This document shows, one piece after another, positions 1-64,000 of a stretch of 64,000 nucleotides of DNA (within the stretch, counting starts at the first letter, position 1; each line of letters begins with the position of its first letter). The stretch comes from Escherichia phage P896. The stretch lies in the sequence record OL451225.1; one strand, 5' to 3'. Below the pieces are notes generated by a model, which worked only from the letters and a program-made list of their open reading frames with translations, had not been told where the DNA came from and ran no database searches. The translations under genes were made by a program, and so were the position numbers.

Positions 1-1
1 A

Positions 2-64
2 CCAGTCTCCATGAAGCTCGCCATTAAGGTAGCCGAGACACAAACCATTGGGGTAGCAATCTAA
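2..64 (+). CDS. 9: C-terminal fragment of baseplate wedge protein gp9 (5' end outside window)
   Basis: Open frame ending ...LAIKVAETQTIGVAI, stop TAA overlapping the gene 10 ATG; position immediately upstream of gene 10 as in T4. Confidence 0.4.
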   Translation, partial: PVSMKLAIKVAETQTIGVAI

Positions 65-1875
65 TGAAACAAAATTTAAAAATAGGCGTGATGGTCGATG
101 ATGGTACCGGCGATTATCTTCGTCTCGGCGGCCAAAAAATTAATAACAACTTTGATGACCTTTACTACCAGCTCGGCGATGGGGAAAATCCTCATGCTGC
201 GGGTGCATGGAAAACATGGACCGTGGCCGACGGCACAACTCTGGAAGCTGTTATGGGTCGTAGCTATGCAGTGAATACCTCAAATGGTATGATTACTGTT
301 AAGCTCCCTAAAGGAACTCCGTCCGAATATAATTACGTTATCCGTTTGCGTGATGTGTTTGCAACCTGGCAAGTCTCCCCGGTGACGATTGTTCCGGCTG
401 TTGGTGACACAATGAAAGGTTCCCCTGACCCTGTTGTTATTCGTCGTAACCTGGCGGATATCGAACTGGTTTATTGCTCTCCTGGTCGTTGGGAATATAT
501 TGACAACAAACAGATTGACAAGATTTCGAATAATGACGTGGCAACTGTTGAGACCCAGCAATTCATCGCAACAGAAGGTCAAACGGACTTCCTGGATGTG
601 TTTAATGGTCGTCCTTATAACATTGCAAGCCTCGAAGTTAAACATCGTGGTAACGACCTGTTTTATGGCAAAGATGATATTTTCGACCCGGTGAATGCTG
701 AATTCGGTTCGCCTGGTGCTGCGCCTGGTGAAATTGTAACCCTTGACGGTCGCAACATTCGTTTACGTATGCCTTGCGCGGCTGGTGACACGGTTATTGT
801 TAGAACATTTAACGATGGTATTGCTCAGTATCGTAGTTCTTATAACCGTCGAGATGTTCAAATCCGTGATTCGAAATTTACTCTTGAAACCCCGGTCGAA
901 GGCTCTTTGGTTGTAGCTGATTTATCTACTAAACACACATTTATGGTTACTGAACTTGCGGTATCTCCAAGCAGTCCAATTAACCCGAATGCCTGTGAAG
1001 TTTATATTAACAGCATATTACAACACGAAGCAGGAACTGCAAACTATCCAGCTTATACCTGCGAAGGTGCTGATGGTGAAACTGCAGAAGAGTGTACAGA
1101 TAATGGTGGTCAATGGTCTAAATCAAAAGAAGACTATATAACAGCCTTTGATGAAGACAACCGTATTGAATCTTTTGAGTTTGCTCGCACATTTGAAGAT
1201 GGTGATATTCTGTCTATCGTTTGGTATAATAACGATATCGGCACCACAATGACTCTTGACGAAATTACAGATGAAACAAATAACATCTATGTTTCCCAAG
1301 GTCCAGAAGTTTCAATCACCGGCGATATAAGAATTACGGATTACGATAATCCATTTGCTCCTAACCTGGAACCGGTTGACCCAAGCGAAATTAAACCATC
1401 TGCTGTTTCGATTCTCTTTAATATGTTCCATCCAATTGGCACAATTTACGAGAACACGACTAACCCAAATAACCCTGCAACATATATGGGTATGGGAACA
1501 TGGAAGCGCCTTGAAGAGCGTGTTTTGATTGGTTGGTCTGCTGACCCGGCCTCGAACTTCCATACAAACAATAACGACCTGGATTCTTCTGGTGTTCCAC
1601 AGGCAACTGCTGGCGGAACTGGTGGTGATGTACAGATTCACATTAAACCAACCAATATTCCTAAAATTAAAACTGATGAAAAAGTATTGGTAGCTGATGC
1701 AACTGGTCCAATTATTGTTGGCGGCTGTCAGGTTGACCCGGATGCACAAGGTCCTGCTTATACAAACTATCGCGAAGATTATGCGACTATTAACGAAGCT
1801 CTTGACCCACTGGCACAGCCAATAAATACGCTTCCTCCATATTTGATTGTTTACCGTTGGGTAAGGATTGCATAA
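64..1875 (+). CDS. 10: baseplate wedge subunit and tail pin gp10
   Basis: 603 aa; N-terminus MKQNLKIGVMVDDGTGDYLR recognised as T4 gp10-like; T4 synteny. Confidence 0.9.
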   Translation: MKQNLKIGVMVDDGTGDYLRLGGQKINNNFDDLYYQLGDGENPHAAGAWKTWTVADGTTLEAVMGRSYAVNTSNGMITVKLPKGTPSEYNYVIRLRDVFATWQVSPVTIVPAVGDTMKGSPDPVVIRRNLADIELVYCSPGRWEYIDNKQIDKISNNDVATVETQQFIATEGQTDFLDVFNGRPYNIASLEVKHRGNDLFYGKDDIFDPVNAEFGSPGAAPGEIVTLDGRNIRLRMPCAAGDTVIVRTFNDGIAQYRSSYNRRDVQIRDSKFTLETPVEGSLVVADLSTKHTFMVTELAVSPSSPINPNACEVYINSILQHEAGTANYPAYTCEGADGETAEECTDNGGQWSKSKEDYITAFDEDNRIESFEFARTFEDGDILSIVWYNNDIGTTMTLDEITDETNNIYVSQGPEVSITGDIRITDYDNPFAPNLEPVDPSEIKPSAVSILFNMFHPIGTIYENTTNPNNPATYMGMGTWKRLEERVLIGWSADPASNFHTNNNDLDSSGVPQATAGGTGGDVQIHIKPTNIPKIKTDEKVLVADATGPIIVGGCQVDPDAQGPAYTNYREDYATINEALDPLAQPINTLPPYLIVYRWVRIA

Positions 1876-2540
1876 TGACTACTTTGACAAATAAAAAGGC
1901 GGGTGTAATATCCCGCCATGCTGGTTACCTCCAGTTTGATTATACCACTACCGATTCCACTGCTGTAGCGGGTAACCGCTATATCGGTGGTCCATCTGCT
2001 AACCAGACAAATGACGGTGTATTCTATCCGACAGTCCAGAGTGCAATTGATGATATTGCATTTCGTGCAGAACTTCCTGTCGGGTCGATAATTACTCGTC
2101 ATGAGAATACTGCTCCTGGATTTATTAGTCAGTCAGATAAGATTAAGTTCACCGGGTCTATTTCTGGCGAAAACCTTGGCGAAACGGTTCTTATTAAAGT
2201 ATTCGGTTTCCCGGTAGAAGTTATTGTCGGTGACTCGAGCGTGCTGGTTGCATCGAAGGTCAATGACGTTCTTTTGACTGCAATTTCCCAAGGAATGATT
2301 ATTTCTGCGACTGCTATCGATGCGCTGGACCAGTCTATATTAAATATTACATATAACGACTATCAGAATCACATCTTTGCTCCTACGACTCAATATGGTT
2401 GTGTTATGGAACAGACTATTGTTCAGCAACCTCGCTCCGGCTATGGTCAATGGGAATATCTTGGCGCACAAGATGTAGTATTGCAAGGTGGTTCGGTTAA
2501 TGGTCCAACATCTCTTTATCACTATAAGCGAGTCTACTAA
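1875..2540 (+). CDS. 11: baseplate wedge subunit and tail pin gp11
   Basis: Start at MTTLTNKKAGVISR with AAGGA RBS; track ORF has a longer N-terminal extension; stop of gene 10 overlaps the ATG. Confidence 0.85.
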   Translation: MTTLTNKKAGVISRHAGYLQFDYTTTDSTAVAGNRYIGGPSANQTNDGVFYPTVQSAIDDIAFRAELPVGSIITRHENTAPGFISQSDKIKFTGSISGENLGETVLIKVFGFPVEVIVGDSSVLVASKVNDVLLTAISQGMIISATAIDALDQSILNITYNDYQNHIFAPTTQYGCVMEQTIVQQPRSGYGQWEYLGAQDVVLQGGSVNGPTSLYHYKRVY

Positions 2541-4075
2541 TGACAACGACTAACACGCTAAAACATATTAGCGATAAATCCGAATATAAAACATTTGACC
2601 CGGCGGGAACTTCATTCTCGCCAGAAGTAACAAACGTTCAAGATGCATTAGGGGCTTTGGCTCCTATTGCTATTGATGGATTTATCCCAGAAGCAACAGT
2701 TGCAGTTCCAGGTATTATTCGTCTGGCTACTGAACAAGAAGTTATTGATGGTCTCGGTAATAATACCGCAGTAACTCCAGAAACTCTTAAAGCTCGTTTG
2801 GCTATTCCAACTCAGGCTACCGAAACATATATTGGTATTACCCGTTATGCAACCGATGCAGAAGCTATTGCCGGAACCGTTTCGACTGCTGCAATTGTTC
2901 CATCAAGCCTCAAGGCTTCTATTGATGATACATTTAATACTCGTACGTCTACAGAAGACCGCAACGGTGTAATTAAAATTTCAACACAACCGGCTGCACT
3001 AGCAGGAACAGATGATACAACAGCTATGACTCCTCTGAAGGTTTCATTAGCAATCGGCAAAGCTACAGCTGCACTTCCGACTTATAGCACCGCAACAACC
3101 ACTGTACAGGGGATTGTTAAAATTGCAACTCCAGCTGAAGTCCAACAGGGAACAATGAATGATGGCGTTGCTGTTTCTCCATTGGGCTTGAAACAACTCG
3201 TTTCTACTCAGGGTCAAAATGGTCTTATTCGTCTGGCCACTCCGACCGAAGCCGCTGCAGGCAGTAACTCGAATATTGCATTATCTCCGTCCACTCTTTT
3301 ATCGAGAACAGGTACAACTGGGCGTCTCGGGGTTGTTAAATTAACAACTACTGTTGGTTCTGGTGATGGTAATACAGCTCTTGCGTATAATGCAAATGTC
3401 ATTTCAACTGGTGGTGGTACGATTAACGGAACTCTTAACGTTAACGGAACTTTACGCAGAAATGGTCAGGATGTCGTAACCCGTAACGAACTAAAAGATA
3501 GTGTACCAATCGGAACTATTATCATGTGGGGCGGTCAAACTGGTAATATTCCTTCTGGCTGGGAAATCTGTGATGGTGGTAACGTTGGTGATGCTGGTTT
3601 CCGAAATGTCGTTGGCGGTAAATGGGGTGCAACTGGTAACAAACCAGATTTTCGTGGCTTATTCCCGCGTGGTTCCAACAGCTCTAACGATGGTGCTATG
3701 AAGGAATGGGAAACAAACATTAATATAAGAAACGCCAAGGGAAATGATTCCAAACAAAAACCTAAATTGGGTCAAGGTGTTGGTTCATATGGTCATGGTA
3801 CAGTACAGGCACAACAACTCCGTTTCCATAAGCATGCCGGTGGTTTTGGTGAGCATGATAATGCTGGTGCATTTGGTAACACAGTTCGTTCAAACTATGC
3901 AGGCACTCGTAAAGGTTTGGACTGGGATAACCGTTCTTATTTCACGAACGAAGGTTATGAAATCGATGGCGCTGGTAGCCGTGATTCTCGAACTACATTA
4001 AACAGCGAAGGTCTGATAGGTAATGAAAGCCGCCCATGGTCCATGTCCATTCTTTTTATTATTAAGGTCAGATAA
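2540..4075 (+). CDS. 12: short tail fiber gp12
   Basis: 511 aa, Gly/Thr/Ala-rich repetitive fibre sequence; ATGA overlap with gene 11; T4 synteny. Confidence 0.85.
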   Translation: MTTTNTLKHISDKSEYKTFDPAGTSFSPEVTNVQDALGALAPIAIDGFIPEATVAVPGIIRLATEQEVIDGLGNNTAVTPETLKARLAIPTQATETYIGITRYATDAEAIAGTVSTAAIVPSSLKASIDDTFNTRTSTEDRNGVIKISTQPAALAGTDDTTAMTPLKVSLAIGKATAALPTYSTATTTVQGIVKIATPAEVQQGTMNDGVAVSPLGLKQLVSTQGQNGLIRLATPTEAAAGSNSNIALSPSTLLSRTGTTGRLGVVKLTTTVGSGDGNTALAYNANVISTGGGTINGTLNVNGTLRRNGQDVVTRNELKDSVPIGTIIMWGGQTGNIPSGWEICDGGNVGDAGFRNVVGGKWGATGNKPDFRGLFPRGSNSSNDGAMKEWETNINIRNAKGNDSKQKPKLGQGVGSYGHGTVQAQQLRFHKHAGGFGEHDNAGAFGNTVRSNYAGTRKGLDWDNRSYFTNEGYEIDGAGSRDSRTTLNSEGLIGNESRPWSMSILFIIKVR

Positions 4076-4084
4076 GGAATAAAA

Positions 4085-5662
4085 ATGATTAACAAATTAG
4101 AATTAGCGAATCTTCCGTTTGTCGATGGTGTACCAGAAGCTGACCAGAAACGAATTGAATGGATTCGCAACGGTGATTGCTTAACTGCAGCCACTACCAA
4201 ATACGGGCACGATGGTGCCCTTAACGCCGCAGCTTTTGGTGTACAGACCAACGTTGAAACTCTGGAAAAGAATGACACAACCACTAAGGACAAAGTAAAC
4301 GAAATTGTTGATAGTGTTAACCAGATTAAAGAAGCTCTGGATATTTCCACTGATGCAAGCGTTATCCAACAGATTGAAACCAACCGTCTTAATATTGTAA
4401 GTCTCCAGACGGGTTTAGCCGAAACTGATATTGCTTTACTTGATACCAGCACAAATCTCGGTGAATTACAGGAAGATGTTGGTTATTATAACCCACTGGA
4501 AGATGGGCCATATTTGACCGTTCGTGCTAATATTAACCGTATTAAGCGTGAAATGGGCCATTATGCAAACCAAGATATCAATGGTGACCCATTGCCTGAA
4601 GGCGAAACTAATGATGCCACCGGGATGAAACGTATTATCATCGATAACAGTACAGCAATTGCAACTACGCAACGTCGTCTTACTATTCTCGAGGAAAATT
4701 ACAATGATTCTGATGTAGGCGGTCTTACGATTAAATTAAATGAGATACGCGAAGAATTAGGTCCGCGTATAGAAGGTATTGGTAAATCTCCTGTTTATAC
4801 TCGTTTAACTGCAGTCGAAGCTAAAGCCGGAACTAATGAAACCGATATAGGGAATATCAAAACCGCAATTGGTTTTGGCCAAGGTCAAAGTATCGCAAAC
4901 CGTGTCGGGACTCTGGAAACCAAGGCAACAAATTTAGAAAATACCACTTCTGGTATGAATACAAGATTGTCGAAAGTTGAAACAGATATTGGTACTGATG
5001 CCGAACCGACTTCCATTAATGGCCGTCTAAAAACGTTGCGTGATGACATGACAGGTGTTCGTGTTGTTATCGGGGAAAATACAAGCAGTGGCTTACAGGG
5101 ACAAGTTGTTGCCCTTAACGTTGCGGTAGGTATTAGTGATAGCCCGGCACCGACTTCCTTAATTCCTCGTATGCGTGAAGTCGAAACTTCTAGTCGTGCG
5201 AACGCTGCAGCTATTCAGGATATTCAAGCCGAAATCGGTAACAATCAGTCAGGCATCAAAGGTTCTATCCTGACTATTAAATCACAAATCGATGGGACCA
5301 ACCCAAACGGTTCGACTGTTGTCGAAAAAGGTATTCTCCCGACTGTTGAAGGTCTGGTCAATGAAATGCCGACTAAGCTTAGTGACGCTCCATCTGATAC
5401 GAAGATTTACGGTCGTCGAGACGGTGCTTGGGCCGAAATCGTTGGCGGTGATATTCCCGCTCTAGTATCACGTGTGGATGGTATCGAATCGCGCACCAGT
5501 GGAGCCGAGATACTGATAACTGAACTTGAAGGTAAAGTATCAGCCTTAGAAACAGAGCTCGCCAAAAGGCCTCCTGTCGCGCCTGCAGCTGACGGACTTC
5601 CTTATGTGCTCGTTGATAATGCATGGGTTCTTTTGTCGACATTCGTGACTGTTGGACCATAA
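4085..5662 (+). CDS. wac: fibritin (whisker/neck fibre) Wac
   Basis: 525 aa, long coiled-coil-like central region and C-terminal foldon-like segment ...DGLPYVLVDNAWVLLSTF. Confidence 0.85.
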   Translation: MINKLELANLPFVDGVPEADQKRIEWIRNGDCLTAATTKYGHDGALNAAAFGVQTNVETLEKNDTTTKDKVNEIVDSVNQIKEALDISTDASVIQQIETNRLNIVSLQTGLAETDIALLDTSTNLGELQEDVGYYNPLEDGPYLTVRANINRIKREMGHYANQDINGDPLPEGETNDATGMKRIIIDNSTAIATTQRRLTILEENYNDSDVGGLTIKLNEIREELGPRIEGIGKSPVYTRLTAVEAKAGTNETDIGNIKTAIGFGQGQSIANRVGTLETKATNLENTTSGMNTRLSKVETDIGTDAEPTSINGRLKTLRDDMTGVRVVIGENTSSGLQGQVVALNVAVGISDSPAPTSLIPRMREVETSSRANAAAIQDIQAEIGNNQSGIKGSILTIKSQIDGTNPNGSTVVEKGILPTVEGLVNEMPTKLSDAPSDTKIYGRRDGAWAEIVGGDIPALVSRVDGIESRTSGAEILITELEGKVSALETELAKRPPVAPAADGLPYVLVDNAWVLLSTFVTVGP

Positions 5663-5663
5663 C

Positions 5664-5686
5664 AAAAGGGCTTCGGCCCTTTTTTC
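5664..5686 (+). terminator. intrinsic terminator after wac
   Basis: GGGCttcgGCCC hairpin (5668-5679) followed by TTTTTT. Confidence 0.6.
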
Positions 5687-5687
5687 G

Positions 5688-5695
5688 TATAAATA
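5688..5695 (+). promoter_or_regulatory. T4-type late promoter TATAAATA upstream of gene 13
   Basis: Exact TATAAATA 19 nt upstream of the gene 13 ATG. Confidence 0.6.
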
Positions 5696-5713
5696 CAGTA
5701 AAGAGGAAAACAT

Positions 5714-6652
5714 ATGGCAACTGAATCATACAACCCGAAACAATTAAAAGATGCAATCCTTCGTCGTCTTGGTGCTCCAATCACGAATATCGAAGTCACG
5801 ACCGAACAGGTTTATGATTGTATCCAGCGCGCATTAGAATTATATGGCGAATATCATTATAATGGATATAACAAAGGTTATCAGGCTTTTTATATTGGTC
5901 ATGATGAAGTTTCACAGCAGAAATTCCGTGACGGTGTTTTCGATTTAAAAGGTCGTAATATTTTTGCAGTAACGCAGATTATTCGTACTAACGTCGGTTC
6001 ATTAACTTCGATGGATGGTCAAGCAACATATCCATGGTTCACAGATTTCGTTCTGGGGCTGGCTGGTATTAATGGCGGAATGGGTAGCTCGTGTAATAGT
6101 TTTGGTCCAAATGCTTTTGGTGCAGACCTTGGTTATTTTACACAGCTTATGCAATATCGTTCGATGATGCAAGACCTGATGGTTCCGCTGCCGGATTACT
6201 GGTATAATGACGATACTGAACAACTTAAAATTATGGGCAACTTCCGTCAGGGAGATGTTATTGTAATTGAAGTTTACACCAAATCCTTTAATGGTGTTGA
6301 TGCAATGGCCAGCAATACTGCGGGTTACGGTTATGCTTCAGGTGATTGTTCAAATCCATGGAATGCTGGTGCACAGTGGGATAATCCGGCGCGCAGAATA
6401 GGCGGTATGAGAGCCGGTGAGGACCTCGGACTTCAAGATGGTGCATACAACAACCGTTGGGTGAAAGACTATGCCACGGCGCTCGTTAAGGAAGTTAACG
6501 GCAACGTATTGGCTAAACACCAGGGAATGATGATGCCAGGTGGTGTCACAGTTGATGGTGTCCGTTTAATCGAAGAAGCTCGCATGGAAAAAGAACGTCT
6601 TCGCGAAGAACTTGACCTGCTGGATGCACCGACTCCTATATTGGTGGGCTAA
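5714..6652 (+). CDS. 13: neck protein gp13
   Basis: 312 aa; position and size as T4 gp13; AGAGGA RBS. Confidence 0.85.
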
Positions 6653-7437
6653 TGGCTACTTATGACTCAAGATTATTCGCCCGGCTCGAAGACGGGACCG
6701 GTTATGACAATACCAATGCTACAGAGATATTGAACCCTTATGTAAACTTTATGCATCATGAAAATACCCAGACTTTAGCTGATGCTATTGTTGCTGAAAG
6801 TATTCAGATGCGTGGGATGTCTCTCTATTATATCCCAAGACAATTCGTTAAACCAGATTTGTTATTTGGTGAAGACCTTCAGAGTAAATTTGATAAAGCG
6901 TGGAAATTTGCGGGCTATCTAGATACGTTCGATGCTTATCAGGGTGATGGTTCTATCTTTAGTAAATGGGGTATGTCTGTGAACGATGAAATTACAATAT
7001 CGATTAACCCTAACCTGTTTAAACACCAATGCAATGGAACTGAACCTATTGCCGGGGATTTGATTTATTTCCCTCTTGATAACAGCCTGTTCGAAATAAC
7101 CTGGGTACAACCTTATGACCCGTTCTATCAGGTAGGTCAAAACGCCATTCGTAAAATAACTGCGAGCAAATACATTTACTCCGGGGAAGAGCTTAAACCT
7201 GAATTACAACGAAATGAAGGTATTAATATTCCAGAATTCAGTGAGCTCGATTTGCAACCAATCCACAATATTGATGGCCTTACAGATATCAGCGATATCC
7301 CTTATGCAGAATCCGATGAGATTAACGCAGAAGCGGCTGAATATGTTAAACCATATTTTGTGCAGAATGGTCGTGGGCTTGAGGCTCCTCCTAAGGCAAA
7401 ACAGGATAGCTTTGACGATAGTTTCTTTGACGAATAA
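6652..7437 (+). CDS. 14: neck protein gp14
   Basis: 261 aa; T4 synteny; start overlaps the gene 13 stop. Confidence 0.85.
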
Positions 7438-7451
7438 ATACATTTATTAAT

Positions 7452-7468
7452 GCGCCCGGACTGGGCGC
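7452..7468 (+). promoter_or_regulatory. RNA hairpin immediately upstream of the gene 15 RBS
   Basis: GCGCCCggactGGGCGC inverted repeat, not followed by a T tract; GGAGG RBS lies 2 nt downstream. Confidence 0.4.
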
Positions 7469-7480
7469 CTGGAGGTTACT

Positions 7481-8352
7481 TTGTTTGGGCATTTTTATAA
7501 TTCGTCTCTGCGTCGCTATATCGTTTTAATGGGCGATTTATTTTCCCATGTACAAGTGGCCAGAACCAGAGAAGACACTGGACTTAAATATATTAAGGTC
7601 CCTATTTCTTATGCGTCAAAAGAAAAATTCATGATGCAGCTTGGAAAATGGACCGCTATTCAGAATACACCGACTCCTGACATGTCGCCGCAAGAACGCG
7701 CTGCTCAGAAGGCTAAAATCGAGACCGTATTGCCCCGTATGAACCTACATATGGTTGACTTGATGTATAACGGGCAATATAAAACGGCTCTCCAGAATCA
7801 CACACAGGCGCGATTTGCTAATAACGACCCTCGCAAGCAGATATCTCAATATTCTCCAGTGCCGGTCAAAATGATTTTCGAGCTTGGAATATATACAAGG
7901 CATCAAGATGATATGTTCCAGATTATCGAACAAATCATGCCTTACTTCCAACCACATTTTAATACAACTATCACGGAACTTTATACGAATGAAATTACAT
8001 TCGAACGTGATATAAGAATTGTGCTCCAGTCCATAGCTATGGATGAGCAAATTGAAGGTGATGCAATGACTCGCCGTAGACTCGAATGGTCAATTATGTT
8101 CGAAGTTAACGGTTGGTTATATCCACCGGTTAAGGAAGTGGCCGGGGAAATCCGTACTATCTATCTTGACTTCTTTGCAAATTCTAGAGAGCTTGCACCG
8201 GAAGGTAATTTCGAATCTGTTGACTCGGAAGCCGTTCCACGAGACGTCGACCAAGAAGACTGGCAAGGTGAATCTGTCCAAACCTACTCGCAGGATATTC
8301 CTGTACCGGTTGACCCAGCACCTCCGGCACCAAGAAAAAATAGGGTACCATT

Positions 8353-8356
<4 letters not shown>
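7481..8356 (+). CDS. 15: tail sheath stabiliser / tail completion protein gp15 (TTG start)
   Basis: N-terminus [13 protein letters not shown] recognised as T4 gp15-like; first codon is TTG preceded by GGAGG. Confidence 0.85.
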
Positions 8357-10663
<2,307 letters not shown>

Positions 10664-10692
10664 AAGTAAAGCAAACTATTAGAGGACTCAAA

Positions 10693-12672
10693 ATGGCTTT
10701 ATTATCCCCGGGCATTGAGCTCAAAGAAACAACGGTCCAAAGCACTGTTGTTCGTAACGCGACGGGTCGTGCGGCGCTGGTTGGTAAATTCCAGTGGGGC
10801 CCAGCTTTCCAGGTAACTCAGATTACAAACGAAGTGGAACTTGTCGATTTGTTTGGTGGCCCGAACAATATTACGGCTGACTACTTTATGAGTGGAATGA
10901 ACTTCCTTCAATATGGTAATGACCTGCGCACTGTTCGTGTTGTTAACCGCGAATTTGCTAAAAACGCATCCCCGGTAGCAGGGAACATCGAAAGTACAAT
11001 CGCTACTGCTGGTTCCAACTATGCAGTCGGTGACGCTATCCAGGTTAAATACAACCAGACTGTTGTTGAAACTTCTGGCCGTATCACCAAGGTTGACGTT
11101 GACGGGAAAATCCTCGCAGTCTTCATTCCGTCTGACAAAATTATTGCCTTTGCAAAATCTGTAAACCAGTATCCTGCTTTAGGCCCGGCTTGGACTGCTG
11201 AAATCCTGACCACTTCTTCAGGTGTGTCTGGTACGATTACCCTCGGGAAAATCGTTACCGATTCCGGTATCCTGTTGACCGAAGCGGAAAATAGTGAAGA
11301 AGCTATTACCTCTCTGGAATTCCAGGCTTCCCTGCAGAAATATGCAATGCCAGGTGTTGTTGCTCTTTATCCTGGTGAAATCGGCTCGACTCTCGAAGTT
11401 GAAATCGTTTCCAAAGCTGCTTATGATGCTGGCGCTTCGAAGATGCTTGACATCTATCCGAATGGCGGTTCCCGCGCTTCTGTAGCTCGTGCAGTGTTTA
11501 ACTATGGTCCACAGTCTGACGACCAGTATGCAATCATCGTTCGCCGTGATGGTGCTATCGTTGAAAACGTTGTTCTGTCAACTAAAGAAGGCGATAAAGA
11601 CGTTTACGGCAACAACATTTATCTGGATGACTACTTTGCAAAAGGTACTTCCAATTACATCTATGCAACTTCTCTGAACTGGCCAAAAGGTTTTGCAGGC
11701 ATCATCAATCTGATGGGCGGTATTTCTGCAAACGACCAGGTTACCGCTGGTGATTTGATGCAAGGTTGGGACCTGTTTGCTGACCGTGAAGCACTGCACA
11801 TTAACCTGCTTATCGCTGGTGCTTGTGCTGGTGAAGGTGATGCGACTGCTTCCACTGTTCAGAAGCACGTAGTTTCTATCGCTGACGAACGTCAGGATTG
11901 CTTGGCATTTATCTCTCCACCGAAAGGTCTGTTGGTTAACGTTCCCCTGACCCGTGCAGTGGATAACCTGATTGACTGGCGTACAGGTAGTGGTGCATTT
12001 GATACTGATAACATGAATATCAGCACGACTTATGCAGCGATTGATGGCAACTATAAATATCAGTATGATAAATATAACGACGTTAACCGTTGGGTTCCTC
12101 TGGCAGCTGATATGGCTGGTCTGTGTGCTCGTACTGATGATGTTTCTCAGCCTTGGATGTCTCCGGCCGGCTATAACCGTGGTCAGATTCTGAACGTTCT
12201 GAAATTGGCTGTTGAACCACGTCAGACCCAGCGTGACCGCATGTATCAGGAAGCTATCAACCCGGTTGTTGGTTTCGCAGGTGGCGATGGTTTTGTTCTG
12301 TACGGTGATAAGACTGCAACTAAAGTTCCATCTCCGATGGACCATATCAACGTTCGCCGTCTTACGAATATGCTGAAGAAAAATATCGGTGACGCATCCA
12401 AATATAAACTGTTTGAGCTTAACGATAACTTCACTCGTGCATCATTCCGTATGGAAACTTCTCAATACTTGGATGGTATTCGTGCACTCGGTGGCATTTA
12501 TGAAGGTCGTGTGGTTTGTGATACTACTAACAACACCCCGTCGGTCATAGACCGAAATGAGTTTGTTGCTAGCATTTATTTTAAACCTGCGCGCAGCATC
12601 AACTATATCACTCTTAACTTCGTGGCAACAAGCACGGGTGCAGATTTTGATGAGTTGATTGGACCACAATAA
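10693..12672 (+). CDS. 18: contractile tail sheath protein gp18
   Basis: 659 aa, same length as T4 gp18; T4 synteny. Confidence 0.95.
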   Translation: MALLSPGIELKETTVQSTVVRNATGRAALVGKFQWGPAFQVTQITNEVELVDLFGGPNNITADYFMSGMNFLQYGNDLRTVRVVNREFAKNASPVAGNIESTIATAGSNYAVGDAIQVKYNQTVVETSGRITKVDVDGKILAVFIPSDKIIAFAKSVNQYPALGPAWTAEILTTSSGVSGTITLGKIVTDSGILLTEAENSEEAITSLEFQASLQKYAMPGVVALYPGEIGSTLEVEIVSKAAYDAGASKMLDIYPNGGSRASVARAVFNYGPQSDDQYAIIVRRDGAIVENVVLSTKEGDKDVYGNNIYLDDYFAKGTSNYIYATSLNWPKGFAGIINLMGGISANDQVTAGDLMQGWDLFADREALHINLLIAGACAGEGDATASTVQKHVVSIADERQDCLAFISPPKGLLVNVPLTRAVDNLIDWRTGSGAFDTDNMNISTTYAAIDGNYKYQYDKYNDVNRWVPLAADMAGLCARTDDVSQPWMSPAGYNRGQILNVLKLAVEPRQTQRDRMYQEAINPVVGFAGGDGFVLYGDKTATKVPSPMDHINVRRLTNMLKKNIGDASKYKLFELNDNFTRASFRMETSQYLDGIRALGGIYEGRVVCDTTNNTPSVIDRNEFVASIYFKPARSINYITLNFVATSTGADFDELIGPQ

Positions 12673-12707
12673 TTATCATCGCTTGGAATGAATTAATCAG
12701 TTAGAAA

Positions 12708-12758
12708 CCGTAGAACCATTATACAGTGTTATAAATAAAAGCATAATCGGTTCTACGG
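12708..12758 (+). promoter_or_regulatory. long-loop hairpin enclosing a late promoter (18-19 intergenic)
   Basis: 10-bp stem CCGTAGAACC/GGTTCTACGG with a 31-nt loop containing TATAAATA (12730-12737). Confidence 0.5.
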
Positions 12759-12816
12759 ACTCCTGTGGTTGATTCTGGGAAGCCATTATCTTGAGATGAT
12801 GAATCATATTACCTAG

Positions 12817-12824
12817 TATAAATA
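12817..12824 (+). promoter_or_regulatory. late promoter TATAAATA proximal to gene 19
   Basis: Exact TATAAATA about 50 nt upstream of the gene 19 ATG. Confidence 0.6.
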
Positions 12825-12876
12825 CATGCATCAGGGACGCGTTCGCGCGACCTGTGTCTATAAAGAGGATTCCTTA

Positions 12877-13368
12877 ATGGAGTTGACCGATATCACACGC
12901 GCTTTCGAATCCGGCGACTTTGCTCGCCCTAACCTGTTCGAAGTCGAAATCCCATTCCTGGGTAAAAACTTTGCTTTCCATTGTAAAGCAGCCCCGATGC
13001 CAGCAGGCATTGTAGAAAAAGTTCCGGTCGGTTACATGAACCGTAAAATCAACGTAGCGGGTGACCGTACATTTGATGACTGGACTATTACGATTTATAA
13101 CGACGATGCTCATAAAGTTCGTCAAGCAATTGTTGATTGGCAAAATCTGTGTCACGGTATGACTAACGAAATTACCGGTGCAGCTCCTGCTGATTATAAG
13201 AAAACTGCTACTGTCCGCCAGTTCCATCGTGACGGCAAAACTGTTACGAAAGAAGTTGTTATTACCGGCATGTGGCCAACCAACGTTGGTGAAGTCCAGA
13301 TGGATTGGGATTCAAACAACGAAATTGAAACGTTCGAAGCAACGTTCGCAATTGACTGGTGGGAATAA
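12877..13368 (+). CDS. 19: tail tube protein gp19
   Basis: Start at MELTDITRAFESGDFARPNLFEVEIP (recognised T4 gp19 N-terminal region) with AAGAGGA RBS; the track ORF starting at 12826 is an upstream in-frame extension. Confidence 0.9.
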   Translation: MELTDITRAFESGDFARPNLFEVEIPFLGKNFAFHCKAAPMPAGIVEKVPVGYMNRKINVAGDRTFDDWTITIYNDDAHKVRQAIVDWQNLCHGMTNEITGAAPADYKKTATVRQFHRDGKTVTKEVVITGMWPTNVGEVQMDWDSNNEIETFEATFAIDWWE

Positions 13369-13369
13369 G

Positions 13370-13377
13370 TATAAATA
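13370..13377 (+). promoter_or_regulatory. late promoter TATAAATA for gene 20
   Basis: TATAAATA just after the gene 19 stop, followed by a GAGGCttcgGCCTC hairpin (13387-13402) in the leader. Confidence 0.55.
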
Positions 13378-13425
13378 AAGTTATTATGAGGCTTCGGCCT
13401 CATTTCCCAAACTTCGGAGACTCTA

Positions 13426-15000
13426 ATGGCAGGTTTTAACACAATACTAAATTTTCTTAAGCCTTGGGCTAAAGAAGATGAACAAGAATATAAGCAACAA
13501 GAAAAAAATAATTTAGAGTCAATGACCGGGCCGAAGTTTGATGATGGGGCTCGCGAAATTGAGTCACAAGAACAAAACGTCCCGTATAATGCATTGATGC
13601 AACAGATGTTCGGGAGCAATGAACCTGAAGTAAAAAATACCAGGGAATTAATTGACACCTACCGCAACCTACTAAATAATTATGAAGTTGATAACGCGGT
13701 GCAAGAAATTGTGTCTGATGCTATCGTTTTTGAAGACGGTAAAGATGTTGTAGCTCTTAACCTTGATGCTACCGAATTTAGTCAGAAAATTAAAGACCGA
13801 ATCCTCGAAGAATTTTTGGAAGTCAATAACCTCCTTAATTTCGAGCGTAAAGGTTCTGACCATTTTAAACGTTGGTATGTGGATTCTCGAATTTTCTTCC
13901 ACAAAATTATCAACCCATCAAAACTTAAAGATGGTGTTCAAGAACTTCGTCGCCTTGACCCAAGACAAATCCAGTTCATCCGTGAAATCGTTACACGCAT
14001 GGAAAATGGTACAAAAATTGTCGACGGTTACAGAGAATATTTTGTATACGATACGGGCCATGAAAGTTATTGTGCCGATGGTCGTATATATGAAGCAGGT
14101 ACTAAAATAAAAATTCCTCGTGCGGCGATTGTATATGCGCATTCTGGGTTACTTGATTGCTGCGGCAAGAATATCATCGGATACTTGCAACGAGCAATTA
14201 AACCTGCAAACCAATTAAAACTATTAGAAGATGCTTTAGTCATTTATCGTATAACTCGTGCTCCAGACCGCCGAGTCTTTTATATCGATACCGGGAATAT
14301 GCCGTCTCGTAAAGCAGCAGCACACATGCAACATATTATGAACACGATGAAAAACCGTGTCGTATATGATGCAACTACGGGTAAAATCAAAAACCAACAG
14401 CACAACATGTCAATGACAGAAGACTATTGGTTGCAACGTCGTGATGGTAAAGCAGTCACTGAAGTTGATACACTCCCGGGTGCGCAAGGCATGTCGGATA
14501 TGGACGATGTTCGCTGGTTTAAGAACAACCTATATCAGGCTCTCCGAATTCCATTATCTCGTATCCCTAATGACCAAAACAGTGGCGTTATGTTTGATGC
14601 AGGCGCGACAATTACTCGCGATGAATTGAATTTCGCTAAATGGATTAGGCAACTACAGAATAAATTTGAAGAAGTTTTCCTCGACCCGCTTAAAACAAAC
14701 CTTATCCTGAAAAAAATTATTTCAGAAGAGGAATGGGACAAGGAACTAAATAATATTAAAGTTACGTTCAACCGTGATAGCTATTTCACCGAAATGAAAG
14801 ATGCAGAAATCATGGAACGCAGAATCAATATGCTAACGATGGCTGAACCGTTTATCGGTAAATATATTTCGCATCAAACGGCTATGAAGGATTTCCTCCA
14901 GATGTCTGATGAAGAAATTAATCAAGAAGCTAAGCAAATTGAATTGGAGTCCAAAGAGGCTCGTTTCCAAAACCCTGAAGAAGAAGAAGAGGATTTCTAA
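13426..15000 (+). CDS. 20: portal vertex protein gp20
   Basis: 524 aa, same length as T4 gp20; T4 synteny. Confidence 0.95.
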
Positions 15001-15266
15001 TGGATGATTTATTTGAAGCCATTAAATCAAACGACCTCGTAGCCGTTCGCAAATATTTTGCTGAAAACATTGGCCCAGTATGCGGTAGTTTGATTGAAGA
15101 ACGTAAGATTGAAATTGCACGTTCCATCATGATTGAAGGCGAAGAGCCTAAAGAAGATGAAGATGAAGATGAAGACAAGGACGACGGTAAAGCAGAAAAG
15201 AAAGACAAAAAAGAATCTGATGACGCTGACGAAGGCGACGATGATGAAGATGAGGACGATGAATAA
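15000..15266 (+). CDS. 67: prohead core protein gp67
   Basis: 88 aa with strongly acidic C-terminus ([11 protein letters not shown]...); position between 20 and 68. Confidence 0.8.
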
Positions 15267-15694
15267 TGTTTATTATCCCTGATGATTACGAATTAACTCT
15301 TGAAAACATCGAAAGTGTTTCCGAAGAAGCTCAGGGACAATTTGATTCATTATCTGAAGCCTTAGAAAAAGACGATATAAATATTATTGTAGAAAACATG
15401 TTTGCAGCCAGTGAATACGAAAAAGCAACGGTTATCGGCGCTCTGAATGAAGGTGTTCAGCTTAACGAATTTATCGTTAAACATGTATCGTCTCGCGGTG
15501 AGTTAACCCGCACAAAAGACCGAGCTACTCGTAAGCGTAATGCTTTCCAAACAACTGGTCTTTCTAAAGCTAAACGTCGTCAAATTGCCCGTCTGGCTAC
15601 TAAAACGAAAAGAGCAAACCCATCTACGCAAATCAGAGCAGAGCGCAAGCGCAAAAAAGCTCGAGCTAAGCGTAAAGCATTCGGACTTGATTAA
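15266..15694 (+). CDS. 68: prohead core protein gp68
   Basis: 142 aa with basic C-terminus; T4 synteny. Confidence 0.8.
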
Positions 15695-16332
15695 TGGAAC
15701 AGAAACCAGAGTTACTAATCGAACACTGGGGTCAACCGGGCGAAATTAAAGATGGTGTACCTATGTTGGAATCTCATGATGGTTCCAGCAGCGGTTTAAA
15801 GCCAGGACTTTATATTGAAGGTATTTTCCTACAAGCTGAAGTTGTTAACCGTAATAAACGACTTTATCCTAAACATATTTTGGAAAAAGCCGTTGCGGAC
15901 TATATCGCCGAACAGGTTGAAACCAAGCAGTCTCTTGGAGAATTAAACCATCCACCTCGCGCAAACGTTGACCCTATGCAGGCAGCAATTATTATCGAGG
16001 AAATGTGGTGGAAAGGGAATGATGTATATGGCCGCGCGCGTATTATCGAAGGCGACCATGGCCCAGGCGATAAACTTGCTGCGAATATAAGAGCAGGTTG
16101 GATTCCTGGCGTATCTAGTCGTGGACTCGGTTCCCTGACTAAATCAGCAAAAGGTTATAGCATCGTTAATGAAGGTTTTAAATTGACGGTTGGAGTAGAT
16201 GCAGTATGGGGGCCAAGTGCTCCGGACGCTTGGGTCAAACCAAAGCAGATTACAGAATCACAAACGGCTGTTGCCGATACCAGTGCCGATGACGCCTTTA
16301 TGGCTCTCGCAGAGGCTTTAAAGACGTTATAA
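15694..16332 (+). CDS. 21: prohead core scaffold protein and protease gp21
   Basis: 212 aa, same length as T4 gp21; T4 synteny. Confidence 0.9.
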   Translation: MEQKPELLIEHWGQPGEIKDGVPMLESHDGSSSGLKPGLYIEGIFLQAEVVNRNKRLYPKHILEKAVADYIAEQVETKQSLGELNHPPRANVDPMQAAIIIEEMWWKGNDVYGRARIIEGDHGPGDKLAANIRAGWIPGVSSRGLGSLTKSAKGYSIVNEGFKLTVGVDAVWGPSAPDAWVKPKQITESQTAVADTSADDAFMALAEALKTL

Positions 16333-16335
16333 ATA
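16328..16335 (+). promoter_or_regulatory. late promoter TATAAATA for gene 22
   Basis: TATAAATA overlapping the gene 21 stop, 30 nt upstream of the gene 22 ATG. Confidence 0.6.
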
Positions 16336-16364
16336 AATGTATATCTTAACAACAGGACTACAAA

Positions 16365-17183
16365 ATGCTTAAAGAACAACTCATTTCTGAAGCTCAGAAT
16401 ATCGATGCTTCCGTTGCTCTCGATAGTATTTTCGAATCAGTTAATTTGTCCCCGGAAGCGAAAGCTACCTTCGGCACTGTATTCGAAGCTACCGTCAAGC
16501 AACACGCCATCAAACTGGCAGAATCTCACATTCACGCCATCGCTGAAAAAGCTGAAGAAGAAGTCGAAAAGAATAAAGAAGAATCCGACGAAAAAGCAGA
16601 GAAAAAACTGAAAGAATCTGCAGCTAAATTCCTGGACCACGTTGCTAAAGAATGGCTCGCTGAAAATAAACTGGCTGTCGACCGCGGCATCAAAGCTGAC
16701 CTGTTCGAATCCATGTTCACCGGCATGAAAGAACTGTTCGTTGAGCACAACGTTGTTGTTCCGGAAGAATCTGTTGATGTTGTTGCAGAAATGCAGGAAG
16801 AACTGGCTGAACAGAAAGAAGAAACCGCTAGCCTGTTCGAAGAAGTTTCTAAGCGTGATGCTTATATCAATTATGTCCAACGTGAAGTTGCGTTGACTGA
16901 AGCAACTAAAGACCTGACTGAATCTCAGAAAGAAAAAGTTGGTTCTCTGGTAGAAGGCATGGAATACTCTGATGCATTCGGTACCAAAATTGGCGCTATC
17001 GTTGAAATGGTTAAAGGTCAGGTAGAACCCACCGACAAACCAATCACCGAAGCCGCTATAAATAAAAATGTAGACGATGCTGCGGCACTGAATTACATTT
17101 CAGAAGCAGTTGAAGAAAAAGGCGCCAAGCCTACCCTGTCCTTCGCGGACTTGTCTGCTCTCGCAGCATCACGAATTTCTTAA
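16365..17183 (+). CDS. 22: prohead core scaffold protein gp22
   Basis: 272 aa, acidic, helical and E/K-rich; T4 synteny. Confidence 0.9.
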   Translation: MLKEQLISEAQNIDASVALDSIFESVNLSPEAKATFGTVFEATVKQHAIKLAESHIHAIAEKAEEEVEKNKEESDEKAEKKLKESAAKFLDHVAKEWLAENKLAVDRGIKADLFESMFTGMKELFVEHNVVVPEESVDVVAEMQEELAEQKEETASLFEEVSKRDAYINYVQREVALTEATKDLTESQKEKVGSLVEGMEYSDAFGTKIGAIVEMVKGQVEPTDKPITEAAINKNVDDAAALNYISEAVEEKGAKPTLSFADLSALAASRIS

Positions 17184-17204
17184 TTTAATAAGGTTATACA
17201 ACAC

Positions 17205-18764
17205 ATGAAAAAGAATGCATTAGTTCAAAAATGGTCCGCTCTGTTGGAAAACGAAGCTCTTCCGGAAATCGTTGGTGCTTCTAAACAAGCTATCATCGCT
17301 AAAATCTTTGAAAACCAGGAACAAGATATCCTGACCGCTCCAGAATACCGTGACGAAAAAATCTCCGAAGCATTTGGTTCTTTCCTGACCGAAGCTGAAA
17401 TCGGTGGTGACCATGGTTATGATGCTACCAATATCGCTGCTGGCCAGACCTCTGGTGCAGTAACTCAGATTGGGCCAGCAGTTATGGGTATGGTTCGTCG
17501 TGCTATCCCGCATCTGATTGCGTTTGATATTTGTGGCGTACAGCCTCTGAACAACCCGACTGGCCAGGTATTTGCCCTGCGTGCAGTTTACGGTAAAGAC
17601 CCTGTCGCTGCTGGTGCTAAAGAAGCTTTCCACCCGATGTATGCTCCGAACGCTATGTTCTCCGGTCAGGGCGCTGCTCAGACTTTTGAAGCATTGGCTG
17701 CAGGCAAAGTTCTGGAAGTTGGTAAAATTTATTCTCACTTCTTCGAAGCAACCGGTTCCGCACACTACCAGGCTGTTGAAGCTGTAACCGTTGATGCTGG
17801 TGCTACTGATGCTGCTAAACTTGACGCTGAAGTTACCAAACTGCTCGAAGCTGGTCAGCTGGCAGAAATCGCTGAAGGTATGGCTACCTCCATCGCCGAA
17901 CTGCAAGAAGGTTTTAACGGTTCCCAGGATAACCCGTGGAACGAAATGGGCTTCCGCATCGACAAACAAGTTATCGAAGCTAAATCCCGTCAGCTGAAAG
18001 CAAGCTACTCCATCGAACTGGCACAGGACCTCCGCGCTGTTCACGGTATGGATGCTGATGCCGAATTGAGTGGTATTCTGGCTACCGAAATTATGCTGGA
18101 AATCAACCGCGAAGTTATCGATTGGATTAACTACTCCGCACAGGTTGGTAAATCTGGTATGACCAACACCGTTGGCGCTAAAGCTGGTGTGTTTGACTTC
18201 CAGGACCCGATTGATATCCGTGGTGCTCGTTGGGCTGGTGAAAGCTTCAAAGCTTTACTGTTCCAGATTGATAAAGAAGCCGCTGAAATCGCTCGTCAGA
18301 CCGGTCGTGGTGCAGGTAACTTCATCATCGCTTCCCGTAACGTAGTTAACGTGCTGGCTGCTGTTGATACTTCTGTTAGTTATGCTGCTCAGGGTCTGGG
18401 TAAAGGTTTCAACGTTGACACCACTAAAGCTGTGTTCGCTGGTGTTCTGGGTGGCAAATACCGTGTCTATATCGACCAGTATGCTCGTGCAGATTACTTC
18501 ACCATCGGTTACAAAGGCGCTAACGAAATGGATGCTGGTATCTACTACGCACCATATGTTGCACTGACCCCGCTGCGTGGCTCTGACCCGAAAAACTTCC
18601 AGCCGGTTATGGGCTTCAAAACCCGTTACGGTATCGGTATCAACCCGTTTGCTGACCCTGCTGCTCAGGCTCCGACCAAGCGCATTCAGAATGGTATGCC
18701 GGACATCGTTAATAGCCTCGGCTTGAACGGTTACTTCCGTCGCGTATATGTTAAAGGAATTTAA
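17205..18764 (+). CDS. 23: major capsid protein gp23
   Basis: 519 aa; size and position as T4 gp23; codon usage typical of a highly expressed gene. Confidence 0.95.
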   Translation: MKKNALVQKWSALLENEALPEIVGASKQAIIAKIFENQEQDILTAPEYRDEKISEAFGSFLTEAEIGGDHGYDATNIAAGQTSGAVTQIGPAVMGMVRRAIPHLIAFDICGVQPLNNPTGQVFALRAVYGKDPVAAGAKEAFHPMYAPNAMFSGQGAAQTFEALAAGKVLEVGKIYSHFFEATGSAHYQAVEAVTVDAGATDAAKLDAEVTKLLEAGQLAEIAEGMATSIAELQEGFNGSQDNPWNEMGFRIDKQVIEAKSRQLKASYSIELAQDLRAVHGMDADAELSGILATEIMLEINREVIDWINYSAQVGKSGMTNTVGAKAGVFDFQDPIDIRGARWAGESFKALLFQIDKEAAEIARQTGRGAGNFIIASRNVVNVLAAVDTSVSYAAQGLGKGFNVDTTKAVFAGVLGGKYRVYIDQYARADYFTIGYKGANEMDAGIYYAPYVALTPLRGSDPKNFQPVMGFKTRYGIGINPFADPAAQAPTKRIQNGMPDIVNSLGLNGYFRRVYVKGI

Positions 18765-18782
18765 TCCTAGATTAAATTAAAT

Positions 18783-18815
18783 AAAAAGGGACCCTTGAGG
18801 TCCCTTTCTTGTTTT
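18783..18815. terminator. bidirectional intrinsic terminator between gene 23 and the convergent orphan gene
   Basis: GGGACCcttgaGGTCCC hairpin (18788-18804) flanked by A and T tracts. Confidence 0.65.
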
Positions 18816-19096
18816 CATACCATACCATTTAAATGAACTTCTACCCGGCGCTTGATGAGGTCTCTGAAGTTAACATTGTTTTCTTGAAGTTTCAACCAGT
18901 TACCATTTTTATCTTTAGTGTGAGTAGAATAATTACCATTCCACCAGAAATCAGTGTCATATGCTAAGTTTTCATATTTTTTAACTAGTTTGTTCAGAGC
19001 ATTACCATTAACACCATTCGGGTATTTGTTGACCAATGCAATAACTTCAATTTCCAATTTTTTAAAGGTGTTCAGAAGGAAAGTTGATTTGTTCAT
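18815..19096 (-). CDS. hypothetical early protein (orphan gene between 23 and 24)
   Basis: 93-aa ORF with GGAG RBS, preceded by an early-promoter cassette and followed by a terminator; no family recognised. Confidence 0.6.
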   Translation of the reverse strand: MNKSTFLLNTFKKLEIEVIALVNKYPNGVNGNALNKLVKKYENLAYDTDFWWNGNYSTHTKDKNGNWLKLQENNVNFRDLIKRRVEVHLNGMV

Positions 19097-19166
19097 TTTA
19101 AACTCCAGGTTTTGTTTGTTAACTCAGTATGGAATCATTATGTCTTATCTTAATCTGGTTGTAAAC
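19097..19166 (-). repeat. early promoter + 5'UTR cassette, family A copy 1
   Basis: -35 GTTTAC (19161-19166), 18-bp spacer, -10 CATAAT (19137-19142), conserved leader TTCCATACTGAGTTAAC...CTGGAG; near-identical copies at 44425-44495 and 60143-60213. Confidence 0.6.
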
Positions 19167-19172
19167 AACTTT

Positions 19173-19180
19173 TATAAATA
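19173..19180 (+). promoter_or_regulatory. late promoter TATAAATA for gene 24
   Basis: Exact TATAAATA 27 nt upstream of the gene 24 ATG. Confidence 0.6.
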
Positions 19181-19206
19181 AAGTATATCACAAAAGGAAA
19201 GCGCAA

Positions 19207-20487
19207 ATGGCAAAGATTAACAAATTACTGCGCGAGTCAACTACCACTACCAGCAACTCCTTGGGCCGCCCGAATCTTGTTGCTTTGACCCGCGCTACAA
19301 CCAAATTGATTTACCGCGATATTATCGCTGAACAACGTACGAACCAGCCAGTTGCGGCTCTGTACGGTGTTAAATATCTTACCCCTGATAATGAATTCAG
19401 TTTCCAAACCGGTGCCGTTTATGGCGGTGAAGTTGGTTCTAAAGACCGTGAAACTATCCCGGAATTTACAACCCCAACTCAAGCCGTAGCTAAAGGTGGA
19501 TACATTAAATTCCAGAATATCGTTTATAAAGCTCTGGTTGATAATCCATTTGCATCGACTACCGAAACTGTATTATCCGATGTTCTGCAAGAAGGTCTTA
19601 TTGCATTAACTATTCGTTTGGTTCCTGATGCGGCGCACACCGAGAAATTTGAAGCCGGTGATGTTGAGATTAGTAATGCTGTATTCCAGGTCAACAAATG
19701 GAATGCTCCGGTTAAAACACGTAAATTGAAAACTGCATTAACTGTTGAGCTTGCTCAGGATATGGAAGCAAATGGTTTTAATGCTCCTGCTTTCTTGGAA
19801 GACTTGCTTGCCACTATTATGGCAGATGAAATTAACAAAGATGTTCTTCAGTCTCTTATTACCGTTTCCAAGCGTTATAAAGTAACTGGTGTTTCTGACA
19901 ATGGCGTCATCGATTTAACATATGATGCAGCTCCAGAAGGTGCACGTAAACTGTACGAACTGGTTTGCGAAATGAACTCCGAGATTCAGAAAACTACATC
20001 TTATTCCGGTACCTTTGTTGTTGCCTCTAGCCGTGTTGCTGCTATGTTGGCCGGTTCTGGTTGGCTGAAGCATAAACCTGAAGACGAACAATGGCTTCCT
20101 GAAACAGCGTACGGTTATTTGATTAATGGCCTCCCTGTATTCTGTGATGTTAACAGTCCATTGGATTATGTAACCGTTGGCGTTAAAGAAAATTACGGTG
20201 GAAACGAAGTCGTAGGCTCAATCTTCTATGCTCCTTATACCGAAGGTCTGGACTTAGATGATGAAGAGCATGTAGGCGCGTTTAAGGTCATTGTGGACCC
20301 TGACAGTTTGCAACCAGCTATCTCTCTGATGGTTCGTTATGCACTTTCAGCTAACCCGTACACCGTTGCTAAAGACGATAAAGAAGCTCGTATTATCGAT
20401 GCAACCAATATGGATTTAATGGCCGGTCAGAGCAATATGTCTTATCTGCTCGGTGTTAAACTTCCGCCAATCATTTATGAGGCGTAA
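19207..20487 (+). CDS. 24: capsid vertex protein gp24
   Basis: 426 aa; N-terminus MAKINKLLRESTTTTSNSLGRPNLVALTRATTKLIY recognised as T4 gp24-like. Confidence 0.9.
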   Translation: MAKINKLLRESTTTTSNSLGRPNLVALTRATTKLIYRDIIAEQRTNQPVAALYGVKYLTPDNEFSFQTGAVYGGEVGSKDRETIPEFTTPTQAVAKGGYIKFQNIVYKALVDNPFASTTETVLSDVLQEGLIALTIRLVPDAAHTEKFEAGDVEISNAVFQVNKWNAPVKTRKLKTALTVELAQDMEANGFNAPAFLEDLLATIMADEINKDVLQSLITVSKRYKVTGVSDNGVIDLTYDAAPEGARKLYELVCEMNSEIQKTTSYSGTFVVASSRVAAMLAGSGWLKHKPEDEQWLPETAYGYLINGLPVFCDVNSPLDYVTVGVKENYGGNEVVGSIFYAPYTEGLDLDDEEHVGAFKVIVDPDSLQPAISLMVRYALSANPYTVAKDDKEARIIDATNMDLMAGQSNMSYLLGVKLPPIIYEA

Positions 20488-21771
20488 ATGCAAAAGATTA
20501 ACGCACTAATTCACGAATCAACATTAACGGCGGCCAACCAGGTCGCCCGTCCTAATTTGCTTTCTTATACTCAGGCTACGAATAAACGAATTTTTAAAGC
20601 ACTCGTTGCTGAACAGAAAACTACCCAGCCTGTTGCGGCGCTGTATGGTGTTCGCGTTCTTAACCCAGATGATAAAATGACTTATCTTGGCGGAGCAACA
20701 TTTGCAGGCCAGATTGGTATGTTCGAGCGTAAGAATATTCCAGAATTTACGAACAAAGACGAAGCTTATGCAGTCGGCGATATGTTCCAGTTTGAAAGTG
20801 TTGTGTTCAAAGTTTTGGAAGCATCACCATTCGCCGGGACTCTCGAAACTGATTTGGGCGAAGTTATTTCTGAAGCCATTGCGGCTGGCCATATAAGAAT
20901 GATGTCAGATGCGGCTTTCACTGATAAATTTGAAAAAGGTCATCCTGAAATTGCTGAAGCTGGTTTTCGTATTGATAAATGGCAGACTGAAGTTAAATCC
21001 AGAAAGCTGAAAACTTCTTTAACTGTCGAGCTTGCTCAAGACCTGGAAGCGAACGGTTTCGATGCAACGGATTTCATTGATAATATTCTCGGTATCCAAA
21101 TGGCAGAGGAAATTAATAAGGATGTACTGCAATCCCTTATTACTGTCAGTTCTCGCTTCAAGGTGCAAGGTGTTTCTGAAAAAGGTGTATTGAATCTAAC
21201 TGACCCGAAATATGATAACGCTCAGGACCGTGCGCGAACCCTGTATTATTATATGTGTGAAATGAACTCCGCAGTTCAACGTCAGACTTCGTTTGCTGGT
21301 ACATATGCAGTCGCTTCTTCCCGGTGTGCAGCTATTTTAGCAGCTTCTGGCTGGGTTGAGAAAAAGGAAGACCAGGATGAATTAGCCTATGGCGTTCTGA
21401 AGAACGGTTTACCACTTTATGCAGATATGAATAGTCCATGTGATTATGTTATTGTTGGTGTAAATGCTGATATGGGTGAAGGTCAGACGGTCGCATCTTT
21501 GTATTATGCGCCTTATACGGAAGGACTTAGTGAAGTTGATGATGAGGGTGATACCTCGGTCGGGGAATTCAAGGTTATTGTTGACCCTGAAAGCTTGCAG
21601 CCTACTGTTGCGCTATTAGCTCGTTATGCATTGACAGCAAACCCTTATACGGTTGCGAAAGATGATAAAGAAGCTCGCATTATTGATGGTGCTGATATGG
21701 ATAAGATGGCCAACCAAAGCCAATTGAGTTCTTATCTTGGTGTTAAACTTCCACCACTGGAAAAAGAATAA
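20488..21771 (+). CDS. second gp24-like capsid vertex protein (tandem paralog)
   Basis: 427 aa; by eye roughly half identical to the preceding gp24 (shared TQPVAALYGV, SRKLKT, LTVELAQD, EINKDVLQSLITVS, ANPYTVAKDDKEARIID motifs). Confidence 0.85.
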   Translation: MQKINALIHESTLTAANQVARPNLLSYTQATNKRIFKALVAEQKTTQPVAALYGVRVLNPDDKMTYLGGATFAGQIGMFERKNIPEFTNKDEAYAVGDMFQFESVVFKVLEASPFAGTLETDLGEVISEAIAAGHIRMMSDAAFTDKFEKGHPEIAEAGFRIDKWQTEVKSRKLKTSLTVELAQDLEANGFDATDFIDNILGIQMAEEINKDVLQSLITVSSRFKVQGVSEKGVLNLTDPKYDNAQDRARTLYYYMCEMNSAVQRQTSFAGTYAVASSRCAAILAASGWVEKKEDQDELAYGVLKNGLPLYADMNSPCDYVIVGVNADMGEGQTVASLYYAPYTEGLSEVDDEGDTSVGEFKVIVDPESLQPTVALLARYALTANPYTVAKDDKEARIIDGADMDKMANQSQLSSYLGVKLPPLEKE

Positions 21772-21793
21772 GGGCCGCAAGGCCCTTTTTTTT
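21772..21793. terminator. bidirectional terminator between the 24 paralog and rnlB
   Basis: GGGCCgcaaGGCCC hairpin followed by T8. Confidence 0.65.
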
Positions 21794-22799
21794 ATTCACT
21801 AACTAATGCAATCCAAACATGTCTTAATGTTTCTCTTACATTTGCGATGAGTTGCTTTTTAACTTCAACAGGATTTTCCGTCAGGGTCAATTCAAGACCT
21901 TCGCGACCGGCTTCTTCCAGAATATCTTGGACTGTTAGCCCCATTACCTTTCCAAAATCCTTCGGTGATACTTCACCAATCTTACTGATAACATTATTGA
22001 TGCGGTTAACAGTCACATAATCAGTGAAATTCCACAGCAAATCCATATCATTTTGGCTCAGAACCACTGCAGCCTTAATAGGCTTATCAGACTTTTTCTT
22101 TTCACTGAATTTAGAGTTCTTACATTTAATCGCTACACGCTCGCCGTTAGGCAACCAGGCCGGAACATCAGGTTTTAATACAAATCCTTCGGCAGTGAAT
22201 ACTTTACCTTCCACCTTTGCATCAAAATCAGTGGTATTTGCTGTAGTCAAACCTGCGTTATCCACTGTAAAATTGTAATCAGGGACAACAGAATCCAGGT
22301 CATTAGGGAGCTTAATTAATTCTTCAAAACTACCTGTAGCCAGGCGCGGCGCAACCTTAAACTTATGGATAATACAGAATGCTTCCATAAGGGTGTCAGT
22401 CAGGACGGATTCAAAACCATCTTCTTTAGTAACGCGGATATCAAATACATAAAAATCTTTATCACCGTAATCCACATTCTTCTGGATACCTGCCCCGGCA
22501 AACTCACCATAAATCTGATATGCCTGGTAATTAATATCCTGCAAAAGTTTCTGCACAGATTTAATAGAATCTGCATAGTTCTTTAATACAATTTCATAAC
22601 CATAGAAATCTTCTGCAGGTAGGATAGGTCCAGTGCGTTTCGCACATGTCACATTGTCTTGTTCAATGATTAATGAAAAGTTGGTGCCATGAATCTTTTC
22701 ACGCGCTACCCATTCACCGCTGGTGAAGCCTTGCAGGCGAATCTTTTCAATGAACTTGTTGTTATAGTGATTTTCAAGGCTGTTGTATTTCTTAAACAT
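21792..22799 (-). CDS. rnlB: RNA ligase 2 (RnlB)
   Basis: 335 aa; [19 protein letters not shown]...[13 protein letters not shown] adenylylation lysine motif; size as T4 Rnl2. Confidence 0.9.
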
Positions 22800-22897
22800 A
22801 ATCTCTCACTTTTGATGTTATAAATATCATTATAAATTAGACCCACTATACTTTCTTTCTCTGAAAGGAATTAATAGTCGCAAAGGGGTCTAGAACC

Positions 22898-22925
22898 ATT
22901 ATACCACAATTTTATTTGAAGCAAA
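22898..22925 (-). promoter_or_regulatory. MotA-dependent middle promoter upstream of rnlB
   Basis: Minus strand reads TTTGCTTCA (MotA box), 13 bp, TATAAT. Confidence 0.55.
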
Positions 22926-22930
22926 AAGGG

Positions 22931-23194
22931 TCAGAATTTTACATACAGCATTGGCTTGCCTTCTTGCCAATCATAATTCCAGGTAAATGATGTAAATTTT
23001 TCTGCCCGCAGAAAATCAGATATTTTTCCACGATTACCTTCTTCATACTCTTTTTCAGAAACTGCCATATTAACAGCATCTTTGCCATTTTCAGCGGCGG
23101 CAACTGCCACTTTACGGAATATAGCAATAAAATCATTTGCAACTTTATCTTGGGATTCTTTTGCGATTTGACGTAGTTCTTCTGCGAATGTCAT
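22931..23194 (-). CDS. hypothetical protein (T4 24.x region)
   Basis: 87-aa ORF, overlaps next gene by ATGA-type coupling. Confidence 0.6.
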   Translation of the reverse strand: MTFAEELRQIAKESQDKVANDFIAIFRKVAVAAAENGKDAVNMAVSEKEYEEGNRGKISDFLRAEKFTSFTWNYDWQEGKPMLYVKF

Positions 23195-23394
23195 TTCTTC
23201 ACCTTTTTGTTATTCAAACGTTTACGATAAACAATCTTTTCTTTCGCTTTAAATTTAGCTTTGGCTTGTTCTACATCAACCCAGGCCTTTGCCATTTCTT
23301 TAGCAGTCCCGCCTAATACCTTGGCGATTTCAATAAATGTCATACCAGATTCATGCAGAAAATGTACTTTAACCTTATCCATAATGATTCTCAT
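23191..23394 (-). CDS. hypothetical small protein with helix-turn-helix-like segment
   Basis: 67-aa ORF; MTFIEIAKVLGGTAKEMAKAW resembles an HTH; basic C-terminus. Confidence 0.55.
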   Translation of the reverse strand: MRIIMDKVKVHFLHESGMTFIEIAKVLGGTAKEMAKAWVDVEQAKAKFKAKEKIVYRKRLNNKKVKK

Positions 23395-23411
23395 GTTGAG
23401 TTGGTGAAGCT

Positions 23412-23441
23412 ATCTTAACATGGAATTTTTAACTTGTAAAC
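23412..23441 (-). promoter_or_regulatory. early promoter upstream of the 24.x-like genes
   Basis: Minus strand GTTTAC, 18 bp, TAAGAT. Confidence 0.45.
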
Positions 23442-23487
23442 AGGGTTTTTATGCCAGGCAACGTTTGTACAGTACCATAAAAACAAA

Positions 23488-23509
23488 GGGACCCGAAGGT
23501 CCCTTTTTA
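23488..23509. terminator. terminator downstream of hoc
   Basis: GGGACCcgaaGGTCCC hairpin flanked by A/T tracts. Confidence 0.6.
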
Positions 23510-23510
23510 A

Positions 23511-24644
23511 TTAATAAACGTAATCGTATATAATACCAGATTCTAAAGCGGTGCGATGAATAATTCGACCATTACGAGATTCTTGTACATCAACCTCTGG
23601 ATAGTCGGTAATCATTTTTTGAAGGGTATATCGGTGCAAATAATATGGGCTATCTGGAGCATCAGTTTTCCAGTCTTGCCCAGCAAGAGTCATTTTCTGA
23701 ATTTCGTCCATAACCCACCAACCACACCAGATATAAGCTGAATTACGAACCGGTAGCGGATGAACGTAAGGTAGTTCGCCCTCTGGTTCAGGTGCGACTT
23801 TAGCGGTGACTGTTACATTACCAGTTTTTGTTACCGTCACTGGGTTATAATCAGTCGCCGAAACCACAACAGAAACTTCAATAACCTGTGAACCTTCAGC
23901 ACTTGTATCAATTGCTAGAGTATCCGTGGTGCCAGCAACAGGTGAACCATCTTTCTTCCAAGAATAGGCAAAAGTAGCACCAGCAGGCGCGCCGACTACA
24001 TCCGCTTTAAAAGAGGCCGGGGTGTCTTCCGGAACATTAATTGATTCTGGGGTTAATGTCACAGAAACATCAGACATAGTTTTCTTAACAAAGATAACAG
24101 CAGCACCTTCAGTTGCTGTGCCATTATCATAATCTGCTGCTGAAACAGTAACTTCACAGTTCAATGTATAATTTGCTTCAGTCGATTCGGTGACGGTGAT
24201 TGTTTTACCAGTTTGTCCTGGGATTACGTCGGCATTTCGTTTCCATACATAAGAAGCAGACGCCCCGTCTGGTTGCCCGCTGATATTAGCTGTAACAACT
24301 TGAGATTGCCCTATTTCTTTAGTAACAGAGGCCGGGTCTAAAGTCAGCGTGATTGCCGGCATTGTTTTATTCTGGATAGTTAAAGTCGTCTCAGCTTCAG
24401 CAGTTTCCGGTTCACCGTCTGCTGGAGTGGTGGTTGCAACAACTTTAATAGTCTTACTGCCTGCCGGGCCAACTGCAACATAATCCATTGCAGCAGTCAC
24501 AGAAGATTGAGGAACACCATCAACGGTCCAGACAAATGATTCGGTACCTTCAGCTGCAGCACCGGAACCGGTTGCAGTGAAATTGGTTGTTGCTCCAATA
24601 ACGGCCGTAGCCGCCAAAGGAGCAATAGTTACGGTATAAGCCAT
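23511..24644 (-). CDS. hoc: Hoc, highly immunogenic outer capsid protein (Ig-like domains)
   Basis: 377 aa; repeated Ig-like segments and C-terminal ...ELPYVHPLPVRNSAYIWCGWWVMDEIQKMT recognised as T4 Hoc-like. Confidence 0.9.
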   Translation of the reverse strand: MAYTVTIAPLAATAVIGATTNFTATGSGAAAEGTESFVWTVDGVPQSSVTAAMDYVAVGPAGSKTIKVVATTTPADGEPETAEAETTLTIQNKTMPAITLTLDPASVTKEIGQSQVVTANISGQPDGASASYVWKRNADVIPGQTGKTITVTESTEANYTLNCEVTVSAADYDNGTATEGAAVIFVKKTMSDVSVTLTPESINVPEDTPASFKADVVGAPAGATFAYSWKKDGSPVAGTTDTLAIDTSAEGSQVIEVSVVVSATDYNPVTVTKTGNVTVTAKVAPEPEGELPYVHPLPVRNSAYIWCGWWVMDEIQKMTLAGQDWKTDAPDSPYYLHRYTLQKMITDYPEVDVQESRNGRIIHRTALESGIIYDYVY

Positions 24645-24653
24645 AATAAACCC

Positions 24654-25319
24654 TTATTTTAAAGTGACAAAAGATGAGTTACGAGTTTCTCGTACTAGAA
24701 CAGACCCATTACGATTGATGTAATAAATCAAACTGAATAGAGTTTGGTGCGCGGTGGGATGTGGGAAAGCAGTTGGACGTTCTTTCCAATCTGGAGTCTC
24801 GGCAATCCACTGATAAATCCACCATGGAACAGTACAGAATCCAGGGTTCTTACCAATAAGCATAAGATTTGGGCTAAAGTTTTTTGGCAGAGCAAATACA
24901 GGTTTTTCAGATTCGATAACCTTAGCAACAGCTGCTTCGAACTTTTCTTCGACAAAAGGAACATCTTCTTCAACCACAACAACTGGTTCTTCGATTTCAA
25001 CAACTTCAACCTTTGCTTCGGTTGGAGCATCAAATAAGAGCTTAGCTTCTTCTTTAGCTGACTCATCGCCATCAAATTTAGCACCTGACAATTCATCATC
25101 GGCATCGATAAGGTCAGTGATGCTCAAGCCTTCATTATCATCAGGCATAGGCATGTCAGCAAATGCTTTAAGTCCTGCTTCCAGGTCAGCCAACATATTA
25201 TCAAAGGTTTTTGTTTTCTTAACATCAACACCAAGTGATGCTGCATATTCGGCTAATTTTTCTTTGGCTTCTTTTTTCTCGAGGACACGAATTTCCTCAA
25301 TGTAGTTCTTGTCAATCAT
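24654..25319 (-). CDS. inh: Inh, inhibitor of prohead protease
   Basis: 221 aa; position between hoc and uvsW as in T4; GAGG RBS. Confidence 0.7.
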   Translation of the reverse strand: MIDKNYIEEIRVLEKKEAKEKLAEYAASLGVDVKKTKTFDNMLADLEAGLKAFADMPMPDDNEGLSITDLIDADDELSGAKFDGDESAKEEAKLLFDAPTEAKVEVVEIEEPVVVVEEDVPFVEEKFEAAVAKVIESEKPVFALPKNFSPNLMLIGKNPGFCTVPWWIYQWIAETPDWKERPTAFPHPTAHQTLFSLIYYINRNGSVLVRETRNSSFVTLK

Positions 25320-25337
25320 GATGAACCTCGGTTAGTG

Positions 25338-25345
25338 TATAAATA
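25338..25345 (+). promoter_or_regulatory. late promoter TATAAATA for uvsW
   Basis: Exact TATAAATA 29 nt upstream of the uvsW ATG. Confidence 0.6.
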
Positions 25346-25373
25346 TAGATATATTTATTACCTTGGAATCATC

Positions 25374-26873
25374 ATGGATATTAAAATCAACTTTCTAAAT
25401 TTTAGTCACGTGCATGTTGAATGTGAAGATGGAATCTTCTACGAACTCCGTGATTACTTCAGCTTCGAAGCTGAAAACTATCGCTTCAATCCAAAGTTCA
25501 AGCAGGGAGTTTGGGACGGACGAATCCGCCTCCTGGATTACAATCGTAAATTACCATACGGTTTGGTTAATCAAATTAAAAAGTTCGCTGACCAGTTTGG
25601 TTATTCATTCTGGATTGACCCGCAAATCACCGAGAAAGAAGAAATCTCTCGCGAAGAATTCGACAAATGGGTCGAGTCAAAAGAAATCTATTCAGGCAAT
25701 ACCAAGATAACGCCCCATTGGTATCAATCTGACGCCGTATATGATGGTCTGGTCAACAGAAGAAAGATTCTGAACTTACCTACGTCTGCAGGTAAAAGCC
25801 TCATCCAGGCGCTTCTGGCGCGATATTATCTCGAGAACTATGAAGGCAAGGTGCTTATCCTTGTTCCCACAACTGCCCTTGTCGACCAGATGATTAATGA
25901 CTTTGTTGATTATCGACTTTTCCCTCGTGCAGCTTGTCTGGGTATTCGTTCCGGGACTAAACGCGATTCTGATGCGATGATTTATGTATCGACTTATCAG
26001 ACGGCTGTAAAACAACCTAAAGAATGGTTTGAACAGTTTGGCCAGTTTATGAATGACGAATGTCATATGGCTACAGGTAAATCGATTTCGACGGTTATCG
26101 AAGGCCTTACGAATTGCATGTTTAAATTTGGTCTGTCAGGTTCACTCCGTGATGGCAAAGCCAACCTTATGCAATATATGGGTCTGTTTGGTGATATCTT
26201 TAAACCAGTATCAACATCCAAATTGATGGAAGATGGCCAGGTTACTGACCTTAAAATAAATAGTATTTTCCTTCGTTACCCTGATGAATTCACCGTTAAA
26301 ATGAAAGGTAAAACTTATCAGGATGAAATCAAGGTAATTACAAAAGCTACACGCCGAAATAAATGGGTAACAAACCTTGCACTCAAGCTTTCTAAAAAAG
26401 ATGAAAACGTCTTTTTGATGTTTAAGAATATCGAGCACGGTAAATCGATGTTTGAAATGATTAAAGAAGCTGGTCATGAGAAAGTGTATTATGTTTCCGG
26501 GGAAGTTGATACCGAAACCCGTAATGCTCTGAAGGTCATGGCCGAGAATGGAAAGGGAATTATTGTTGTAGCTTCATATGGTGTATTCTCAACGGGTATT
26601 TCCGTTAAAAACCTCCATCATATTATTTTCGCCCACCCGGTCAAGTCAAAGGTAATTGTACTCCAGACAATTGGCCGCGTGCTTCGAAAACATGAATCCA
26701 AATCGACCGCAAACGTGTGGGACATTGTGGATGATATGGGGGTCAAACCAAAATCAGCAAACGCTAAAAAGAAATATGTTCATATTAACTTTGCGCTTAA
26801 ACATGCACTAGAACGTATTCAGCGGTATGCAGACGAAAAATTCAATTATGTAATTAAACAGGTGGAAATATAA
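25374..26873 (+). CDS. uvsW: UvsW DNA/RNA helicase
   Basis: Start MDIKINFLNFSHVHVECEDGIFYELRDYFSFEAENYRFNP; Walker A LPTSAGKS; the track ORF from 25335 is a GTG-extended artefact. Confidence 0.9.
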   Translation: MDIKINFLNFSHVHVECEDGIFYELRDYFSFEAENYRFNPKFKQGVWDGRIRLLDYNRKLPYGLVNQIKKFADQFGYSFWIDPQITEKEEISREEFDKWVESKEIYSGNTKITPHWYQSDAVYDGLVNRRKILNLPTSAGKSLIQALLARYYLENYEGKVLILVPTTALVDQMINDFVDYRLFPRAACLGIRSGTKRDSDAMIYVSTYQTAVKQPKEWFEQFGQFMNDECHMATGKSISTVIEGLTNCMFKFGLSGSLRDGKANLMQYMGLFGDIFKPVSTSKLMEDGQVTDLKINSIFLRYPDEFTVKMKGKTYQDEIKVITKATRRNKWVTNLALKLSKKDENVFLMFKNIEHGKSMFEMIKEAGHEKVYYVSGEVDTETRNALKVMAENGKGIIVVASYGVFSTGISVKNLHHIIFAHPVKSKVIVLQTIGRVLRKHESKSTANVWDIVDDMGVKPKSANAKKKYVHINFALKHALERIQRYADEKFNYVIKQVEI

Positions 26874-27100
26874 TGAAATCCTTCGAAGAAATTATGTACG
26901 AAGCATCAATCGAAAGCTTTATGTCTAAGATTGGTACCTGTCAGACCATGGACGGTCTGAAGGAGCTGGAAGGCTATTATAAGAAACGCAGCAAAGAAGC
27001 CGAACTGAAAGATTCCGATGATATCAGTGTTCGCGATGCTCTTGCCGGTAAACGCGCCGAGCTTGAGGATATGGACGACGAAGAAGACGAAGATTTCTAA
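26873..27100 (+). CDS. uvsW.1: UvsW.1 small acidic protein
   Basis: 75 aa; ATGA-coupled to uvsW; acidic C-terminus. Confidence 0.8.
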   Translation: MKSFEEIMYEASIESFMSKIGTCQTMDGLKELEGYYKKRSKEAELKDSDDISVRDALAGKRAELEDMDDEEDEDF

Positions 27101-27158
27101 ATAAAAAGGCCCCAACCAAAAGGAAGGGGCAAAACCAAAAAATGGTTAACAACACTAG

Positions 27159-27326
27159 CTAAATTAAAAGTTGGGTCTCGTTCAGTTGCTCTTCTGTATT
27201 TTCCGTAACTGGCAAACTCTGAACATAATTATAACAGGCGCCCGGATGCACCGGACCTTGGTCTGTATCCACAACCAATGCAGAATCGATTGGAGTTTTA
27301 CAGACAACACAAATCTTATCTGACAT
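27159..27326 (-). CDS. small Cys-containing protein (uvsY.-2-like)
   Basis: 55-codon ORF read by hand: MSDKICVVCKTPIDSALVVDTDQGPVHPGACYNY...; GAGGAG RBS 6 nt upstream; absent from the track because <60 aa. Confidence 0.6.
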   Translation of the reverse strand: MSDKICVVCKTPIDSALVVDTDQGPVHPGACYNYVQSLPVTENTEEQLNETQLLI

Positions 27327-27354
27327 GATTGTCTCCTCAGTTAAACTTACATAT

Positions 27355-27471
27355 CTATTTAGTGCTCTTCATAATAGCAGCACGAGCTTTCATCTCATTA
27401 ACAATTTCGGTTATTCGGTTTGCAGAGATAACCATCTCGTCGAGAATCTTACTAATATTCTGTTTCATCAT
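27355..27471 (-). CDS. small protein (uvsY.-1-like)
   Basis: 38-codon ORF MMKQNISKILDEMVISANRITEIVNEMKARAAIMKSTK; its ATG overlaps the uvsY stop (ATGA). Confidence 0.45.
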   Translation of the reverse strand: MMKQNISKILDEMVISANRITEIVNEMKARAAIMKSTK

Positions 27472-27902
27472 TTACCTGCCTCGAATTGTCTTATTTCTAA
27501 CATATGTTTAAGTGCGAAACTTCGTGACTTAACACCATCTAATGCCGCGCTACAGAAATCCTGGAGCAGTGCCCAATACTGAATTGAAGTATCAATCTTC
27601 AGTACGCTTGAATCTGCGGCCATGACTGTTTTCAATTCTGACTTCTCGTATACATCCATGCATACTTCTTCCCCTGGGTCACCCCTTCCTGTATAATGGT
27701 CTAGTCGTTTTTTCAGTGCAGTTTTCTTCTGAATCTCAAGACGCATTATTTCTTTCTTGCAGTTGGTATACAATCTCAACCATTTGCTATGCAACAAAAC
27801 GTTGTTTTGTGTTTCATATTGAAGTTGTGTACCATCAATTTTTAAATCTGCATCTAACTCGTCCTGAAAGACTTCCAACTTATATTCAATCTCTGTTTTC
27901 AT
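27468..27902 (-). CDS. uvsY: UvsY recombination mediator
   Basis: Start at MKTEIEYKL...; segment ...QYETQNNVLLHSKWL...RGDPGEE...EAGK recognised as T4 UvsY-like. Confidence 0.9.
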   Translation of the reverse strand: MKTEIEYKLEVFQDELDADLKIDGTQLQYETQNNVLLHSKWLRLYTNCKKEIMRLEIQKKTALKKRLDHYTGRGDPGEEVCMDVYEKSELKTVMAADSSVLKIDTSIQYWALLQDFCSAALDGVKSRSFALKHMLEIRQFEAGK

Positions 27903-27930
27903 AATGTATCCAATGTAAGGGTCTAGAACC

Positions 27931-27957
27931 ATTATACAGCCATAAAATTAAAGCATT
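27931..27957 (-). promoter_or_regulatory. MotA-dependent middle promoter upstream of uvsY
   Basis: Minus strand ATGCTTTA (MotA box), 12 bp, TATAAT, then the conserved GGTTCTAGACCC block. Confidence 0.55.
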
Positions 27958-28345
27958 AACCGTTTTGACTTAGCTGAATCCTGATTTGTTCGAGGGTGTC
28001 AGGGTCATCAACAATGCTGAACTGAACCGTTACGATAATGGAGTTATCATCATACATAGGGACAACTGCAACCTGTAGATTGCTTATCCTTGGTTCAAAG
28101 TTCCGCACCGCGGAGACGATGTTGCGTTTAATGGTATCTGTGATTAATGGAGTGATATTCTCAAAAAGCTGATTACTTATATCACATCCAAATTCAGGCA
28201 TAAAAGGCCTTGACCCTTTTCTTGTGGTGATTATTCCCAGAAGGCTGTTCTTAACAGACCTTGCACCGGTTACTTTAGCAACGTCTTTATCCCAACTCAT
28301 TGACAAGTCGGGAGACACATCGCTATACATTTTGTTTATATTCAT
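27956..28345 (-). CDS. 25: baseplate wedge subunit gp25
   Basis: 129 aa; ...NSLLGIITTRKGSRPFMPEFGCDISNQLFEN... recognised as T4 gp25-like. Confidence 0.9.
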   Translation of the reverse strand: MNINKMYSDVSPDLSMSWDKDVAKVTGARSVKNSLLGIITTRKGSRPFMPEFGCDISNQLFENITPLITDTIKRNIVSAVRNFEPRISNLQVAVVPMYDDNSIIVTVQFSIVDDPDTLEQIRIQLSQNG

Positions 28346-28969
28346 TTACATAAACTTAAAGAATTCTTTAAGCCCCTTAATTACATGGACAGAATGCGCT
28401 CCACACTCGCAAGAGATAGGAATAGCCATTTGGACCTGTGGCTTGAGAAGTTCTTCCGTTAGTGCATTTATATCATCGAGGGTAATTGCATTGTACAGGT
28501 CCTCGATTTCGGCTTCATTTAAGTCATCAACAACGATGCGCTCACCGCCTTCCGTGATAATATATTCGATACAACAAGCAATCATTTTTCCTTTATCACC
28601 GTCTTCAAACAGTCCAGGATAACGGAATTTAATTTTAAACGCCCCGAAATCACGAATAACTTCAGACTCATCCACGATGCTTGCGCGACTTATAGTCACA
28701 GGAATATCTTGTTCCTTTCCGCACTCACATACCCATGTATGTTCGACGTTAACAGCTCCGAGACTATTTGCCCAGAGATTAATAAGAAGCAGCTCGGCTT
28801 CCTGTTTGTTTAACCCTTTAGCATCAGTGCATTTATTAAGCAGTTCAATTATTGCAGGTTCCATACGCTTTTCTAATTTTGCCTGAAGCAAATCTTTGTA
28901 TTCGCGCAAGGTAAAAGCCCTACAATTTATAGTTTTATTTTTAATTTGGACAATAAATTCATAAGTCAT
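28346..28969 (-). CDS. 26: baseplate hub subunit gp26
   Basis: Start at MTYEF with AGGAG RBS downstream of the minus-strand late promoter; 207 aa. Confidence 0.8.
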   Translation of the reverse strand: MTYEFIVQIKNKTINCRAFTLREYKDLLQAKLEKRMEPAIIELLNKCTDAKGLNKQEAELLLINLWANSLGAVNVEHTWVCECGKEQDIPVTISRASIVDESEVIRDFGAFKIKFRYPGLFEDGDKGKMIACCIEYIITEGGERIVVDDLNEAEIEDLYNAITLDDINALTEELLKPQVQMAIPISCECGAHSVHVIKGLKEFFKFM

Positions 28970-28986
28970 AATTTGCTCCTTTACTG

Positions 28987-28998
28987 TATTTATAAATA
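28987..28998. promoter_or_regulatory. divergent overlapping late promoters for gp26 (minus) and gp51 (plus)
   Basis: Palindromic TATTTATAAATA gives TATAAATA on both strands (minus 28987-28994, plus 28991-28998). Confidence 0.55.
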
Positions 28999-29022
28999 TC
29001 AATAAAGATAAAAGGGGATTCT

Positions 29023-29775
29023 ATGGCCAATATCGTAAGATGTGAAATGCCAGACGGAGTTCATCGTTTCAAACCGTTTACAGTCGCTGATTACCGTGAT
29101 TTACTGCTTGTGCGAAACGACATGAACAACAAACCCGTCGAAGAACAAAAACAATTATTAGACGAACTGTTGGAAGATTATTTTGGAGAGTATCCGAAAG
29201 CATGGAGACCTTACATATTCCTGAAGGTATTCACTTCCTCTATCGGTAAGACAAAAGTCCCGGTAGCGTTCGAATGTCAAAAATGTAAAAAGACAAAGCA
29301 GACTTTGTTTAATATGAGTCAAGGGCCATTGATAAATCCAACAATGGAAACCGCCGGGATAAAAATACAATTTAAGTTCCCCGAAGTGGAATATAAAGAT
29401 AAGTCGGAGCTTGTTCTAAACACCATCCAGACTGTCGAAGACTCAGAACAAAAGTACAATTGGGAAGACCTTCCTGAAGAAACGAAGATGCAGGTTATCG
29501 ATGCTATTGATATAGAGAGCCTCGAAGAGCTCCTTAAGAAAATGCATTCAGTTTATATCCCATTTACATATGGTTGCTGCGAAAAACACAAAACCGAATA
29601 TACAGACTTGATTGATGTCTTTAAGCTTATCCTTAACCCGGATGAAGTCTTTGTATTTTATCAAATTAACCACTTGCTGGTAAAGAACCAATATACGCTC
29701 GATAGCATCATGCATATGATTCCCATCGAACGAGGTATTGCTTTATCGTTAGTTGAGAAGGACTTGAAGAAATGA
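29023..29775 (+). CDS. 51: baseplate hub assembly catalyst gp51
   Basis: 250 aa; T4 synteny 26-51-27. Confidence 0.8.
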
Positions 29776-30941
29776 CAGCTAAATCTATGCAGCGTGAAGG
29801 CTTTCCTAATATCAGCATACGCCTTTACGAAGATTATGATGCCTGGCTAGAACACCGTTTTGTAGAACTGGCTGCAACATTTACAACCATGACCATGCGC
29901 GATTCTCTTTACGGAAGAAACGAAGGCCTGTTGCAATTCTACGACACAAAGAACTTGCATACAAAAATGAACGGTGAACAAATTATACAAGTCTCCGTTA
30001 AGAATGCTAACTCAGACCGAACCCAATCCAGGATATACGGAAGTAAGCACTTTGCTGTTTCCGTGGATTCAAAGGGTGATAACATAATTACAATTCAGCT
30101 GGCACCGATTCATGAAATTGAAGACCTGAAATTTAGTCGTATGTTTTATCCGAGTGTGCAAGAAACATTAGTAGAAATGACTGGGGTAATTTATCAGGAC
30201 AGACCTTTGCTTGCTCCTCCGATAAACGGTATAAACGTTTATGCTCCTAATGTTCCGTGGTGTGATTCGATGAGCCAGTATATGGAATTCATCAGGGAAG
30301 TTGGTCTTGCGGTTGAATCTGATAAATTTGTATTTGTATGGCAGGATATCGACGGTATAAGTATCCAGGATTATGAATGGTTAACTAAACAAGAACCAAT
30401 TAATTTCGTGGTAGGAGAACCTCGATTGGTTGGTCAGTTTGTACAAAACCTCGATACTCCATTGGCCTTCGATTTCGAATGGTTAACAAAGGCAAACCAA
30501 CACACAAGAAAACCATACGAAAACGCAACCGTGTATGCGCATTCATTCCTTGATAAGAACGCAACCAGAATAACTTTTGGGGAAGGACAAAACAGCATTC
30601 TGGTATCTCGTTCTGGTGGCTATTCGGATTATACATATCGAAATGGTTTCGAGGAAGCACAGCGATTAATAACCATGTCACAATATGACGGTTACGCGCA
30701 TTGCAAAACATACGGGAACTTTGAATTAACTCCGGGCGATAAGATAAATTTCTATGACCCGAAGAACCAATTCAAATATGATTTTTACGTAGACGAAGTT
30801 ATTCATGAAGTGAGTAACAATACATCAATTACAAACCTCTATATGTTTACCAATGGTAAGCCTATCGAAGTTGAAGAACCACCGAAGGTTAAAAATGAAC
30901 TTAAAACTGATTCTGCCGACGAAGAAAATACAGCTGGGTGA
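29772..30941 (+). CDS. 27: baseplate hub subunit gp27
   Basis: 389 aa; ATGA overlap with gene 51; T4 synteny. Confidence 0.9.
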
Positions 30942-31413
30942 TAAAGAGATTCATGTACCTAAGCTTGGACTTAAGCATCACAATCTGATTAAAAACGAAC
31001 CTAATCCTTATGCTGCATTAAGAAAGATTATGCAATCGATATTCCCTAATCTTACAGCAGCCGAATCCGACTTTGTATCTTTACATCTTCTGGAATTCAA
31101 TGGTAAACTAAAAGACAAACGCGAGATTAATGGATTTACATATAAGCTGGATGATGTTTATATCTGTCAGCGCCTTGAATTCTCTTATCAAGGAAAGACA
31201 TTTAAATTCCGCTCTAATAAACCGTATGAAGAATTCGGACCAGTTGACAATCTCCTGGAGACCCTTTATCTCGGGGAAGATGTTCCAGACTTTCTGGATA
31301 TGCCTGCTTTTGTTGCTAAGTGGGCAGACGATATCACAAGCACATTAGCAATCCCGGGCCCGAATGGTCCTGTTAAGGGGTTACTGAAAATAATGGAACT
31401 CCTAAATGAATAA
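30895..31413 (+). CDS. 28: baseplate hub distal subunit gp28
   Basis: Start at [11 protein letters not shown] with AAGG RBS (track ORF extends further upstream in frame); 172 aa. Confidence 0.8.
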
Positions 31414-33151
31414 GAACTCCGAACAAACGAGCTTCAGACGCGGTGGACCTAATAAAAAGCTTATCGAAGAATTAGCACCACAAAGGAGGGCGGAAGCCCT
31501 CTCTGCTGAACAGAATGATGAATTATCGAATCTGAATACAACTCTTACAAATACTCAGGCTGCAACCGAACTTGTATCGGAAGCTATTGAGGATAAGGGT
31601 AATCAGATTATCGAGAATATCCAAACCAATAATGGAGTCCTCCAGGATATCAGTGCTGGGGTTGAACTGACGGCTGAAGCCACCGAGAAGACTCAACAAG
31701 GGATTAAAAACCTCACGGACATTCTCTCGGATAAGCTCGACAAACTCAGTGCAATGATAAGCGGTAAAATAGGCGTCACGTCTCCTGTGGCTGGTTCTGA
31801 AAGCCTTAAACCTGTGGAGGATGCACTACCAGAGCCTGAAGAGAATAAGCCCACAGCGAGCGTTCCAGCGCTCATACCGCCTGAAGAACAAAAGCCTGAC
31901 GCTGACTTCATTCCGGAGCCAGAACAGCCAAAAACCGATGCAGAAGGTAAAGAGACTAATACCTGGTCACTTGGTGATAAGCTTGACACCCTTTCGAAGA
32001 TAACCGAAAAAGGATTTAAGGCATCGGTTTCTGTTGCTGACCGAATCTCCGGGATGTTGTTCAAATATACAATTACGGCAGCAGCCGAAGCAGCCAAGCT
32101 TATTGGTGGATTATTGTTGTTGGTATTCGGTATCGATGCGATACGAGTTTACTTCCAATATTTCATGAAGCAATTCGAAAAAGGATGGGCCGAATTTAAT
32201 GATAAGTTCAAAGAATGGGGACCGTTGCTCGAAGGACTAATGACTTGGGCTAAGAACGCCCAGGCGATGTTTAGTGAAAAGAATTGGTTGGGATTAGCTG
32301 AAGCTATTATCCGTGGGATGGTCAACTTAACGAAGAACATGGCTCAACTTCTTATGCTTGGTATTTCGAAACTGATTTCAGCTATCTTAAGCAAAATCCC
32401 TGGGATGGGCGATTTAGCAGATAATGTGGAAGCCTCAGCTTTGATGTCTTATCAGCAAAATACAGGGGCAACTCTGGATGATGAAGACCAAACCAAGATA
32501 GCAAAATATCATGACAAACGTTCGGCTGAAGCAATGGAAGCTGCAGAGAAGATGAATAAGAAGTATAAGGATAAACCTGAACTAATTAATCAAGCCGAAA
32601 AATATGGTAACCTTACCAAGGAACAAGCTGACCAGCTTCGCGCGGGTGGTATTGACACAAGCTTCAGAGACCTTCCGGAAGAAGAACGTCTGGACTATTT
32701 CAAGAAGCGTGACAAAGCACAGGCTGATATTATTCGTTTGACCCAAACTGCGGATAACTTAATGAAGCCAGACGCAACCGATAAAAAGAATGCGATGGAA
32801 ATGAGAGCTAACATTGAAAAACAATTAGCTGACCCAGCTATGGCAAAAGGTGGAGCTCCGAAAGACCTGAATATGCGCGCCCTGTTGGAAAAACTTGATA
32901 AGTCTCTTGAGAAGTTCAAAGACGAACCGAAAGTTAAACCGCCGGATGTTAAGACTTCTCCGGATGCACAACAAGCTGCGAAGGTAGACGAAGGCATGAA
33001 GGCCAAAGAAAATAAATACAAGGATGCACCGGCTCAGGCACAAATTAACACGGTCAATAATATTCAGAAGACTTCCAGGACGCAATACAATATGCCTCCT
33101 CAAAGTTCAACCCCTGCCCCTGGCATGAGACAGGCCACGAGAATTAACTAA
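31406..33151 (+). CDS. 29: baseplate hub subunit / tail length determinator gp29
   Basis: 581 aa, helical, with a hydrophobic segment; T4 synteny. Confidence 0.85.
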   Translation: MNKNSEQTSFRRGGPNKKLIEELAPQRRAEALSAEQNDELSNLNTTLTNTQAATELVSEAIEDKGNQIIENIQTNNGVLQDISAGVELTAEATEKTQQGIKNLTDILSDKLDKLSAMISGKIGVTSPVAGSESLKPVEDALPEPEENKPTASVPALIPPEEQKPDADFIPEPEQPKTDAEGKETNTWSLGDKLDTLSKITEKGFKASVSVADRISGMLFKYTITAAAEAAKLIGGLLLLVFGIDAIRVYFQYFMKQFEKGWAEFNDKFKEWGPLLEGLMTWAKNAQAMFSEKNWLGLAEAIIRGMVNLTKNMAQLLMLGISKLISAILSKIPGMGDLADNVEASALMSYQQNTGATLDDEDQTKIAKYHDKRSAEAMEAAEKMNKKYKDKPELINQAEKYGNLTKEQADQLRAGGIDTSFRDLPEEERLDYFKKRDKAQADIIRLTQTADNLMKPDATDKKNAMEMRANIEKQLADPAMAKGGAPKDLNMRALLEKLDKSLEKFKDEPKVKPPDVKTSPDAQQAAKVDEGMKAKENKYKDAPAQAQINTVNNIQKTSRTQYNMPPQSSTPAPGMRQATRIN

Positions 33152-33159
33152 GGAATAAC

Positions 33160-34254
33160 ATGAAAGTAAAAGAACTCGATATTGATATTGCGAGTTTATT
33201 TAACGGAGGTTCTAAGACCTCCGCTGGGCAGTCAAAAGCTGCCCAGACTCAAGCTACTATTGTGGCGCAATATCCAGCAGAACGAGCTTCCGGTAATGAT
33301 TCTTCAGATGATATGCGAGTTAATGACCTTTATAAAAATGGTCTGTTATTCACGGCATACAATTTCAGTTCAAGAACATCTCCGGAATTACGCTCAGACA
33401 GGTCAAGCCAATTGACTTCATTAAAGAAAGTTTCCAATGGTGCTTCATTTAACCCGGTTAAAAGTTTAACATCTTTTACTAAATCGAAATTAACCGGCGC
33501 TGGCTCAACAGGTAAAAGTTTTGATTCGAACGCTGTTGCAAATATCCTATTGCCTCGTTCGAAGTCTGATGTAGAATCCGTGTCGCATCGATTCAATGAT
33601 GTTGGTGAGTCTCTTATTACGAAAGGCGGTGGCTCAGCTACTGGCATTCTTAGTAACATCGCATCGACTGCAGTTTTCGGCGCACTCGAATCAGTTACAA
33701 ACGGTGTAATGGCCGACCATGGCGAACAGATTTACACAACGGCAAGAAGCATGTATGCTGGTCCAGATAACCGGACAAAAGTTTACACATGGGAAATGAC
33801 TCCACGTTCGGCCCAGGACTTAATCCAGATAGTGAAGATATATGAGATTTTTAACTATTACTCCTATGGGGAAACCGGTAAAAGTTCGTTTGCTTCCGAG
33901 CTGAAAGAAAAAATCGATACATGGTATAAATCCACCTTCAAAAAAGAAGCAATCGATAACTTTGACGGCAAGTTGCTCGGTGAAGAGATAACAAGCTTCC
34001 TAACGAACGTTCTGGTGGTCTCTAACCCTACTATCTGGTATATCCGCAACTTCGGCGATACAAGCTCGTACGATGGTCGTGGGGAGCTATTTGGGCCGTG
34101 TCAGATTCAGAGCATAAGATTCGATAAATCCCCGGATGGTCATTTCGGTGGATTAGCTATTGCTCCTAACCTGCCATCGACTTTTGTACTTGAAATCACT
34201 TTCCGTGAAATCATTACGCTTAACCGTGGCTCATTATATGCGGAAGGTTTCTAA
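33160..34254 (+). CDS. 48: baseplate tail tube cap gp48
   Basis: 364 aa, same length as T4 gp48; T4 synteny. Confidence 0.9.
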   Translation: MKVKELDIDIASLFNGGSKTSAGQSKAAQTQATIVAQYPAERASGNDSSDDMRVNDLYKNGLLFTAYNFSSRTSPELRSDRSSQLTSLKKVSNGASFNPVKSLTSFTKSKLTGAGSTGKSFDSNAVANILLPRSKSDVESVSHRFNDVGESLITKGGGSATGILSNIASTAVFGALESVTNGVMADHGEQIYTTARSMYAGPDNRTKVYTWEMTPRSAQDLIQIVKIYEIFNYYSYGETGKSSFASELKEKIDTWYKSTFKKEAIDNFDGKLLGEEITSFLTNVLVVSNPTIWYIRNFGDTSSYDGRGELFGPCQIQSIRFDKSPDGHFGGLAIAPNLPSTFVLEITFREIITLNRGSLYAEGF

Positions 34255-35195
34255 TGTTTACTTTACAAGAATTTCAAACACAAGCGATTAATATCGACTT
34301 GCAGAGGAATAACCTTTTTAGTGTGGTCTTCGCGACCGCACCTTCCTCTAAATCTCAGAATCTTCTGGACCAGTTTGGTGGCGCATTATTCAGCAACCTT
34401 CCTGTTAACTCAGATTGGTTCGGATTAACACAAGGTGACTTAACTCAAGGGATAACAACTCTTGTTACTGCCGGGACACAAAAGCTTATTCGTAAATCAG
34501 GGATAAGCAAATATCTTATCGGGGCAATGAGTAACCGTGTTGTGCAATCATTATTAGGTGAATTTGAGGTTGGTACTTACCTGCTTGATTTCTTTAATAT
34601 GGCTTATCCAACGGCTGGTCTATTAGTTCACTCTGTTAAGCTTCCGGATAACACATTGAACTACGAAATGGACCTTAACCATAATGCGCCAAATATCAAG
34701 ATAACAGGGAGAGAATATTCTCCGTTGGTATTGAGTTTTAGAATGGATTCAGAGGCGGGGAACTTCAGAGCATTTAACGATTGGGTTAACTCTGTACAGG
34801 ACCCAGTTACCCAGCTAAGGGCTTTGCCTGAAGACGTTGAAGCTGATATTCAGGTTAACCTTCATTCGCGTAATGGGTTACCGCATACGGTTGTTATGTT
34901 AACTGGTTGTGTTCCTGTGAGTGTATCAGCGCCTGAATTGAGCTATGAAGGGGATAATCAGATAGCTACATTTGATGTTACTTTTGCTTATCGTGTTATG
35001 TCAACTGGTGCGGTGGGAAGAACTGCAGCATTAGAATGGTTGGAAGATAAGGTTATTAAAGGTGTATCTGGTATTAGTTCAGATAACAACTTGAACTCAG
35101 AAGTTGCCAAATTGAGTCGCTTGTCTGGTGCTCAATCTGGATTAACAAGTCTATACAATACGTTCACTGGTTCTGGGAGTCAACGTATATTATAA
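34254..35195 (+). CDS. 54: baseplate tail tube initiator gp54
   Basis: 313 aa; ATGA overlap with gene 48; T4 synteny. Confidence 0.9.
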   Translation: MFTLQEFQTQAINIDLQRNNLFSVVFATAPSSKSQNLLDQFGGALFSNLPVNSDWFGLTQGDLTQGITTLVTAGTQKLIRKSGISKYLIGAMSNRVVQSLLGEFEVGTYLLDFFNMAYPTAGLLVHSVKLPDNTLNYEMDLNHNAPNIKITGREYSPLVLSFRMDSEAGNFRAFNDWVNSVQDPVTQLRALPEDVEADIQVNLHSRNGLPHTVVMLTGCVPVSVSAPELSYEGDNQIATFDVTFAYRVMSTGAVGRTAALEWLEDKVIKGVSGISSDNNLNSEVAKLSRLSGAQSGLTSLYNTFTGSGSQRIL

Positions 35196-35202
35196 AAAGA
35201 AA

Positions 35203-35224
35203 GGGACCCGAAGGTCCCTTTTTT
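35203..35224. terminator. bidirectional terminator after gene 54
   Basis: GGGACCcgaaGGTCCC hairpin followed by TTTTTT. Confidence 0.65.
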
Positions 35225-35513
35225 ATTTGCGGAATGAAATGAAACCTGCTGCAGTCATGACAACTTCTTTCTTAGCAAAGACTGTAATTGCAATTGGTGC
35301 TTCGGACTCAAGTTGCCCAGTTACTACACCATTAAAAATATTTTCTGTTTGTTCAGAATTTACAAAGTTTTCAACAGGGCGAAGGTCAAACTTCTTATCT
35401 TCGCCAAACACGCGCCGCAGTTCATTACCCACCGCGCTGTCAAACTCTTCTGAAGCCGGGATAACATTCTCAACTACCAGTTCCTGACCATTAAAGCGAA
35501 AAGATGATTTCAT
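35223..35513 (-). CDS. hypothetical protein (alt.-1 position)
   Basis: Start at MKSSFRFNGQ with GAGGA RBS; 96 aa. Confidence 0.6.
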   Translation of the reverse strand: MKSSFRFNGQELVVENVIPASEEFDSAVGNELRRVFGEDKKFDLRPVENFVNSEQTENIFNGVVTGQLESEAPIAITVFAKKEVVMTAAGFISFRK

Positions 35514-35544
35514 TTTGTTTTCCTCATGTGCAATTGATATGAAC

Positions 35545-35574
35545 ATTGTATCGCACTTCCTTGTGCTTGTAAAC
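35545..35574 (-). promoter_or_regulatory. early promoter
   Basis: Minus strand GTTTAC, 18 bp, TACAAT. Confidence 0.5.
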
Positions 35575-35576
35575 CC

Positions 35577-37637
35577 CTACGAAAGGAATTTAGGAGGAAT
35601 AGCTTCCAAATTAATACAACTAGCAAGAATACCAAGACCTTGATTGACTTTCTTCGTTACCCCAGAGGATGCAAACGATGCAAAGTCAACAGATTCTGCT
35701 GGCTCTTCTGTTTCCTCGCCCTGATAAACGACAAGCTCACCAGTTTCCATCAACACATCACCATCATAGATAACTGCATTTTCATCCAGTTGGTCCGTAG
35801 TCTGGATATCAGCTTCCAGCATTTTGACGTTCGCGTTTCCTTGATACGAAGCATCAGTAATTTTGGTAATCTTAACTACAGTCCCACGAGGAAGAATAAC
35901 TTCCTGCTCGGACGGGTTGCTTGACAATTCCCCAGGAACAATTACGTTAATTAAGTCCGCCCCAGAAATTTTCCAACCAACATGCATCATTACGTGGTCG
36001 CGGCGTGCATCCGGCATATCTGGTAAAACAATTTCGTCATCAGCCTGGAAAGATGTCCCATCACGATAGTCCTGATGAACTGCAGCCATAGCAACGTTCG
36101 CCACCCAGCCACCAAAGATAATCGGTTTAAACGACGTTGATACATAGTTCCTGAAATAAAATAATTTAGATTTCTTAATTTTATCAAATGTAGGAACGTT
36201 TAAATATTGACCACGCCAAAGAGTTGTATTAGGCGGCAACTTATGTCCAATTTCAAAGGCCGAATCCAATTCCTTAATTGTTTCGACAACTCTGTCTAGA
36301 TTTAGGAATTCAGCTTCTTCTTCATAATATTTGCCCATCAAATAATTATTAATATCGGCATAGTTTGCTCCACAATAATCTGCAATTGCTTCTCGCTGGC
36401 CATAATGGAAACGGTTGTCAGTATACCCTGCTGTGAAATTAAGAGTATTTTCTGATGCTTCTTCGGCAAAGTCTTTAACTGCAACACGAATGGCGCTTGT
36501 GTATTCTTTTTCCCAGAGCGAGGCTGCATAAGTGGCTGCATCCAGGTTAGGAGGAGCATCATTCATTTTTCTTTCGATAAATGCGGCTTTGCGAAGGTTA
36601 AGAATCTCTGCGCATGATTCGGCAAAAATCTGCATCTGCTTCATACTACCAACCGGAGCACGTTTAAGTTCACGATGCATACGGTTAAAAATTGGGTCAG
36701 AGTCTTCAACACGAATTTCTTCTTTCCAAACACCATTTGCTCGCATAGCCTCATCTGCTGCACGCATACGAGCCATAGTATTCGTTTCAGAAGGTCGAAC
36801 AAAAATTTCCAGTTCTTCATAATCATCGATAAGTTCTGCCGTAGCCGGTCGACTAAACTTAGCAGCTTCTGCATCAATTTCGTCCCAACCGTCTGGTACG
36901 GAATCACTTGGAGCGTACTGGGCTTGTGCAATAGCTCGGCGACTGATTTTAGTTTTCTGGGCAACAGCAGCATCGGTCTTTTTGTTTGCTGCGTCAATCA
37001 GAACTTCGGCTGCGATTTCTTGTTTGGAGACTTGTGCGCCTGTATCTTTATTAGTGAATACATCGCCGACTTTAGTTTCAACTTTTTGATATTTCTCAGG
37101 GACCGGTGGCATACCATCAACCGAAAGCAGGTCAACACCCTTTTTGTACATAATTACATAAGCGTTCTTTTTACCGAGGCCGGAAGCATTCGGAAGAACA
37201 TGATAACGCCCGCTGGTTTTCATTTGAATCAGTCGATTCATAATACGAATAACAGCTTGGTCTTGTCCTTTCATCTTTTTGGATGGGAAACGGAACAAGA
37301 CTACATCAGGTTTGCCTAGTTTAATGCTTTCCCAGACTGTAACAAAAATCAGGTTAATCGCATCAAGAGGTTTTTCACCTAGACCACCCTTCAGAGGAAT
37401 AGCATGGCCATGTGAAGTCCCGGATAACAGGAATACCTCGGCAATTGCATCGCCACGTTTATATTGTTTAACTGTTTCTTTGCCCGTGAATTGCATCAAA
37501 CGGGCCATAAGAGAATTGGTCCCAGGAACACCGAATTGCCAAACCTGCGGGACCTTGTATTTTGGATTCATATTAATGACAGGATAACCGAAGGCTTCGA
37601 TATATTTGTCAAAGAGTTCATTTAATTGTTCAGACAT
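35577..37637 (-). CDS. alt: Alt-family ADP-ribosyltransferase (internal head protein), copy 1
   Basis: 686 aa; N-terminal LNE|LF motif of the prohead-protease type; C-terminal ART signature ...YVSTSFKPIIFGG...EQEVILPRGT. Confidence 0.85.
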   Translation of the reverse strand: MSEQLNELFDKYIEAFGYPVINMNPKYKVPQVWQFGVPGTNSLMARLMQFTGKETVKQYKRGDAIAEVFLLSGTSHGHAIPLKGGLGEKPLDAINLIFVTVWESIKLGKPDVVLFRFPSKKMKGQDQAVIRIMNRLIQMKTSGRYHVLPNASGLGKKNAYVIMYKKGVDLLSVDGMPPVPEKYQKVETKVGDVFTNKDTGAQVSKQEIAAEVLIDAANKKTDAAVAQKTKISRRAIAQAQYAPSDSVPDGWDEIDAEAAKFSRPATAELIDDYEELEIFVRPSETNTMARMRAADEAMRANGVWKEEIRVEDSDPIFNRMHRELKRAPVGSMKQMQIFAESCAEILNLRKAAFIERKMNDAPPNLDAATYAASLWEKEYTSAIRVAVKDFAEEASENTLNFTAGYTDNRFHYGQREAIADYCGANYADINNYLMGKYYEEEAEFLNLDRVVETIKELDSAFEIGHKLPPNTTLWRGQYLNVPTFDKIKKSKLFYFRNYVSTSFKPIIFGGWVANVAMAAVHQDYRDGTSFQADDEIVLPDMPDARRDHVMMHVGWKISGADLINVIVPGELSSNPSEQEVILPRGTVVKITKITDASYQGNANVKMLEADIQTTDQLDENAVIYDGDVLMETGELVVYQGEETEEPAESVDFASFASSGVTKKVNQGLGILASCINLEAIPPKFLS

Positions 37638-37646
37638 TTTTAACCC

Positions 37647-39521
37647 TTAATTGAGAAGGTGTACAAGTTTTTCCATAGACAAATCATAAGAGATTCTGTC
37701 ATATTTTTTCAAAAGCGAATTTGATTCGTCTATCTGGTCATTTTCTAAGATAGAGCATTCAACGAGAATGTATTTACCCATCGAACCCATCATGCCAGCT
37801 GTAGCACCATAGACTTTATCAATCTTAAGCATTGTTCCACGTGGAAGAATAACTTCGGTTTCAACGGACCAGTTTGCCAGGTCACCAGGAATAACTACCT
37901 TGATATTTTCTGCACCTTTGATAATCATACCAATCTTGATTGTAGGTTTCGCCGAACCAGTTGCACTTTTAATAGTTGCATCGATTGCCCCATCATCGAT
38001 ATCACTCGATAATGCATTTGGGTCAAGGTTCGCAGCGGTGTGGCCCATACGACCGAAAATATTTGGCGCCAGAGATGTACTCGCAAACATAGGAAGATAC
38101 ATCGTTTTATTTTTGATGGAATTAATTGCCATATCGGTTGGCATGACTTGAGCACGGTAGATGATAGTTCCTTTTGGAAGCTTAACACCGTTTTCAAATA
38201 CTTTATCCATATCGGAAATCATTTTGATTTCGCTTTCTTTTGCGTCAGCTTTCCCTAGCAGGAAATTATTGATTGCAGTATATTTTCCGCGAGTATATGC
38301 CTTAATTGCTTCGGCCTGGTCTTCAGTTATTTCAGGGTTGTCGGAGATATGAAATAATGGTTGGATGGCCTTGGTGTAAATTTCATCTGCGATAATACGA
38401 ATAGCTTCTTTAGTCTTATCTTCGCGCGCCCAGGTCCCCACAATGGAGTCGTCAAGCAACATATCAGCAACTCTGCGCAATGTATCAACAGGATTCTTTG
38501 AGGCCCGCAGGACGTTCGAAAACTCACTTATTTTGTGTTCCATGCCAACTTCTTTAAGAGCATTAAACACATCCATGGCTACACGAGTTTTTGTCTTATC
38601 TTCACCAACACCACCTTGTGCAACTAAATCAAAATAGTCTGCATACTCATCACCCGCACGGTCGATTACTTTTATTGAAGCTTTAGCTATCTGACTTTCT
38701 CTGGCATCATCTGCTGAATGCACTGCGCTACTGGTCGAGAGTTTTGTATAAATCTCTTTGTGCTCTGGTGAGAATTTAGCAAGGCCAGTTGGTTCGTTCC
38801 CCGAATACAATGCGTTAATAGCTGCGCGTTTAGAAAACTTGGTTTTAACAACAACTGCCTGGTCTGTACGTTTTTCTTCAACCTTTGCAATAGAGGCCGC
38901 AATAGCTTCATTCTTGGTAACAGTTTCGCCGGTGGCTTTGTCTACATAAACATCACCGACTTTCGATTCCACTTTTGTGTACAATTCGGTATTGATGCCA
39001 GGAATTCCGGCGATAGATTCAATTGGTTTGGATTTACGATAAATCAATACGTAAGTATGTTTACCCGTGTACTGATACATATCATCCAGAACTTTGAACT
39101 GACCGCCGGCACGGGCCATAATAAGCCGAGCAAGAACACGCTGAATAGTTCGTTCTTGTCCCTTCATTTTGCGGGTCGGGAAGCGGAACATAATTGCATC
39201 CATTTTCATCAGTTTTACTTGTTCGTAAACTACATCAAAAATGGATTTAATTGCTCCAATCGGGTTATCACCAAGACCACCTTTAAGAATAGCTGGAGTA
39301 CCGTTTGAATTTAATGACATCAAAATAACGTGTGCATACTTATCGCCAGTTTTGACCTGTTTAATAGCATCGCCTTCGGATGCGTAAGACACCATACGAG
39401 CAATAAGATTATCATTCCCCGGGACCTGGATATTCCAAATCTGTGGAACTTTTGACTTTGAAAGGTTAATGGCCGGGATATTAGATTCCCCTTCAAAAAC
39501 CTCTGACAATAATTCGGTCAT
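37647..39521 (-). CDS. Alt-family ADP-ribosyltransferase, copy 2 (tandem paralog)
   Basis: 624 aa; shares the N-terminal region with copy 1 (KVPQIW..., LKGGLG, RFP.KKMKGQ, TKVESKVGDV); ART signature ...FASTSLAPNIFG...ETEVILPRGT. Confidence 0.85.
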   Translation of the reverse strand: MTELLSEVFEGESNIPAINLSKSKVPQIWNIQVPGNDNLIARMVSYASEGDAIKQVKTGDKYAHVILMSLNSNGTPAILKGGLGDNPIGAIKSIFDVVYEQVKLMKMDAIMFRFPTRKMKGQERTIQRVLARLIMARAGGQFKVLDDMYQYTGKHTYVLIYRKSKPIESIAGIPGINTELYTKVESKVGDVYVDKATGETVTKNEAIAASIAKVEEKRTDQAVVVKTKFSKRAAINALYSGNEPTGLAKFSPEHKEIYTKLSTSSAVHSADDARESQIAKASIKVIDRAGDEYADYFDLVAQGGVGEDKTKTRVAMDVFNALKEVGMEHKISEFSNVLRASKNPVDTLRRVADMLLDDSIVGTWAREDKTKEAIRIIADEIYTKAIQPLFHISDNPEITEDQAEAIKAYTRGKYTAINNFLLGKADAKESEIKMISDMDKVFENGVKLPKGTIIYRAQVMPTDMAINSIKNKTMYLPMFASTSLAPNIFGRMGHTAANLDPNALSSDIDDGAIDATIKSATGSAKPTIKIGMIIKGAENIKVVIPGDLANWSVETEVILPRGTMLKIDKVYGATAGMMGSMGKYILVECSILENDQIDESNSLLKKYDRISYDLSMEKLVHLLN

Positions 39522-39546
39522 ATTGTTTTCCTTATAAAATATGATG

Positions 39547-39554
39547 TATTTATA
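39547..39554 (-). promoter_or_regulatory. late promoter TATAAATA upstream of the alt tandem
   Basis: Minus-strand TATAAATA 26 nt upstream of the copy-2 ATG, AAGGA RBS. Confidence 0.55.
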
Positions 39555-39579
39555 CGAAAAAAGGACCGAAGCCCTTTTG

Positions 39580-41121
39580 TTATTTTAATCCAGTCTTTGA
39601 CCAGTCGCCAAATACATCTTCGAATGTGTCTGCATGGTCTTTATCGAAACGGAACCCTTTGATAATCGGCAGGAACAATGCAACCGTATTATCTTTACGA
39701 GTCTCGGAAGTCAACCAACCATTACATTCACAGTCGGCAATCATTCCAACCAATTCGCCTTTACGGGCTTTAACCATCAAGGCTTCACGGTCCATTTCAT
39801 GACGCTCCTCAATCGGAATAGTAACCCATTTTTTGGTTTTCTTATCTTTAACTTGAGTTGTGTCTTTAAAACCAGAACCACAGTTATTTGTAATCTTACC
39901 ACAAGAAGAACGAAGCACAACACCACCAATCTTATTCGGGTCTTTATCGTGCTCGTAATATCCAATGATTTCCATTGCGATGTCAATTACTTCTTTGAAC
40001 TTGTACAAGTTCTTTGAGCGCTTGTTTTCCCAAATCGATGCCATGTTCTTAAGGATAATACCTTCAAGACCTTCATCCACATATTTCTTATAGATAACCT
40101 TCGCTTCATCGAGATTGTTAACAACATGGTTTTCAATCAGAATCATGCGGTCAAAACCATGCAGCACCACGTTATCTGCAATCATCTTTTCCAGAACAGC
40201 AAAACGCACATCGTATTTTAACGGATTGAGTATCTTAACATCAGAATAGACTTCAATCAATGGAACATAATCCCAAACCTGGAATTTCATGCAAGAAGCT
40301 TCTGCTGCAGAAATAGTTCCTTTCAATGATTTGTTTGCCAGACCATTTGAAAAGGTTCTTGATTCCGCGAATTCTGCGAATTCTTTTGCCTTACTAAGCT
40401 CAGGCATATCGTCAAAAAGGAAGCTCAAACCATCATTCTGGGGAGCTATTTTCTGTTCATGATATACTAACTCGCCGTCAATCAAAACGCCCTCAGGATG
40501 TCTCTCACGCGCTTCACGGGTAGCTTCAATCAATTCCTTTTTAAGGAGGTCAAGCTTGAGGTATTCGTTGCCAGCTCGGGATAACAATCGAACATCATCC
40601 AACTCATCGCCACGAACTTCTGCAAAACACCGAGCGCCGTCGGCTTTCAATTGTGCAAAGGCCGGGAACTTAATGTTCTTGGCAATACCGGCTTCATCAT
40701 AGGAAGAAGCGAGCATCTGCGGTTGTTCAGGAATTAAACCTTTCCAAACCTTATTTGCAATTGATACGGATGCCCCGCATTCCAGGTCACGCATCATAAC
40801 ACGCCGCAGGACTTCAACATCTGCTTTTTTACCATCAGCAATATAGCCAGATAATTCCTCGATTGCAGCATTACCTGTTAATTTACGAGAGGCTAATGTG
40901 AATTCAATAAAGTCAAGCATATCATCGATATTCAGCATACCAAAGCTTTGAGTCGTTGTCCCAGGTTTTGGCCATTTCTTAATATAGAACTGGATGCCTT
41001 TGGAATATGTCAAACGATACACACGTTTGAGGGTTTCATTGTCAGAATACGATTCCAGAATAGCTTGTTTCTCTTTAGTAGAATCGGTTGCAGCAATTTC
41101 ATTTAAAATATCTAAAATCAT
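39580..41121 (-). CDS. 30: ATP-dependent DNA ligase gp30
   Basis: 513 aa; MILDILNEIAATDSTKEKQAILE...; adenylylation motif KADGAR. Confidence 0.95.
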   Translation of the reverse strand: MILDILNEIAATDSTKEKQAILESYSDNETLKRVYRLTYSKGIQFYIKKWPKPGTTTQSFGMLNIDDMLDFIEFTLASRKLTGNAAIEELSGYIADGKKADVEVLRRVMMRDLECGASVSIANKVWKGLIPEQPQMLASSYDEAGIAKNIKFPAFAQLKADGARCFAEVRGDELDDVRLLSRAGNEYLKLDLLKKELIEATREARERHPEGVLIDGELVYHEQKIAPQNDGLSFLFDDMPELSKAKEFAEFAESRTFSNGLANKSLKGTISAAEASCMKFQVWDYVPLIEVYSDVKILNPLKYDVRFAVLEKMIADNVVLHGFDRMILIENHVVNNLDEAKVIYKKYVDEGLEGIILKNMASIWENKRSKNLYKFKEVIDIAMEIIGYYEHDKDPNKIGGVVLRSSCGKITNNCGSGFKDTTQVKDKKTKKWVTIPIEERHEMDREALMVKARKGELVGMIADCECNGWLTSETRKDNTVALFLPIIKGFRFDKDHADTFEDVFGDWSKTGLK

Positions 41122-41396
41122 TTAATATCTCTTCTGGTCATAAAGATTCTATTATAAGCTACTTCATCTTGAAGCTCATTTAAAGTCTTTTGATATGTAT
41201 TAATCCAACGTCTACCACGAGAGGTTGTTACAAAATACTCGGAGATGTAAATAAATCCTTGTTCAACACATTCCATGAATATTTTTTCATATCTAGCTTG
41301 GTTGTATAAAGGCTTTGCTCGTAAGAACTGTGTCACATTCCCGTAATCATGGGTAGAACATCTTCCGTCTGAAATATCATGAACGACAAACATCAA
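41118..41396 (-). CDS. hypothetical protein (30.1 position)
   Basis: 92-aa ORF, ATGA-coupled to the ligase gene. Confidence 0.6.
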   Translation of the reverse strand: MMFVVHDISDGRCSTHDYGNVTQFLRAKPLYNQARYEKIFMECVEQGFIYISEYFVTTSRGRRWINTYQKTLNELQDEVAYNRIFMTRRDIK

Positions 41397-42217
41397 TTAC
41401 CCCCTTGGCCACCGGTCGGTTGGTTGTACCAATATTCAATGCCAGTACCTACGCGTGGACCATATTGATATGGATATGCTGGATTATAACCAGGAGTCCA
41501 TGGTTGACCTGGTTGCCAGCCTTGTTGCATTTGTTGTTGAAGACGGCGAGTTTCACGAAACAGCTCTTCCAGTTTACGGAGTTCATCAGGGGTGAATTCT
41601 GGTTTGACTGGTTCATCTTTGTGTTTCAGTTTAAGCTGCCCAGCTACATCGTCCCAATTAAAAACTTTGGAAGCTGTTTTAGGAATAGCATCACGTTCAC
41701 CACGAGCCATCCAATAAACCGGAATCTCAAGGATTTCACTCGCATGGTCGCAATGGTGTGCAAGGTCATCAATATAACAAACGACATTATATTTGGTCTT
41801 CGCCTTCTGGAATAACTCTTCTTTAGAAGCTGTATGGCCGCACATCATCACTTCTTTAAATGCACCAGGGAACAAAGCATTCAGGTTGAATTGACGATTC
41901 AGACGGGCGTCAATGGAATCACCCAGAGCCGTAACAGCCACAAAATCATATTGCTCTTTGAGGTTATTAATAACCCTTAACGCATCTGCGTAAGGAGACA
42001 AATAGCGAATAAAATCTGAACAGTTATATTTCTCAATCAACTGTGCTCCCAACTCTTCATCACAATTGAACAGTTTACCAGGGGTCACAAATTTTTCATC
42101 CTGAATCATCTTAAGGATATGTTCCAGGGGTAAATTATATTTTTGGGCGAAATAAGGCAAGCCAGACTGCCATGACAAACATACGCCATCAATATCTGTT
42201 AAAATAACGGGTTTCAT
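41393..42217 (-). CDS. HAD-superfamily hydrolase (nucleotidase-like) with Q/P/G/Y-rich C-terminal tail
   Basis: 274 aa; N-terminal ILTDIDGV HAD motif I; C-terminal low-complexity ...QQQMQQGWQPGQPWTPGYNPAYPYQYGP... Confidence 0.7.
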   Translation of the reverse strand: MKPVILTDIDGVCLSWQSGLPYFAQKYNLPLEHILKMIQDEKFVTPGKLFNCDEELGAQLIEKYNCSDFIRYLSPYADALRVINNLKEQYDFVAVTALGDSIDARLNRQFNLNALFPGAFKEVMMCGHTASKEELFQKAKTKYNVVCYIDDLAHHCDHASEILEIPVYWMARGERDAIPKTASKVFNWDDVAGQLKLKHKDEPVKPEFTPDELRKLEELFRETRRLQQQMQQGWQPGQPWTPGYNPAYPYQYGPRVGTGIEYWYNQPTGGQGGN

Positions 42218-42699
42218 AATGCATCTCTCAATTGGTTAAGTATGTCAATAAATTCTTGTTCAGTCAATATTGTATCATGAACAGTAAGGTGACTCGCCAT
42301 CGAATGCTTTAAAACTTTGCCCTTTGTAGCTTGTAATGCGTCGCGGAATCCTTTGTTTTGGAGCGCTGCTTCAAAATAAGCATTTGTATACAACTCTTTC
42401 CATGATGTAGAGTATCTTGAAAAGGGAATTCCAAGCCAGAAAAGCGTCCCACGGTCCGCAGCTCTCGCATAAGCTCTTCCACTTTGCTGGGCGGCCAGGC
42501 CGGACATCCCAAATATACGTTTTTGTTGTTCATGATTTCTCACCTTACACCCTTGCAGGAAGCCTTCAAGACCTCCAAACTGGATGCCCTCCATAACAAA
42601 AGGCCATTTAGCAAAGTTACTTAATGCACATGATGGCCATGGGAAATTGCTTCTGATTTCTAACTCAGACATCTTTGACACTGATAATCTTGGTTGCAT
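42214..42699 (-). CDS. NADAR / YbiA-like (DUF1768) domain protein
   Basis: 161-aa ORF (start may be at MSELEIR, 42672); ...SNFAKWPF...EGFLQGCK... matches the YbiA pattern xSNFAxWP...EHYFQAQKF. Confidence 0.65.
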   Translation of the reverse strand: MQPRLSVSKMSELEIRSNFPWPSCALSNFAKWPFVMEGIQFGGLEGFLQGCKVRNHEQQKRIFGMSGLAAQQSGRAYARAADRGTLFWLGIPFSRYSTSWKELYTNAYFEAALQNKGFRDALQATKGKVLKHSMASHLTVHDTILTEQEFIDILNQLRDAL

Positions 42700-42877
42700 A
42701 CCACATACCGTGGTCCGGTAATCTGGATTTAATTGACCGCCCGCGATATGTTTTTCGCATTACAACAGTCTTAATAGCATCTTCATCACAAGCATATGGA
42801 GGTGATAAATCAATAACACGATAAGTAACTTCAACCATTTCCAAGCCAAACAGCTTTTTAAATAATTTCTTAATCAT
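42665..42877 (-). CDS. small hypothetical protein, tandem paralog A
   Basis: 70 aa; ...EMVEVTYRV.D.SP...IISVKD shared with the neighbouring ORF. Confidence 0.6.
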   Translation of the reverse strand: MIKKLFKKLFGLEMVEVTYRVIDLSPPYACDEDAIKTVVMRKTYRGRSIKSRLPDHGMWYATKIISVKDV

Positions 42878-42886
42878 GAAGGTTCC

Positions 42887-43099
42887 TTAAATATCTTTGA
42901 CGCTGATAATATATACATCAGCCCAATGACCATAACCAGGTAGACGGTCTTTAATAGATAATCCACCGTCAGATTTCAGCATTTTAATTGTTTTAGTATA
43001 TGGTTCAATATTTCGGGCCCATGGACTCACGTCAGTTACGCGATAAGTAACTTCAACCATTTCTGTTCCCAAAATTTTCTGAATCAGTTTCTTAAACAT
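42887..43099 (-). CDS. small hypothetical protein, tandem paralog B
   Basis: 70 aa; paralogous to 42665-42877. Confidence 0.6.
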   Translation of the reverse strand: MFKKLIQKILGTEMVEVTYRVTDVSPWARNIEPYTKTIKMLKSDGGLSIKDRLPGYGHWADVYIISVKDI

Positions 43100-43100
43100 A

Positions 43101-43295
43101 TTATCCTCGCCTTAAACATTTGATTACAGACAGTTCACCGTCCATGCGAACGTCTTCTGTTCCGTCAACCCACAGGACTAGATACGCTTCTTTAATTACA
43201 ATACCACCGAATTTAAAAGCAGGCAAGACCTTAGAAATCATTCCAGGAATACCTACGCCTTTTAACTGGACAGTTTGCGATAGAAATAGTTTCAT
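43101..43295 (-). CDS. hypothetical protein
   Basis: 64-aa ORF packed without gap in the early operon. Confidence 0.5.
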   Translation of the reverse strand: MKLFLSQTVQLKGVGIPGMISKVLPAFKFGGIVIKEAYLVLWVDGTEDVRMDGELSVIKCLRRG

Positions 43296-43612
43296 TAGAA
43301 CCTCATCTGGAAACCGTGTGATTTAACATTACCGCCATTAATATCAGACGAATTGACTTCACGTGCTGCAATTGGGTCAATATCAATGTCGCGGCTAAGC
43401 TTGGTGATTGCCAGCGTATCACGTCCATTAACAGTCCTGAATTCAACTGGGCAAACTATATCCACATAGTTTTTAATGGATTCTTTAGTTGGTTCACACC
43501 CAGCAGGAACATTAGGGCCTTTTTTAGAGAAAACAACTTCACAGAAATTTTTGCGTGTATCAAAGTAAGTAGTCATAAACATAGTATTTTCCTCAAGGGG
43601 CTTTCGCCCCAT
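43295..43612 (-). CDS. hypothetical protein
   Basis: 105-aa ORF (start probably at an internal Met). Confidence 0.55.
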   Translation of the reverse strand: MGRKPLEENTMFMTTYFDTRKNFCEVVFSKKGPNVPAGCEPTKESIKNYVDIVCPVEFRTVNGRDTLAITKLSRDIDIDPIAAREVNSSDINGGNVKSHGFQMRF

Positions 43613-43618
43613 TTAAGA

Positions 43619-43984
43619 TTAGATATCAAATTCATTAAGAACTACATCAAAGATTGCTTCCAGGTGTTCAGGTTTTGCTTTGTTACCCAGGATATGACGA
43701 ATCCAAGTTTTAACCAACAGCTTGCGATTAACACCATTCCAACAAGGATGAGTACCTAAATCACGCTCGCGGAAATCATCATCTAAAGCAATTTTAAAGG
43801 TTGAACCAGTCATAGTGATTGAAAGAGTGATACCATTTTCAAATCGCATATAAACGTAGTTAGGAGTCATATACTGTTCAATTTCGCACACTGAACCATT
43901 TTTATGTTTCCACAGGCAAATAACTTCAGAAGAACCTGGGATGCAGTTAGAAACATATTTGCGTTCAAAGTTGATGTAGTTCAT
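43619..43984 (-). CDS. hypothetical protein
   Basis: 121-aa ORF with RBS. Confidence 0.6.
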   Translation of the reverse strand: MNYINFERKYVSNCIPGSSEVICLWKHKNGSVCEIEQYMTPNYVYMRFENGITLSITMTGSTFKIALDDDFRERDLGTHPCWNGVNRKLLVKTWIRHILGNKAKPEHLEAIFDVVLNEFDI

Positions 43985-44055
43985 TTTATTCTCCAGTTGT
44001 TTTCATTTGTTGGTACAGGTCTATAATATCATAACCTGTACCAAAGTAAACTGTT

Positions 44056-44424
44056 TTATGCGACTTTAATCCAATTATCTAAATTTAATTCACCCTTAGC
44101 TTTCATTTTTTCAATCAAATCATCAGCAGTAGTGCGACCATTTTGATACCATGTAACATCTTCAGAATAACCAGTTTCTTCATCTTCATAGGTCTTACAG
44201 CGAATCTTACCAAGAATCAAAGTTTTCAGTTCGTAGGTATCACCAGTAAAAAAGTTTGTTACCATAATTTTCCAGGAGAAGTCATCAGAAGGACCTTCTG
44301 GAGTCATGCAAGAAACGAATTCAAATTGTTCTTTATACAAGTGCCATTGCATTTCTTTAGTTTCAATGGCTTTGTAACCGTCGTGGTCTTTACCTTTGAT
44401 GTATGAGTTAAGATTGATTTTCAT
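44056..44424 (-). CDS. hypothetical early protein
   Basis: 122-aa ORF directly downstream of a family A promoter cassette; GGAG RBS. Confidence 0.6.
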   Translation of the reverse strand: MKINLNSYIKGKDHDGYKAIETKEMQWHLYKEQFEFVSCMTPEGPSDDFSWKIMVTNFFTGDTYELKTLILGKIRCKTYEDEETGYSEDVTWYQNGRTTADDLIEKMKAKGELNLDNWIKVA

Positions 44425-44495
44425 TTTATTCTCCAGTGTTTTATTGTGTAACTCAGTATGGAATCATTATGCACTGGACCAACCCTGTTGTAAAC
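44425..44495 (-). repeat. early promoter + 5'UTR cassette, family A copy 2
   Basis: GTTTAC (44490-44495), 18 bp, CATAAT (44466-44471), leader TTCCATACTGAGTTACACAATAAAACACTGGAGAATAAA-ATG. Confidence 0.6.
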
Positions 44496-44516
44496 CCCTT
44501 TATGGAAAATAAAAAA

Positions 44517-44534
44517 GGGACTCCGAAGAGTCCC
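44517..44534 (-). terminator. intrinsic terminator after the 53-aa gene
   Basis: GGGACTCcgaaGAGTCCC hairpin followed on the minus strand by TTTTTTATTTTCC. Confidence 0.6.
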
Positions 44535-44539
44535 TGAAC

Positions 44540-44701
44540 TTATGCTTTCGGCTTACCAAAGCAAGCTGCATCGGCACGCAATACCGCACGAGCACGAGCC
44601 TGAAGTTTATCAGTTACCTGATTGATTCGCTTGTTGGACGCACGCTTGTAACCAGCGCGTTTGGAGGAGCCATCAACAACTTTAACTTCTTTCTTAGCCA
44701 T
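44540..44701 (-). CDS. hypothetical small basic protein
   Basis: 53-codon ORF read by hand: MAKKEVKVVDGSSKRAGYKRASNKRINQVTDKLQARARAVLRADAACFGKPKA; weak RBS. Confidence 0.45.
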   Translation of the reverse strand: MAKKEVKVVDGSSKRAGYKRASNKRINQVTDKLQARARAVLRADAACFGKPKA

Positions 44702-44996
44702 ATTAAATTCTCTTTAAAATAGAATGCAGGACTTATTGACATTGCCTGCGCAAGCCCTCGAAGGGAACATTAGGTTTCGGATATTTAACGACAGGATAAC
44801 CATAAACCTCGTCATCATACCAACCACGACTTAGACAGATAACCTTTTTCTGACGCGTGATAGTACAAAATACATTCAAGAGGTACACCACAAAATTATC
44901 GGGGTCTAAAACTATAATGATTCGCAAATCATTAATCAGATAATTCGGTGGCTCCTCGATTTTCTAGCCGCACTAAGGTAGCGAATCACCTACAGC

Positions 44997-45251
44997 TTAC
45001 TTCAGGGTTACGACAAAATGGCGAACAGCTTTACGCGCAGCAGATGCCAGCGGCTTAGCAAATTTCAGTTCATCTTTTGCTTCGAGCACTGCGCGAAGGT
45101 CGGTTTGAATCGGGTTAAGATGTTTGAAATACTGCAGAATTTCCAGTGCTTCGGCTTCAACATCAATAGATGCGCCGTAGTTTTCGTGACCGTTATTCCA
45201 TGCAGTGCGTTGCAGTTCGAGAGCGTGTTGTAATTGTTTGTTTAAAGACAT
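44997..45251 (-). CDS. rIII: rIII lysis-inhibition accessory protein
   Basis: Start at MSLNKQLQHALELQRTAWNNGHENYGASIDVEAEALEIL with GAGG RBS; recognised as rIII-like; position before gene 31. Confidence 0.8.
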   Translation of the reverse strand: MSLNKQLQHALELQRTAWNNGHENYGASIDVEAEALEILQYFKHLNPIQTDLRAVLEAKDELKFAKPLASAARKAVRHFVVTLK

Positions 45252-45422
45252 TTTAGAAGCCTCAATATGAGGTGAATATTTGGTGGACACGTTCTTCTGA
45301 ATTTCACTTCCTTTCGGCAAGTCTCTCAGTTGTAGTCCACCGTTTAGGATTAGCTAACCCAATACACCAGCAAAGCTCTGTATGACATCAACCAATCCAT
45401 ATTATTATTTATAACGCTAATT

Positions 45423-45770
45423 TTACTTATAAAGACAAGGAACAGCTTTATAATGACAGGTCACAAATTTCTGCTTAACTTCTTTAGCCTGCTTAAGTCC
45501 CAGAGCAACCAGAGGATGCGGAACGTTTGCAATCTTGCCAACCGGAAGAGGAGTCAAATCACCTACTTCACAGAAACCTTCAGGAACATCCGGACCAACC
45601 GAAAATACTTCACACATCTCCGGGATTTCACCCTGATGGAGTTTTCCGATAACGATACCTGATGCCGTAGTTTCTTCATCACCAGCTTGCTTTGGCTCAG
45701 AAACCAAAATAATATATTCACCTACTGCTTTAATTGGTAATTCCATATTTAATCCATGTTGTTTGGTCAT
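45423..45770 (-). CDS. 31: co-chaperonin gp31 (GroES analogue)
   Basis: ...[23 protein letters not shown]...[14 protein letters not shown] recognised as T4 gp31-like; start may be the internal MELPIK (45746). Confidence 0.9.
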
Positions 45771-45801
45771 GTATTAATAATAACACGCATTGTTTGAAGC
45801 A

Positions 45802-46101
45802 TTAAAGGACAAGCAGTGTCTCGGTCTGCAGTCCATTCACGGAAATCAATTTATTGAAACAGAATGAACGCCATTCATTAAGCTTGGTATCAAATACCCG
45901 GATATAGCTAACTGGTTCTTTATGAGCTTCTGGCCCAGGGACCTGGATTTCTTTATACGGCAGCAGGTCCAGGTCGCGAGTACAAGTCATACGGCGGATG
46001 CTACCATCTGCTTTTTCAAACAGAACTTCGTGAAAACCAACAGACAAAATAGTCTTGACTTTTTCACGGAGACGAATTGTTTCTTGTTCAGTTAAAATCA
46101 T
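45802..46101 (-). CDS. hypothetical protein (31.1 position)
   Basis: 99-aa ORF. Confidence 0.6.
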   Translation of the reverse strand: MILTEQETIRLREKVKTILSVGFHEVLFEKADGSIRRMTCTRDLDLLPYKEIQVPGPEAHKEPVSYIRVFDTKLNEWRSFCFNKLISVNGLQTETLLVL

Positions 46102-46103
46102 AA

Positions 46104-46337
46104 TTATTCCAAAACAGTTTTAATGGTTGTTGCATTACGCTCTTTTAGAGCTCTTAATAGGCTATGGCAATTTTCAAGAATAGGCACCGTTTTATAGTTC
46201 ATTTCGGCGCGAGCCCACTCGGATTTATAGTACGATTTCCAACGAGAGAAAAAGTACTTTTTGTATTCTACTGAATAGGCTACCAGGTTTTCACCTTTTG
46301 AGTTCAGACCTGAAAACTTAACTAGACGAAATTTCAT
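46104..46337 (-). CDS. hypothetical protein (31.2 position)
   Basis: 77-aa ORF. Confidence 0.6.
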   Translation of the reverse strand: MKFRLVKFSGLNSKGENLVAYSVEYKKYFFSRWKSYYKSEWARAEMNYKTVPILENCHSLLRALKERNATTIKTVLE

Positions 46338-46918
46338 TATTCACCACAAAATTCGTTAATGTTTTCCCAGTTCAATTTGTCTAGACTGCGCTTAGGCACA
46401 TTGAACACCTCAATTCCCGCGTTCTTCAGGATATCATCCCAACCAGGAATATTCTTATCATACGTTTCACAGTAAACCAATTTCTTGATTCCTGATTGAG
46501 AAATTGCCTTTGCACAATCAGGACAAGGAGAAAGCGTCACATACATAGTAGCGCCTTCAATTGACGAACCCATTCTGGCTGCGAACAGAATCGCATTAAG
46601 CTCGGCATGAATTTCGTTGTTCTTTGACCATGCAGAATGTTCTTCGCGATGGGCTTTCGCCAATACAAAACGGTCAACCTTACTGAATCTCACACATTCT
46701 GGCTTATGACCAGGGACGAGAACAGGTTTAGGTTTATTCAGTAACCAACCTTGCTCTTCCGCATGCTCGCAACAGTTAACCCCACCTGCAGGGGAACCAT
46801 TATACCCTGTAGAAATAATGCGGCCATTCTTTTCAATAACAGCCCCCACTTTCCAGGAGCAACATTTGGATTCTTGAGATACAAGGTATGCGATTTGCAG
46901 AACAGTAGTTGGTTTCAT
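46337..46918 (-). CDS. cd: dCMP deaminase
   Basis: 193 aa; zinc-binding CEHAE and SPCPDC motifs; same length as T4 Cd. Confidence 0.9.
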   Translation of the reverse strand: MKPTTVLQIAYLVSQESKCCSWKVGAVIEKNGRIISTGYNGSPAGGVNCCEHAEEQGWLLNKPKPVLVPGHKPECVRFSKVDRFVLAKAHREEHSAWSKNNEIHAELNAILFAARMGSSIEGATMYVTLSPCPDCAKAISQSGIKKLVYCETYDKNIPGWDDILKNAGIEVFNVPKRSLDKLNWENINEFCGE

Positions 46919-47254
46919 TTACATCACCACGAGATAATTGGTTTTAATAGTTTCAACACGATATAATTCATGTCGCAATTTAGTAATGCTCTTAACATGT
47001 GTTGTAATTATACTATCACCGTCGCTGAAGCGTTTTTTCTTATCGCCAAAAATCACCCCAAACATTCGCTCACCAATTTCTACAGGAGCTTCTGTAATAA
47101 CAACCGCATCATAATTACTTGGGTGAATACTTTTAAACAGAGCATCATTCGCAAGCGTTACTTTGATAAATGCAGCTGTCTCCGGGTCCAACTTACGATG
47201 GTCACCCAAATCATTTTTAAGGGCTTCCTGGAAAATATCCATTAAATTCATCAT
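46919..47254 (-). CDS. hypothetical protein (cd.1 position)
   Basis: 111-aa ORF. Confidence 0.6.
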   Translation of the reverse strand: MMNLMDIFQEALKNDLGDHRKLDPETAAFIKVTLANDALFKSIHPSNYDAVVITEAPVEIGERMFGVIFGDKKKRFSDGDSIITTHVKSITKLRHELYRVETIKTNYLVVM

Positions 47255-47496
47255 TGAATATACACTCGCTGCGCTTCAACCAGACCATCAGAACCCAATT
47301 TCAGTTGGGTCAACTGGTCACCACCTTTTAGAGTAATTTTCGGATTAATGACAATCATAAAACTGCGTGCGGATTCCTGAATAACTTGCAAAGTCGCATT
47401 AGGGAATCGCTCTGATACGCGATTAATCATCGCTTGAGCGAATGCTTTCACTTTTTCGTGGAACTCTTCAACAGTAATTGGTGTTTCGCTAAGCAT
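47251..47496 (-). CDS. hypothetical protein (cd.2 position)
   Basis: 81-aa ORF, ATGA-coupled. Confidence 0.6.
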   Translation of the reverse strand: MLSETPITVEEFHEKVKAFAQAMINRVSERFPNATLQVIQESARSFMIVINPKITLKGGDQLTQLKLGSDGLVEAQRVYIQ

Positions 47497-48038
47497 CAGA
47501 TTGTCTCCTGTTTTACTTGTTTAACGATAGAAGCTTTTGTGATATCGCCTTTGATAATATAGCAATCTTCTGCAGTACCACGGTTTAACAGACGCTCTGC
47601 CTCGCCTTCCGCATATTCTTTTGACACATGACGAGAGTTAATCTCAATCTTGCCATTTTTAACCACAAGCAATTTCCAAACTGATGCAAGTTTCACTGGC
47701 ACAGGTTCAACTTCTGGCTTAACGCCAACTTCCGCTTGGATGAAATAATCAAATTCATCAGACAATGGACCAGCAGAAACAAACATTGCCCCATGATGCC
47801 TGTTTTCTGCACCAGATATTTTTGCCAAATCCACAAAATTCTTTTCATCAATCAAACGAATCTCACAAACTTTTCTTCCACCGCTAGCAGTATCAGGGAC
47901 AATCTTAACTTCAAACGGAGTCATACCGATGTATTTGGCAATTTGGTAATTAGCTGCCCAGCCTCCGGCAATAAACTGTTTTTTGGCATTTTCAGATGCG
48001 AACTTGTAAAACTTGCCTTCTTCAAAGAAATTACTCAT
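47496..48038 (-). CDS. hypothetical protein with GKFY...AKKQFIAG N-terminal motif
   Basis: 180-aa ORF; shares the N-terminal motif with the ORF at 60476-60843. Confidence 0.6.
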   Translation of the reverse strand: MSNFFEEGKFYKFASENAKKQFIAGGWAANYQIAKYIGMTPFEVKIVPDTASGGRKVCEIRLIDEKNFVDLAKISGAENRHHGAMFVSAGPLSDEFDYFIQAEVGVKPEVEPVPVKLASVWKLLVVKNGKIEINSRHVSKEYAEGEAERLLNRGTAEDCYIIKGDITKASIVKQVKQETI

Positions 48039-48098
48039 TTTGTTTTCCTCATGTGTTGATGAAATTCATTATACACCATCCGTGGTGAAAGTAAACAC

Positions 48099-48377
48099 TT
48101 AAATTGCTTCGACAACTACCGTTTGTTTCTGGAAGTCCATTTTGCATGAAATAGCCAAAATGTGGTTATCAATTTTAAACGGAACAATTGCAAATGCTGC
48201 ACCAGGCGTGAGTTGAACAGTGATTGCATCAACTGCATCCGGGAACATGATTTCCAGAATAGCAGACAAACGACCATGCACTTTTAGTTCAGTCGACACG
48301 TCGACGCTTTCGTATAGATAATCAGATACAATCTGACTAAAAACTACTTTAACAATTTCAGAATACGTAGGAAACAT
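48099..48377 (-). CDS. hypothetical protein
   Basis: 92-aa ORF downstream of a middle-promoter-like element. Confidence 0.55.
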   Translation of the reverse strand: MFPTYSEIVKVVFSQIVSDYLYESVDVSTELKVHGRLSAILEIMFPDAVDAITVQLTPGAAFAIVPFKIDNHILAISCKMDFQKQTVVVEAI

Positions 48378-48425
48378 TTTCTTTTCTCGCTTAGTTATTT
48401 GGGGTATCCAAAGGACCTAGACCCC

Positions 48426-48450
48426 ATTATAACATAAAATTTTTAAAGCG
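48426..48450 (-). promoter_or_regulatory. middle-promoter-like element
   Basis: Minus strand CGCTTTA (near MotA box), 12 bp, TATAAT, then GGGGTCTAGGTCC. Confidence 0.4.
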
Positions 48451-48666
48451 TTAATGAACGGTATGCACCTTGACATTAACGATAAATCGGTCAATGACTT
48501 CAGTCAGCGGAACGAATTCAACATAATATTCGCCCTTGTATCGTTCGTTGATATCATTGCGCAGTGCAGCCAGGTTGTTGATAAGAGCAGGAGACATATT
48601 CTGCCCTACCAGTTTCTGAAGCTCTTTATAAGCTTCTTCTTCAACTTCATGGTGTTTGTTATACAT
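48451..48666 (-). CDS. hypothetical protein
   Basis: 71-aa ORF. Confidence 0.55.
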   Translation of the reverse strand: MYNKHHEVEEEAYKELQKLVGQNMSPALINNLAALRNDINERYKGEYYVEFVPLTEVIDRFIVNVKVHTVH

Positions 48667-48868
48667 AATGTTCTTCCAAGAAGGCTAAGAGTTCTGGAGC
48701 GGATTTAAAGATACCGCCATCAACCTTGTCTTCACTATCATAATCCATTACATCCAGGCCAATACGTCCATCAGTTAAAGGCCATACGCCGAAGAAAAAG
48801 CATTTACGTTTTTCAATTTCTTCGATTGTACGAAAAATCTTTTCGATATTATTCATAGGGGTTTCCAT
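48659..48868 (-). CDS. hypothetical protein
   Basis: 69-aa ORF. Confidence 0.55.
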   Translation of the reverse strand: METPMNNIEKIFRTIEEIEKRKCFFFGVWPLTDGRIGLDVMDYDSEDKVDGGIFKSAPELLAFLEEHYV

Positions 48869-49572
48869 TTTCTACCTAGTTGCCAATCGGGGTGGCTCAA
48901 TCTAGGGTCATTTTCATCGGTGGTAGAAGATTTCTTGCCTGAAATATGGATAAGCCATTTTCTAGACTTAGCTACTCTTGAATAATTGGCTTTTGCCTCA
49001 TCTGAACGAATCTTACCTTTGTTCGATTCAGATATTTTATTGCCCCATTCAATAATAGCTTCTTCACTCATAAAATCTTTTACATTTTTACCGTACACTG
49101 GATTATTTTCGCCTTTAAATGAATTACCATTTTTAAGGCGGCTTTTTTTGGATTTAAGCCCACTACCAGGCAATCTCTTGCCTTTATTCCATGGTATAAC
49201 ACCGTTTTTGTATCTTTGCTTTTGTGATTCTGAAATTTTTAACGAAGTTTCGGGACTCGAGTTAACATTAATACGATTTTCATTAATGTACTCCCAACCT
49301 CCTTCTCCACCGGGCTTCAAATTGTAATTAGTATCCAATTTTATAAATTCTTTAGTTACTAATTCGGCTTCTAAATCATATGCTTCTTGTTTAGTTTCAA
49401 ATATTTTTATGATTTCTTTAATAAAAGAATCTTTACCATATTTTGATTCAGCATTTTTAAAAGCTGTACCGGAACCTAAATAAGAATCGTTTTCTTCCAA
49501 GGTCTTATGAACCCCTATATAAATTTTATTATTAACCAAACATGTAGTTTTATATACAGTATATTTTTCCAT
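48853..49572 (-). CDS. Seg-like GIY-YIG homing endonuclease
   Basis: Start MEKYTVYKTTCLVNNKIYIGVHKT (GIY-YIG motif) with GGAGGTGA RBS; C-terminal repeats resembling NUMOD3 (IPWNKGK, NPVYGKN, EWGNKISESNKGK). Confidence 0.8.
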   Translation of the reverse strand: MEKYTVYKTTCLVNNKIYIGVHKTLEENDSYLGSGTAFKNAESKYGKDSFIKEIIKIFETKQEAYDLEAELVTKEFIKLDTNYNLKPGGEGGWEYINENRINVNSSPETSLKISESQKQRYKNGVIPWNKGKRLPGSGLKSKKSRLKNGNSFKGENNPVYGKNVKDFMSEEAIIEWGNKISESNKGKIRSDEAKANYSRVAKSRKWLIHISGKKSSTTDENDPRLSHPDWQLGRKWKPL

Positions 49573-49581
49573 TAGAATCAC

Positions 49582-49611
49582 CTCCATAGATATTTATACT
49601 TATCTATGGAG
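49582..49611 (-). promoter_or_regulatory. hairpin sequestering the seg RBS, with late promoter in the loop
   Basis: Perfect 11-bp stem CTCCATAGATA/TATCTATGGAG; minus-strand TATAAATA (49591-49598) spans loop and 3' arm; the 3' arm contains the GGAGG RBS. Confidence 0.6.
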
Positions 49612-49619
49612 ATTTCTAA

Positions 49620-50838
<1,219 letters not shown>

Positions 50839-50842
<4 letters not shown>

Positions 50843-51321
50843 ACACCAAGCTCCTTATAAAGTTCTTCGCGACAGGTTTTAAGGATTTTACCAGTTTCAT
50901 AAGCTGCACTTTCAGAAACATCACCAAGTGCAGCGGCAGATTGCATTTGTCCATGGCGTTTAGCTGCATATTCAAAACTTTTCACCAATTCACGAATACG
51001 TTCTTTTTCATTGTACTCTTCAATGAATTCAGGGTATTCCCAAACAGGTCGCATCATACGATACCAATGCTGAATAGTAATATAATTACTTCCATCCAGA
51101 TTAATAATTTGCGAAGGCTTAATAGACCCTGGGGCATAAAAAGTTACCTGTCTTACTACATCAATACCGTCCACCATAGCCCAAGCAAAATCGAAAGTTG
51201 CCTTCTTTTCAATTGGTGTGCTTGCACAGGACCCTAATTTTAAGAGCTTTTGTAATACAGGAGATTTAACACCTGAAATGTATTCAGGATTAGCTACAAA
51301 AGAATTGTCACGTAAAGTCAT
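50839..51321 (-). CDS. hypothetical protein
   Basis: Start at MTLRDNSF with GAGGA RBS (track ORF extends upstream through the promoter region); 160 aa. Confidence 0.6.
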
Positions 51322-51357
51322 AGTCATTTCCTCAAATATTTTATAATCCGTAGGAGC

Positions 51358-51387
51358 ATTATACTCTGCTCCCATGAGTTTGTACAC
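51358..51387 (-). promoter_or_regulatory. early promoter
   Basis: Minus strand GTGTAC, 18 bp, TATAAT. Confidence 0.5.
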
Positions 51388-51490
51388 TACTTTCCAAAAA
51401 GACCCTGAACACATAAAGTGGCCGCAATTCCAAAACAAAAACAGAATGCACCAAATCTAACAATATCCCAACCAAGGCTACAGGTCTCAA

Positions 51491-51781
51491 TCATTTGCAA
51501 CGTTCCTCTTTTAGTTCAGAACGATAATAACATAACATACCTTTTTGGTCACGTACATATCTTTTTACATCATTCATCCAAATCCTGAATTCTTGCGATG
51601 CTTCAAAAGGCATACCAACCCAGGCTTGACCATCAATTACCTTCACTTCCCATTGCTGCTTATAATCAGCCAATGCAACAGGCCAATTAGGATGAACTTG
51701 GATTGTGGGCTCCACAACGGGCTTCTGGGCGCATGAAACGAGTCCAATAGCCAAACATACTGCCATGATAGATTTCATCAT
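51491..51781 (-). CDS. pseT.2: o-spanin (outer-membrane lipoprotein, Rz1-like)
   Basis: 96 aa; signal peptide and lipobox LVSC; Pro-rich periplasmic domain with Cys; ATGA-coupled to the i-spanin gene. Confidence 0.75.
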   Translation of the reverse strand: MMKSIMAVCLAIGLVSCAQKPVVEPTIQVHPNWPVALADYKQQWEVKVIDGQAWVGMPFEASQEFRIWMNDVKRYVRDQKGMLCYYRSELKEERCK

Positions 51782-52131
51782 TTGGTGAGCTCCTGGAAGT
51801 CCTGGGCGAACTTATCAAAAGACTGATTAATCTGTTTTTCAACTAATTTAGGCTTCGCTGCCACAACCTTAGTACGTTTTGCATCTGCGCGAAGTTTATC
51901 ATTTTCCTTCTGCAGGTGTTCAACATATTCCTGGCGCTGTTGGTCAAGGAGATTAATTTGATTAACCTGGTCTTTTATTGATTGCAGATTTTTCGCATTA
52001 TCTTCTGCGACTTTGGTGACTTCCGCCACCGCTGTCTTGAGATTATCCACTTTTGCTTTTAGATAGAAACCACTACCAGCAGTTACTACCAGGGCGAGCA
52101 TAAGCCCTGTGGTGAGATTACTTATTTGCAT
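51778..52131 (-). CDS. pseT.3: i-spanin (inner-membrane spanin, Rz-like)
   Basis: 117 aa; N-terminal transmembrane helix, then coiled-coil-like charged domain. Confidence 0.75.
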   Translation of the reverse strand: MQISNLTTGLMLALVVTAGSGFYLKAKVDNLKTAVAEVTKVAEDNAKNLQSIKDQVNQINLLDQQRQEYVEHLQKENDKLRADAKRTKVVAAKPKLVEKQINQSFDKFAQDFQELTK

Positions 52132-52625
52132 AACTTGATGATTACCTCAACAATATCATCCTGGGATAAACCATTCAGGAGGATGTGATTTGTACTGTCA
52201 GATGCTGAAATGCGGAACTGATTACCAACTTCATCCGCCATATCATCCTGGGTTAACACTGGGTGTTTAATTCCCAGGCGGTGTTGAAGTGTCAGGGGTT
52301 CAACCACAACATAACAAACACATCCATTGATATGCACATTAGGTTGGGTCTGATTGATGAACACTTCTGCATCATATTTAACCAAATGGTTCTTTAAGAA
52401 GTCAACCATTTCAGGAACAGATTCATGCAGTGCTTCTTTCCGCTCTTCTGATTTCTTATCACGATATTCTTTTTGTTTCGCCTTCAACTTATTATCAGAC
52501 GCCAGTTTCTTTCTTAAGTCAGTAAGGAACCCAACATTTTTGGAACCTTTATAAACATAGATTCCGTCATGGCGGTCACCATATACATCAACAATCATTT
52601 CATTTGAAATCAGTTGCATATTCAT
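52122..52625 (-). CDS. alc: Alc, inhibitor of host transcription
   Basis: Start at MNMQLISNEMIVDVYGDRHDGIYVYKGSKN with GAGGA RBS; 167 aa; position between spanins and rnlA. Confidence 0.8.
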   Translation of the reverse strand: MNMQLISNEMIVDVYGDRHDGIYVYKGSKNVGFLTDLRKKLASDNKLKAKQKEYRDKKSEERKEALHESVPEMVDFLKNHLVKYDAEVFINQTQPNVHINGCVCYVVVEPLTLQHRLGIKHPVLTQDDMADEVGNQFRISASDSTNHILLNGLSQDDIVEVIIKLCK

Positions 52626-52638
52626 AATATTTTCCTCA

Positions 52639-52872
52639 TTAGTAGCGGTTGTAACCTCTAGGACCAAAAGAGTTGGCACCCAGGCGTTCATCTTTCTTTT
52701 TGGCTCTTGCTCTAAACCCAGAATCACCTGTTTGAGCTTTCAGTTCTTTTAACAATTTGGCCTTCAGGTCAGTAATGAAACCAATCCGGCGGTCTCCCTT
52801 GTAGACATAGATTCCGTCATTACTGTCACCATATGCCTGTGTAACTCTTTCATTTGTAATTAAGTTTAACAT
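52639..52872 (-). CDS. small protein paralogous to the Alc N-terminal region
   Basis: 77 aa MLNLITNERVTQAYGDSNDGIYVYKGDRRIGFITDLKAKL...; GAGGA RBS and its own early promoter. Confidence 0.65.
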   Translation of the reverse strand: MLNLITNERVTQAYGDSNDGIYVYKGDRRIGFITDLKAKLLKELKAQTGDSGFRARAKKKDERLGANSFGPRGYNRY

Positions 52873-52933
52873 GTTTTAGTCCTCATCAGTAGTTGATGGA
52901 ACCATTATGTATAGAAAGAAGGGGCTTGTACAC
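52873..52933 (-). repeat. early promoter + 5'UTR cassette, family B copy 1
   Basis: GTGTAC (52928-52933), 18 bp, CATAAT (52904-52909), leader GGTTCCATCAACTACTGATGAGGA; the -35 overlaps a GGGGcttgtacaCCCC hairpin. Confidence 0.55.
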
Positions 52934-52942
52934 CCCTTTTTA

Positions 52943-54079
52943 TTATTCAGGAAGGATTACTTCCGCTTGGTAGTCCGACGGAATGTAAAGTTTATGATTT
53001 TTAAGGAAAACTTTATTGATTTGAGCAATCGTTTGTTCGGTTTCCTGGGGGCGTTGATAGGTGTTCATTAATACGGAGAACAATCCCGGGTACGGTTTAC
53101 ACAACTCTTGACCTTTAATCGCAAACTCGCGACGGTCTTTTCCTGCCAGTTGTTTCTGGGCGTCAAGCAACAATCCCAGCGTATTGGACAGATAATCCAG
53201 ATGTACAATGGTAAAGGCATTAACTTTTTCGCGAGCATAATCATCACCAGTAAACATGGCAATAACATCATCAGCCCCGCCGGCAACAACAACTTCAAAC
53301 AAACGCTCATTATTATTAATGGAGTCTTTAGTATGGTGCAGAGCACAATACCATTCTGTTTTCAGCTTGAACTTCTGACCACTTGCCAGCTCGTAGACGA
53401 AGCCTTCAATCTCTTTCATACCACGAACATTCTCAATGCTCACCAGGTCATATGCTTCAACCAGGAAAGGACGGAGTGCAGCATCTTTGAACAGTTCCTG
53501 GTATGGGATATATTCGCCAGTTTCATTATGACGAACGTTCAGTAAAATCAGGTCACGTTCCTGGTAAGGCAAAACAATGCGGTTGGTTGGTGCAACATAT
53601 TCCATATTGCATGCATAACCAGCTTCAGTGATTTCAGTCACACGAGCCCTGAACGCTTCACGGTGCGGTTGTTTAAACACCTGCAGAGATTCAGCAGCTT
53701 GGGAACTTTTAATCGACCCTTTGGATTTAAAAGCAATATTAGTCTGGTCCATATAAGTAGAAACCAAGCTACCATCAGCTTTTGCAGTAACCAGGACAAC
53801 TTCATCAAGGTTAAGGTCCATGGTCATTGGGTTCTCACCCAGATTAAAGAATTTTTCCATAGGACGGGCAGCAATGCGAACTGGACCATTGTCATCCATT
53901 TCAAACATAATGCCGCGGCACTCCAGTGCGTCATCAAGAAGCCAATCACTATAGGAAGCATAGTTATAGCTAAAGATGCGGAACTTAGTTTCAAATGGAG
54001 AAACAAAATCCGTATAGAAAAACTTACCTTTATCGGATTCGGCGCAAAGCTTCATTAAGTTATCATATAATTCAATCAT
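52943..54079 (-). CDS. rnlA: RNA ligase 1 (RnlA)
   Basis: 378 aa; ...FRIFSYNYASYSDWLLDDALECRGIMFEMD...; adenylylation motif KADGSL. Confidence 0.9.
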   Translation of the reverse strand: MIELYDNLMKLCAESDKGKFFYTDFVSPFETKFRIFSYNYASYSDWLLDDALECRGIMFEMDDNGPVRIAARPMEKFFNLGENPMTMDLNLDEVVLVTAKADGSLVSTYMDQTNIAFKSKGSIKSSQAAESLQVFKQPHREAFRARVTEITEAGYACNMEYVAPTNRIVLPYQERDLILLNVRHNETGEYIPYQELFKDAALRPFLVEAYDLVSIENVRGMKEIEGFVYELASGQKFKLKTEWYCALHHTKDSINNNERLFEVVVAGGADDVIAMFTGDDYAREKVNAFTIVHLDYLSNTLGLLLDAQKQLAGKDRREFAIKGQELCKPYPGLFSVLMNTYQRPQETEQTIAQINKVFLKNHKLYIPSDYQAEVILPE

Positions 54080-54486
54080 TTCTTCACCTTATGTTGGTAA
54101 TTCCACGGGGGATTAAAAAGCTTGATGAACATCGGCTCTTCCAGAGACATCGTTTCGACTGACATCGTACCAAGTTCATTGGTCATTGACAGATTGAAAC
54201 ATTGTCGTGCATAGAATACCACCTTTTTACCTTCTTGTAAAGCTTCATGTATCATCCGGGATTTGTTTGAATCACTCGTCTGTTCGATTCGGTTAATTGC
54301 AGTCCGGTAATAGTTGATACGCTTCTTAAGGTTGTTCGTCTTACCAATATACACTAGTTCATCATCAACCGAAATAGCATAGATAACATTTTTCTTATTT
54401 GCGAGAGTAAGGATAGGGATTTTACCATCGACTAACTCCAACTCCGCGTATTTTATAAAACTGTATTCATCAGCGATTTGTTTCAT
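54076..54486 (-). CDS. denA: endonuclease II (DenA)
   Basis: Start at MKQIADEYSFIKY (track ORF is TTG-extended by 2 codons); GIY-YIG-like IYAISVDDELVYIGKT; 136 aa. Confidence 0.85.
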   Translation of the reverse strand: MKQIADEYSFIKYAELELVDGKIPILTLANKKNVIYAISVDDELVYIGKTNNLKKRINYYRTAINRIEQTSDSNKSRMIHEALQEGKKVVFYARQCFNLSMTNELGTMSVETMSLEEPMFIKLFNPPWNYQHKVKK

Positions 54487-54495
54487 GGGCAAAAA

Positions 54496-54507
54496 GGGCC
54501 GAAGCCC
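54496..54507 (-). terminator. hairpin terminator after nrdB
   Basis: GGGCcgaaGCCC hairpin followed on the minus strand by TTTTTG. Confidence 0.5.
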
Positions 54508-54512
54508 TTTCC

Positions 54513-55691
54513 TTATAGATATTTACGGAAACCAGCAAGAACATTCTCATCGACGTCATTGTCAATCTGGGCTACCAGGTAAGCAGACAACTCAACTTCT
54601 TGCGGTGCAGATTGCACATTATCAGAGTTAAGATATTCACGAATCCATGGAATCGGGTGCTTAGTAGATTCTAACACGATTTCACAAGGGAGACCGCATT
54701 GCTTCATACGAGAAACTGTCAGGTAATCGATGAAGCAGTTAAGAATCTCGACGCTCAACCCAGGGAGTCCACCATCTTTAAACAGATGTACGGCCCATTC
54801 TTTTTCCTGGCGATTAACTTCCATGAAAATAGCTGCGGCTTCTGCTTCGCATTCGTGAGCGATTTTAACCCATTCGTCACCGTCAACACCAGTCTGCAGC
54901 TGACGAAGAATATATTGGGTCCCCTTAAGGTGGAGCTGTTCATCACGGGCGATGAACTTCATTATCTTCGCATTACCTTCCATGATTTCCATGTTCTTAT
55001 GGAAGTTGAAAGTACATGCGAAAGATACATAAAAACGAATAGCTTCCAGGGCGTTAATAACATGCAGGCAGAGATAAAGAGACTTCATCAATGCTCGTTT
55101 GGCGATAGCTTCTTGTTTGATAGCTCGTTCCAAACGTTCGTCCGCTTCGGGAGTTTCTTTGGCCAGTTCAACAAAAGCAATCTGGTTTTGCCATTGACGA
55201 GTTTTATTCAGAACATCATCATAGTAATGACCAATGGATTCTGCGCGCTTCATGATTGCATCATCTAACAGGATTTCGTCGAATACCTTCGCCGGGTCCG
55301 TATAGAGATTTCGCATGATGTGCGTATAAGAACGAGAGTGAATTGTCTCGCTGAATGTCCAGGTCTGAATCCATGTATCAAGGCTCGGGTCAGAAACTAA
55401 TGCGGCTAATGCTGCAGCTGGAGCACGCCCCTGGATACTATCCAGAAGTGATTGGTATTTCAGGTTGTTGGTAAAAATATTTTGTTGATGTTCAGGAAGC
55501 TTATTAAATTGGGCTCCATCCATCATCAGGTTTACTTCCTCTGGTCGCCAGAAGAATGATAATTGCTTTTCTGTTAATTCTTCGAAAACTTTATGGCGCT
55601 GGATATCATAACGGGCGATGCCCAATCCTGAGCCAAAAAACATAGGCTCGGCTAAAACATCCACTGGAGTGGTATTAAAAACTGTACTCAT
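54513..55691 (-). CDS. nrdB: ribonucleotide reductase beta subunit (NrdB), uninterrupted
   Basis: 392 aa, single ORF; size as spliced T4 NrdB. Confidence 0.9.
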   Translation of the reverse strand: MSTVFNTTPVDVLAEPMFFGSGLGIARYDIQRHKVFEELTEKQLSFFWRPEEVNLMMDGAQFNKLPEHQQNIFTNNLKYQSLLDSIQGRAPAAALAALVSDPSLDTWIQTWTFSETIHSRSYTHIMRNLYTDPAKVFDEILLDDAIMKRAESIGHYYDDVLNKTRQWQNQIAFVELAKETPEADERLERAIKQEAIAKRALMKSLYLCLHVINALEAIRFYVSFACTFNFHKNMEIMEGNAKIMKFIARDEQLHLKGTQYILRQLQTGVDGDEWVKIAHECEAEAAAIFMEVNRQEKEWAVHLFKDGGLPGLSVEILNCFIDYLTVSRMKQCGLPCEIVLESTKHPIPWIREYLNSDNVQSAPQEVELSAYLVAQIDNDVDENVLAGFRKYL

Positions 55692-55729
55692 TTTATTTCC
55701 TCAATAGCTCATCCATGAGCATAATTATA

Positions 55730-57985
55730 TCAAAGTTTGCAGGCGGAGCAGTCTTCTGCTTTAGGAGCTTCGATTTCGTAATCGTCTGTTCCGGAACCAT
55801 CTCTAGTGTTATGATAATAAAGGTTTTTTCCACCAAAATACCAGAAGTACATCAAGTCGTCAAGCATAACTGACATTGGAACTTTTCCTTTCGGATAATT
55901 CTGCGGGTCATAATACGTATTTGCCGATGCTGACTGACAAATCCATTTCAACATAATCGCGACTTGGGTCAGATAAGGTTTGTTACCCTGCTTAGCTAGC
56001 ACCCATGCGTAATCGTACAATCCTTTATTGTGCTCAATATTGGGCACGACTTGATTAAAGGAACCCTCTTTTGACTCTTTAATAGAGACTGGTCCACGCG
56101 GAGGTTCGATACCGTTTGTACTGTTAGAAACTTGGGAAGATGACTCACAAGGCATAAGTGCTGATAATGTGCTATTACGGATGCCATGTTCAACCAGGTC
56201 TTCCCGCAACTGCGCCCAGTCACAAACGTAGTTTGGAGCTGCGATTTGGTCAATCTTTTTATTGTACCAGTCGATAGGTAATTCGCCTCGAGCCCAACGA
56301 GTGTCTGAATAATATTCGCAAGGTCCTTTTTCTTTGGCGAGCTTGATTGATGCTCGGATAAGGCCATATTGTAATCTCTCGAACAGTTCATGTGTTAAAT
56401 CATTTGCATCAGCATAGGAAGCGAAATTGCTTGCCAGCCATGCAGCATAGTTAGTAACCCCAACACCCAGGTTGCGGCGTTTTTTGGCTTTCAGAGCTTC
56501 TTTAACCGGATAACCCTGATAGTCCAACAGGTTATCAAGAGCACGAACTTGAACTTCAGCCAGCTCGTTAATCTTATCTTGGTCCTGCCAGTCAAAACTA
56601 TCCAGAACAAATGCCGACAATGTGCACAATCCGATTTCAGCGTCTTCGCTGTTCACATCAGTAGTCGGGATTGCAATTTCGCAGCAAAGGTTTGATTGAC
56701 GAATCGGAGCCTTATCACGGATGAACGGAGTGTAGTCATTCACGTTATCGACGAACTGCGGATAAACCCTGGCTGTACCGGAACGTTCAGTCATGAATAA
56801 TTCGAATACATCTTTTGCTTTGATACGTTTCTTGCGAACTGTCGGGTCTTTTTCTAAGGCTTCATATAACTCGCGGAATTTATCCGGGTTATCAAAATAT
56901 GAATAATACAATTCACCGCCAGCTTCGTGCGGACTAAACAGAGTGATGTAATCATTCTTAGCCAGTCGTTCCATCATCAGGTTATTCAGCTGGACGCCAT
57001 AGTCCATATGTCTGATGCGGTTTTCTTCAACGCCCTTGTTGTTCTTCAGAACGAGTAAATTTTCAACTTCCAAATGCCAAATAGGATAATAAGCAGTAGC
57101 AGCGCCGCCACGGATTCCACCTTGTGAACATGATTTAACAGCCGTTTGGAAATGTTTCCAGAACGGAATAACACCAGTATGCTTAACTTCGCCCATACCG
57201 ATTTTCGAACCTTCGGCACGAATCATGCCAACGTTGATACCAATACCTGCGCGCTTACTGATATATTCGATGATTGAATTAGCAGTCTTATTAATTGACT
57301 TCAGGGAGTCAGCCGCTTCGATAACCACGCATGAACTGAACTGCCTGGTAGGTGTTCTGGCGCCCGCCATGATTGGCGTGGGCAACGAAACCTGTCGAGT
57401 GGATACTGCATCATAAAAACGGCAAACGTGCTTCAGACGGTCCGTTGGTTCATCCTGGTGCAGTGCCATGCCGATAGCCATGATTGCGAATTGCGGAGTC
57501 TCGTAGATTTTCCCAGTGGTTTTATCTTTAACCAGGTATTTTTCTTTAAGCTGCATCGCGCCTGCATAAGTCAAGTCAAAATCACGTTCGTGTTTGATAC
57601 GAGATTCCAGATAAGTAATCTCTTCGGCCGAGTAGCTTGACAACAGTTCCGGGTCGTATTTGCCTTCATTGACACAATAAGAAATCTGGTCAATAAAAGA
57701 ACGCGGTTCGAACTGGCCATAAACATCTTTACGCAGAGCAAACATCGTAGCCTTCGCTGCAACGTATTGGTAATCTGGTTCTTCAACCGAGATAAGCCCA
57801 GCAGACACTTTGATGATAACCGTCTGAATATCGCGAGTAGTCATACCATCGCGCAGGTGTGGTTTGATTGTTTCGTATAATTCATACGGGTCGATATTGG
57901 TTCCTTCACATGACCAGGAAAGAACTTTAATAATTTTCTGGCCATCAAAATCTTGAGATACGCCACTACTTTTTTGTACTTGCAT
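55730..57985 (-). CDS. nrdA: ribonucleotide reductase alpha subunit (NrdA)
   Basis: 751 aa; active-site region SNLCCEIAIPT; C-terminal CSACKL. Confidence 0.95.
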   Translation of the reverse strand: MQVQKSSGVSQDFDGQKIIKVLSWSCEGTNIDPYELYETIKPHLRDGMTTRDIQTVIIKVSAGLISVEEPDYQYVAAKATMFALRKDVYGQFEPRSFIDQISYCVNEGKYDPELLSSYSAEEITYLESRIKHERDFDLTYAGAMQLKEKYLVKDKTTGKIYETPQFAIMAIGMALHQDEPTDRLKHVCRFYDAVSTRQVSLPTPIMAGARTPTRQFSSCVVIEAADSLKSINKTANSIIEYISKRAGIGINVGMIRAEGSKIGMGEVKHTGVIPFWKHFQTAVKSCSQGGIRGGAATAYYPIWHLEVENLLVLKNNKGVEENRIRHMDYGVQLNNLMMERLAKNDYITLFSPHEAGGELYYSYFDNPDKFRELYEALEKDPTVRKKRIKAKDVFELFMTERSGTARVYPQFVDNVNDYTPFIRDKAPIRQSNLCCEIAIPTTDVNSEDAEIGLCTLSAFVLDSFDWQDQDKINELAEVQVRALDNLLDYQGYPVKEALKAKKRRNLGVGVTNYAAWLASNFASYADANDLTHELFERLQYGLIRASIKLAKEKGPCEYYSDTRWARGELPIDWYNKKIDQIAAPNYVCDWAQLREDLVEHGIRNSTLSALMPCESSSQVSNSTNGIEPPRGPVSIKESKEGSFNQVVPNIEHNKGLYDYAWVLAKQGNKPYLTQVAIMLKWICQSASANTYYDPQNYPKGKVPMSVMLDDLMYFWYFGGKNLYYHNTRDGSGTDDYEIEAPKAEDCSACKL

Positions 57986-58115
57986 GTTTTCCTCTGTTAT
58001 AAAATGGGGTCATGCTTATAATAACGCATGACCCTGAAGCGGAATCGTATTTATAGAAGGAAGTTAAGCCCAACCATTACGACCAAAAATAAAATGCCAG
58101 CAATTTGAATATTCA

Positions 58116-59892
<1,777 letters not shown>

Positions 59893-59902
59893 TATATTTT
59901 CC

Positions 59903-60142
59903 TCACGCTTTCTTAGCAACTTTCCAGTCAGCTTTAAATTGGTCAACGTCAGAGTGATGAATCCAGAAACCAGATGAGCTACCATCTTCATAAAGAGGAC
60001 AACCATCACACTCATCTTTCCAACCCATCGCGCATAAAGTTTCTTCAGCTTTTTCCAGAGCTTCTGGATTGTTACCCTGGATTGTGAAGTACCATTTGCC
60101 TTTAACTTCTGAATCTTTGATGCTCTCACGTTGTAATTTCAT
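59903..60142 (-). CDS. hypothetical early protein
   Basis: 79-aa ORF downstream of family A cassette copy 3; GGAG RBS. Confidence 0.6.
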   Translation of the reverse strand: MKLQRESIKDSEVKGKWYFTIQGNNPEALEKAEETLCAMGWKDECDGCPLYEDGSSSGFWIHHSDVDQFKADWKVAKKA

Positions 60143-60213
60143 TTTATTCTCCAGGGTTTTAGTTGTTAACTCAGTATGGGACCATTATGTCATAGCCCCA
60201 TTTGGTTGTACAC
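60143..60213 (-). repeat. early promoter + 5'UTR cassette, family A copy 3
   Basis: GTGTAC (60208-60213), 18 bp, CATAAT (60184-60189), leader GTCCCATACTGAGTTAACAACTAAAACCCTGGAGAATAAA-ATG. Confidence 0.6.
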
Positions 60214-60219
60214 TACTTT

Positions 60220-60474
60220 TTAAATTTTATCAAGCCATTTGCCAAGTTTAATCATTTCCTTGGTGGCTTTTTCCATACTTCTGAACTTAACTAATAAAGG
60301 ATGAGTATCAACACCCATAACAAGATTGGTTGCAAGACTGTGCTCACCCACAAGCCACAATGAGTATGTTTGAACATCGAGACCATAATTTCTGTCTTTA
60401 TGAACTCGTACACCCATTACTTCAAATTGCTTGCTTGCTTTTTCTACTGCATCCAGGAAATCATCTTTAGTCAT
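60220..60474 (-). CDS. hypothetical protein
   Basis: Start at MTKDDFLDAV (track ORF is TTG-extended); 84 aa. Confidence 0.5.
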   Translation of the reverse strand: MTKDDFLDAVEKASKQFEVMGVRVHKDRNYGLDVQTYSLWLVGEHSLATNLVMGVDTHPLLVKFRSMEKATKEMIKLGKWLDKI

Positions 60475-60475
60475 A

Positions 60476-60843
60476 TTAGACCCCAAAAGTTGCTTTAATC
60501 AGGGCAATAACTTCCGCGGCATTTTTATGATTTACCTGCACATGAATGGTTTGGGTATCAACATCAGGAGCATCGCCATCAACTTCCAGGAAGTGACAGA
60601 ATTCCCATTCAGCGAGTTCAAAGTACTCATCAACATCACCCATACTATTCAGGATGGTGCCATCTTTCATTTCAACTTTTTCAACAAAATAATCACCTTC
60701 AATATAACACATATCCAGGACTTTGAAGGAATTGCCATGCTGTTCCATTAACTTGACCATGCACGAATTATCATCAGGACTACCAGCGATGAATTGTTTT
60801 TTAGCAGCAGGGTCTAATACGTAAAATTTACCAGTTTCCATCA
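60476..60843 (-). CDS. hypothetical protein (paralog family with 60907-61269 and 47496-48038)
   Basis: Start at METGKFYVLDPAAKKQFIAG with GAGGA RBS; DEYFELAEWEF motif shared with the neighbour. Confidence 0.6.
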
Positions 60844-60903
60844 TTTTAATTTCCTCATGTAGTTGATGGGTCCATAATAACATAATCATAGACCCGTTGT
60901 AAA
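60844..60903 (-). repeat. early promoter + 5'UTR cassette, family B copy 2 (diverged)
   Basis: GTTTAC (60898-60903), about 19 bp, TATTAT, leader GGACCCATCAACTACATGAGGAAATTAAA-ATG. Confidence 0.45.
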
Positions 60904-60906
60904 CTG

Positions 60907-61269
60907 CTATTTGAAAGCTTTTTGTAGAAGTTCAATGATTTGGTCGACGTTATTAGCATCCACAACACAATTAATAGAAACCGCCCCCGAAGGTGTTTTT
61001 GTATAATTGGAGTATTCACGGAAGCAATAAAACTCTTCTTCACTAAGTTCAAAATAATCGTCACCCATGCCATCATCATTATAGATTGCACCATTAGCAC
61101 AAATGATTTCGGTTACATAATCATAGCCGTCTGCACTTGATATTGATTTAACTTCAAACCAACCGCCATTTTCTTGGATGATGTCGACCATACTAGCATT
61201 CGATGAACTAATATCAATGAAAGATTTAATACGATGTGGATTGAACTCATATTTTTTGCCGATTTCCAT
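60907..61269 (-). CDS. hypothetical protein (paralog of 60476-60843)
   Basis: 120 aa; MEIGKKYEF..., DDYFELSEEEF..., C-terminal ...IIELLQKAFK. Confidence 0.6.
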   Translation of the reverse strand: MEIGKKYEFNPHRIKSFIDISSSNASMVDIIQENGGWFEVKSISSADGYDYVTEIICANGAIYNDDGMGDDYFELSEEEFYCFREYSNYTKTPSGAVSINCVVDANNVDQIIELLQKAFK

Positions 61270-61337
61270 TTTTATTTCCTCAGTTGTTATCAGTAGTTGA
61301 TGGAATCATTATGCCTTAGCTCAAAGGACTTGTACAC
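61270..61337 (-). repeat. early promoter + 5'UTR cassette, family B copy 3
   Basis: GTGTAC (61332-61337), 18 bp, CATAAT (61308-61313), leader GATTCCATCAACTACTGATAACAACTGAGGAAATAAAA-ATG. Confidence 0.55.
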
Positions 61338-61357
61338 TACTTTTTGAAAATAAAAAA

Positions 61358-61373
61358 GGGACCCGAAGGTCCC
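61358..61373 (-). terminator. intrinsic terminator after gene 32
   Basis: GGGACCcgaaGGTCCC hairpin followed on the minus strand by TTTTTTATTTT. Confidence 0.65.
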
Positions 61374-61379
61374 CTTATA

Positions 61380-62291
61380 TTAAAGGCCAGCCAGAAGGTC
61401 GTCAAGACCATCATCAGAAGGCTCTGGAGTGCTTGGAGCAGTCGCAGTGCGTTCAGACTTAGCAGGTTTGCTGGAAGTGAAGTCTTCCATATCTTTATCG
61501 AAATCGTCCAGGTCAGCGCCCAGTTTATCAGCTTGTGCAGCGGCTTTAGAAGCAGCCCCGCCAAGAGCAGCCGTACCCATTACTTTAGAGAATTTCTTCT
61601 GATTCTCTTCAAGGGATTTAAATACCAGCAATTCATTCAGGTCAGACATTTCGTCCCAAAGTTTTTTCTGGAATGCTTCATCATTGATACCAGCGATTTC
61701 AGACTGGTTCATGAATTTGGAATCATCGTAGTTTTTATAACCGGAAACCAGTTTGGATTTCAGTACAAAGTTTGCACCTTCAAAAGGACAAGTTACATCA
61801 ATAGCTGTTTCGCCCATGTCAACATCGACTTCAACCATCTGGTTAATTTTGTCCATGATTTTCTTGCCGAAGCGATATTTGAATACTTGACCTTCGTTAG
61901 ACGGAACAGCAGGGTCTTTAATGACCAGGATGTTAGCCCAGTAAGAAGTATTACGCTTCAGTTTACGATATTCGGATTCGTTTGTGTTGTACAGGTCATT
62001 CTTGTTCATGTACGCACACACAGGGCAGTTTTCATAATCGCCGTGGGTAGAAGTACAGTTTTCAATATACCATTGACCGCCATTTTTAAAGCCGTGGTTA
62101 ACGAGCTTGATGAACGGAGATGGATTTTCTTCATTCTTGGAAGGCAGGAAACGAATAACCGCAGAACCGACGCCATCAGTATCTTTCAGTTTCCATTCTT
62201 TTTTATCGTCAGAAGAGAAACCAGAACCACCTTTCAGAGCATTAAGGGAAGCAGCCAGGTCAGCAGGGTTTTTACGTTTAAACATAGACAT
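61380..62291 (-). CDS. 32: single-stranded DNA-binding protein gp32
   Basis: 303 aa; [21 protein letters not shown]...; zinc-binding region [16 protein letters not shown]; acidic C-terminus. Confidence 0.95.
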
Positions 62292-62351
62292 ATGATTTTC
62301 CTTAGATTATTTGATTTTTAGCAGTTGTTTTGATTACATATTAATTATACT

Positions 62352-63020
62352 TCAAAGTGCTTGAAGCGTTATTTGACAGTTTTTAACGGTCTCGATGAAC
62401 AATTTACGAGCTTCAAGAGAATCGATATTTAAGATTTTCTTATAGGCATTTAGTTTGGTTGAATACTTTTCCCAAACCAAGTCGTTAGTCTGTTCATCAT
62501 GTTTATTTATAATATCTAAAAATGAATCAAGCAAACAAAACGTTTCAAATGAGATAACATTCGATTGGAGAAGTTTGAAAATATAACTTGTGTTTACTTT
62601 AGTATTATACTCGAAAATCTCTTGAAGCGATTTGACTTCGACTTTCTTACTGAAGTAATAGATATTCTTTATATCATCTTCGTATACTTGTCTAATTCTT
62701 TTAAGTCTGCCAATGTATTCTCTATAAAATATCAGAGCATCGGCATCACTTATATCGCCTATCCATGCATCCTGGTTTGCAACCAGGTTTGACATGAATA
62801 TTAACGTTAATTCTTTAAGAGTGTACTTATCACTAAGCTTTTCGAAAAAATACTTATCGCGGCGTTTTTGATAAGCACTATCGGAGATTCGCATGGTCCA
62901 GTTATATTTGATAATATCATAACGACCCGAAAAATGCTGTTTGATGGATAAGTACAGTTGATATACTGATTTACCATTTATATATCGGTTGTTATTTGGA
63001 GGCATGCGAATCGTAATCAT
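62352..63020 (-). CDS. 59: helicase loader gp59
   Basis: 222 aa; ...YINGKSVYQLYLSIKQHFSGRYDIIKYNW...AWIGDISDADALIFYREYIGRL recognised as T4 gp59-like. Confidence 0.9.
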   Translation of the reverse strand: MITIRMPPNNNRYINGKSVYQLYLSIKQHFSGRYDIIKYNWTMRISDSAYQKRRDKYFFEKLSDKYTLKELTLIFMSNLVANQDAWIGDISDADALIFYREYIGRLKRIRQVYEDDIKNIYYFSKKVEVKSLQEIFEYNTKVNTSYIFKLLQSNVISFETFCLLDSFLDIINKHDEQTNDLVWEKYSTKLNAYKKILNIDSLEARKLFIETVKNCQITLQAL

Positions 63021-63310
63021 AACAAAAAGTCCAGCGTATTAGTTTTCTGTGTACGAGACATACTCGGACGAAGCAGGTTATCATCATATGCTTCATTCAT
63101 AATCTTATCGACGATTCCCGCAGGGATATATCGAGCAAAATTACCTTCGGGAATTCCACGTTCTTCCAACCAGGCAGTCGCAGCTTCCAGATAAGACATT
63201 TCAGTTGTCTCGACCATGGCTTCAATATCAAGCCCGTTTTGCTGCTTACTAATCGCCCCGGAAGGCGATTCAGTTTTCTGTGTATCAAAATTAACTAAAG
63301 AGGACATCAT
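63017..63310 (-). CDS. 33: late transcription accessory protein gp33
   Basis: Start at MMSSLVNFDTQ just after the dsbA stop (the track ORF extends upstream into dsbA in another frame); position 59-33-dsbA. Confidence 0.7.
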   Translation of the reverse strand: MMSSLVNFDTQKTESPSGAISKQQNGLDIEAMVETTEMSYLEAATAWLEERGIPEGNFARYIPAGIVDKIMNEAYDDNLLRPSMSRTQKTNTLDFLL

Positions 63311-63560
63311 AGAGCTCCACAGCTTCGGTTTTTTCATCTTCAAAACGCTCACGAGTACCTTTATGATACAGACCGAGCTGTGTATTGAACATCTTACCGT
63401 CAACGCCTAATTCAGTTTTTGCCTTATCTTTAAGGTCTTTAATTTCGTCTGCATATGCTTCCATTTTTAATTTGGTATCGGAAGCAGCTTTAATCAGCTT
63501 GGCCAGTTCAGCACCATGAGTATCAGGACAAAATTCAACTTTCACTTTTTTCTCTTTCAT
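63291..63560 (-). CDS. dsbA: DsbA, dsDNA-binding late transcription protein
   Basis: 89 aa; position between rnh and 33 as in T4. Confidence 0.8.
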   Translation of the reverse strand: MKEKKVKVEFCPDTHGAELAKLIKAASDTKLKMEAYADEIKDLKDKAKTELGVDGKMFNTQLGLYHKGTRERFEDEKTEAVELYDVLFS

Positions 63561-63568
63561 AATATACC

Positions 63569-64000
63569 TTAATAAAATTCGGCAATGTTTGCAGTTAGTT
63601 TAGACAGACCAGACTTAACAAAGTAAGGATAAACTTTACTTTTGGCTGGGATAACGTAGTTATTATATCGTTCTAAGATTGAAGCGGATATTTCCGTTGG
63701 GATAAAGTCCATATCAATCAGCAATTGGTTTTCACAGAATCTATTATATTGCTCTTCTGTTAAAAGCGTTTTCAGCACGTCATGGTCGTAATAGTTGAGC
63801 GCAATTTGTTCAAGTTCAGCAGCGCGGGTCGGTGGAGTGCGTTCACCTTCTTCGTGAGTGTAATAAAAATCACCACGAACCTTGATGCTTGACACGTTAT
63901 CTTTTTTGTCACCTTTAACAACCTTTGTCACGCAATCCATAAGGGCATCGCCTGATTTAGTTTTGACATATTTTTTCTGCATCGGGGACCATTGTTTCAC
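63569..64000 (-). CDS. rnh: RNase H / 5'-3' exonuclease, C-terminal part (5' end outside window)
   Basis: 143-aa C-terminal fragment running to the window edge; position upstream of dsbA as in T4. Confidence 0.7.
   Translation of the reverse strand: MKQWSPMQKKYVKTKSGDALMDCVTKVVKGDKKDNVSSIKVRGDFYYTHEEGERTPPTRAAELEQIALNYYDHDVLKTLLTEEQYNRFCENQLLIDMDFIPTEISASILERYNNYVIPAKSKVYPYFVKSGLSKLTANIAEFY

Follow-up and report, generated by a model that had tools for sequence, protein, structure and literature searches.

We found that the 204-bp gap between the tail-sheath gene 18 (10693-12672) and the tail-tube gene 19 (12877-13368) of this T4-like phage, a member of the genus Gaprivervirus, carries on its minus strand a sequence with all the parts of a MotA-type middle promoter, and that a late promoter of the opposite strand lies inside it. 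A perfect inverted repeat encloses the two. Our best explanation, which as a whole we consider probable, is a bidirectional, time-shared promoter nested in a post-gene-18 hairpin and assembled from known parts. In the 18-19 element we see a compact form of phage control signals that are already known, and not a new kind of element. What appears to be new is the occurrence of antisense, hairpin-associated middle promoters in late-gene spacers, which are seemingly uncatalogued and include a candidate in T4 itself. The original prediction, made from the same 64,000-nucleotide stretch of DNA (the window), picked out the right features, and its interpretation is partly supported; the link that it missed is the complete minus-strand middle promoter. 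For regions beyond the window we took as proxy the complete genome of Escherichia phage vB_EcoM_VR20, which is 99.4% identical to the window across 1.4 kb and 100% identical in the 18-19 gap.

Read along the minus strand from 12746 to 12711, the gap gives TTATGCTTTT-ATTTATAACACTG-TATAAT-GGTTCT-A, a full MotA-type middle promoter with a 13-bp spacer, and the core after the -10 runs on as TATAAT-GGTTCTACGG. Middle promoters of T4 follow the consensus (a/t)(a/t)(a/t)TGCTTtA, set 12 +/- 1 bp from TAtaaT (PMC2988021). The box in the gap fits this consensus, also in the form (a/t)(a/t)(a/t)TGCTT(t/c)A with its centre near -30, and departs from it in the final position, which is T where the consensus has A. 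The -10 element, expected as TAnnnT 12 +/- 1 bp past the box, is TATAAT after 13 bp. We place the start at 12711 because the geometry, TATAAT followed by 6 nt and an A, equals that of the mapped T4 P34i start. MotA and AsiA are encoded by the phage, as judged from the 99.4%-identical VR20, which has genes for motA (VR20_271), asiA (VR20_264), gp55 and gp33, with motA and asiA lying outside the window. Across the VR20 genome, [TC]GCTT-N13-15-TATAAT occurs 24 times against 1.1 expected. We infer that on its minus strand the 18-19 gap has a MotA/AsiA-dependent middle promoter, predicted to drive antisense transcription toward gene 18 (Table 1).

Table 1. Features of the 18-19 gap and related middle promoters (window coordinates unless VR20 is named)
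Feature	Position	Strand	Remarks
MotA box TTATGCTTTT	12737..12746	-	-35 to -26; 9/10 consensus positions; invariant
Sigma-70 type -10, TATAAT	12718..12723	-	13 bp downstream of the MotA box; invariant
Predicted antisense start, A (+1)	12711	-	Runs toward gene 18; placed by spacing
36-bp promoter module, MotA box to +1	12711..12746	-	Sole part of the gap common to VR26
Left arm CCGTAGAACC	12708..12717		-6 to +4 of the middle promoter; invariant in 15 genomes
Right arm GGTTCTACGG	12749..12758		+7 to +16 relative to the predicted distal late start; -38 to -47 relative to the antisense start
Distal late promoter TATAAATA	12730..12737	+	Inside the 31-nt loop; predicted start ~12743; invariant, also in VR26
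Proximal late promoter TATAAATA, for gene 19	12817..12824	+	Predicted start ~12830
rnlB middle promoter	22891..22926	-	TTTTGCTTCA-AATAAAATTGTGG-TATAAT-GGTTCTAGACC; 13-bp spacer; GGTTCTA core
uvsY middle promoter	27924..27958	-	TAATGCTTTA-ATTTTATGGCTG-TATAAT-GGTTCTAGACC; 12-bp spacer; GGTTCTA core
VR20 TATAATGGTTCTA copy, 18-19 gap			Antisense to late gene 18
VR20 TATAATGGTTCTA copy, gene 3/2 gap	75162	+	Antisense to late gene 2
VR20 TATAATGGTTCTA copy, srd/modA gap	11024	+	Antisense to modA

Late promoters of the T4 type have their element at -13 to -6 (PMC1524935). The two TATAAATA late promoters that had been placed in the gap, then given as about 200 bp long, are both present. The distal one, 140 bp upstream of gene 19 on the same strand, lies wholly inside the 13-bp spacer of the middle promoter plus the first MotA-box base, on the opposite strand. 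The predicted starts at 12711 and 12743 diverge and are 32 bp apart, so one stretch of DNA would serve both polymerase forms, presumably at different times. The proximal late promoter is a diverged direct repeat of the distal region (13 of 15 positions identical, 87-bp spacing). A plus-strand sigma-70-like promoter, TATACA-16-CATAAT (9/12), was rejected as a chance-level match, two being found against 2.2 expected.

The minus-strand promoter belongs to a family with a shared core. It had been noted that TAGAACCATTATAC recurs at the rnlB and uvsY promoters, and this proved correct: exact copies stand at 12711, 22891 and 27924 in the 64-kb window, with the minus strand at the latter two sites reading TATAATGGTTCTAGACCC. 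The description of these sites as an opposite genomic context did not hold, since the context is the same, a minus-strand promoter at all three, here within a plus-strand late block. As far as can be told from sequence, the block common to the 18-19, rnlB and uvsY sites comprises the -10 hexamer, the discriminator and the start site of a middle promoter. Nor does the motif occur at background frequency, the outcome that had been named as telling against it: allowing two mismatches or fewer raises the count to 7, where 0.51 would be expected, and no shuffle out of 100 gave as many. The genome-wide search that had been suggested, run on VR20, returned five copies of TATAATGGTTCTA, all behind a MotA-type box (TGCTT in four, CGCTT at 11024). 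The rnlB and uvsY copies are in the sense orientation and the other three are antisense to their neighbours. The window's uvsY promoter is the positional counterpart of T4 PuvsY/oriF (T4 annotation).

The perfect 10-bp repeat reported earlier, CCGTAGAACC/GGTTCTACGG with a 31-nt loop, was confirmed and forms a 51-bp unit. Taken on its own it is not unusual: the 64-kb window holds four distinct 10-bp repeats with a loop of at most 40 nt (6 k-mer hits), and first-order Markov simulations give 3.7 +/- 2.3 hits. The significance of the repeat therefore rests on its conservation, extended pairing and specificity and not on window statistics. Pairing is prolonged beyond the 10 bp by another 5-7 bp, which leaves a loop of about 16-20 nt when the extra pairs are counted. 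As RNA, the plus strand folds at -20.7 kcal/mol (z = -3.5) and the minus strand at -27.1 kcal/mol (z = -6.0), a greater stability of the minus-strand fold that the plus-strand RNA model leaves unexplained. As DNA the structure is weak (-10.7 kcal/mol), and cruciform extrusion with so large a loop is unlikely in our judgement, which we did not compute. The specificity is seen in the 24 predicted VR20 middle promoters. Two are enclosed by a repeat of at least 10 bp, for which the chance at a random position is 0.005, and these are the antisense promoters in late-gene spacers (2/2 enclosed vs 0/22 of the others; exact p ~0.004). The remaining 22 have enclosing repeats of 4-7 bp, which is the background level.

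What would such a repeat do? A stable hairpin is found soon after gene 18 in most T4-like lineages surveyed, often with TATAAATA abutting it or inside it, and in the VR20-type 18-19 gap, which has no stable short-loop hairpin, the 10-bp repeat is the sole candidate. We infer that the repeat forms an RNA hairpin in plus-strand read-through from gene 18, because post-gene-18 hairpins occur across lineages, because VR26 shows the complementary arrangement described below, and because enclosure is confined to late spacers. The hairpins of T4 late operons stand at the same place, with TATAAATA abutting or inside them; the 18-19 element differs in having a 31-nt A+T-rich loop instead of a tight G+C-rich tetraloop, and in lacking a U-tract. 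As an intrinsic terminator the repeat was rejected, since the scan calls none on either strand, there is no U-tract and the loop is 16-31 nt (the plus-strand tail is ACUCCUGUGG, that of the minus strand UUUCUAAC). The earlier suggestion that structure modulates promoter use is plausible only at the RNA level, in gene 18 read-through, whereas the transcripts predicted to start within the unit, in both directions, carry a single arm each. A search of Rfam with 12400-13000, both strands, gave no match at E <= 1.

A late promoter inside a hairpin is also the hallmark of the translational timing hairpins of the T4 e, soc and I-TevI type (PMC2988022), in which long RNAs hide the ribosome binding site and internal late RNAs expose it. 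In VR7, the start of the HNH gene 19.1 is arranged in this way. For the 18-19 repeat we give this explanation almost no credence. There is no Shine-Dalgarno sequence or AUG within 12749-12790, the Shine-Dalgarno sequence of gene 19 lies at 12864-12868, about 110 nt beyond the 3' arm, and since gene 18 is a late gene, no early read-through would have to be silenced. With the hairpins that sequester a ribosome binding site (T4 e, soc, 49, I-TevI/II/III and segB; Aeh1 mobE) the element shares the internal late promoter, whose predicted start at 12743 falls between the arms and would yield late transcripts without the 5' arm. Unlike them, it sequesters no binding site, receives no early or middle sense read-through, and holds in its loop a promoter of the opposite strand as well.

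In an alignment of 15 Gaprivervirus genomes, none of the 20 arm columns varies, as compared with 4 of 33 in the loop, 20 of 36 in the left flank and 27 of 42 in the right flank. Variation in the loop is confined to two positions of the spacer, at one of which every base occurs, and to an insertion of 2 nt that separates MotA box and right arm further; the MotA box, the -10 and TATAAATA are the same in every genome. The 18-19 spacer was found in 33 database records only, which are Gaprivervirus by name or taxonomy where given and at least 83% identical over the gap. With all records from a single genus, common descent accounts for part of the invariance, and in arms that never vary no covariation can be seen. 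IMG/VR scans with GTATAATGGTTCTA and TATAAATAAAAGCATA gave mostly unrelated contigs among the matches listed.

The insertion bears on a reading in which two GGTTCTA half-sites form the operator of a dimeric regulator, adjacent (GGTTCTAGACC) at rnlB, uvsY and gene 3/2 and split at 18-19. The GGTTCTA half-site does form both 18-19 arms, and GGTTCTAGACCC is a near-palindrome with centre TCTAGA that overlaps +1 at three promoters. However, the loop is 33 nt in the VR7 group as opposed to 31 and the arms are unchanged; a change in loop length with fixed arms suits a hairpin and not a rigid operator of two half-sites. VR26, moreover, is single-armed, no candidate protein is known, and the sequence downstream of the same promoters varies between genera, for which drift or gene conversion is a better fit than a fixed operator. 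We regard an operator as very improbable.

VR26 is the informative exception. Its match to the window is limited to 12711-12746 (94% identity), the flanks are unrelated and the right arm is missing, and both promoters are kept. The original prediction had named absence of the repeat from a close relative as evidence against it, and VR26 is such a relative. It has, however, a separate hairpin between gene 18 and the 36-bp block, recognised by the scan as a terminator on either strand. Since VR26 keeps both promoters without the right arm, the enclosing hairpin would be dispensable where another post-gene-18 hairpin is given. The terminator of VR26 would end an antisense RNA after ~65 nt, short of gene 18, and this speaks against a conserved function in which the RNA pairs with the coding region of gene 18.

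The edges of the VR26 homology also lend some support to the earlier proposal of a recombination site, as the homology covers only 36 bp and two kinds of HNH gene lie beside the element. In VR7, DK-13 and TH57, which form one group, the HNH endonuclease gene "19.1" separates the left arm from the stop codon of gene 18, and in VR26 a different HNH gene follows the 36-bp block. The 18-19 gap is an insertion hot spot.

Could the middle promoter be a silent look-alike, a leftover of a recombination junction in the manner of the PeSL/PmSL cassettes, with only the plus-strand hairpin and the late promoter at work? The homology of VR26 ends precisely where the 36-bp block ends on either side, relatives have HNH genes directly adjoining the element, T4 has no middle promoter in this gap, and cassettes of promoter plus stem-loop are documented recombination points of T4-like phages, Mot-box versions included (PMC4122927). 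We nevertheless think this unlikely. A late promoter needs TATAAATA alone, and none of the 31 other TATAAATA sites of VR20 has the ATTATAC...GCAT flanks. The MotA box and the -10 are invariant although two spacer positions between them vary freely, and two other genera have a minus-strand promoter at this place with a different sequence and box variants of their own. The PeSL/PmSL cassettes (Arbiol 2010; Comeau 2014), PmSL being the Mot-box form, do share with the 18-19 element a repeated promoter core and a stem-loop at insertion/deletion boundaries: VR20 has five TATAATGGTTCTA copies, and in VR26 and VR7 the junctions coincide with the block or adjoin it. In those cassettes, however, the stem-loop is just upstream of the promoter, the promoter precedes a gene, and the setting is the hyperplastic early regions. 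The 18-19 promoter, for its part, is enclosed by the repeat (-47 to -38 and -6 to +4), no gene lies downstream on the minus strand, and the setting is the conserved late core.

The promoters of the other genera came from a comparison of the 18-19 gaps in 79 gp19-containing contigs. The minus strand of the JS98-type (Dhakavirus) gap reads TACGCTGTA-N13-TATAATGGTTTTAGG, continuing as TATAAT-GGTTTTAGG, and is invariant in six genomes bar one spacer base. Its GCTGT box variant is credible because the JS98-type uvsY promoter uses it too. The gap of the Klebsiella F48-type phages, which we take to be the genus Marfavirus, reads TTGCTAAA-N13-TATAAT on the minus strand, and the TGCTAAA box is found also at the gene 3/2 gap promoters of two further lineages. 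In both types the -10 is enclosed by a lineage-specific inverted repeat, CCCAGGC/GCCTGGG in JS98 and ACCTGAAG/CTTCAGGT in F48. In T4-type 18-19 gaps a late promoter comes after a tight G+C hairpin, and we found no minus-strand promoter there; the published list of 58 mapped T4 middle promoters likewise has none between P1 (75393) and PrnlB (109763). In the literature, we found nothing usable on promoter mapping in VR7, VR20 or JS98, this genus included, or on anti-late RNA.

The gap between genes 3 and 2 is a second late spacer with an antisense MotA-type promoter, present in Gaprivervirus, Dhakavirus and three other lineages as well as in T4. The T4 candidate, on the plus strand at ~75.97-76.00 kb, reads TAATGCTTTA-N13-TATAATGGGTCTAAGTCC, that is, TATAAT-GGGTCTAAGTCC. 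The published 58 middle promoters do not include it. Through +9 it is similar to T4 PuvsY/oriF, and oriE, from whose region middle promoters are said to be absent, is ~2 kb away. Antisense middle promoters that are associated with hairpins in late-gene spacers might form a conserved, non-coding class of initiation sites that start R-loop replication or recombination as oriG does, a proposal that we rate as improbable; its members would be the 18-19 copy in three genera and the gene 3/2 copy in at least six lineages, T4 included.

For the 18-19 promoter itself, the corresponding reading is an R-loop origin like T4 oriG (P34i) or oriF (PuvsY), where the untranslated RNA would hybridise to the A+T-rich spacer downstream and prime a leftward leading strand. 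T4 oriF and oriG consist of a middle-mode promoter with a downstream unwinding element, and an R-loop primes replication (PMC3016281). The 18-19 gap has a predicted middle-mode promoter, and the primer RNA of oriG, too, runs opposite a late gene, gene 34 (PMC3016281; T4 annotation). TATAATGGTTCTA is common to the 18-19 and uvsY promoters, and VR20 keeps the homologue of P34i inside gene 34 (151636, minus strand). In VR26, a terminator at ~65 nt would leave the promoter-proximal RNA alone to matter, and insertions cluster in the gap as in a hot spot; if the reading is true, the gap would also be a recombination hot spot. P34i/oriG is likewise a non-coding middle promoter against a late gene, with the same TATAATGG-pyrimidine-rich-A geometry, but oriG lies within a coding region and is a proven origin, whereas the 18-19 promoter is intergenic, bracketed by a hairpin and predicted from sequence. 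Over the 60 bp downstream (65% A+T) the DNA is only moderately unstable, duplex instability from +1 to +60 ranking at the 79th percentile, as compared with the 99th for the uvsY copy and the 39th for the P34i homologue. There is no change in GC or AT skew at the 18-19 site, the ordinary rnlB promoter has an identical core, and no origin has been mapped at T4 genes 18-19. We consider an origin at this site improbable as well.

The preferred reading, a time-shared promoter in a hairpin, can be set out as a sequence of events. At middle times, the MotA/AsiA promoter would start an untranslated leftward RNA, antisense into the 3' end of gene 18. Late in infection, TATAAATA at 12730-12737 would start gene 19 mRNA at ~12743, so that the same 36 bp would be used by two polymerase forms at different times. 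The right arm would be kept so that read-through RNA from gene 18 folds into a 3'-end or insulating hairpin, which transcripts born inside the unit, being one-armed, would escape. The simplest reading of the repeat is that two independent constraints meet in a short spacer, the left arm fixed by the promoter and the right arm kept complementary to it. In form, the promoter matches the T4 MotA/AsiA middle promoters PuvsY and PrnlB, with the box likewise at -35 to -26, a spacer of 12-13 bp and TATAAT. It differs from T4 middle promoters in that it faces no gene, is antisense to gene 18 and overlaps an opposite late promoter.

Why make an antisense RNA here? An R-loop or primer role like that of P34i/oriG and an anti-late antisense role are about equally likely, with no selected function in third place. 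We found no convincing terminator on the minus strand from 12711 down to 8000. The RNA would be non-coding, since the sole minus-strand ORF across the element is not conserved. This 44-aa ORF (12697-12831), annotated as "hypothetical" in some relatives, was rejected as spurious, as it is broken in UPEC01, VR25 and the VR7 group. A 21-codon ORF seen by eye downstream of the antisense start was also rejected; it has no Shine-Dalgarno sequence and lies within a variable stretch.

Altogether, these findings suggest that MotA-type promoters directed against late genes are neither rare nor accidental in T4-like phages, as putative examples recur in the same spacers across several genera. They bear on the source of the "anti-late" RNA of T4, and on whether promoter-driven R-loops operate at origins beyond oriF and oriG, a question left open in the review by Kreuzer and Brister. 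They also matter in practice to annotation, in which the 44-codon ORF should be dropped as spurious and the motif read as a promoter and not as a mobile element or processing site. Finally, two temporal classes of promoter on opposite strands within 36 bp, inside a conserved hairpin, provide a testable map of how a late-gene spacer of this genus may be used.

The two late-promoter regions of gene 19 form a diverged direct repeat with copies 87 bp apart. We found that the proximal copy carries degraded minus-strand remnants, a -10-like TAATAT and a box-like TGCATGT. These remnants suggest that the bidirectional module upstream of gene 19, in which a predicted minus-strand MotA-type middle promoter overlaps a plus-strand late promoter, was duplicated in tandem. 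Downstream of the proximal late promoter, the gene 19 leader contains a G+C stem that begins about 3 nt past the predicted start. This stem looks like a 5'-terminal stabilising hairpin, and several of its positions vary among relatives (alignment A1).

Free-standing HNH endonuclease genes ("19.1") have also been inserted repeatedly into the spacer between genes 18 and 19. At least two types occur there, in several genera that include T4-type phages, and their position relative to the promoter element differs between phages. The hairpin that holds the late promoter of the VR7 19.1 gene lies immediately 5' of an AAGGA ribosome-binding site and a GTG start, the same layout as in the classical homing-endonuclease arrangement. 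TATAAT is found directly upstream of this hairpin promoter.

Bidirectional packing of promoters is not confined to this spacer. The sequence between genes 26 (-) and 51 (+), with its two predicted late promoters, is a further instance in the P896 genome.

The shared motif is a -10/discriminator/start block common to the 18-19 gap, rnlB and uvsY promoters. At the 5' end of the rnlB leader, AGACCC pairs with a GGGUCU 41 nt downstream, placing a stem-loop at the extreme 5' end of the predicted mRNA; the GGGUCU partner is a second, degenerate copy of the motif. The same gap also holds an element in the opposite orientation, TATAAATA. The start of the longest uvsY ORF matches the annotation of VR20, a near-identical Gaprivervirus genome. 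In the minus-strand stretch 27900-27936, its ATG falls within the TATAATGG of the uvsY promoter and upstream of the predicted transcript start at 27924. Translation probably begins at the downstream ATG, position 27902 (MKTEIEYK...), which would make the coding sequence 10 codons shorter.

Coordinates of promoters, leaders and insertions in P896 (window positions) and related phages
Feature	Location	Strand	Sequence or remark
Gene 19 late-promoter repeat copies	12730-12744, 12817-12831		TATAAATAAAAGCAT and TATAAATACATGCAT
Gene 19 leader stem	12833-12856	plus	CAGGGACGCG-TTCG-CGCGACCTG; TTCG loop
HNH insertions, 18-19 gap	L001 (VR7) 1240-1845; L003 (VR26) 1379-2062; also L011, L013, L014, L027, L035, L039
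Late promoter of VR7 19.1	L001 (VR7) 1183-1210		in loop of GCGCGTA/TACGCGC hairpin
Element in rnlB leader gap	22819-22826	plus
rnlB leader	22838-22892	minus
Degenerate motif copy in rnlB leader	22838-22851
Longest uvsY ORF	27468-27932	minus
Divergent, overlapping late promoters, genes 26/51	28987-28998		TATTTATAAATA; 4 bp in common
MotA-type consensus promoter antisense to gene 2	T4 NC_000866 ~75,965-76,000 (L366 1465-1501)	plus	TAATGCTTTA-N13-TATAAT-GGGTCTAAGTCC
Fifth promoter copy, srd/modA gap	VR20 KP007360 11024, outside window	plus	TATAATGGTTCTA; box TAACGCTTTT
uvsY and gene 3/2 gap promoter variant	T4		TCTAAGTCC
uvsY and gene 3/2 gap promoter variant	VR20		GGTTCTAGACC
uvsY and gene 3/2 gap promoter variant	JS98		GGTCCTA

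T4 itself has a MotA-type promoter in the spacer between late genes 3 and 2, which is not among the 58 T4 middle promoters of the published table. Some 2 kb separate this promoter from repEB/oriE, whose region a replication review describes as lacking a middle promoter. Homologues of it, likewise antisense, are present in the gene 3/2 gap of at least five further lineages (L351-L365). In VR20, a fifth copy of the TATAATGGTTCTA promoter is directed antisense into the early gene modA; an apparent srd early promoter stands back-to-back with it.

The T4 gene 3/2 gap promoter has its core variant in common with PuvsY (oriF). In each of T4, VR20 and JS98, the uvsY promoter carries the same variant from -10 to about +9 as the antisense promoter in the gene 3/2 gap, and this variant is not constant from phage to phage. 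This match within phages and divergence between them suggests that the promoter copies undergo gene conversion, or that a factor co-evolves with them.

Follow-up and report, generated by a model that had tools for sequence, protein, structure and literature searches.

The gap between genes 23 and 24 of T-even phages appears, from comparison of sequences, to be a conserved slot made up of an early promoter, a cargo and a common terminator. The cargo differs from phage to phage: the slot holds nothing, a gene of the phrog_6003 family, a SegD-like gene, or both. In Escherichia phage P896 it holds a gene for a protein of 93 amino acids. Sequence conservation points to a real gene here rather than a chance open reading frame (ORF). 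The family is already catalogued and is labelled hypothetical in hundreds of genomes, and the 93-aa gene is an ordinary accessory gene. The informative part is not the gene itself but the slot that it has in common with SegD-family genes, together with the replacement of one allele by another across genera.

Locus and gene order

The window is the whole stretch of DNA that was analysed, 64,000 nucleotides from phage P896 (sequence record OL451225.1). The closest record to it is that of phage PSD2001 (98.8% over a 1-kb test region), a Gaprivervirus coliphage of the T4-like Straboviridae. A first-pass annotation, made from the sequence alone, had reported an antisense ORF of 93 codons between genes 23 and 24, and this ORF is indeed present. 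The gene order is as follows.

17205-18764, plus strand: gene 23, major capsid protein
18815-19096, minus strand: 93-aa ORF, phrog_6003 family, ATG start, between gene 23 and gene 24 copy 1
19207-20487, plus strand: gene 24, copy 1
20488-21771, plus strand: gene 24, copy 2
21792-22799, minus strand: rnlB

Gene 24, which encodes the vertex protein, is thus present in the window as two tandem paralogues with abutting reading frames. Two copies are also found in JS98 (24a/24b), VR7 and Melville, and one copy in Mosigvirus, T4 and T2.

The GC content of the 93-aa gene is 33%, against 34-43% in the other small early genes of the window. Measured against those genes, its base composition does not clearly mark it as foreign.

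The phrog_6003 family

The 93-aa protein is a full-length match to phrog_6003 of PHROGs v4 (E=2.2e-46, with residues 1-90 aligned to the whole profile of 90 positions), and the phrog_6003 HMM is also matched by all 12 aligned relatives. Named members include JS98 orf173, VR7ORF190c and Shf125875 gp230, which match the P896 protein in length. A homologue is found by tblastn in 237 phage records, 203 of them from Escherichia and 16 from Shigella phages. Identity to the P896 protein is 91-100% within Gaprivervirus, 62% in Dhakavirus (JS98 orf173) and 35% in Mosigvirus (Shf125875 gp230). These three genera have the antisense position between genes 23 and 24 in common; it is seen in PSD2001, JS98, Shf125875, VR7, VR26, CJ20 and one metagenomic contig. 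The gene is not found in most T4-like genera, and in T4 segD stands in its place.

Outside the T4-like phages, family members occur in arrays of small genes, as in Acinetobacter phage ABPH49. Another member lies in an unclassified metagenomic phage contig, whose only megablast matches are stretches of about 80-90 bp in records of Erwinia and Salmonella phages, and a further one in a contig whose tail-tip gene resembles those of Serratia siphoviruses. Since HMMER, run exhaustively on 1.84 billion representatives, found only about seven true phrog_6003 clusters, comparative inference about the family is thin. A family HMM search among all ORFs of the window found no paralogue.

One strong match to the family HMM was rejected as spurious. 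It is a large bacterial protein (P0015, 1347 aa, E=4e-18) in which nine stretches are matched, all within repeats, and only a D-x-N-G hairpin motif is involved. The motif, W-x-S-S-D...V-D-x-N-G-x-V, is repeated nine times, and by eye the repeats look like Ig repeats of the Big_2 type. A second large protein (P0018, 3916 aa, E=5e-6) is matched in several stretches as well.

Within Gaprivervirus the 93-aa gene has a dN/dS ratio (Nei-Gojobori method) of 0.19-0.27, and in the comparison with JS98 the ratio is about 0.1; the gene is under purifying selection. Its dN exceeds that of genes 23 and 24 by a factor of 5-20. Within the genus, pS is 0.16-0.19 in the 93-aa gene and 0.18-0.36 in gene 24; the corresponding values are 0.75 and 0.60 in the comparison with JS98, and 0.72 and 0.75 in that with Mosigvirus. 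Because synonymous divergence tracks that of gene 24, the data fit a mostly vertical descent of the gene together with its flanks.

Promoters and terminator

The control signals around the gene are listed below.

About 18783..18809, both strands: bidirectional intrinsic terminator, GGGACC/GGTCCC hairpin with T-runs on both strands
19103..19106, minus strand: Shine-Dalgarno sequence GGAG, 6 nt 5' of the ATG
19137..19166, minus strand: T4-type early (sigma-70) promoter, GTTTACA - 17 nt - CATAAT, with 10 of 12 consensus matches
19142-19137, minus strand: -10 hexamer CATAAT, 17-nt spacer from the -35 hexamer
19165-19160, minus strand: -35 hexamer TTTACA, with a G in front of it at 19166 (GTTTACA)
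19174..19181, plus strand: gene 24 late promoter TATAAATA, read from the sequence

A strong bidirectional terminator had been proposed downstream of the ORF, and folding bears this out. The GC-rich hairpin has a folding energy of -17.0 kcal/mol (z-score -3.8) on the minus strand and -15.9 kcal/mol (z-score -3.5) on the plus strand. The hairpin (18783-18809) is common to late gene 23 on the plus strand and the early 93-aa gene on the minus strand. An equivalent hairpin is found in the same place in JS98, Shf125875, T4, T2 and Melville.

At the other end of the gene, TATAAATA is presumably a late promoter, an assignment that we take from the established T4 late-promoter consensus. It lies 7 bp from the -35 element of the early promoter, so that the two promoters are arranged back to back. 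It is kept in all aligned phages, including those in which the gap is empty.

The early promoter is preceded by TTTATTTATAAAAGTT, so that the A/T-rich upstream stretch of a T4-type early promoter is present as well. The -10 element, CATAAT, lacks a TGn extension. A generic sigma-70 scan of this A/T-rich stretch is not above chance, with 2 sites against 2.2 expected in shuffled sequences. The T4-type early pattern, scanned as GTTTAC-N17-19-(T/C/G)A(T/C)(A/T)AT, is enriched: the window has 6 occurrences, against 0.66 +/- 0.79 in shuffles, and 6/6 are on the minus strand. The five other GTTTAC-type candidates, at 44495-44466, 35574, 44051, 48096 and 60904, lie in the early-gene half of the window.

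One of these sites resembles the promoter of the 93-aa gene more closely. The site at 44495-44466 (minus strand) and the 93-aa gene promoter have in common CATAATGATTCCAT, which comprises the -10 element and a downstream block, and the larger arrangement GTTTACAAC...CATAATGATTCCAT is likewise found at both. The repeated early promoter cassette recognised in the first-pass annotation is therefore a real family, since the T4-type motif is enriched and the CATAATGATTCCAT block recurs at 44495-44466.

The gap between genes 23 and 24 as an expression slot

An alignment was made of the stretch between the start codon of gene 24 and the ATG of the cargo. Five T4-like genomes and a metagenomic contig have one and the same layout ahead of the ORF, and T4 segD is preceded by it as well. 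It consists of the late promoter complement TATTTATA, a few bases, (G/A)TTTACA, a 17-nt spacer, TAnnAT, GGAG and the ATG. The early promoter layout is kept in VR7, JS98, Shf125875 and RB69 and ahead of T4 segD, and the Shine-Dalgarno sequence is also retained in the alignment. A TGn extension of the -10 element is present in JS98, the Mosigviruses and T4.

As had been noted, T4 carries segD at this very position, in the gap between genes 23 and 24 and on the same strand. It has the same intergenic slot, antisense orientation and terminator position as the 93-aa gene. Upstream of T4 segD and the SegD-like genes, the late promoter abuts (A/G)TTTACA, followed after 17 nt by TAnnAT and then by GGAG, an arrangement colinear with that of the 93-aa gene. 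In T4 (NC_000866), the stretch upstream of segD, at about 7233-7300 on the minus strand, carries ATTTACA-17-(TGa)TATTAT and GGAG. A SegD-like gene stands alone behind GTTTACA-17-TA(A/T)AAT in the Gelderlandvirus CGG4-1 and in Yersinia phage MHG19. The proteins encoded in this common frame are unrelated: the SegD-like protein has about 220 aa with GIY-YIG and HTH domains, whereas the phrog_6003 protein has 93 aa and a predicted helix-hairpin fold.

According to a review from 2010, a promoter could not be found for segD, whose transcripts are probably very scarce (PMC2988022). In the supplement of a T4 multi-omics time course, segD RNA is early, the protein belongs to the middle class, and SegD protein is detected and rising (PMC9697503). 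Because segD RNA is classed as early, the promoter of the slot is probably active in T4 and, by homology, so is the better-matching promoter in the window. These comparisons suggest that, contrary to the 2010 review, T4 segD does have a promoter. The slot model also accounts for the odd antisense orientation of segD.

In some phages the gap is empty. T2, Melville, Moon, VAC36 and PG7 have only 80-96 bp, which contain the terminator and the late promoter. In the Gelderlandvirus Melville (1405-1500), TTGTTTTACA is retained beside the late promoter and the terminator follows directly. This arrangement would fit the scar of a cargo deletion. CGG4-1, a relative of Melville, has its SegD-like gene where the gap of Melville is empty.

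In RB69 (NC_004928, 7292-7532, minus strand), the gene is a Mosigvirus allele that is broken by two 1-bp indels relative to Shf125875, at 97% DNA identity. The pieces are annotated as two tiny ORFs, RB69ORF188c and RB69ORF189c. The split gene is either a pseudogene or the product of sequencing errors in the 2003 record. Because of the empty gaps and the broken RB69 copy, the 93-aa gene is dispensable, at least in some hosts. The slot may also be of practical use, as a possible safe insertion site in phage engineering.

The locus had been described as a self-contained early gene that was inserted among the head genes. The words self-contained and early hold at the level of the sequence, and T4 segD, behind a homologous promoter, has RNA that is classed as early. 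The word inserted has to be taken with a reservation. The 93-aa gene is a long-term resident whose synonymous divergence follows that of gene 24 across three genera. In several further genera the gap is empty and measures 80-96 bp.

Still another kind of gene is seen beside gene 24 in the Yersinia phage phiR1-RT, where an antisense gene of about 504 codons (1-1418, minus strand) lies directly upstream of it. The protein has a weak, sub-threshold match to the PD-(D/E)XK-type domain REase_MTES_1575 (E=5e-4, scoring 20 bits where the cut-off is 38), and the gene may encode another kind of endonuclease.

Predicted protein

The AlphaFold2 model of the 93-aa protein, built from a 10-sequence alignment, has a pLDDT of 90.7 and a pTM of 0.75. 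The predicted topology is a helix (3-24), a second helix (31-48), a beta-hairpin (52-71) and a third helix (77-91). The BFVD model of the Acinetobacter-phage homologue, which is 31% identical, has the same fold (TM 0.85-0.90).

Beyond this, nothing matches convincingly. Foldseek with the model gives nothing below E=2 in the PDB and only the family member in BFVD. A sequence-profile search of the PDB gives nothing usable, the best match being a designed coiled coil (E=0.005). Pfam has no domain for the protein even at E<=10, and NCBIfam and Pfam together give no match to HNH or an enzyme family for the ORF or its 12 relatives. A confident model without a solved analogue makes the protein a reasonable target for functional screens.

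Seven residues are invariant in 12/12 members of the family: M1, K3, F6, G31, N32, N35 and Q71. L14, L21, N30, A45 and S57 are nearly so. The invariant G-N-x-x-N motif caps helix 2 in the model and is extended to N-G-N-x-x-N in 11/12 members. Inspection of the 12-member alignment revealed no catalytic motif.

The protein has a pI of 9.56, and the pI is 9.2-9.9 in 11/12 family members. Because K3 is the sole conserved basic residue, this basicity may be compositional rather than the mark of a nucleic-acid-binding surface.

Possible role

On balance, the 93-aa ORF is best regarded as a genuine, independently transcribed early accessory gene that probably encodes a dispensable, basic binding protein acting early. 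Unmodified host RNA polymerase would start from GTTTACA-17-CATAAT at about position 19130, to judge from the sequence and the homology with the slot of T4, and would produce a monocistronic mRNA of about 350 nt ending at the hairpin that also terminates gene 23. Once the phage has reprogrammed the polymerase, the early promoter would fall silent. The abutting late promoter TATAAATA would then fire the other way, into gene 24.

The product would be a small, basic (pI 9.6), soluble and non-enzymatic protein. It would act early in infection by binding to a macromolecule of the host or the phage, whether for taking over the host, for regulation or for counter-defence. The positive charge is consistent within the family, which makes nucleic acid a plausible ligand.

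Proteins of this general kind are familiar from the T-even phages. Small early proteins directed at the host, such as AsiA, Arn, MotB and Ndd, are non-essential and rapidly evolving, act by binding rather than by catalysis, and are expressed from early promoters of the sigma-70 type. The likeness is one of kind only, and the database searches suggest no similarity to any of them.

A more specific version of this explanation, which is a subset of it and does not contradict it, would make the protein an anti-defence or host-takeover effector for Escherichia coli or Shigella hosts, for example an inhibitor of an immune or housekeeping protein. Such a role is plausible because of the early timing, the fast evolution of the protein, its dispensability and its near-restriction to coliphages. 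The gene has an early promoter, encodes a small protein with a dN well above that of its neighbours, and is patchily distributed; within the T4-like group it is found almost exclusively in coliphages, as the host counts given above indicate. In other phages it lies within arrays of small early or moron-type genes. Against this, the PADLOC-DB collection of defence and anti-defence families gives no match for the ORF or its Mosigvirus homologue, and two distant relatives match at chance level. Foldseek provides no structural analogue in the PDB or BFVD, and a literature search on the locus names and the PHROG identifier found nothing on phrog_6003. The effector role is accordingly possible but doubtful.

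A bolder proposal goes beyond the broad early-binding role and is unlikely as it stands. It would see in phrog_6003 a structurally new class of early effector, used by the T-even phages of E. coli against a host factor or defence, with SegD endonucleases shuttling its alleles between genera by way of the slot.

Probable transfer of an allele together with an endonuclease gene

LF82-31 and JK45 provide a clean natural example of a homing endonuclease that would have carried a neighbouring allele across genus boundaries. In both (1231-2160 each), Mosigvirus flanks enclose a Dhakavirus allele of the ORF and a SegD-like GIY-YIG gene. The parts compared with Shf125875 are 98-100% identical in gene 23 and 98-99% in gene 24. 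The ORF shares 93% identity with that of JS98 and no more than 31-32% with the Mosigvirus allele. The record of JK45 places it in Tequatrovirus, despite gene 23 and 24 parts that are 98-99% identical to those of the Mosigvirus Shf125875.

In a three-way DNA alignment, the left switch from Mosigvirus-like to Dhakavirus-like sequence lies at the Shine-Dalgarno sequence, and the right switch just beyond the terminator. The insertion point of the endonuclease gene falls exactly between the stop codon of the ORF and the terminator. Dhakaviruses IME08 and IME341 have an endonuclease gene that is 88% identical, and in IME341 the ORF is about 10 nt away by coordinates. Phages of these two types are plausible donors. 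The endonuclease of the LF82 type is found at >=95% identity in at least 33 records.

In these two recombinants, which were analysed closely, the Dhakavirus allele and the endonuclease gene have taken the place of the Mosigvirus allele, a pattern that fits co-conversion during homing. Where ORF and endonuclease gene coexist, the ORF allele could move between phages in this way.

It might be supposed from these phages that the ORF is tied to SegD homing itself, as a landing pad or recognition region, a helper or an immunity factor, and that it persists by hitch-hiking. The exact placement of the SegD-like gene within one transcription unit with the ORF, the allele replacement in LF82-31 and JK45, and the frequency of the endonuclease in the records all speak for such a tie. 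The two genes also occur apart. Among the records examined, the gap holds the ORF without an endonuclease gene in the window, PSD2001, CJ20, VR26, VR7, JS98 and Shf125875, and SegD-like genes lack the ORF in T4, CGG4-1 and MHG19. Family members are also found in phages without a nearby Seg gene, and purifying selection implies that the protein has a function of its own. A tie to homing is thus quite improbable.

Two explanations had been offered for the ORF in the first-pass annotation, a degraded endonuclease remnant or a different cargo gene. The second is the right one: the ORF is a member of phrog_6003 and unrelated to SegD. A remnant of a Seg-type homing endonuclease, such as its C-terminal DNA-binding domain, is suggested by the gap, strand and promoter/terminator frame common to the ORF and T4 segD, and the ORF is of a size that a single domain could have. 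Homology to that C-terminal domain was looked for and not found. BLASTP of the 93-aa protein against T4 SegD gives E=3.2, and hhalign of the family profile against SegD gives a probability of 0.7%. SegD and the LF82 endonuclease match Pfam SegE_GIY-YIG, GIY-YIG and HTH_17, but the ORF has no GIY-YIG, HNH or HTH match in Pfam at E<=10, in agreement with the earlier reading that no GIY-YIG or HNH motif was visible.

A stronger argument than the missing homology is that both genes can be present and intact. In LF82-31 and JK45, an intact SegD-like gene begins 3 nt beyond the intact ORF, on the same strand. The same tandem is indicated by adjacent coordinates in KAW3E185, ATK48, NRG-P0074, vB_EcoM_005, JM10 and Dhakavirus IME341. 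Homologues of the ORF moreover occur in unrelated phages in non-endonuclease contexts, and the gene is under purifying selection. The missing homology and the intact coexistence refute the remnant explanation, to which we give hardly any weight.

Even less credible is a lysozyme fragment of glycosyl hydrolase family 25 (GH25), the label given to the orthologue of the 93-aa ORF in the EAWsc9 record (PQ341120.1, 516-797): no domain search backs the label, with no Pfam match at E<=10 and 0/12 family members matching GH25, every other annotated record examined says hypothetical protein, and 93 aa is far shorter than a GH25 catalytic domain of about 180-200 aa.

Other reading frames at the locus

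Two further ORFs lie at or near the 93-aa gene. One, of 274 codons (17220-18044, minus strand), is antisense within gene 23 and is probably an artefact of codon bias in a highly expressed gene. The other, of 75 codons with a GTG start (18954-19181, plus strand), overlaps the 93-aa ORF. One relative has a small plus-strand ORF annotated, which is a different one. The observed purifying selection fits the minus-strand frame of the 93-aa gene.

Follow-up and report, generated by a model that had tools for sequence, protein, structure and literature searches.

A conserved late operon for two putative gp24-class capsid vertex proteins in Escherichia phage P896 and its relatives

Phage T4 is the reference model for assembly of the prolate capsid, and vertex discrimination and length setting are still debated there. 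One T4 gene supplies the vertex protein gp24 (PDB 1YUE; in situ 5VF3, 7VRT and 7VS5) to all 11 non-portal vertices, with no visible difference among the 55 gp24 subunits (PMC9546572). The gp21 prohead protease trims 10 residues from the N terminus of T4 gp24, in which residues 26-29 pair with the linker of the I domain in the neighbouring gp24 of the same pentamer (PMC9546572). T4 gp24 is dispensable through point mutations in gp23 (PMC3012670, PMC9546572); the gp24-bypass mutants (gp23 N381S, A387T and K420R) indicate that the vertex occupant is evolutionarily flexible and that small changes in the intra-capsomer interface set the oligomer (PMC9546572). A single gp24 gene is also found in RB69-type, Karamvirus, Moonvirus, Kanagawavirus and Jiaodavirus phages, and the PDB entries of the gp24 family are T4 proteins only.

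Other phages carry two such genes, and the pair as such is already known, both genes being annotated in GenBank records of relatives of the phage described here. A 2004 J. Bacteriol. paper on phage JS98 reportedly noted a 'gene 24 duplication'. The genes are designated 24a/24b in JS98 (EF469154), 24(1)/24(2) in VR7 (HM563683), and 'capsid vertex protein I/II' in VR20, VR25 and VR26, and two 'capsid vertex protein' genes are annotated in S16-type Gelderlandvirus, Marfavirus F48 and Erwinia phage FBB1. Among the papers searched in full text, none discusses the second gene 24, and neither these papers nor the PDB yielded virion proteomics or a capsid structure of a two-copy phage; the virion data sets from Jiaodavirus (mass spectrometry, PMC13119998) and Morganella phage MP1 (proteome, PMC5384007) both describe single-copy phages. 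Many two-copy phages are used in phage therapy. The value of the locus lies in an evolutionary reframing, in which the pair is ancient and not a recent duplication, and in the question of function.

Here, we describe the locus in a 64,000-nucleotide stretch of Escherichia phage P896 (OL451225.1; the window), which is 92-98% identical to Gaprivervirus phages. The head module has the gene order 20-67-68-21-22-23-(small ORF)-24a-24b-rnlB, and the features of interest are as follows.

15694-16332, + strand: gene 21, prohead protease (assigned via the VR7 annotation)
17205-18764, + strand: gene 23, major capsid protein, 519 aa
18785-18815, no strand assigned: terminator hairpin 3' of gene 23, keeping transcription of gene 23 apart from the 24a-24b unit
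19173-19180, + strand: T4-type late promoter, TATAAATA, 27 nt 5' of the 24a start
19194-19199, + strand: Shine-Dalgarno AAGGAA of 24a, 7 nt 5' of the ATG, read from the sequence
19207-20487, + strand: gene 24a, 426 aa, T4 gp24 ortholog, capsid vertex protein; ATG start, single stop
20479-20482, + strand: Shine-Dalgarno GAGG of 24b, inside the final codons of 24a
20488-21771, + strand: gene 24b, 427 aa, second gp24-class vertex paralog; ATG start, single stop
21770-21795, no strand assigned: bidirectional intrinsic terminator, AAGGGCC-GCAA-GGCCCTT followed by a T run

Genes 24a and 24b form one bicistronic late operon consisting of the late promoter, 24a, a coupled 24b and the terminator. The TAA of 24a (20485-20487) directly adjoins the ATG of 24b at 20488 (gap 0), and this abutment, together with the GAGG within the end of 24a, suggests translational coupling. 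The promoter motif is the only one of its kind between 17057 and 22819, with none ahead of 24b, and the window holds 20 late-promoter motifs where 4.3 are expected. Around the vertex genes, the only terminators are those that follow gene 23 and 24b, the latter also ending the convergent rnlB; scans of the window for tRNAs and Rfam families gave no matches. All 8 of the 8 two-copy loci compared, whose lineages diverge to as little as 66-70% identity, keep the layout of promoter, 24a, coupled 24b and terminator: 24a and 24b meet at 0, -1 or -4 nt in each, a hairpin lies 3' of 24b in all two-copy loci examined, and the promoter position is kept in VR7, JS98, CF-SP2, F48, L039 and L041. As in the T4 gp24 family, the pair occupies the late-transcribed slot shortly 3' of gene 23 in the head module.

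A sequence-only reading of this DNA had proposed two adjacent gp24-like genes of 426 and 427 aa, roughly half identical, the first close to T4 gp24 and the second a diverged paralog with an intact frame. The coordinates are exact, and both proteins match T4 gp24 (1YUE) from residue 1 to 424: 24a with 650 bits and about 69-70% identity, and 24b with 498 bits and about 56% identity. The two align with each other over their full length at 56% identity (BLASTP; 75% positives, 10 gap positions, E 5e-175), far beyond chance. 24a is thus close to T4 gp24 relative to 24b but not in absolute terms, its identity being only about 70%; it otherwise resembles T4 gp24 in length, in its slot after gene 23, in its late promoter and in its LRE/S motif (the slash marking the predicted cut). 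24b keeps the domain order of T4 gp24, and its single stop and match to Pfam PF07068 agree with an intact, diverged paralog.

Both proteins match PF07068 (the Gp23 family; cutoff 24.4 bits), 24a with 326 bits over residues 19-417 and 24b with 328 bits over residues 19-419, and both match PHROG 138. T4 gp23 is matched weakly (about 48 bits for 24a and 50 bits for 24b), and the window's own gp23 is 28-29% identical to 24a and 24b across about 250-280 residues. Alignment with each other and with T4 gp24 and gp23 therefore places both far nearer gp24 than gp23, and these weak matches bear out the claim that gp24 is itself a gp23 paralog (PMC3012670, PMC10580926). The gene 23 product is the older paralog of both gp24 proteins and the hexamer partner that both must contact. 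The two pairs differ in depth: identity is about 21-29% between gp23 and gp24, whose hexamer and pentamer roles are clearly distinct, whereas 24a and 24b share 56% and both appear to be pentamer-type. 24a/24b would be a further paralog diversification within the HK97-fold PF07068 family, again in the pentamer class. An AlphaFold2 model of 24b of low confidence (pLDDT 61.6, pTM 0.67), good enough for fold assignment and not for interface analysis, has T4 gp24 chains as its best PDB matches (E 8e-40, TM 0.56), followed by gp23 and then other HK97-fold proteins. An HK97-like fold with an inserted I domain is effectively implied for 24b by its identity to 1YUE.

At residues 8-11 both proteins carry the predicted gp21 motif, LRE/S in 24a and IHE/S in 24b, and E10 and S11 are invariant across 37 aligned homologs. 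gp21 would thus be expected to cut the first 10 residues off both vertex proteins.

The annotated pairs of relatives show no difference of substance from that of the window, and their records assign the second copy no function. The window proteins are 95-99% identical to the VR7 pair and 90-96% identical to the JS98 pair, with the same order, junction and flanks, and the 24b proteins of TH41 and VR20 are 100% identical to that of the window. Both genes are under strong purifying selection, with dN/dS values of 0.053 (24a) and 0.026 (24b) against VR7 and 0.050 and 0.021 against JS98, comparable to gp23. Two gp24 copies occur in about 118 of 1,416 phage records. The hosts of two-copy phages include Escherichia, Salmonella, Klebsiella, Yersinia and Erwinia. 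The pairing is obligate in the material surveyed: none of roughly one hundred or more 24b-carrying genomes has 24b without 24a, neither gene having been lost; all 16 IMG/VR loci that carry a 24b-type gene place a 24a-type gene immediately before it; and the divergent 24b-like proteins P0017, P0019 and P0020 likewise come second in a pair. Among the loci examined, no member of a 24b-bearing lineage lacks 24b.

T4 has one vertex gene for all its non-portal vertices and the window has two, co-transcribed; the T4 bypass mutants can dispense with a vertex protein, whereas here an additional vertex gene is kept under strong selection. Fixed differences between the 24a and 24b clades number 53, of which 27 are derived in 24b and 10 in 24a. 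Between T4 aa 22 and 39, fixed differences occupy seven of the 18 positions (OR 5.1, p 0.003), an enrichment that barely survives correction for 12 tests; a pooled test of contact elements is modest (p 0.02). Judged from the T4 contacts (PMC9546572), fixed paralog differences thus appear enriched in a segment predicted to touch the adjacent subunit within the pentamer. Relative to T4 gp24, 24b differs by this changed segment, by its derived substitutions and by two indels. Near aa 239-241 it has 2-3 residues more than 24a (3 in the BLASTP alignment, 2 fixed in five genomes), and at T4 aa ~294-298 it is 4 residues shorter, an indel that falls in the AP loop by anchor-based mapping from gp23 numbering and not by coordinates. 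The 24b loop at T4 aa 348-359 carries a 3-residue insertion that is missing in F48. In 178 alignment columns a single residue is shared throughout the two clades, and these columns take in much of the spine-helix/P-domain stretch (aa 158-230) as well as of the C-terminal part. At aa 101-150, 20 columns are conserved in 24b alone, the outer I-domain region being variable in 24a.

Relationships were examined with distance-based (NJ) and not maximum-likelihood gp24 trees, using sets of 20 and 65 sequences. The 24b proteins are monophyletic (100%) and lie outside a crown clade that contains all 24a together with the single-copy T4-type gp24 (T4, RB69-type, Karamvirus and PEi20 gp24 grouping with 24a). 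Support for the crown is 100% in the 65-sequence set, and in the 20-sequence set is 98.5-100% with distant gp24 as the root and 88.5% with gp23 as the root. Two indels and 8 sites are discrete characters excluding 24b from the crown, against 1-4 for the alternative. The 24b stem branch is long (0.216 versus 0.02-0.07 in neighbouring branches), and we considered long-branch attraction as the source of the deep placement; 24b stayed outside the crown under gamma-corrected distances (alpha 2, 1 and 0.5), with gp23 rooting, with denser sampling that breaks the 24b stem, and by the indels and discrete characters. Recombination of 24a with 24b as the origin of single-copy gp24 was also considered and rejected, there being no clean breakpoints, with JD18 showing ancestral states and PEi20 a plain 24a ortholog. 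Because 24b lies outside the crown that holds both 24a and T4 gp24, the pair predates the radiation of T4's close relatives. By this phylogeny, 24a/24b would be either an ancient, stably inherited two-gene module or a module built by acquiring a diverged allele, and either 24b was lost by T4-type phages or the 24b gene moved laterally. The alternative branchings of 24b, the JD18/TG1 group and the crown receive 10-22% support each, and the gp23 tree, used as a species-tree proxy for loss versus lateral transfer, has deep nodes at 19-58% and conflicts with the 24a tree around PEi20. 24b appears to have changed fast on its stem branch and to have been conserved since then at least as tightly as 24a.

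Most likely, the two genes encode non-redundant vertex proteins. We think it probable that the locus is a conserved late operon for two distinct functional gp24-class vertex proteins, 24a being the T4 gp24 ortholog and 24b a separate lineage of single origin, and that the two form separate homopentamers with a division of labour. Both would be produced simultaneously, late in infection; both keep the N-terminal (L or I)-x-E/S site used by gp21 in T4 gp24 and would be cleaved there; and both would most likely enter the virion, assembling into pentamers at the non-portal vertices of its prolate head. As separate homopentamers they could divide the labour, for example, among the three geometric classes of non-portal vertex (one apical, five distal-ring and five portal-proximal). 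That neither gene is lost, and that fixed differences fall at the subunit-pairing segment, leads us to infer that 24a and 24b are non-redundant. The sequence-only reading had suggested specialised or alternative vertices, a plausible hypothesis. The same kind of prolate head is built with one gp24 in T4 and its single-copy relatives, whose 55 copies in T4 look alike, so geometry does not demand two vertex proteins; their long retention suggests non-equivalent vertices, or an assembly requirement that T4 has lost or meets otherwise.

Several other explanations bear on this conclusion. The genes adjoin in the same orientation and are of near-equal length, as a recent, lineage-specific tandem duplication with a drifting second copy would leave them, and the sequence-only reading had implied a simple tandem duplication of the resident gene 24. 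That origin did not hold up, and we give recent duplication almost no credence; the data in hand already refute it. Across four distance models, 24a and 24b are never united in a bootstrap replicate (0%), 24b never being sister to 24a, and the indels agree. Synonymous sites are saturated (dS about 1.7), codon-aligned nucleotide identity is 62%, and with the longest exact shared run being 14 nt, neither gene-conversion tracts nor residual nucleotide similarity between the copies are seen. Orthologs of 24b occur in at least Gaprivervirus, Dhakavirus, Gelderlandvirus, Marfavirus and FBB1-type phages, and dN/dS is lower for 24b than for 24a. It is also unlikely that the proteins are redundant or conditional alternatives, either able to fill all 11 vertices and the pair serving as insurance, for example should a host defence or a protease target one form, or for assembling heads across temperatures and hosts. 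T4 and many of its relatives manage with a single gp24, and gp24 can itself be bypassed, and the contrasting variability of the outer I-domain region looks as if the two were under different pressures; the VR phages, which have two copies, are described as low-temperature coliphages, which also counts in this direction. Redundancy should bring frequent loss, however, and the genomes examined included neither a 24b-only genome nor a 24b-lineage member without 24b; dN/dS is very low in both genes; a single promoter and translational coupling in every lineage examined give no sign of conditional expression; and the variety of hosts argues against one host-specific pressure.

How the two proteins would be arranged raises further alternatives. 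Co-translation from one mRNA and the 178 shared invariant columns could favour mixed pentamers, with 24a and 24b sharing a vertex in a fixed or random mixture, but we regard this as improbable: two subunit types cannot make a symmetric five-fold capsomer, and fixed differences gather at the aa 22-39 pairing site, as separate self-recognition predicts (PMC9546572). Another proposal is that 24b is no longer a shell subunit and instead serves as an assembly factor, as a prohead component that is scaffold-associated or transient, or as an internal protein, absent from the mature outer lattice. Its long stem branch and 27 derived fixed changes would allow a shift in function; yet 24b is still as long as gp24 and has all of its domains and its cleavage motif, its P-domain, spine-helix and C-terminal conservation equals that of 24a, and a dN/dS of 0.02 is unexpected for a protein freed from lattice constraints, so that we consider such a role highly improbable. 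Separate homopentamers remain our preferred reading. A bolder version of it, which we put forward as tentative and rather doubtful, is that the two-gene state is ancestral for T4's close relatives, that T4 is secondarily single-copy, and that 24a and 24b homopentamers sit at different vertex classes (e.g. apical versus the ten shoulder vertices, or distal versus portal-proximal ring). If so, these would be the first position-specific penton proteins in a tailed-phage capsid.

TH57 is the one close relative with reduced coverage. What its deletion takes is the small ORF between 23 and 24a alone, and it keeps an intact copy of each vertex gene.

Two intact gp24-class capsid vertex genes, 24a and 24b, lie side by side in phage P896, and the neighbouring open reading frames picked out in the sequence-only reading were matched exactly, with the TAA of 24a abutting the ATG of 24b (a spacer of 0 nt). 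The features of the region are:

15694-16332, gp21 (prohead protease) gene, upstream of the pair
17205-18764, gp23 gene, the major capsid gene of this phage
18785-18807, terminator-like hairpin after gene 23
19173-19180, T4-type late promoter motif TATAAATA from a motif scan, 27 nt before the 24a start
19194-19199, Shine-Dalgarno AAGGAA of 24a
19207-20487, + strand, 24a, ORF of 426 aa
20479-20482, Shine-Dalgarno GAGG of 24b, within the final codons of 24a
20488-21771, + strand, 24b, ORF of 427 aa
21770-21787, terminator-like hairpin with a T run, after 24b

Both proteins align with residues 1-424 of T4 gp24 (PDB 1YUE), at 650 bits for 24a and 498 bits for 24b versus about 48-50 bits with T4 gp23 chains, and the assignment of both as gp24-like therefore stands. 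Both also match Pfam PF07068, far over threshold, and PHROG 138, and share 28-29% identity with the phage's own gp23 across about 250-280 residues. The close resemblance claimed between the first copy and T4 gp24 amounts to about 70% identity, versus about 56% for 24b, and the estimate that the copies are roughly half identical agrees with 56% identity and 75% positives over their full length (BLASTP, E 5e-175). An AlphaFold2 model of 24b is of low confidence (pLDDT 62) and was used for fold assignment alone; it comes nearest in fold to T4 gp24, followed by gp23 and further HK97-fold proteins.

That such a pair exists is already known: it is annotated in many public genomes, of which this phage is a near-identical relative. 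Over the 5-kb region, identity is 98% with Escherichia phage PSD2001, 96% with VR20 and 92% with VR7 (genus Gaprivervirus), falling to 83-84% with Dhakavirus phages, JS98 and Bp7 among them. The genes are recorded as 24(1) and 24(2) in VR7, as 24a and 24b in JS98, and as 'capsid vertex protein I/II' in VR20, VR25 and VR26; Salmonella phage CF-SP2 (Gelderlandvirus) and Klebsiella phage F48 (Marfavirus) each have two genes annotated 'capsid vertex protein'. A 'gene 24 duplication' was reportedly described in JS98 as early as 2004, in J Bacteriol. A cluster of 71 database sequences shows 100% identity with the 24b protein, which by tblastn (E<1e-40) matches 1,534 places in 1,416 phage records, implying that about 118 records have two gp24-class genes; in 106 records the best match reaches 80% identity or more.

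The pair appears, from its layout and signals, to form a conserved, translationally coupled bicistronic late operon, such that 24a and 24b would be made together during head assembly. The nearest other TATAAATA motifs are at 17057 and 22819, leaving 24b without a late promoter motif of its own, and no terminator-like hairpin was found between 24a and 24b. A single late promoter, a junction of 0, -1 or -4 nt and a hairpin after 24b are also present in VR7, JS98, CF-SP2, F48 and two metagenomic lineages (L039 and L041), the latter two keeping the layout although their 24b is only 69-70% identical to that of P896; a further divergent locus, L042, has a like junction and hairpin, its contig stopping short of the promoter region. 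Across the window TATAAATA occurs 20 times versus 4.3 expected, nearly all copies running the same way as the genes around them, consistent with a window mostly of late structural genes. No tRNA genes, and no Rfam families at gathering threshold, were found in the 64 kb.

In T4, gp21 trims 10 residues from the N-terminus of gp24 (PMC9546572). A predicted gp21 cleavage motif is present at the N-terminus of both proteins (LRE/S in 24a and IHE/S in 24b, cut at the slash), and E10 and S11 do not vary in 37 aligned homologs.

The view of the second copy as an intact, diverged paralog is borne out by dN/dS ratios (Nei-Gojobori), which for 24b are 0.026 against VR7 and 0.021 against JS98 and show no decay; the corresponding values are 0.053 and 0.050 for 24a and 0.071 and 0.033 for gp23. 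Synonymous sites are saturated or nearly so in comparisons with CF-SP2 and F48, the proteins still being 73-84% identical (80.5% for 24b and 72.8% for 24a with F48). By these measures 24b is no less conserved than 24a. The two genes share 62% nucleotide identity, with a longest common exact run of 14 nt and a dS of about 1.7; these values show no recent gene conversion between them and leave little homology through which recombination could collapse the pair.

24a and 24b are always inherited together. In IMG/VR, 24b-type genes (78-100% identity) occur at 16 loci, each with a 24a-type gene immediately upstream. In a search of 5.8 billion proteins, identity to 24b is graded (100, 91, 85 down to 77, then 69-66%), with a 24a-like protein on the same contig for many; the divergent proteins P0017 (Erwinia phage FBB1), P0019 and P0020 are each encoded by the second vertex gene in a gp23, 24a-like, 24b-like array. 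No 24b was seen without 24a among the IMG/VR loci and divergent pairs looked up, and in TH57, which alone among close relatives shows reduced coverage, the small ORF separating gene 23 from 24a is gone and both vertex genes remain.

A recent tandem duplication of gene 24 is contradicted by the phylogeny, and with it the idea of 24b as a recent, drifting duplicate. In a 20-sequence neighbor-joining tree, 24a groups with the gp24 of T4, RB69-type (ST0), Karamvirus (Entb_43) and PEi20 phages at 99.7% bootstrap, and 24b falls outside on a long stem (0.216) near single-copy Jiaodavirus JD18; monophyly of 24a plus 24b is recovered in 0% of replicates. The crown, comprising every 24a and the single-copy T4-type gp24 proteins, shuts out 24b at 98.5-100% whether distances are Poisson or gamma-corrected (alpha 2, 1, 0.5), and at 88.5% with gp23 rooting. 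At eight sites 24b has the JD18 state against the crown, versus 1-4 sites for a duplication inside the two-copy lineage, and indels at alignment columns ~264-267 and ~318-327 are common to the crown, with neither found in 24b, JD18 or the outgroups. A 140-sequence tree, in which divergent FBB1-type pairs split the 24b stem, has one clade of all 24b (100%) and another of all 24a plus single-copy crown gp24 (100%). Monophyly of the 24a of two-copy phages has 0% support, since FBB1-type 24a diverge at the crown base (83-86%), and T4, Moonvirus, Karamvirus, Kanagawavirus and others fall between these and the 24a of Marfavirus, Gelderlandvirus, Dhakavirus and Gaprivervirus. Long-branch attraction as a simple cause of the 24b placement is countered by the distance models, sites, indels and stem-breaking sampling.

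The tree, site and indel results give 24b a single origin, no later than the base of the crown. Possible histories are an ancient duplication with several losses of 24b, the single gene of T4 then being secondary, or passage of a 24b cassette between lineages by recombination through conserved flanks. Each alternative branching order among the crown, the JD18/TG1 group and 24b has 10-22% support, gp23 serves poorly as a species marker in this case, and no 24a x 24b recombinant was found among the single-copy gp24 tested. The gp23 tree places single-copy Edwardsiella phage PEi20 with Gaprivervirus and Dhakavirus (92%), at odds with the 24a tree, where it lies outside Marfavirus, Gelderlandvirus, Dhakavirus and Gaprivervirus (82%); this conflict (17205-20487; loci L005, L006 and L009) points to mosaic exchange within the head-gene module.

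Among five two-copy genomes, 178 columns are invariant and common to both proteins and 53 are fixed differences, 27 derived in 24b and 10 in 24a, making 24b the copy that changed. The segment aa 22-39 holds an excess of fixed differences (7 of 18 positions, OR 5.1, p 0.003, about 0.04 corrected for 12 tests). In the T4 head structures, residues 11-20 of gp24 extend onto the next hexamer and residues 26-29 pair with the I-domain linker of the gp24 beside it in the same pentamer; gp23 hexamers are contacted by I-linker 2 (aa 143-154) and by the AP loop, and residues 348-359 form a flexible loop (PMC9546572). Pooled contact elements are modestly enriched (OR 2.3, p 0.02). At T4 aa ~294-298, a putative AP-loop equivalent by anchor-based mapping from gp23 numbering, 24b is 4 residues shorter, with five fixed substitutions close by; its 348-359 loop carries 3 inserted residues in four of the five genomes, all except F48. 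Within the I-domain region (aa 101-150), 20 columns are conserved within 24b and variable within 24a.

The pair thus presents as two intact gp24-class genes, predicted to be late co-transcribed and coupled, with a protease motif in both and strong purifying selection. The gp21 protease would cleave both proteins, and both would take their place at non-portal vertices, most likely as separate homopentamers whose roles are not redundant, because reduction of the pair is never seen and fixed differences fall in the segment that pairs adjacent pentamer subunits. Less likely alternatives are that the two are redundant or kept as bet-hedging, that they mix within pentamers, or that 24b has a non-shell role. 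For separate homopentamers, a candidate role is division among the three symmetry-distinct non-portal vertex classes of the prolate head (one apical, and five plus five in two rings). Geometry does not force such a division, since in T4 a single protein occupies all 11 vertices and its 55 copies look alike (PMC9546572). No discussion of the function of the pair was found in the full-text literature searched, where its ancient, single-origin status, the possible loss of the second gene in T4-type phages and the place of 24b in the particle all seem to be unaddressed.

Between genes 23 and 24a, in the slot filled in T4 by the homing endonuclease gene segD, is a 93-aa ORF (18815-19096, - strand) that matches PHROG 6003 (unknown function), with no Pfam match found; two sigma-70-like promoters (19165-19137 and 19122-19095, - strand) lie just upstream. 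It is absent in TH57, CF-SP2 and F48, indicating a variable insertion site. VR7 differs in having two additional + strand genes between 24.3 and hoc (L043 23517-25746), coding for a collagen-repeat protein and a second Hoc-like protein, which this window lacks (23395-23510). FBB1-type contigs have + strand genes of unknown function right after 24b (L042 2676-4506; L039 4890-6427), one with a faint collagen Pfam match. These extra genes may be capsid-decoration genes travelling alongside the vertex genes. Further downstream, the UvsW helicase ORF (25335-26873) has a mechanical GTG start giving 512 aa, versus 499 aa annotated in VR7, and the true start is probably an ATG about 13 codons downstream (MDIKINF...).

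Follow-up and report, generated by a model that had tools for sequence, protein, structure and literature searches.

The question raised by this locus is whether a 12-bp palindrome lying between two divergently oriented baseplate hub genes acts as a pair of late promoters that point away from each other and hold base pairs in common. The window, i.e., the whole 64,000-nucleotide stretch of Escherichia phage P896 DNA (OL451225.1) that was analyzed, comes from a T4-like phage that belongs with SP18 and VR7 (Gaprivervirus, Tevenvirinae), and the locus is 98.7% identical to that of Shigella phage SP18, its closest relative. As the earlier note had proposed, the palindrome supplies one exact copy of the octamer TATAAATA on each strand; the two copies are offset by 4 bp and have the central TATA in common, and the 12-mer itself lies exactly at 28987-28998, in the context ...ctgTATTTATAAATAtca... 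/ ...ctttactgTATTTATAAATAtcaataaag... No inverted repeat extending past the 12-mer was found around it. The core elements are as follows:

28987..28998, no strand assigned: 12-bp perfect palindrome TATTTATAAATA, the core common to both putative promoters
28991..28998, plus strand: putative P51 late-promoter octamer TATAAATA, -13 to -6 (consensus and position from Nolan 2006 and Geiduschek & Kassavetis 2010)
28987..28994, minus strand: putative P26 late-promoter octamer TATAAATA, -13 to -6 on the minus strand

The genes on either side are the expected ones. Both flanking open reading frames match the Pfam family PF12322 (T4_baseplate) and are syntenic with the annotated gp26 and gp51 of SP18, VR7, and T4, which bears out the assignment of divergent hub genes 26 (minus strand) and 51 (plus strand), and the good ribosome binding sites at the right distance that had been claimed for them are present as well, AAGGAG standing 6 nt ahead of the gene 26 ATG and the G run of AAGGGGA ending 5 nt ahead of the gene 51 ATG:

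28346..28969, minus strand: gene 26, baseplate hub subunit/chaperone, 207 aa, ATG at 28969-28967 (PF12322, phrog_150, synteny)
28976..28981, minus strand: Shine-Dalgarno (SD) sequence of gene 26, AAGGAG
29012..29018, plus strand: SD sequence of gene 51, AAGGGGA
29023..29775, plus strand: gene 51, baseplate hub assembly protein, 250 aa (PF12322, phrog_150, synteny)
27956..28345, minus strand: gene 25 (baseplate wedge), directly downstream of 26
29772..30941, plus strand: gene 27 (hub), next after 51 in the rightward unit

The TTG start listed for gene 26 at 29002 is an over-extension, and the start codon of gene 25 is uncertain, the SP18 annotation giving a shorter protein of 124 aa. The gp51 of the window is 100% identical to that of SP18. 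The two hub proteins are paralogues: gp26 and gp51 have PF12322 and phrog_150 in common, and BLASTP aligns 181 aa of them in register, starting at residue 17, with 24% identity (E = 1e-8). The palindrome thus forms the axis of a mirror-image gene pair. The same paralogues stand in tandem (51>26>25) in phages Lw1 and KP15 (loci L023 and L024), where no octamer lies upstream of 51.

A T4 late promoter has no element other than an 8-bp box, which lies about one helical turn ahead of the start, and such promoters give transcripts of either polarity (Geiduschek & Kassavetis 2010); the octamer occupies -13 to -6 (Nolan 2006). Numbered in this way, exact TATAAATA falls at -13 to -6 at both sites, and for P26 and P51 alike the predicted start is an A some 6 nt past the box, followed by a short leader and, just downstream, a late gene:

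28981, minus strand: predicted +1 for gene 26, A, with a 12-nt leader whose 5' end is the SD sequence (-13 to -6 rule)
29004, plus strand: predicted +1 of the gene 51 transcript, A, with a 19-nt leader (-13 to -6 rule, Nolan 2006)

The two predicted starts are separated by 23 bp. P26 and P51 resemble T4-type late promoters in having the TATAAATA box, no -35 element, A/T-rich DNA downstream, and an A at the start, and they differ in that they hold 4 bp in common, with their upstream halves mutually constrained. The T at -13, elsewhere the least conserved position of the box, is fixed here because it pairs with the A at -10 of the partner promoter. The distance from octamer to ATG is 17 nt for gene 26 and 24 nt for gene 51 in the window, and ranges across phages from 16 to 22 nt and from 15 to 24 nt, respectively, so that all the leaders are very short; the predicted 12-nt leader of gene 26 is at the short end of the range and carries its SD sequence at the extreme 5' end.

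Since there is neither a further exact minus-strand octamer between genes 26 and uvsY nor a further exact plus-strand octamer after 28998 in the window, P26 would probably serve 26-25 and possibly uvsY, and P51 the hub cluster. Leftward transcription would thus proceed from about 28981 through 26 and 25, possibly into uvsY, and rightward transcription from about 29004 through 51, 27, 28, and the remaining hub cluster. In T-even phages, a split RBS has been described in the 26-25 intercistronic region, which implies a polycistronic mRNA; gene 25 is probably cotranscribed with 26 from P26. The enzyme is expected to be host RNA polymerase with gp55 and gp33, activated by the gp45 sliding clamp, for which the octamer would be the sole DNA element needed. 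The window encodes one of these trans-acting components; the genes for gp55, gp45, and gp44/62 are found in SP18, outside the region that the window covers:

63017..63310, minus strand: gene 33, late-transcription coactivator, trans-acting (PF16805, E = 1e-25)

How far does the window itself argue for a functional site? Exact octamers are overrepresented 4.7-fold (20 observed versus 4.29 expected, a count that 0 of 100 shuffles reached), and one-mismatch octamers are at background (92 among 112 matches in all, where a total of about 101 is expected). Many of the exact copies lie 14 to 30 nt ahead of long open reading frames with an SD sequence, as expected of a motif that the genome uses ahead of its late genes. 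Two plus-strand copies, at 12730-12737 and 12817-12824, are separated by 87 bp; the second has an ATG 1 nt downstream, which could not be translated from the transcript of that promoter, so its target must be further on.

One copy of the exact 12-mer is present, where dinucleotide-preserving shuffles predict 0.01 per window. That the palindrome arose by chance in AT-rich intergenic DNA is nonetheless less remote than this unconditional figure suggests, since with 20 octamers present the probability that at least one of them is preceded by TATT is about 0.15 (our own arithmetic, with T and A at about 29.5% each), and the 12-mer with flanking SD sequences is also found at many unrelated viral loci. 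TATT directly precedes none of the 18 remaining exact octamers in the window, so the left half of the 12-mer is not a generic upstream element. Taken alone, the statistics of the single window are suggestive and only moderately convincing, given that probability of about 0.15, and it is conservation across genera that marks the palindrome as nonrandom.

To follow the junction across phages, annotated phage records were combined with 62 IMG/VR loci obtained with an 18-sequence gp51 alignment (a scan of viral contigs with a single gp51 protein had given close relatives only and was superseded), yielding 49 distinct upstream sequences from Tevenvirinae, Twarogvirinae, Muldoonvirus, Krischvirus, Aeromonas phages, Pseudotevenvirus, and Slopekvirus. 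Among the 43 distinct junctions in which 26 and 51 are divergent, a set whose gp51 identity goes down to about 40%, 38 have the exact 12-mer, and its carriers comprise Tequatrovirus, Mosigvirus, Dhakavirus, Gaprivervirus, Moonvirus, Karamvirus, Winklervirus, Muldoonvirus, phages of Klebsiella, Serratia, and Yersinia, and Acinetobacter Twarogvirinae. Two further divergent junctions, those of Aeromonas phages Riv-10 and 25 (L020 and L021), have a compressed 10-bp palindrome, TATTTAAATA, upstream of gene 51, which gives TTTAAATA on each strand; as this pair is offset by 2 bp, its predicted starts have a spacing of 21 bp, against 23 for the 12-mer. The other three, RB49/JSE-type Krischvirus and locus L057, keep the plus-strand octamer only. 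Where the genes are colinear (54>51>26>25, in Pseudotevenvirus and Slopekvirus), the octamer is missing before 51 in all six cases and a terminator-like hairpin is found instead, so that the palindrome tracks the divergent gene arrangement.

Conservation by column, calculated from 36 distinct 72-mers anchored on the palindrome, drops to 0.1 to 0.4 bits in the bases that adjoin the 12-mer, and the boundary is therefore sharp. In the same 36 sequences, an A at the predicted +1 is found in 97% of junctions on the P51 side and in 86% on the P26 side (as a T on the plus strand). With the 12-mer kept while its flanks drift, and the +1 A kept on either side, both halves are under purifying selection, which two promoters account for and one promoter does not. 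The invariance of an orthologous 12-mer across subfamilies also effectively refutes a chance origin, which we regard as very improbable. The palindrome can serve as an annotation anchor, for instance where start codons have been misplaced. In phage IME08 (L008, HM071924), the annotated starts of gp26 and gp51 overlap by 22 nt across the palindrome (968-1019); the SD-preceded ATGs give a normal 51-nt intergenic region containing the 12-mer, and the annotated starts thus look wrong.

The exceptions among the divergent junctions bear on an alternative explanation, namely, that only one octamer works, most likely that of P51 at the head of the long hub cluster, and that the opposite match is incidental or weakly used while 26 is transcribed from elsewhere. 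Retention of the plus-strand octamer only, in Krischvirus and L057, is in line with it, as is the very short leader that gene 26 would have. Other possible sources of gene 26 transcripts can also be pointed to: the RB49 record AJ489481 annotates a minus-strand sigma-70 -35/-10 pair inside gene 51 (L025, 962-988), and the window contains a sigma-70-like match at 29046..29018 on the minus strand (10/12: TTCACA, 17-nt spacer, TAGAAT). Such matches are, however, not above chance (10 found, 13 expected), and this one is not conserved in T4 by eye. The four outer bases that belong to P26 alone (TATT on the plus strand) are unchanged in 38 of the 43 divergent junctions while adjacent bases vary, although TATT stands before no other octamer of the window; the minus-strand +1 A is kept in 86% of junctions; and the Aeromonas phages have altered the sequence and yet retained its two-fold symmetry. 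We therefore consider a single working promoter quite improbable for this junction, with the qualification that P26 is not universal, there being no exact minus-strand octamer in Krischvirus and one other lineage.

Some details of these lineages are worth recording. Krischvirus (L019, L025, and L067-L069) has ATTTTATAAATA in a longer intergenic region of 70 nt, and a few bases upstream its minus strand may offer ACTAAATA. In L057 the sequence is CATTTATAAATA, by which P26 would have a G at -6. The sigma-70-like site of the window (29018-29046, minus strand) falls within the opening codons of gene 51, directed toward gene 26, and the RB49 annotation gives a hint that 26/25 may have a pre-late promoter in certain lineages.

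A second explanation takes the palindromy itself as the object of selection, the dyad being kept mainly as a site for a dimeric DNA-binding protein, either DsbA or an unknown regulator. The symmetry of the site is perfect, and the window encodes DsbA, which has been reported on A/T-rich sites that overlap two late promoters:

63291..63545, minus strand: dsbA, dsDNA-binding protein (PF11126)

Against this, each half of the dyad is an exact late-promoter consensus, which already explains the conservation, and the Aeromonas dyad is 2 bp shorter with the TAAATA core kept on each strand, a change that suits promoters better than an operator of fixed spacing. DsbA is furthermore a weak binder (micromolar Kd), is nonessential, and is without effect in an in vitro late-transcription system, according to the review that describes its sites. 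A protein operator as the main reason for the dyad is accordingly improbable in our view. As the sequence is palindromic, a structural element (a cruciform, a hairpin, or a bidirectional terminator) can be considered too; it has no spacer, no G+C, and no T-run, and neither predicted leader is more stably folded than shuffled sequences (z = -1.36 and +0.64), which leaves this explanation with next to no probability. Folding excluded a hairpin or cruciform, the best DNA fold having -2 kcal/mol (z = -0.74).

The reading that we favor, overlapping divergent late promoters of the gp55 type for 26 and 51, is the one that the earlier note had put forward, and it is upheld by the invariance of the 12-mer, by the conserved +1 A, by the lack of the octamer at colinear junctions, and by identity with T4, in whose genome (NC_000866) the very same 12-mer separates 26 from 51 at 116450-116461. 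We put the probability that the palindrome is the orthologue of the overlapping gp55-type late promoters P26/P51 of T4 at about 0.85, and it is almost certainly the same promoter pair as that described between the T4 genes. The T4 and window junctions agree in TATTTATAAATA, in the divergent 26/51 arrangement, in the neighborhood (uvsY-25-26 <-> 51-27-28), and in similar start-codon spacing; they differ in genus (Tequatrovirus for T4, Gaprivervirus for the window, with a window gp51 about 52% identical to that of the T4 group) and in the octamer-to-ATG gaps, which are 21 and 17 nt in T4 and 17 and 24 nt in the window.

Overlapping promoters for divergent transcription of the base plate gene cluster of T4 are said to have been described by Scarlato, Storlazzi, Gargano, and Cascino in 1989 (Virology 171:475), who reportedly mapped the 5' ends of both the 26 and the 51 transcripts, which would establish transcription in two directions for T4. 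The arrangement is thus already known from T4, and the window holds its orthologue in a related genus; with the T4 counterpart described decades ago, the finding has little weight as a discovery. The records of NC_000866, AF158101, SP18, and VR7 carry no promoter annotation at the 26/51 junction. The palindrome is of value in other respects: (i) it is a clean natural case of two minimal promoters with common base pairs; (ii) selection on it is unusually sharp, 12 bases being invariant across subfamilies while the adjoining bases are free; and (iii) it lends itself well to testing whether the output ratio of a bidirectional promoter is set by clamp orientation or by competition between polymerases. 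The T4 P26/P51 junction also lies about 1.1 kb from oriF (ori-uvsY) (115321 versus 116450 in NC_000866), and a review of T4 replication places active origins near sites where transcription switches strand.

What the overlap would mean for transcription can be considered from the geometry of the site. The upstream halves of the octamers are in common, -13 to -10 of one promoter pairing with -10 to -13 of the other, while the outer halves, -9 to -6, would be private to each, and the predicted melted regions of P26 and P51 would meet at the dyad center. In the activated complex, gp45 sits at the upstream end and lengthens the DNase I footprint by 13 bp. With starts 23 bp apart and footprints of at least 50 bp, the two complexes would cover nearly the same DNA, and only one could be accommodated per DNA copy. 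As to the competition between the 26 and 51 complexes that had been envisaged, mutual exclusion follows from this geometry, i.e., from the 23-bp spacing and footprints of at least 50 bp; that competition balances or couples the outputs of P26 and P51 is plausible but speculative.

Bidirectional promoters built from symmetric -10 elements are established for sigma-70 (Warman et al.; bioRxiv 2020.01.31.928960; NAR 2026 gkag028) and provide a point of comparison. Like them, the present site has overlapping -10-type elements on opposite strands (a 4-bp overlap), of which one binding event would bar the other, with predicted starts 23 bp apart, within the 7 to 25 bp of that class and among its enriched spacings (29, 23, 18, 12, 10, and 7). 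On the other hand, gp55, which is without region 4, would act here on an exact 8-bp box, and late promoters use a DNA-tracking clamp whose orientation sets the direction that can be activated. The reciprocal +1/-18 stimulation of sigma-70 promoters has no obvious application to P26/P51. We use the sigma-70 class as a working analogy and claim no membership of it, recognition being expected by gp55. In E. coli, the two directions of a bidirectional promoter are seen to compete only if one of them is under strong activation; at T4 late promoters, the clamp gives several hundred-fold activation.

The clamp raises one further prospect. Clamp-activated late transcription requires a DNA break in the nontranscribed strand, and P26 and P51 should therefore respond to clamps of opposite orientation. 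It is conceivable, although we hold it to be unlikely, that the exact two-fold symmetry acts as a direction switch read by the clamp, beyond the packing of two promoters into one site. Which of the two exclusive promoters fires on a given DNA copy would then depend on the direction of replication or on which strand is nicked, and the mirror-image paralogues would go back to an inverted duplication in which gene and promoter were copied together. If this were so, the ratio of the gp26 and gp51 chaperones, together with the downstream genes, would be tied to replication polarity near oriF, and the back-to-back 12-mers in the uncultivated phages of L109, L164, and L125 would point to a general device.

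The same 12-mer is found at other viral loci. A scan of IMG/VR for the palindrome flanked by an SD sequence on each side gave 96 sites, and among the 80 loci listed, 23 are 26/51 junctions and 57 lie elsewhere, so the sequence alone is not diagnostic and cannot be used as a stand-alone signature. Other uncultivated phages may, to judge from these matches, use the same back-to-back late promoter. Examples outside the 26/51 junction among L091-L170 are L109 (5577), L164 (1588), L125 (5751), L099 (7964), and L096 (10157). The flanks of these 12-mers vary, and some of the contigs have extra exact copies of TATAAATA. In L109 and L164, the 12-mer lies between two divergent genes of the tail-tube family (phrog_45), and in L125 it lies by a virion structural protein (phrog_12050); other gene pairs that recur around it are a 97-aa protein (phrog_18771, holin-like) with one of 70 aa and a protein of about 119 aa with one of 75 aa.

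Follow-up and report, generated by a model that had tools for sequence, protein, structure and literature searches.

It is known that T4 packages about 40 copies of Alt in each head and ejects them into the host (PMC9958956), where the enzyme ADP-ribosylates RNA polymerase alpha and other host proteins (PMC5512222; PMC9958956). The sites at which the gp21 protease cuts T4 Alt were mapped by mass spectrometry (PMC5694885), and ModA and ModB fall in the same R-S-E clade as Alt (PMC5512222). More than one alt gene is a common arrangement among T4-like phages: genome annotations or papers record two or three in a row for JS98, Bp7, WG01, 44RR, and Acinetobacter phages, and the literature also describes multi-alt arrays in Bp7, Ac42, ZZ1, and 44RR (PMC4177764; PMC1524935). 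Alt is now implicated in the evasion of host defence (MazF; Mokosh type I), and different T-even phages carry Alt variants that cannot stand in for one another in evading Mokosh type I (bioRxiv 10.1101/2025.11.20.689424).

Here we describe the alt locus of Escherichia phage P896 (OL451225.1), within a stretch of 64,000 nucleotides that we call the window. The pair of Alt genes found there is genuine but already known. Shigella phage SP18 (deposited under GenBank accession GQ981382) has essentially the same genes, alta (YP_003934835) and altb (YP_003934834), with like order, size, and flanks (gene 30, alt.-3, gene 54), at 98.2% DNA identity to the window. The alta proteins are 99.8% identical; the altb proteins differ at 22 amino acids (eight of them grouped at residues 540-551), and the window altb is nearer to those of VR20 and PSD2001 than to that of SP18. 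The finding itself is thus ordinary, the pair being annotated in SP18 and alt duplications being on record in several genome papers. On the analyses described below, we consider it likely that the phage is a Gaprivervirus resembling SP18 in which both genes are functional, and that their products are arginine-type mono-ADP-ribosyltransferases of the T4 Alt family that are packaged in the capsid and injected into the host.

Two adjacent Alt genes and the predicted late unit

An earlier note on this DNA, made without database searches, had described two tandem Alt-family genes at 35577-39521. The ends of both open reading frames proved exact, and database matches agree with the family assignment: both proteins match Pfam PF03496 (ADPrib_exo_Tox; E-values of 2.3e-19 for the 686-aa and 2.5e-15 for the 624-aa protein) and PHROG 802, “Alt-like,” essentially end to end (9.5e-225 over residues 1-685 and 4.5e-199 over residues 1-603, respectively). 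BLASTP aligns T4 Alt over its full length with both (1e-127 and 1e-95). PF26846 is precomputed for all homologues, and a search of PDB sequences with the 686-aa protein returned no match. Both proteins have the Alt-specific N-terminal domain (~235 aa), are collinear with T4 Alt, and have a C-terminal ART domain of the R-S-E class (Arg, S-T-S, E-x-E). The genes are co-oriented neighbours with a gap of 9 nt (Table 1), and their products are 32% identical across ~640 residues (E 2e-86). This identity is unevenly spread, with 42% over the N-terminal ~236 aa, 14% in the middle, and 31% in the ART domain. Together with the unlike C-peptides, these values bear out the earlier description of a shared N-terminal domain with a divergent centre and C-terminus.

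Table 1. Features of the alt locus and its flanks (window coordinates; domains, modules, and propeptides are predicted)
Feature	Residues	Position	Strand	Remarks
Strong terminator		35221-35200	-	Common to alt.-3 and convergent gene 54
alt.-3 (DUF5498)		35200-35573	-	Downstream neighbour; marks 3' limit of the alt late unit
alt.-3 predicted promoter		35573-35545	-	Sigma-70/T4-early-like, TTTACA-17-TACAAT
686-aa gene		35577-37637	-	altb-type Alt, resident copy of the genus; 686 aa, 76.6 kDa
686-aa acidic C-propeptide	620-686	35580-35780	-	T4-like; after LDE-619; predicted
686-aa ART domain	412-619	35781-36404	-	Predicted
686-aa E577-Q-E579	577-579	35901-35909	-	E-x-E
686-aa S500-T501-S502	500-502	36132-36140	-	STS
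686-aa R475	475	36213-36215	-	Arg
686-aa helical middle module	241-411	36405-36917	-	Predicted
686-aa N-domain	8-240	36918-37616	-	Predicted
686-aa N-propeptide	1-7	37617-37637	-	Predicted
Cassette		37638-39527	-	1.89 kb; 6-nt leader, 624-aa gene, 9-nt spacer
624-aa gene		37647-39521	-	alta-type Alt paralogue; 624 aa, 68.6 kDa
624-aa short basic C-peptide	600-624	37650-37724	-	After IDE-599; predicted
624-aa ART domain	397-599	37725-38333	-	Predicted
624-aa E554-T-E556	554-556	37854-37862	-	E-x-E
624-aa S481-T482-S483	481-483	38073-38081	-	STS
624-aa R456	456	38154-38156	-	Arg
624-aa helical middle module	238-396	38334-38810	-	Predicted
624-aa N-domain	8-237	38811-39500	-	Predicted
624-aa N-propeptide	1-7	39501-39521	-	Predicted
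Predicted T4-type late promoter		39547-39554	-	TATAAATA; 25 nt ahead of the 624-aa start codon
Hairpin and T-run		39557-39578	-	AAAAGGGC-TTCG-GTCCTTTT; immediately follows the stop codon of gene 30 (DNA ligase)

The locus lies between gene 30 and alt.-3/gene 54, under a predicted late promoter, as is the case for the Alt family. This promoter, already placed ahead of the pair on the minus strand in the earlier note, is TATAAATA, and it is the same base for base in the single-copy relative VR20. Late-promoter octamers are enriched in the window as a whole (20 observed, 4.3 expected). Since the minus strand has no other late promoter from 28994 to 45406, both alt genes should depend on TATAAATA and would be transcribed late as a single unit. 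The hairpin that follows gene 30 looks like a terminator that would keep transcription of the ligase gene apart from that of the alt late unit. It was not called by a consensus terminator scan (the stem has a G-T pair, and the T-run is partly in the stem). VR20 carries the same hairpin with a perfect stem, and a terminator upstream of alt is conserved across T4-like genomes (PMC1524935).

Catalytic site, predicted propeptides, and the N-terminal domain

The earlier note also held that the ART signature is intact in both proteins. Alignment with T4 Alt, ModA, and ModB found no catalytic residue missing in either; in both, the E-x-E is followed by VILPRGT, and 128-129 of the 129 family members keep the R, S-T-S, and E-x-E columns. 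Purifying selection on both genes is strong. For alta, comparison with PSD2001 gives 55 synonymous and five non-synonymous differences (dN/dS 0.024), and for altb the ratio is 0.07-0.18, in comparisons that leave out DCP80, in which altb is truncated at an apparent assembly break. With intact catalytic residues and dN/dS of 0.02-0.18, we reject a pseudogene or inactive copy.

Evidence for the predicted proteolytic processing comes from position in the alignment. The motifs LNE-7 (686-aa protein) and LSE-7 (624-aa protein) align with ITE-6 of T4 Alt, a mapped gp21 site, and all 129 homologues have (L/I/F/Y)-x-E at this column; this is the gp21-type N-terminal motif noted earlier in both proteins. 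It is important to note that bare [LI]xE is a weak motif, with seven occurrences in each protein, and thus the case for an N-terminal gp21 site is one of positional conservation. At the other end, LDE-619 and IDE-599 (686-aa and 624-aa proteins, respectively) align with the C-terminal gp21 site of T4 Alt, LTE-619, a column at which the motif is kept in 128 of 129 family members. The mature mass that we compute for T4 Alt, 68.2 kDa, equals the published value. A gp21-like protease, the portal, the scaffold, gp23, and Inh are all encoded within the window.

In the scheme we propose by homology to T4, the Alt proteins would enter the prohead core, where the window-encoded gp21 protease would trim the 686-aa protein after LNE-7 and LDE-619 and the 624-aa protein after LSE-7 and IDE-599, to predicted mature masses of ~69 and ~65 kDa. 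The mature enzymes would then be ejected with the DNA and would ADP-ribosylate host proteins from NAD+. The C-terminal difference between the two proteins sits beyond the conserved (L/I)-x-E, within a propeptide that gp21 probably cuts off; the divergence there would probably be one of removable propeptides, not of the mature enzymes. The C-propeptide of the 686-aa protein is 56% identical to that of T4 Alt. Of 129 relatives, 123 have an acidic C-propeptide of ~60 residues, which may serve in targeting, tethering, or inhibition. The 624-aa copy has none and could therefore be packaged or regulated in another way.

If the 624-aa copy were not a virion protein at all, it might act late in the producing cell (compare ModA/ModB, which act early) or be inactive baggage. 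A short, basic, unrelated C-peptide where nearly all relatives have ~60 acidic residues is what this would predict, and yet WG01-type phages keep the same short form, and the copy retains the N-propeptide motif, a full N-domain, the homologous C-terminal cleavage motif, and the late promoter, as well as an intact catalytic site under strong purifying selection. We find this reading improbable and keep to a packaged enzyme.

The N-domain is restricted in its distribution: its profile found only 70 clusters among 1.84 billion representatives, nearly all of them Alt-length proteins. Those checked are Alt-like proteins, short fragments with the N-domain only, or proteins whose remainder matches no known family. 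An ART domain is present in six of the 10 proteins of unusual length, and the other four (P0174, P0180, P0173, and P0177) have no recognisable C-terminal family. The possibility that the N-domain is a general delivery module on other effectors was rejected on these counts. The predicted fold of the shared N-domain appears GNAT-like, which was unreported before and is offered as a lead only. There is no GNAT signal at the sequence level in the N-domain, and the last position of GNAT motif A, (Q/R)-x-x-G-x-(G/A), is E or D in both window copies (KMKGQE and KMKGQD, where T4 Alt reads KTAGQA) but G or A in 102 of 129 relatives. If true, the fold would be a new element in a classic protein.

Origin of the 624-aa gene and choice of targets

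The 624-aa gene lies in a cassette placed exactly between the resident promoter and RBS and the ATG of the resident alt. A blastn comparison with VR20 gives 97-98% identity on either side of the cassette, with the alignment stopping at 39528 and restarting at 37637. Most Gapriverviruses are missing the cassette, the only carriers being SP18, phage 212, PSD2001, and DCP80. The N-domain of the 624-aa protein is 64-71% identical to those of Dhakavirus Alts versus 42% to that of its neighbour; overall, the protein is 63% identical to WG01 ORF201 and 32% to the 686-aa protein. These clean insertion junctions and the Dhakavirus affinity argue that the 624-aa gene was acquired rather than duplicated in place. 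The 686-aa gene is the resident alt of the genus, and the 624-aa gene would be an extra cassette that recombination brought in from an alt array like those of Dhakaviruses. An in-situ tandem duplication, with the two copies diverging later within the SP18 lineage, would account for two adjacent, co-oriented genes of the same architecture, and T4 has remnants of such an event (alt.-1 and alt.-2). However, the gene is entirely absent from sister phages with 97% identity on both sides of it, and the extra copy is far nearer to Dhakavirus Alts than to its neighbour, which makes duplication in place very improbable. On this alternative, loss of the gene in VR20-like phages would yield the same junction, yet would not explain the Dhakavirus affinity.

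The two enzymes share the N-domain and ART fold and differ in the middle module, the ARTT and variable loops, and the C-propeptide. Profile-profile comparison (hhalign) of the type I (T4 and 686-aa) and type II (624-aa) middle modules gives a probability of 0.3%, and between type II and type III (WG01 ORF199) a weak 63%; judged by these profiles, the central helical modules of the two window proteins are unrelated. Isolated N-domains and middle regions, compared at E up to 10 with a Pfam set that lacks PF26846, matched nothing beyond the edge of the ART domain. The ARTT loops are conserved within each paralogue type (SP18 and WG01 orthologues) and unlike between types. Different host targets for the two enzymes are therefore plausible from sequence, although, with an N-domain and ART core in common, the two might just as well have overlapping targets and add no more than dosage. 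In the latter case, both copies would act on one set of host proteins (RNA polymerase alpha and the other known Alt substrates), and the second would supply more injected activity or a backup. R265 of RNA polymerase alpha and MazF are known targets of T4 Alt. The common catalytic triad, N-domain, and promoter would fit, as would the fact that Alt is non-essential in T4 and promiscuous in vitro (PMC9026906; PMC5512222). We nonetheless regard a redundant pair as unlikely, given that the ART domains are just 31% identical and the middle modules unrelated, that type-specific ARTT loops are conserved between SP18 and WG01 orthologues, that Alt variants cannot replace each other against Mokosh, and that an old divergence kept under dN/dS of ~0.03 is unexpected for a dosage-only copy. 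Divergent targeting, in which the two enzymes probably modify different sets of host proteins, is the reading that we infer.

Because Alt variants are not interchangeable, natural phages with two or three diverged Alts, which would be packaged together, are ready-made material for the question of how Alt chooses its targets. Whole-module replacement of the centre, unlike C-propeptides, and precise cassettes moving between genera all sharpen this question. It is possible, if on balance doubtful, that the T-even alt locus is an array of cassettes which encode effectors injected from the capsid and which pass horizontally between phages. The N-terminal module (with its GNAT-like predicted fold and invariant K-x-x-G loop) and the cleavable propeptides would serve packaging, whereas unrelated helical middle modules, ARTT loops, and a hypervariable loop would direct the ART domain against one host protein or another, possibly against different defence systems. 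On this view, the short basic C-peptide would mark the 624-aa type as a functional class of its own, and the N-domain might have a second, acyl-CoA-dependent activity.

Comparison with known systems

T4 Alt (gpAlt, NP_049811) is collinear over its full length with both window proteins, at 35% (686-aa) and 33% (624-aa) identity, and is like them in the R-S-ExE site, the gene 30/54 position, the late promoter, and both (L/I)-x-E columns. T4 has a single intact alt plus the remnants alt.-1 and alt.-2, whereas the window has two intact genes. The 624-aa copy differs from T4 Alt in its unrelated middle module and in its C-peptide, which is basic and 25 residues long where that of T4 Alt is acidic and 63 residues long.

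The catalytic Arg and E-x-E of T4 ModA and ModB align with those of the window proteins. However, ModA and ModB are ~200-aa early proteins without the N-domain, middle module, or propeptides, and align with the ART domain of T4 Alt at ~20% identity. The window proteins are not of this type, being multi-domain proteins of 624 and 686 aa in a predicted late unit, with only the catalytic core aligning, and no modA or modB was found within the window. Bacterial ADP-ribosylating toxins of the C3, VIP2, iota, Vis, and Certhrax types are also among the nearest known systems.

The Dhakavirus alt arrays (WG01 ORF201/200/199; JS98 alta/altb) are, like the pair described here, alt paralogues lying in tandem and in one orientation, and they occupy the same locus. 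The orthologue of the 624-aa copy is WG01 ORF201 (631 aa, the first of three, with a short C-peptide), the two being 71% identical in the N-domain, 49% in the middle, and 70% in the ART domain. In the window, a first member of Dhakavirus type is joined to the alt that is resident in Gapriverviruses, for a copy number of two compared with three in WG01.

The alt locus and its expression signals

Both Alt-like genes lie on the minus strand, adjacent to each other with a gap of 9 nt, and the coordinates and sizes (624 and 686 aa) claimed in the earlier note are exact. The proteins are 32% identical over ~640 residues (E 2e-86), each matches the ADP-ribosyltransferase exoenzyme family PF03496 (624 aa, 2.5e-15; 686 aa, 2.3e-19), and PHROG 802 ("Alt-like RNA polymerase ADP-ribosyltransferase") spans both end to end. 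Because the pair lies between gene 54 and alt.-3 at one end and gene 30 (DNA ligase), 30.1, and 30.2 at the other, the gene neighborhood is that of the T4 alt locus.

The arginine, S-T-S, and E-x-E of the catalytic site are invariant when both proteins are aligned with T4 Alt (T4 R478, S503-S505, E574/E576), at R475, S500-T501-S502, and E577-Q-E579 in the 686-aa protein and R456, S481-T482-S483, and E554-T-E556 in the 624-aa protein. VILPRGT directly follows E-x-E in both, and the Arg and E-x-E of T4 ModA and ModB align with those of both proteins. Across 129 family members, R is conserved in 128, and the first S and both E in all. The ART signature said to be intact is indeed kept, and alignment revealed no copy lacking catalytic residues.

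A hairpin with a T-run immediately 3' of the ligase stop codon is followed by the octamer TATAAATA, an AAGGA ribosome-binding site, and the 624-aa ATG, with 25 nt between octamer and ATG. The window has 20 such octamers (4.3 expected), and between 28994 and 45406 no other lies on the minus strand; the late promoter that the earlier note placed ahead of the pair is thus present. AAGGG occurs in the gap before the 686-aa gene, and the two genes are predicted to form one late transcription unit. In Dhakavirus WG01 (record L005, 4930-5000), CATAAATA, one base off the canonical octamer, occupies the homologous position upstream of ORF201, ahead of a three-gene alt array.

The alt.-3 homologue shares a strong terminator with gene 54. 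Given that its promoter ends at the first ATG and that its Pfam match begins at residue 12, translation probably starts at ATG 35513, for a T4-sized product of 96 aa. In T4, alt.-3 mutants with a C-terminal extension escape the CmdTAC defense (PMC11618068).

Features of the alt locus and of head-protein genes in the window
Feature	Coordinates	Strand	Basis or remark
gp21-like protease	15694-16332		encoded in window
gp24-like vertex protein gene, 426 aa	19207-20487	+	major-head-protein PHROG match
gp24-like vertex protein gene, 427 aa	20488-21771	+	major-head-protein PHROG match
alt.-3 homologue (DUF5498), listed 107 aa	35223-35546	-	also annotated 107 aa in SP18
alt.-3 sigma-70/T4-early-like promoter, TTTACA-17-TACAAT	35573-35545	-	ends right at first ATG
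Alt-like ORF, 686 aa	35577-37637	-	ORF call, PF03496, PHROG 802
Hypervariable patch, residues 540-551 of 686-aa protein	35985-36020	-	low-confidence loop between S-T-S and E-x-E
Alt-like ORF, 624 aa	37647-39521	-	ORF call, PF03496, PHROG 802
Late-promoter octamer TATAAATA	39554-39547	-	after ligase hairpin, before AAGGA ribosome-binding site

Predicted processing and observed divergence of the two proteins

T4 gpAlt loses small N-terminal peptides to gp21, the prohead protease (PMC9958956). Mass spectrometry mapped its cleavage to ITE-6 and, unexpectedly, LTE-619, the latter cut removing 63 C-terminal residues to leave a mature protein of 68.2 kDa (PMC5694885; PMC9026906). These columns read (L/I/F/Y)-x-E in 129/129 and (L/I/V/M)-x-E in 128/129 aligned sequences, and they hold LNE-7 and LDE-619 in the 686-aa protein and LSE-7 and IDE-599 in the 624-aa protein, which bears out the N-terminal L-x-E motif proposed for each. 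Bare [LI]xE occurs seven times per protein, so the evidence lies in the conserved position. Cleavage at these sites would leave mature products of residues 8-619 (68.7 kDa) and 8-599 (64.9 kDa), respectively; the same calculation for T4 Alt gives 68.2 kDa, equal to the published mass. The window also encodes T4-type portal, core proteins, gp22, gp23, and Inh, and both Alt proteins would be cleaved and packaged. A second tandem head-protein paralogue pair, the two gp24-like proteins, is 56% identical mutually.

The copies share the N-domain and differ in the center and C terminus, as had been described: identity is 42% in the N-domain compared with 14% in the middle, 31% in the ART domain, and 24% in the tail (42 aligned residues). 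The middle comprises ~160-170 helical residues in both structure models, and family-wide it sorts into three discrete types. In profile-profile comparison, the T4/686-aa type shows no similarity to the 624-aa type (probability 0.3%), which does show weak similarity to the third, Dhakavirus type (63%). The ARTT loop preceding E-x-E is conserved within a type and different between types (PGDLANWSVETE in the 624-aa copy and PGDLANWSTETE in its WG01 orthologue; PGELSSNPSEQE in the 686-aa copy). It is reasonable to suppose that different middle and loop regions may confer different host targets, which fits a preprint in which one Alt variant could not stand in for another against Mokosh type I defense (bioRxiv 10.1101/2025.11.20.689424). 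Like T4 Alt, the 686-aa copy has an acidic C-propeptide (67 aa, pI about 4, 56% identical to that of T4), whereas the 624-aa protein ends in an unrelated, basic peptide of 25 aa, a kind confined to the SP18-like and WG01 ORF201-like clusters. Because it lies beyond the conserved cleavage motif, this difference probably leaves the mature enzyme unaffected and bears instead on the precursor (its targeting, tethering, or latency).

In the structure model, the N-domain runs strand (109-115), short helical turn (116-119), K118-x-x-G121 loop, helix (123-137), strand, helix, strand. This order resembles the beta4 / motif A / alpha3 / beta5 / alpha4 / beta6 core of the GNAT (acyl-CoA N-acyltransferase) fold, a likeness that we offer as a lead. 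K118 and G121 are invariant in the 129-member family; the last motif position is G or A in 102/129 members, and E and D in the window copies. No GNAT signal was found in the N-domain at the sequence level, nor a description of such a fold for it in the literature. Four proteins from a representative search (P0174, 1142 aa; P0180, 541 aa; P0173, 485 aa; P0177, 347 aa) carry the Alt N-domain at their N-termini, with no recognizable ART or other Pfam/PHROG family in the remainder, and may be fusions to other effectors, or fragments.

Origin and maintenance of the second copy

Most Gapriverviruses (VR20, RZ, CJ20, P479, and others) match both flanks at 97% and lack 1.89 kb. The alignment with VR20 breaks off at 39528, 6 nt short of the 624-aa ATG, and picks up again on the first base of the 686-aa ATG (37637); both phages have the hairpin, promoter, and ribosome-binding region. 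The nearest non-SP18 relative of the 624-aa protein is ORF201 of WG01 (63% identity), which opens a tandem array of three alt genes there. The N-domain of the 624-aa protein is 64%-71% identical to all Dhakavirus Alts versus 42% to its own neighbor. Judged by these junctions and this affinity, the 624-aa gene is an acquired cassette; in-place duplication of alt runs against both the N-domain identities and the gene's absence from sister phages. The alternative, that the gene was lost in all single-copy relatives, would leave its Dhakavirus affinity unexplained.

Both the acquired gene and its resident neighbor are maintained under purifying selection. Between the window and PSD2001, alta (624 aa) has 55 synonymous and five non-synonymous differences (dN/dS 0.024), and dN/dS for altb (686 aa) is 0.07-0.18, comparable to 0.05-0.07 for ligase. 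Amino-acid differences between the window and SP18 copies of altb, 22 in all, are concentrated in the ART domain, with eight in residues 540-551. The window altb is nearer to VR20 and PSD2001 than to SP18, and alta is nearest to 212 and SP18, differing affinities that indicate recombination within the pair.

Comparison with known alt duplications

Full or partial alt duplications have been reported in 44RR, RB49, and T4 (Nolan et al. 2006, PMC1524935), and in Ac42, JS98, Bp7, and ZZ1 (Jin et al. 2014, PMC4177764). There are two alt genes in JS98 and three in WG01, and the N-domain alone matches 1,747 places in 1,201 phage records (tblastn). T4 retains alt.-1 and alt.-2, remnants that derive from duplication of the 5' portion of alt. 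These remnants (T4 alt locus record L003, 3066-3451), aligned with window positions 39183-39515, are nearer to the N-domain of the 624-aa copy (tblastn identities 39% and 36%) than to that of the 686-aa copy, and alt.-2 matches the 624-aa gene only; the lost T4 copy may thus belong to the 624-aa (Dhakavirus-type) lineage. In the 141-kb record of Escherichia phage DCP80 (L008, PQ671644), an altb homologue shortened to 426 nt adjoins rIIA-region genes, as if the assembly were broken there or the alt locus had been extensively rearranged.

Shigella phage SP18 (Gaprivervirus) matches the region at 98.2% identity, and in its annotation the same two genes are named alta (624 aa) and altb (686 aa), each described as an "Alt-like RNA polymerase ADP-ribosyltransferase," and the extra gene also occurs in 212, PSD2001, and DCP80. 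Public annotation thus already includes the pair, which is real and was correctly interpreted, yet is known and typical of this phage group.
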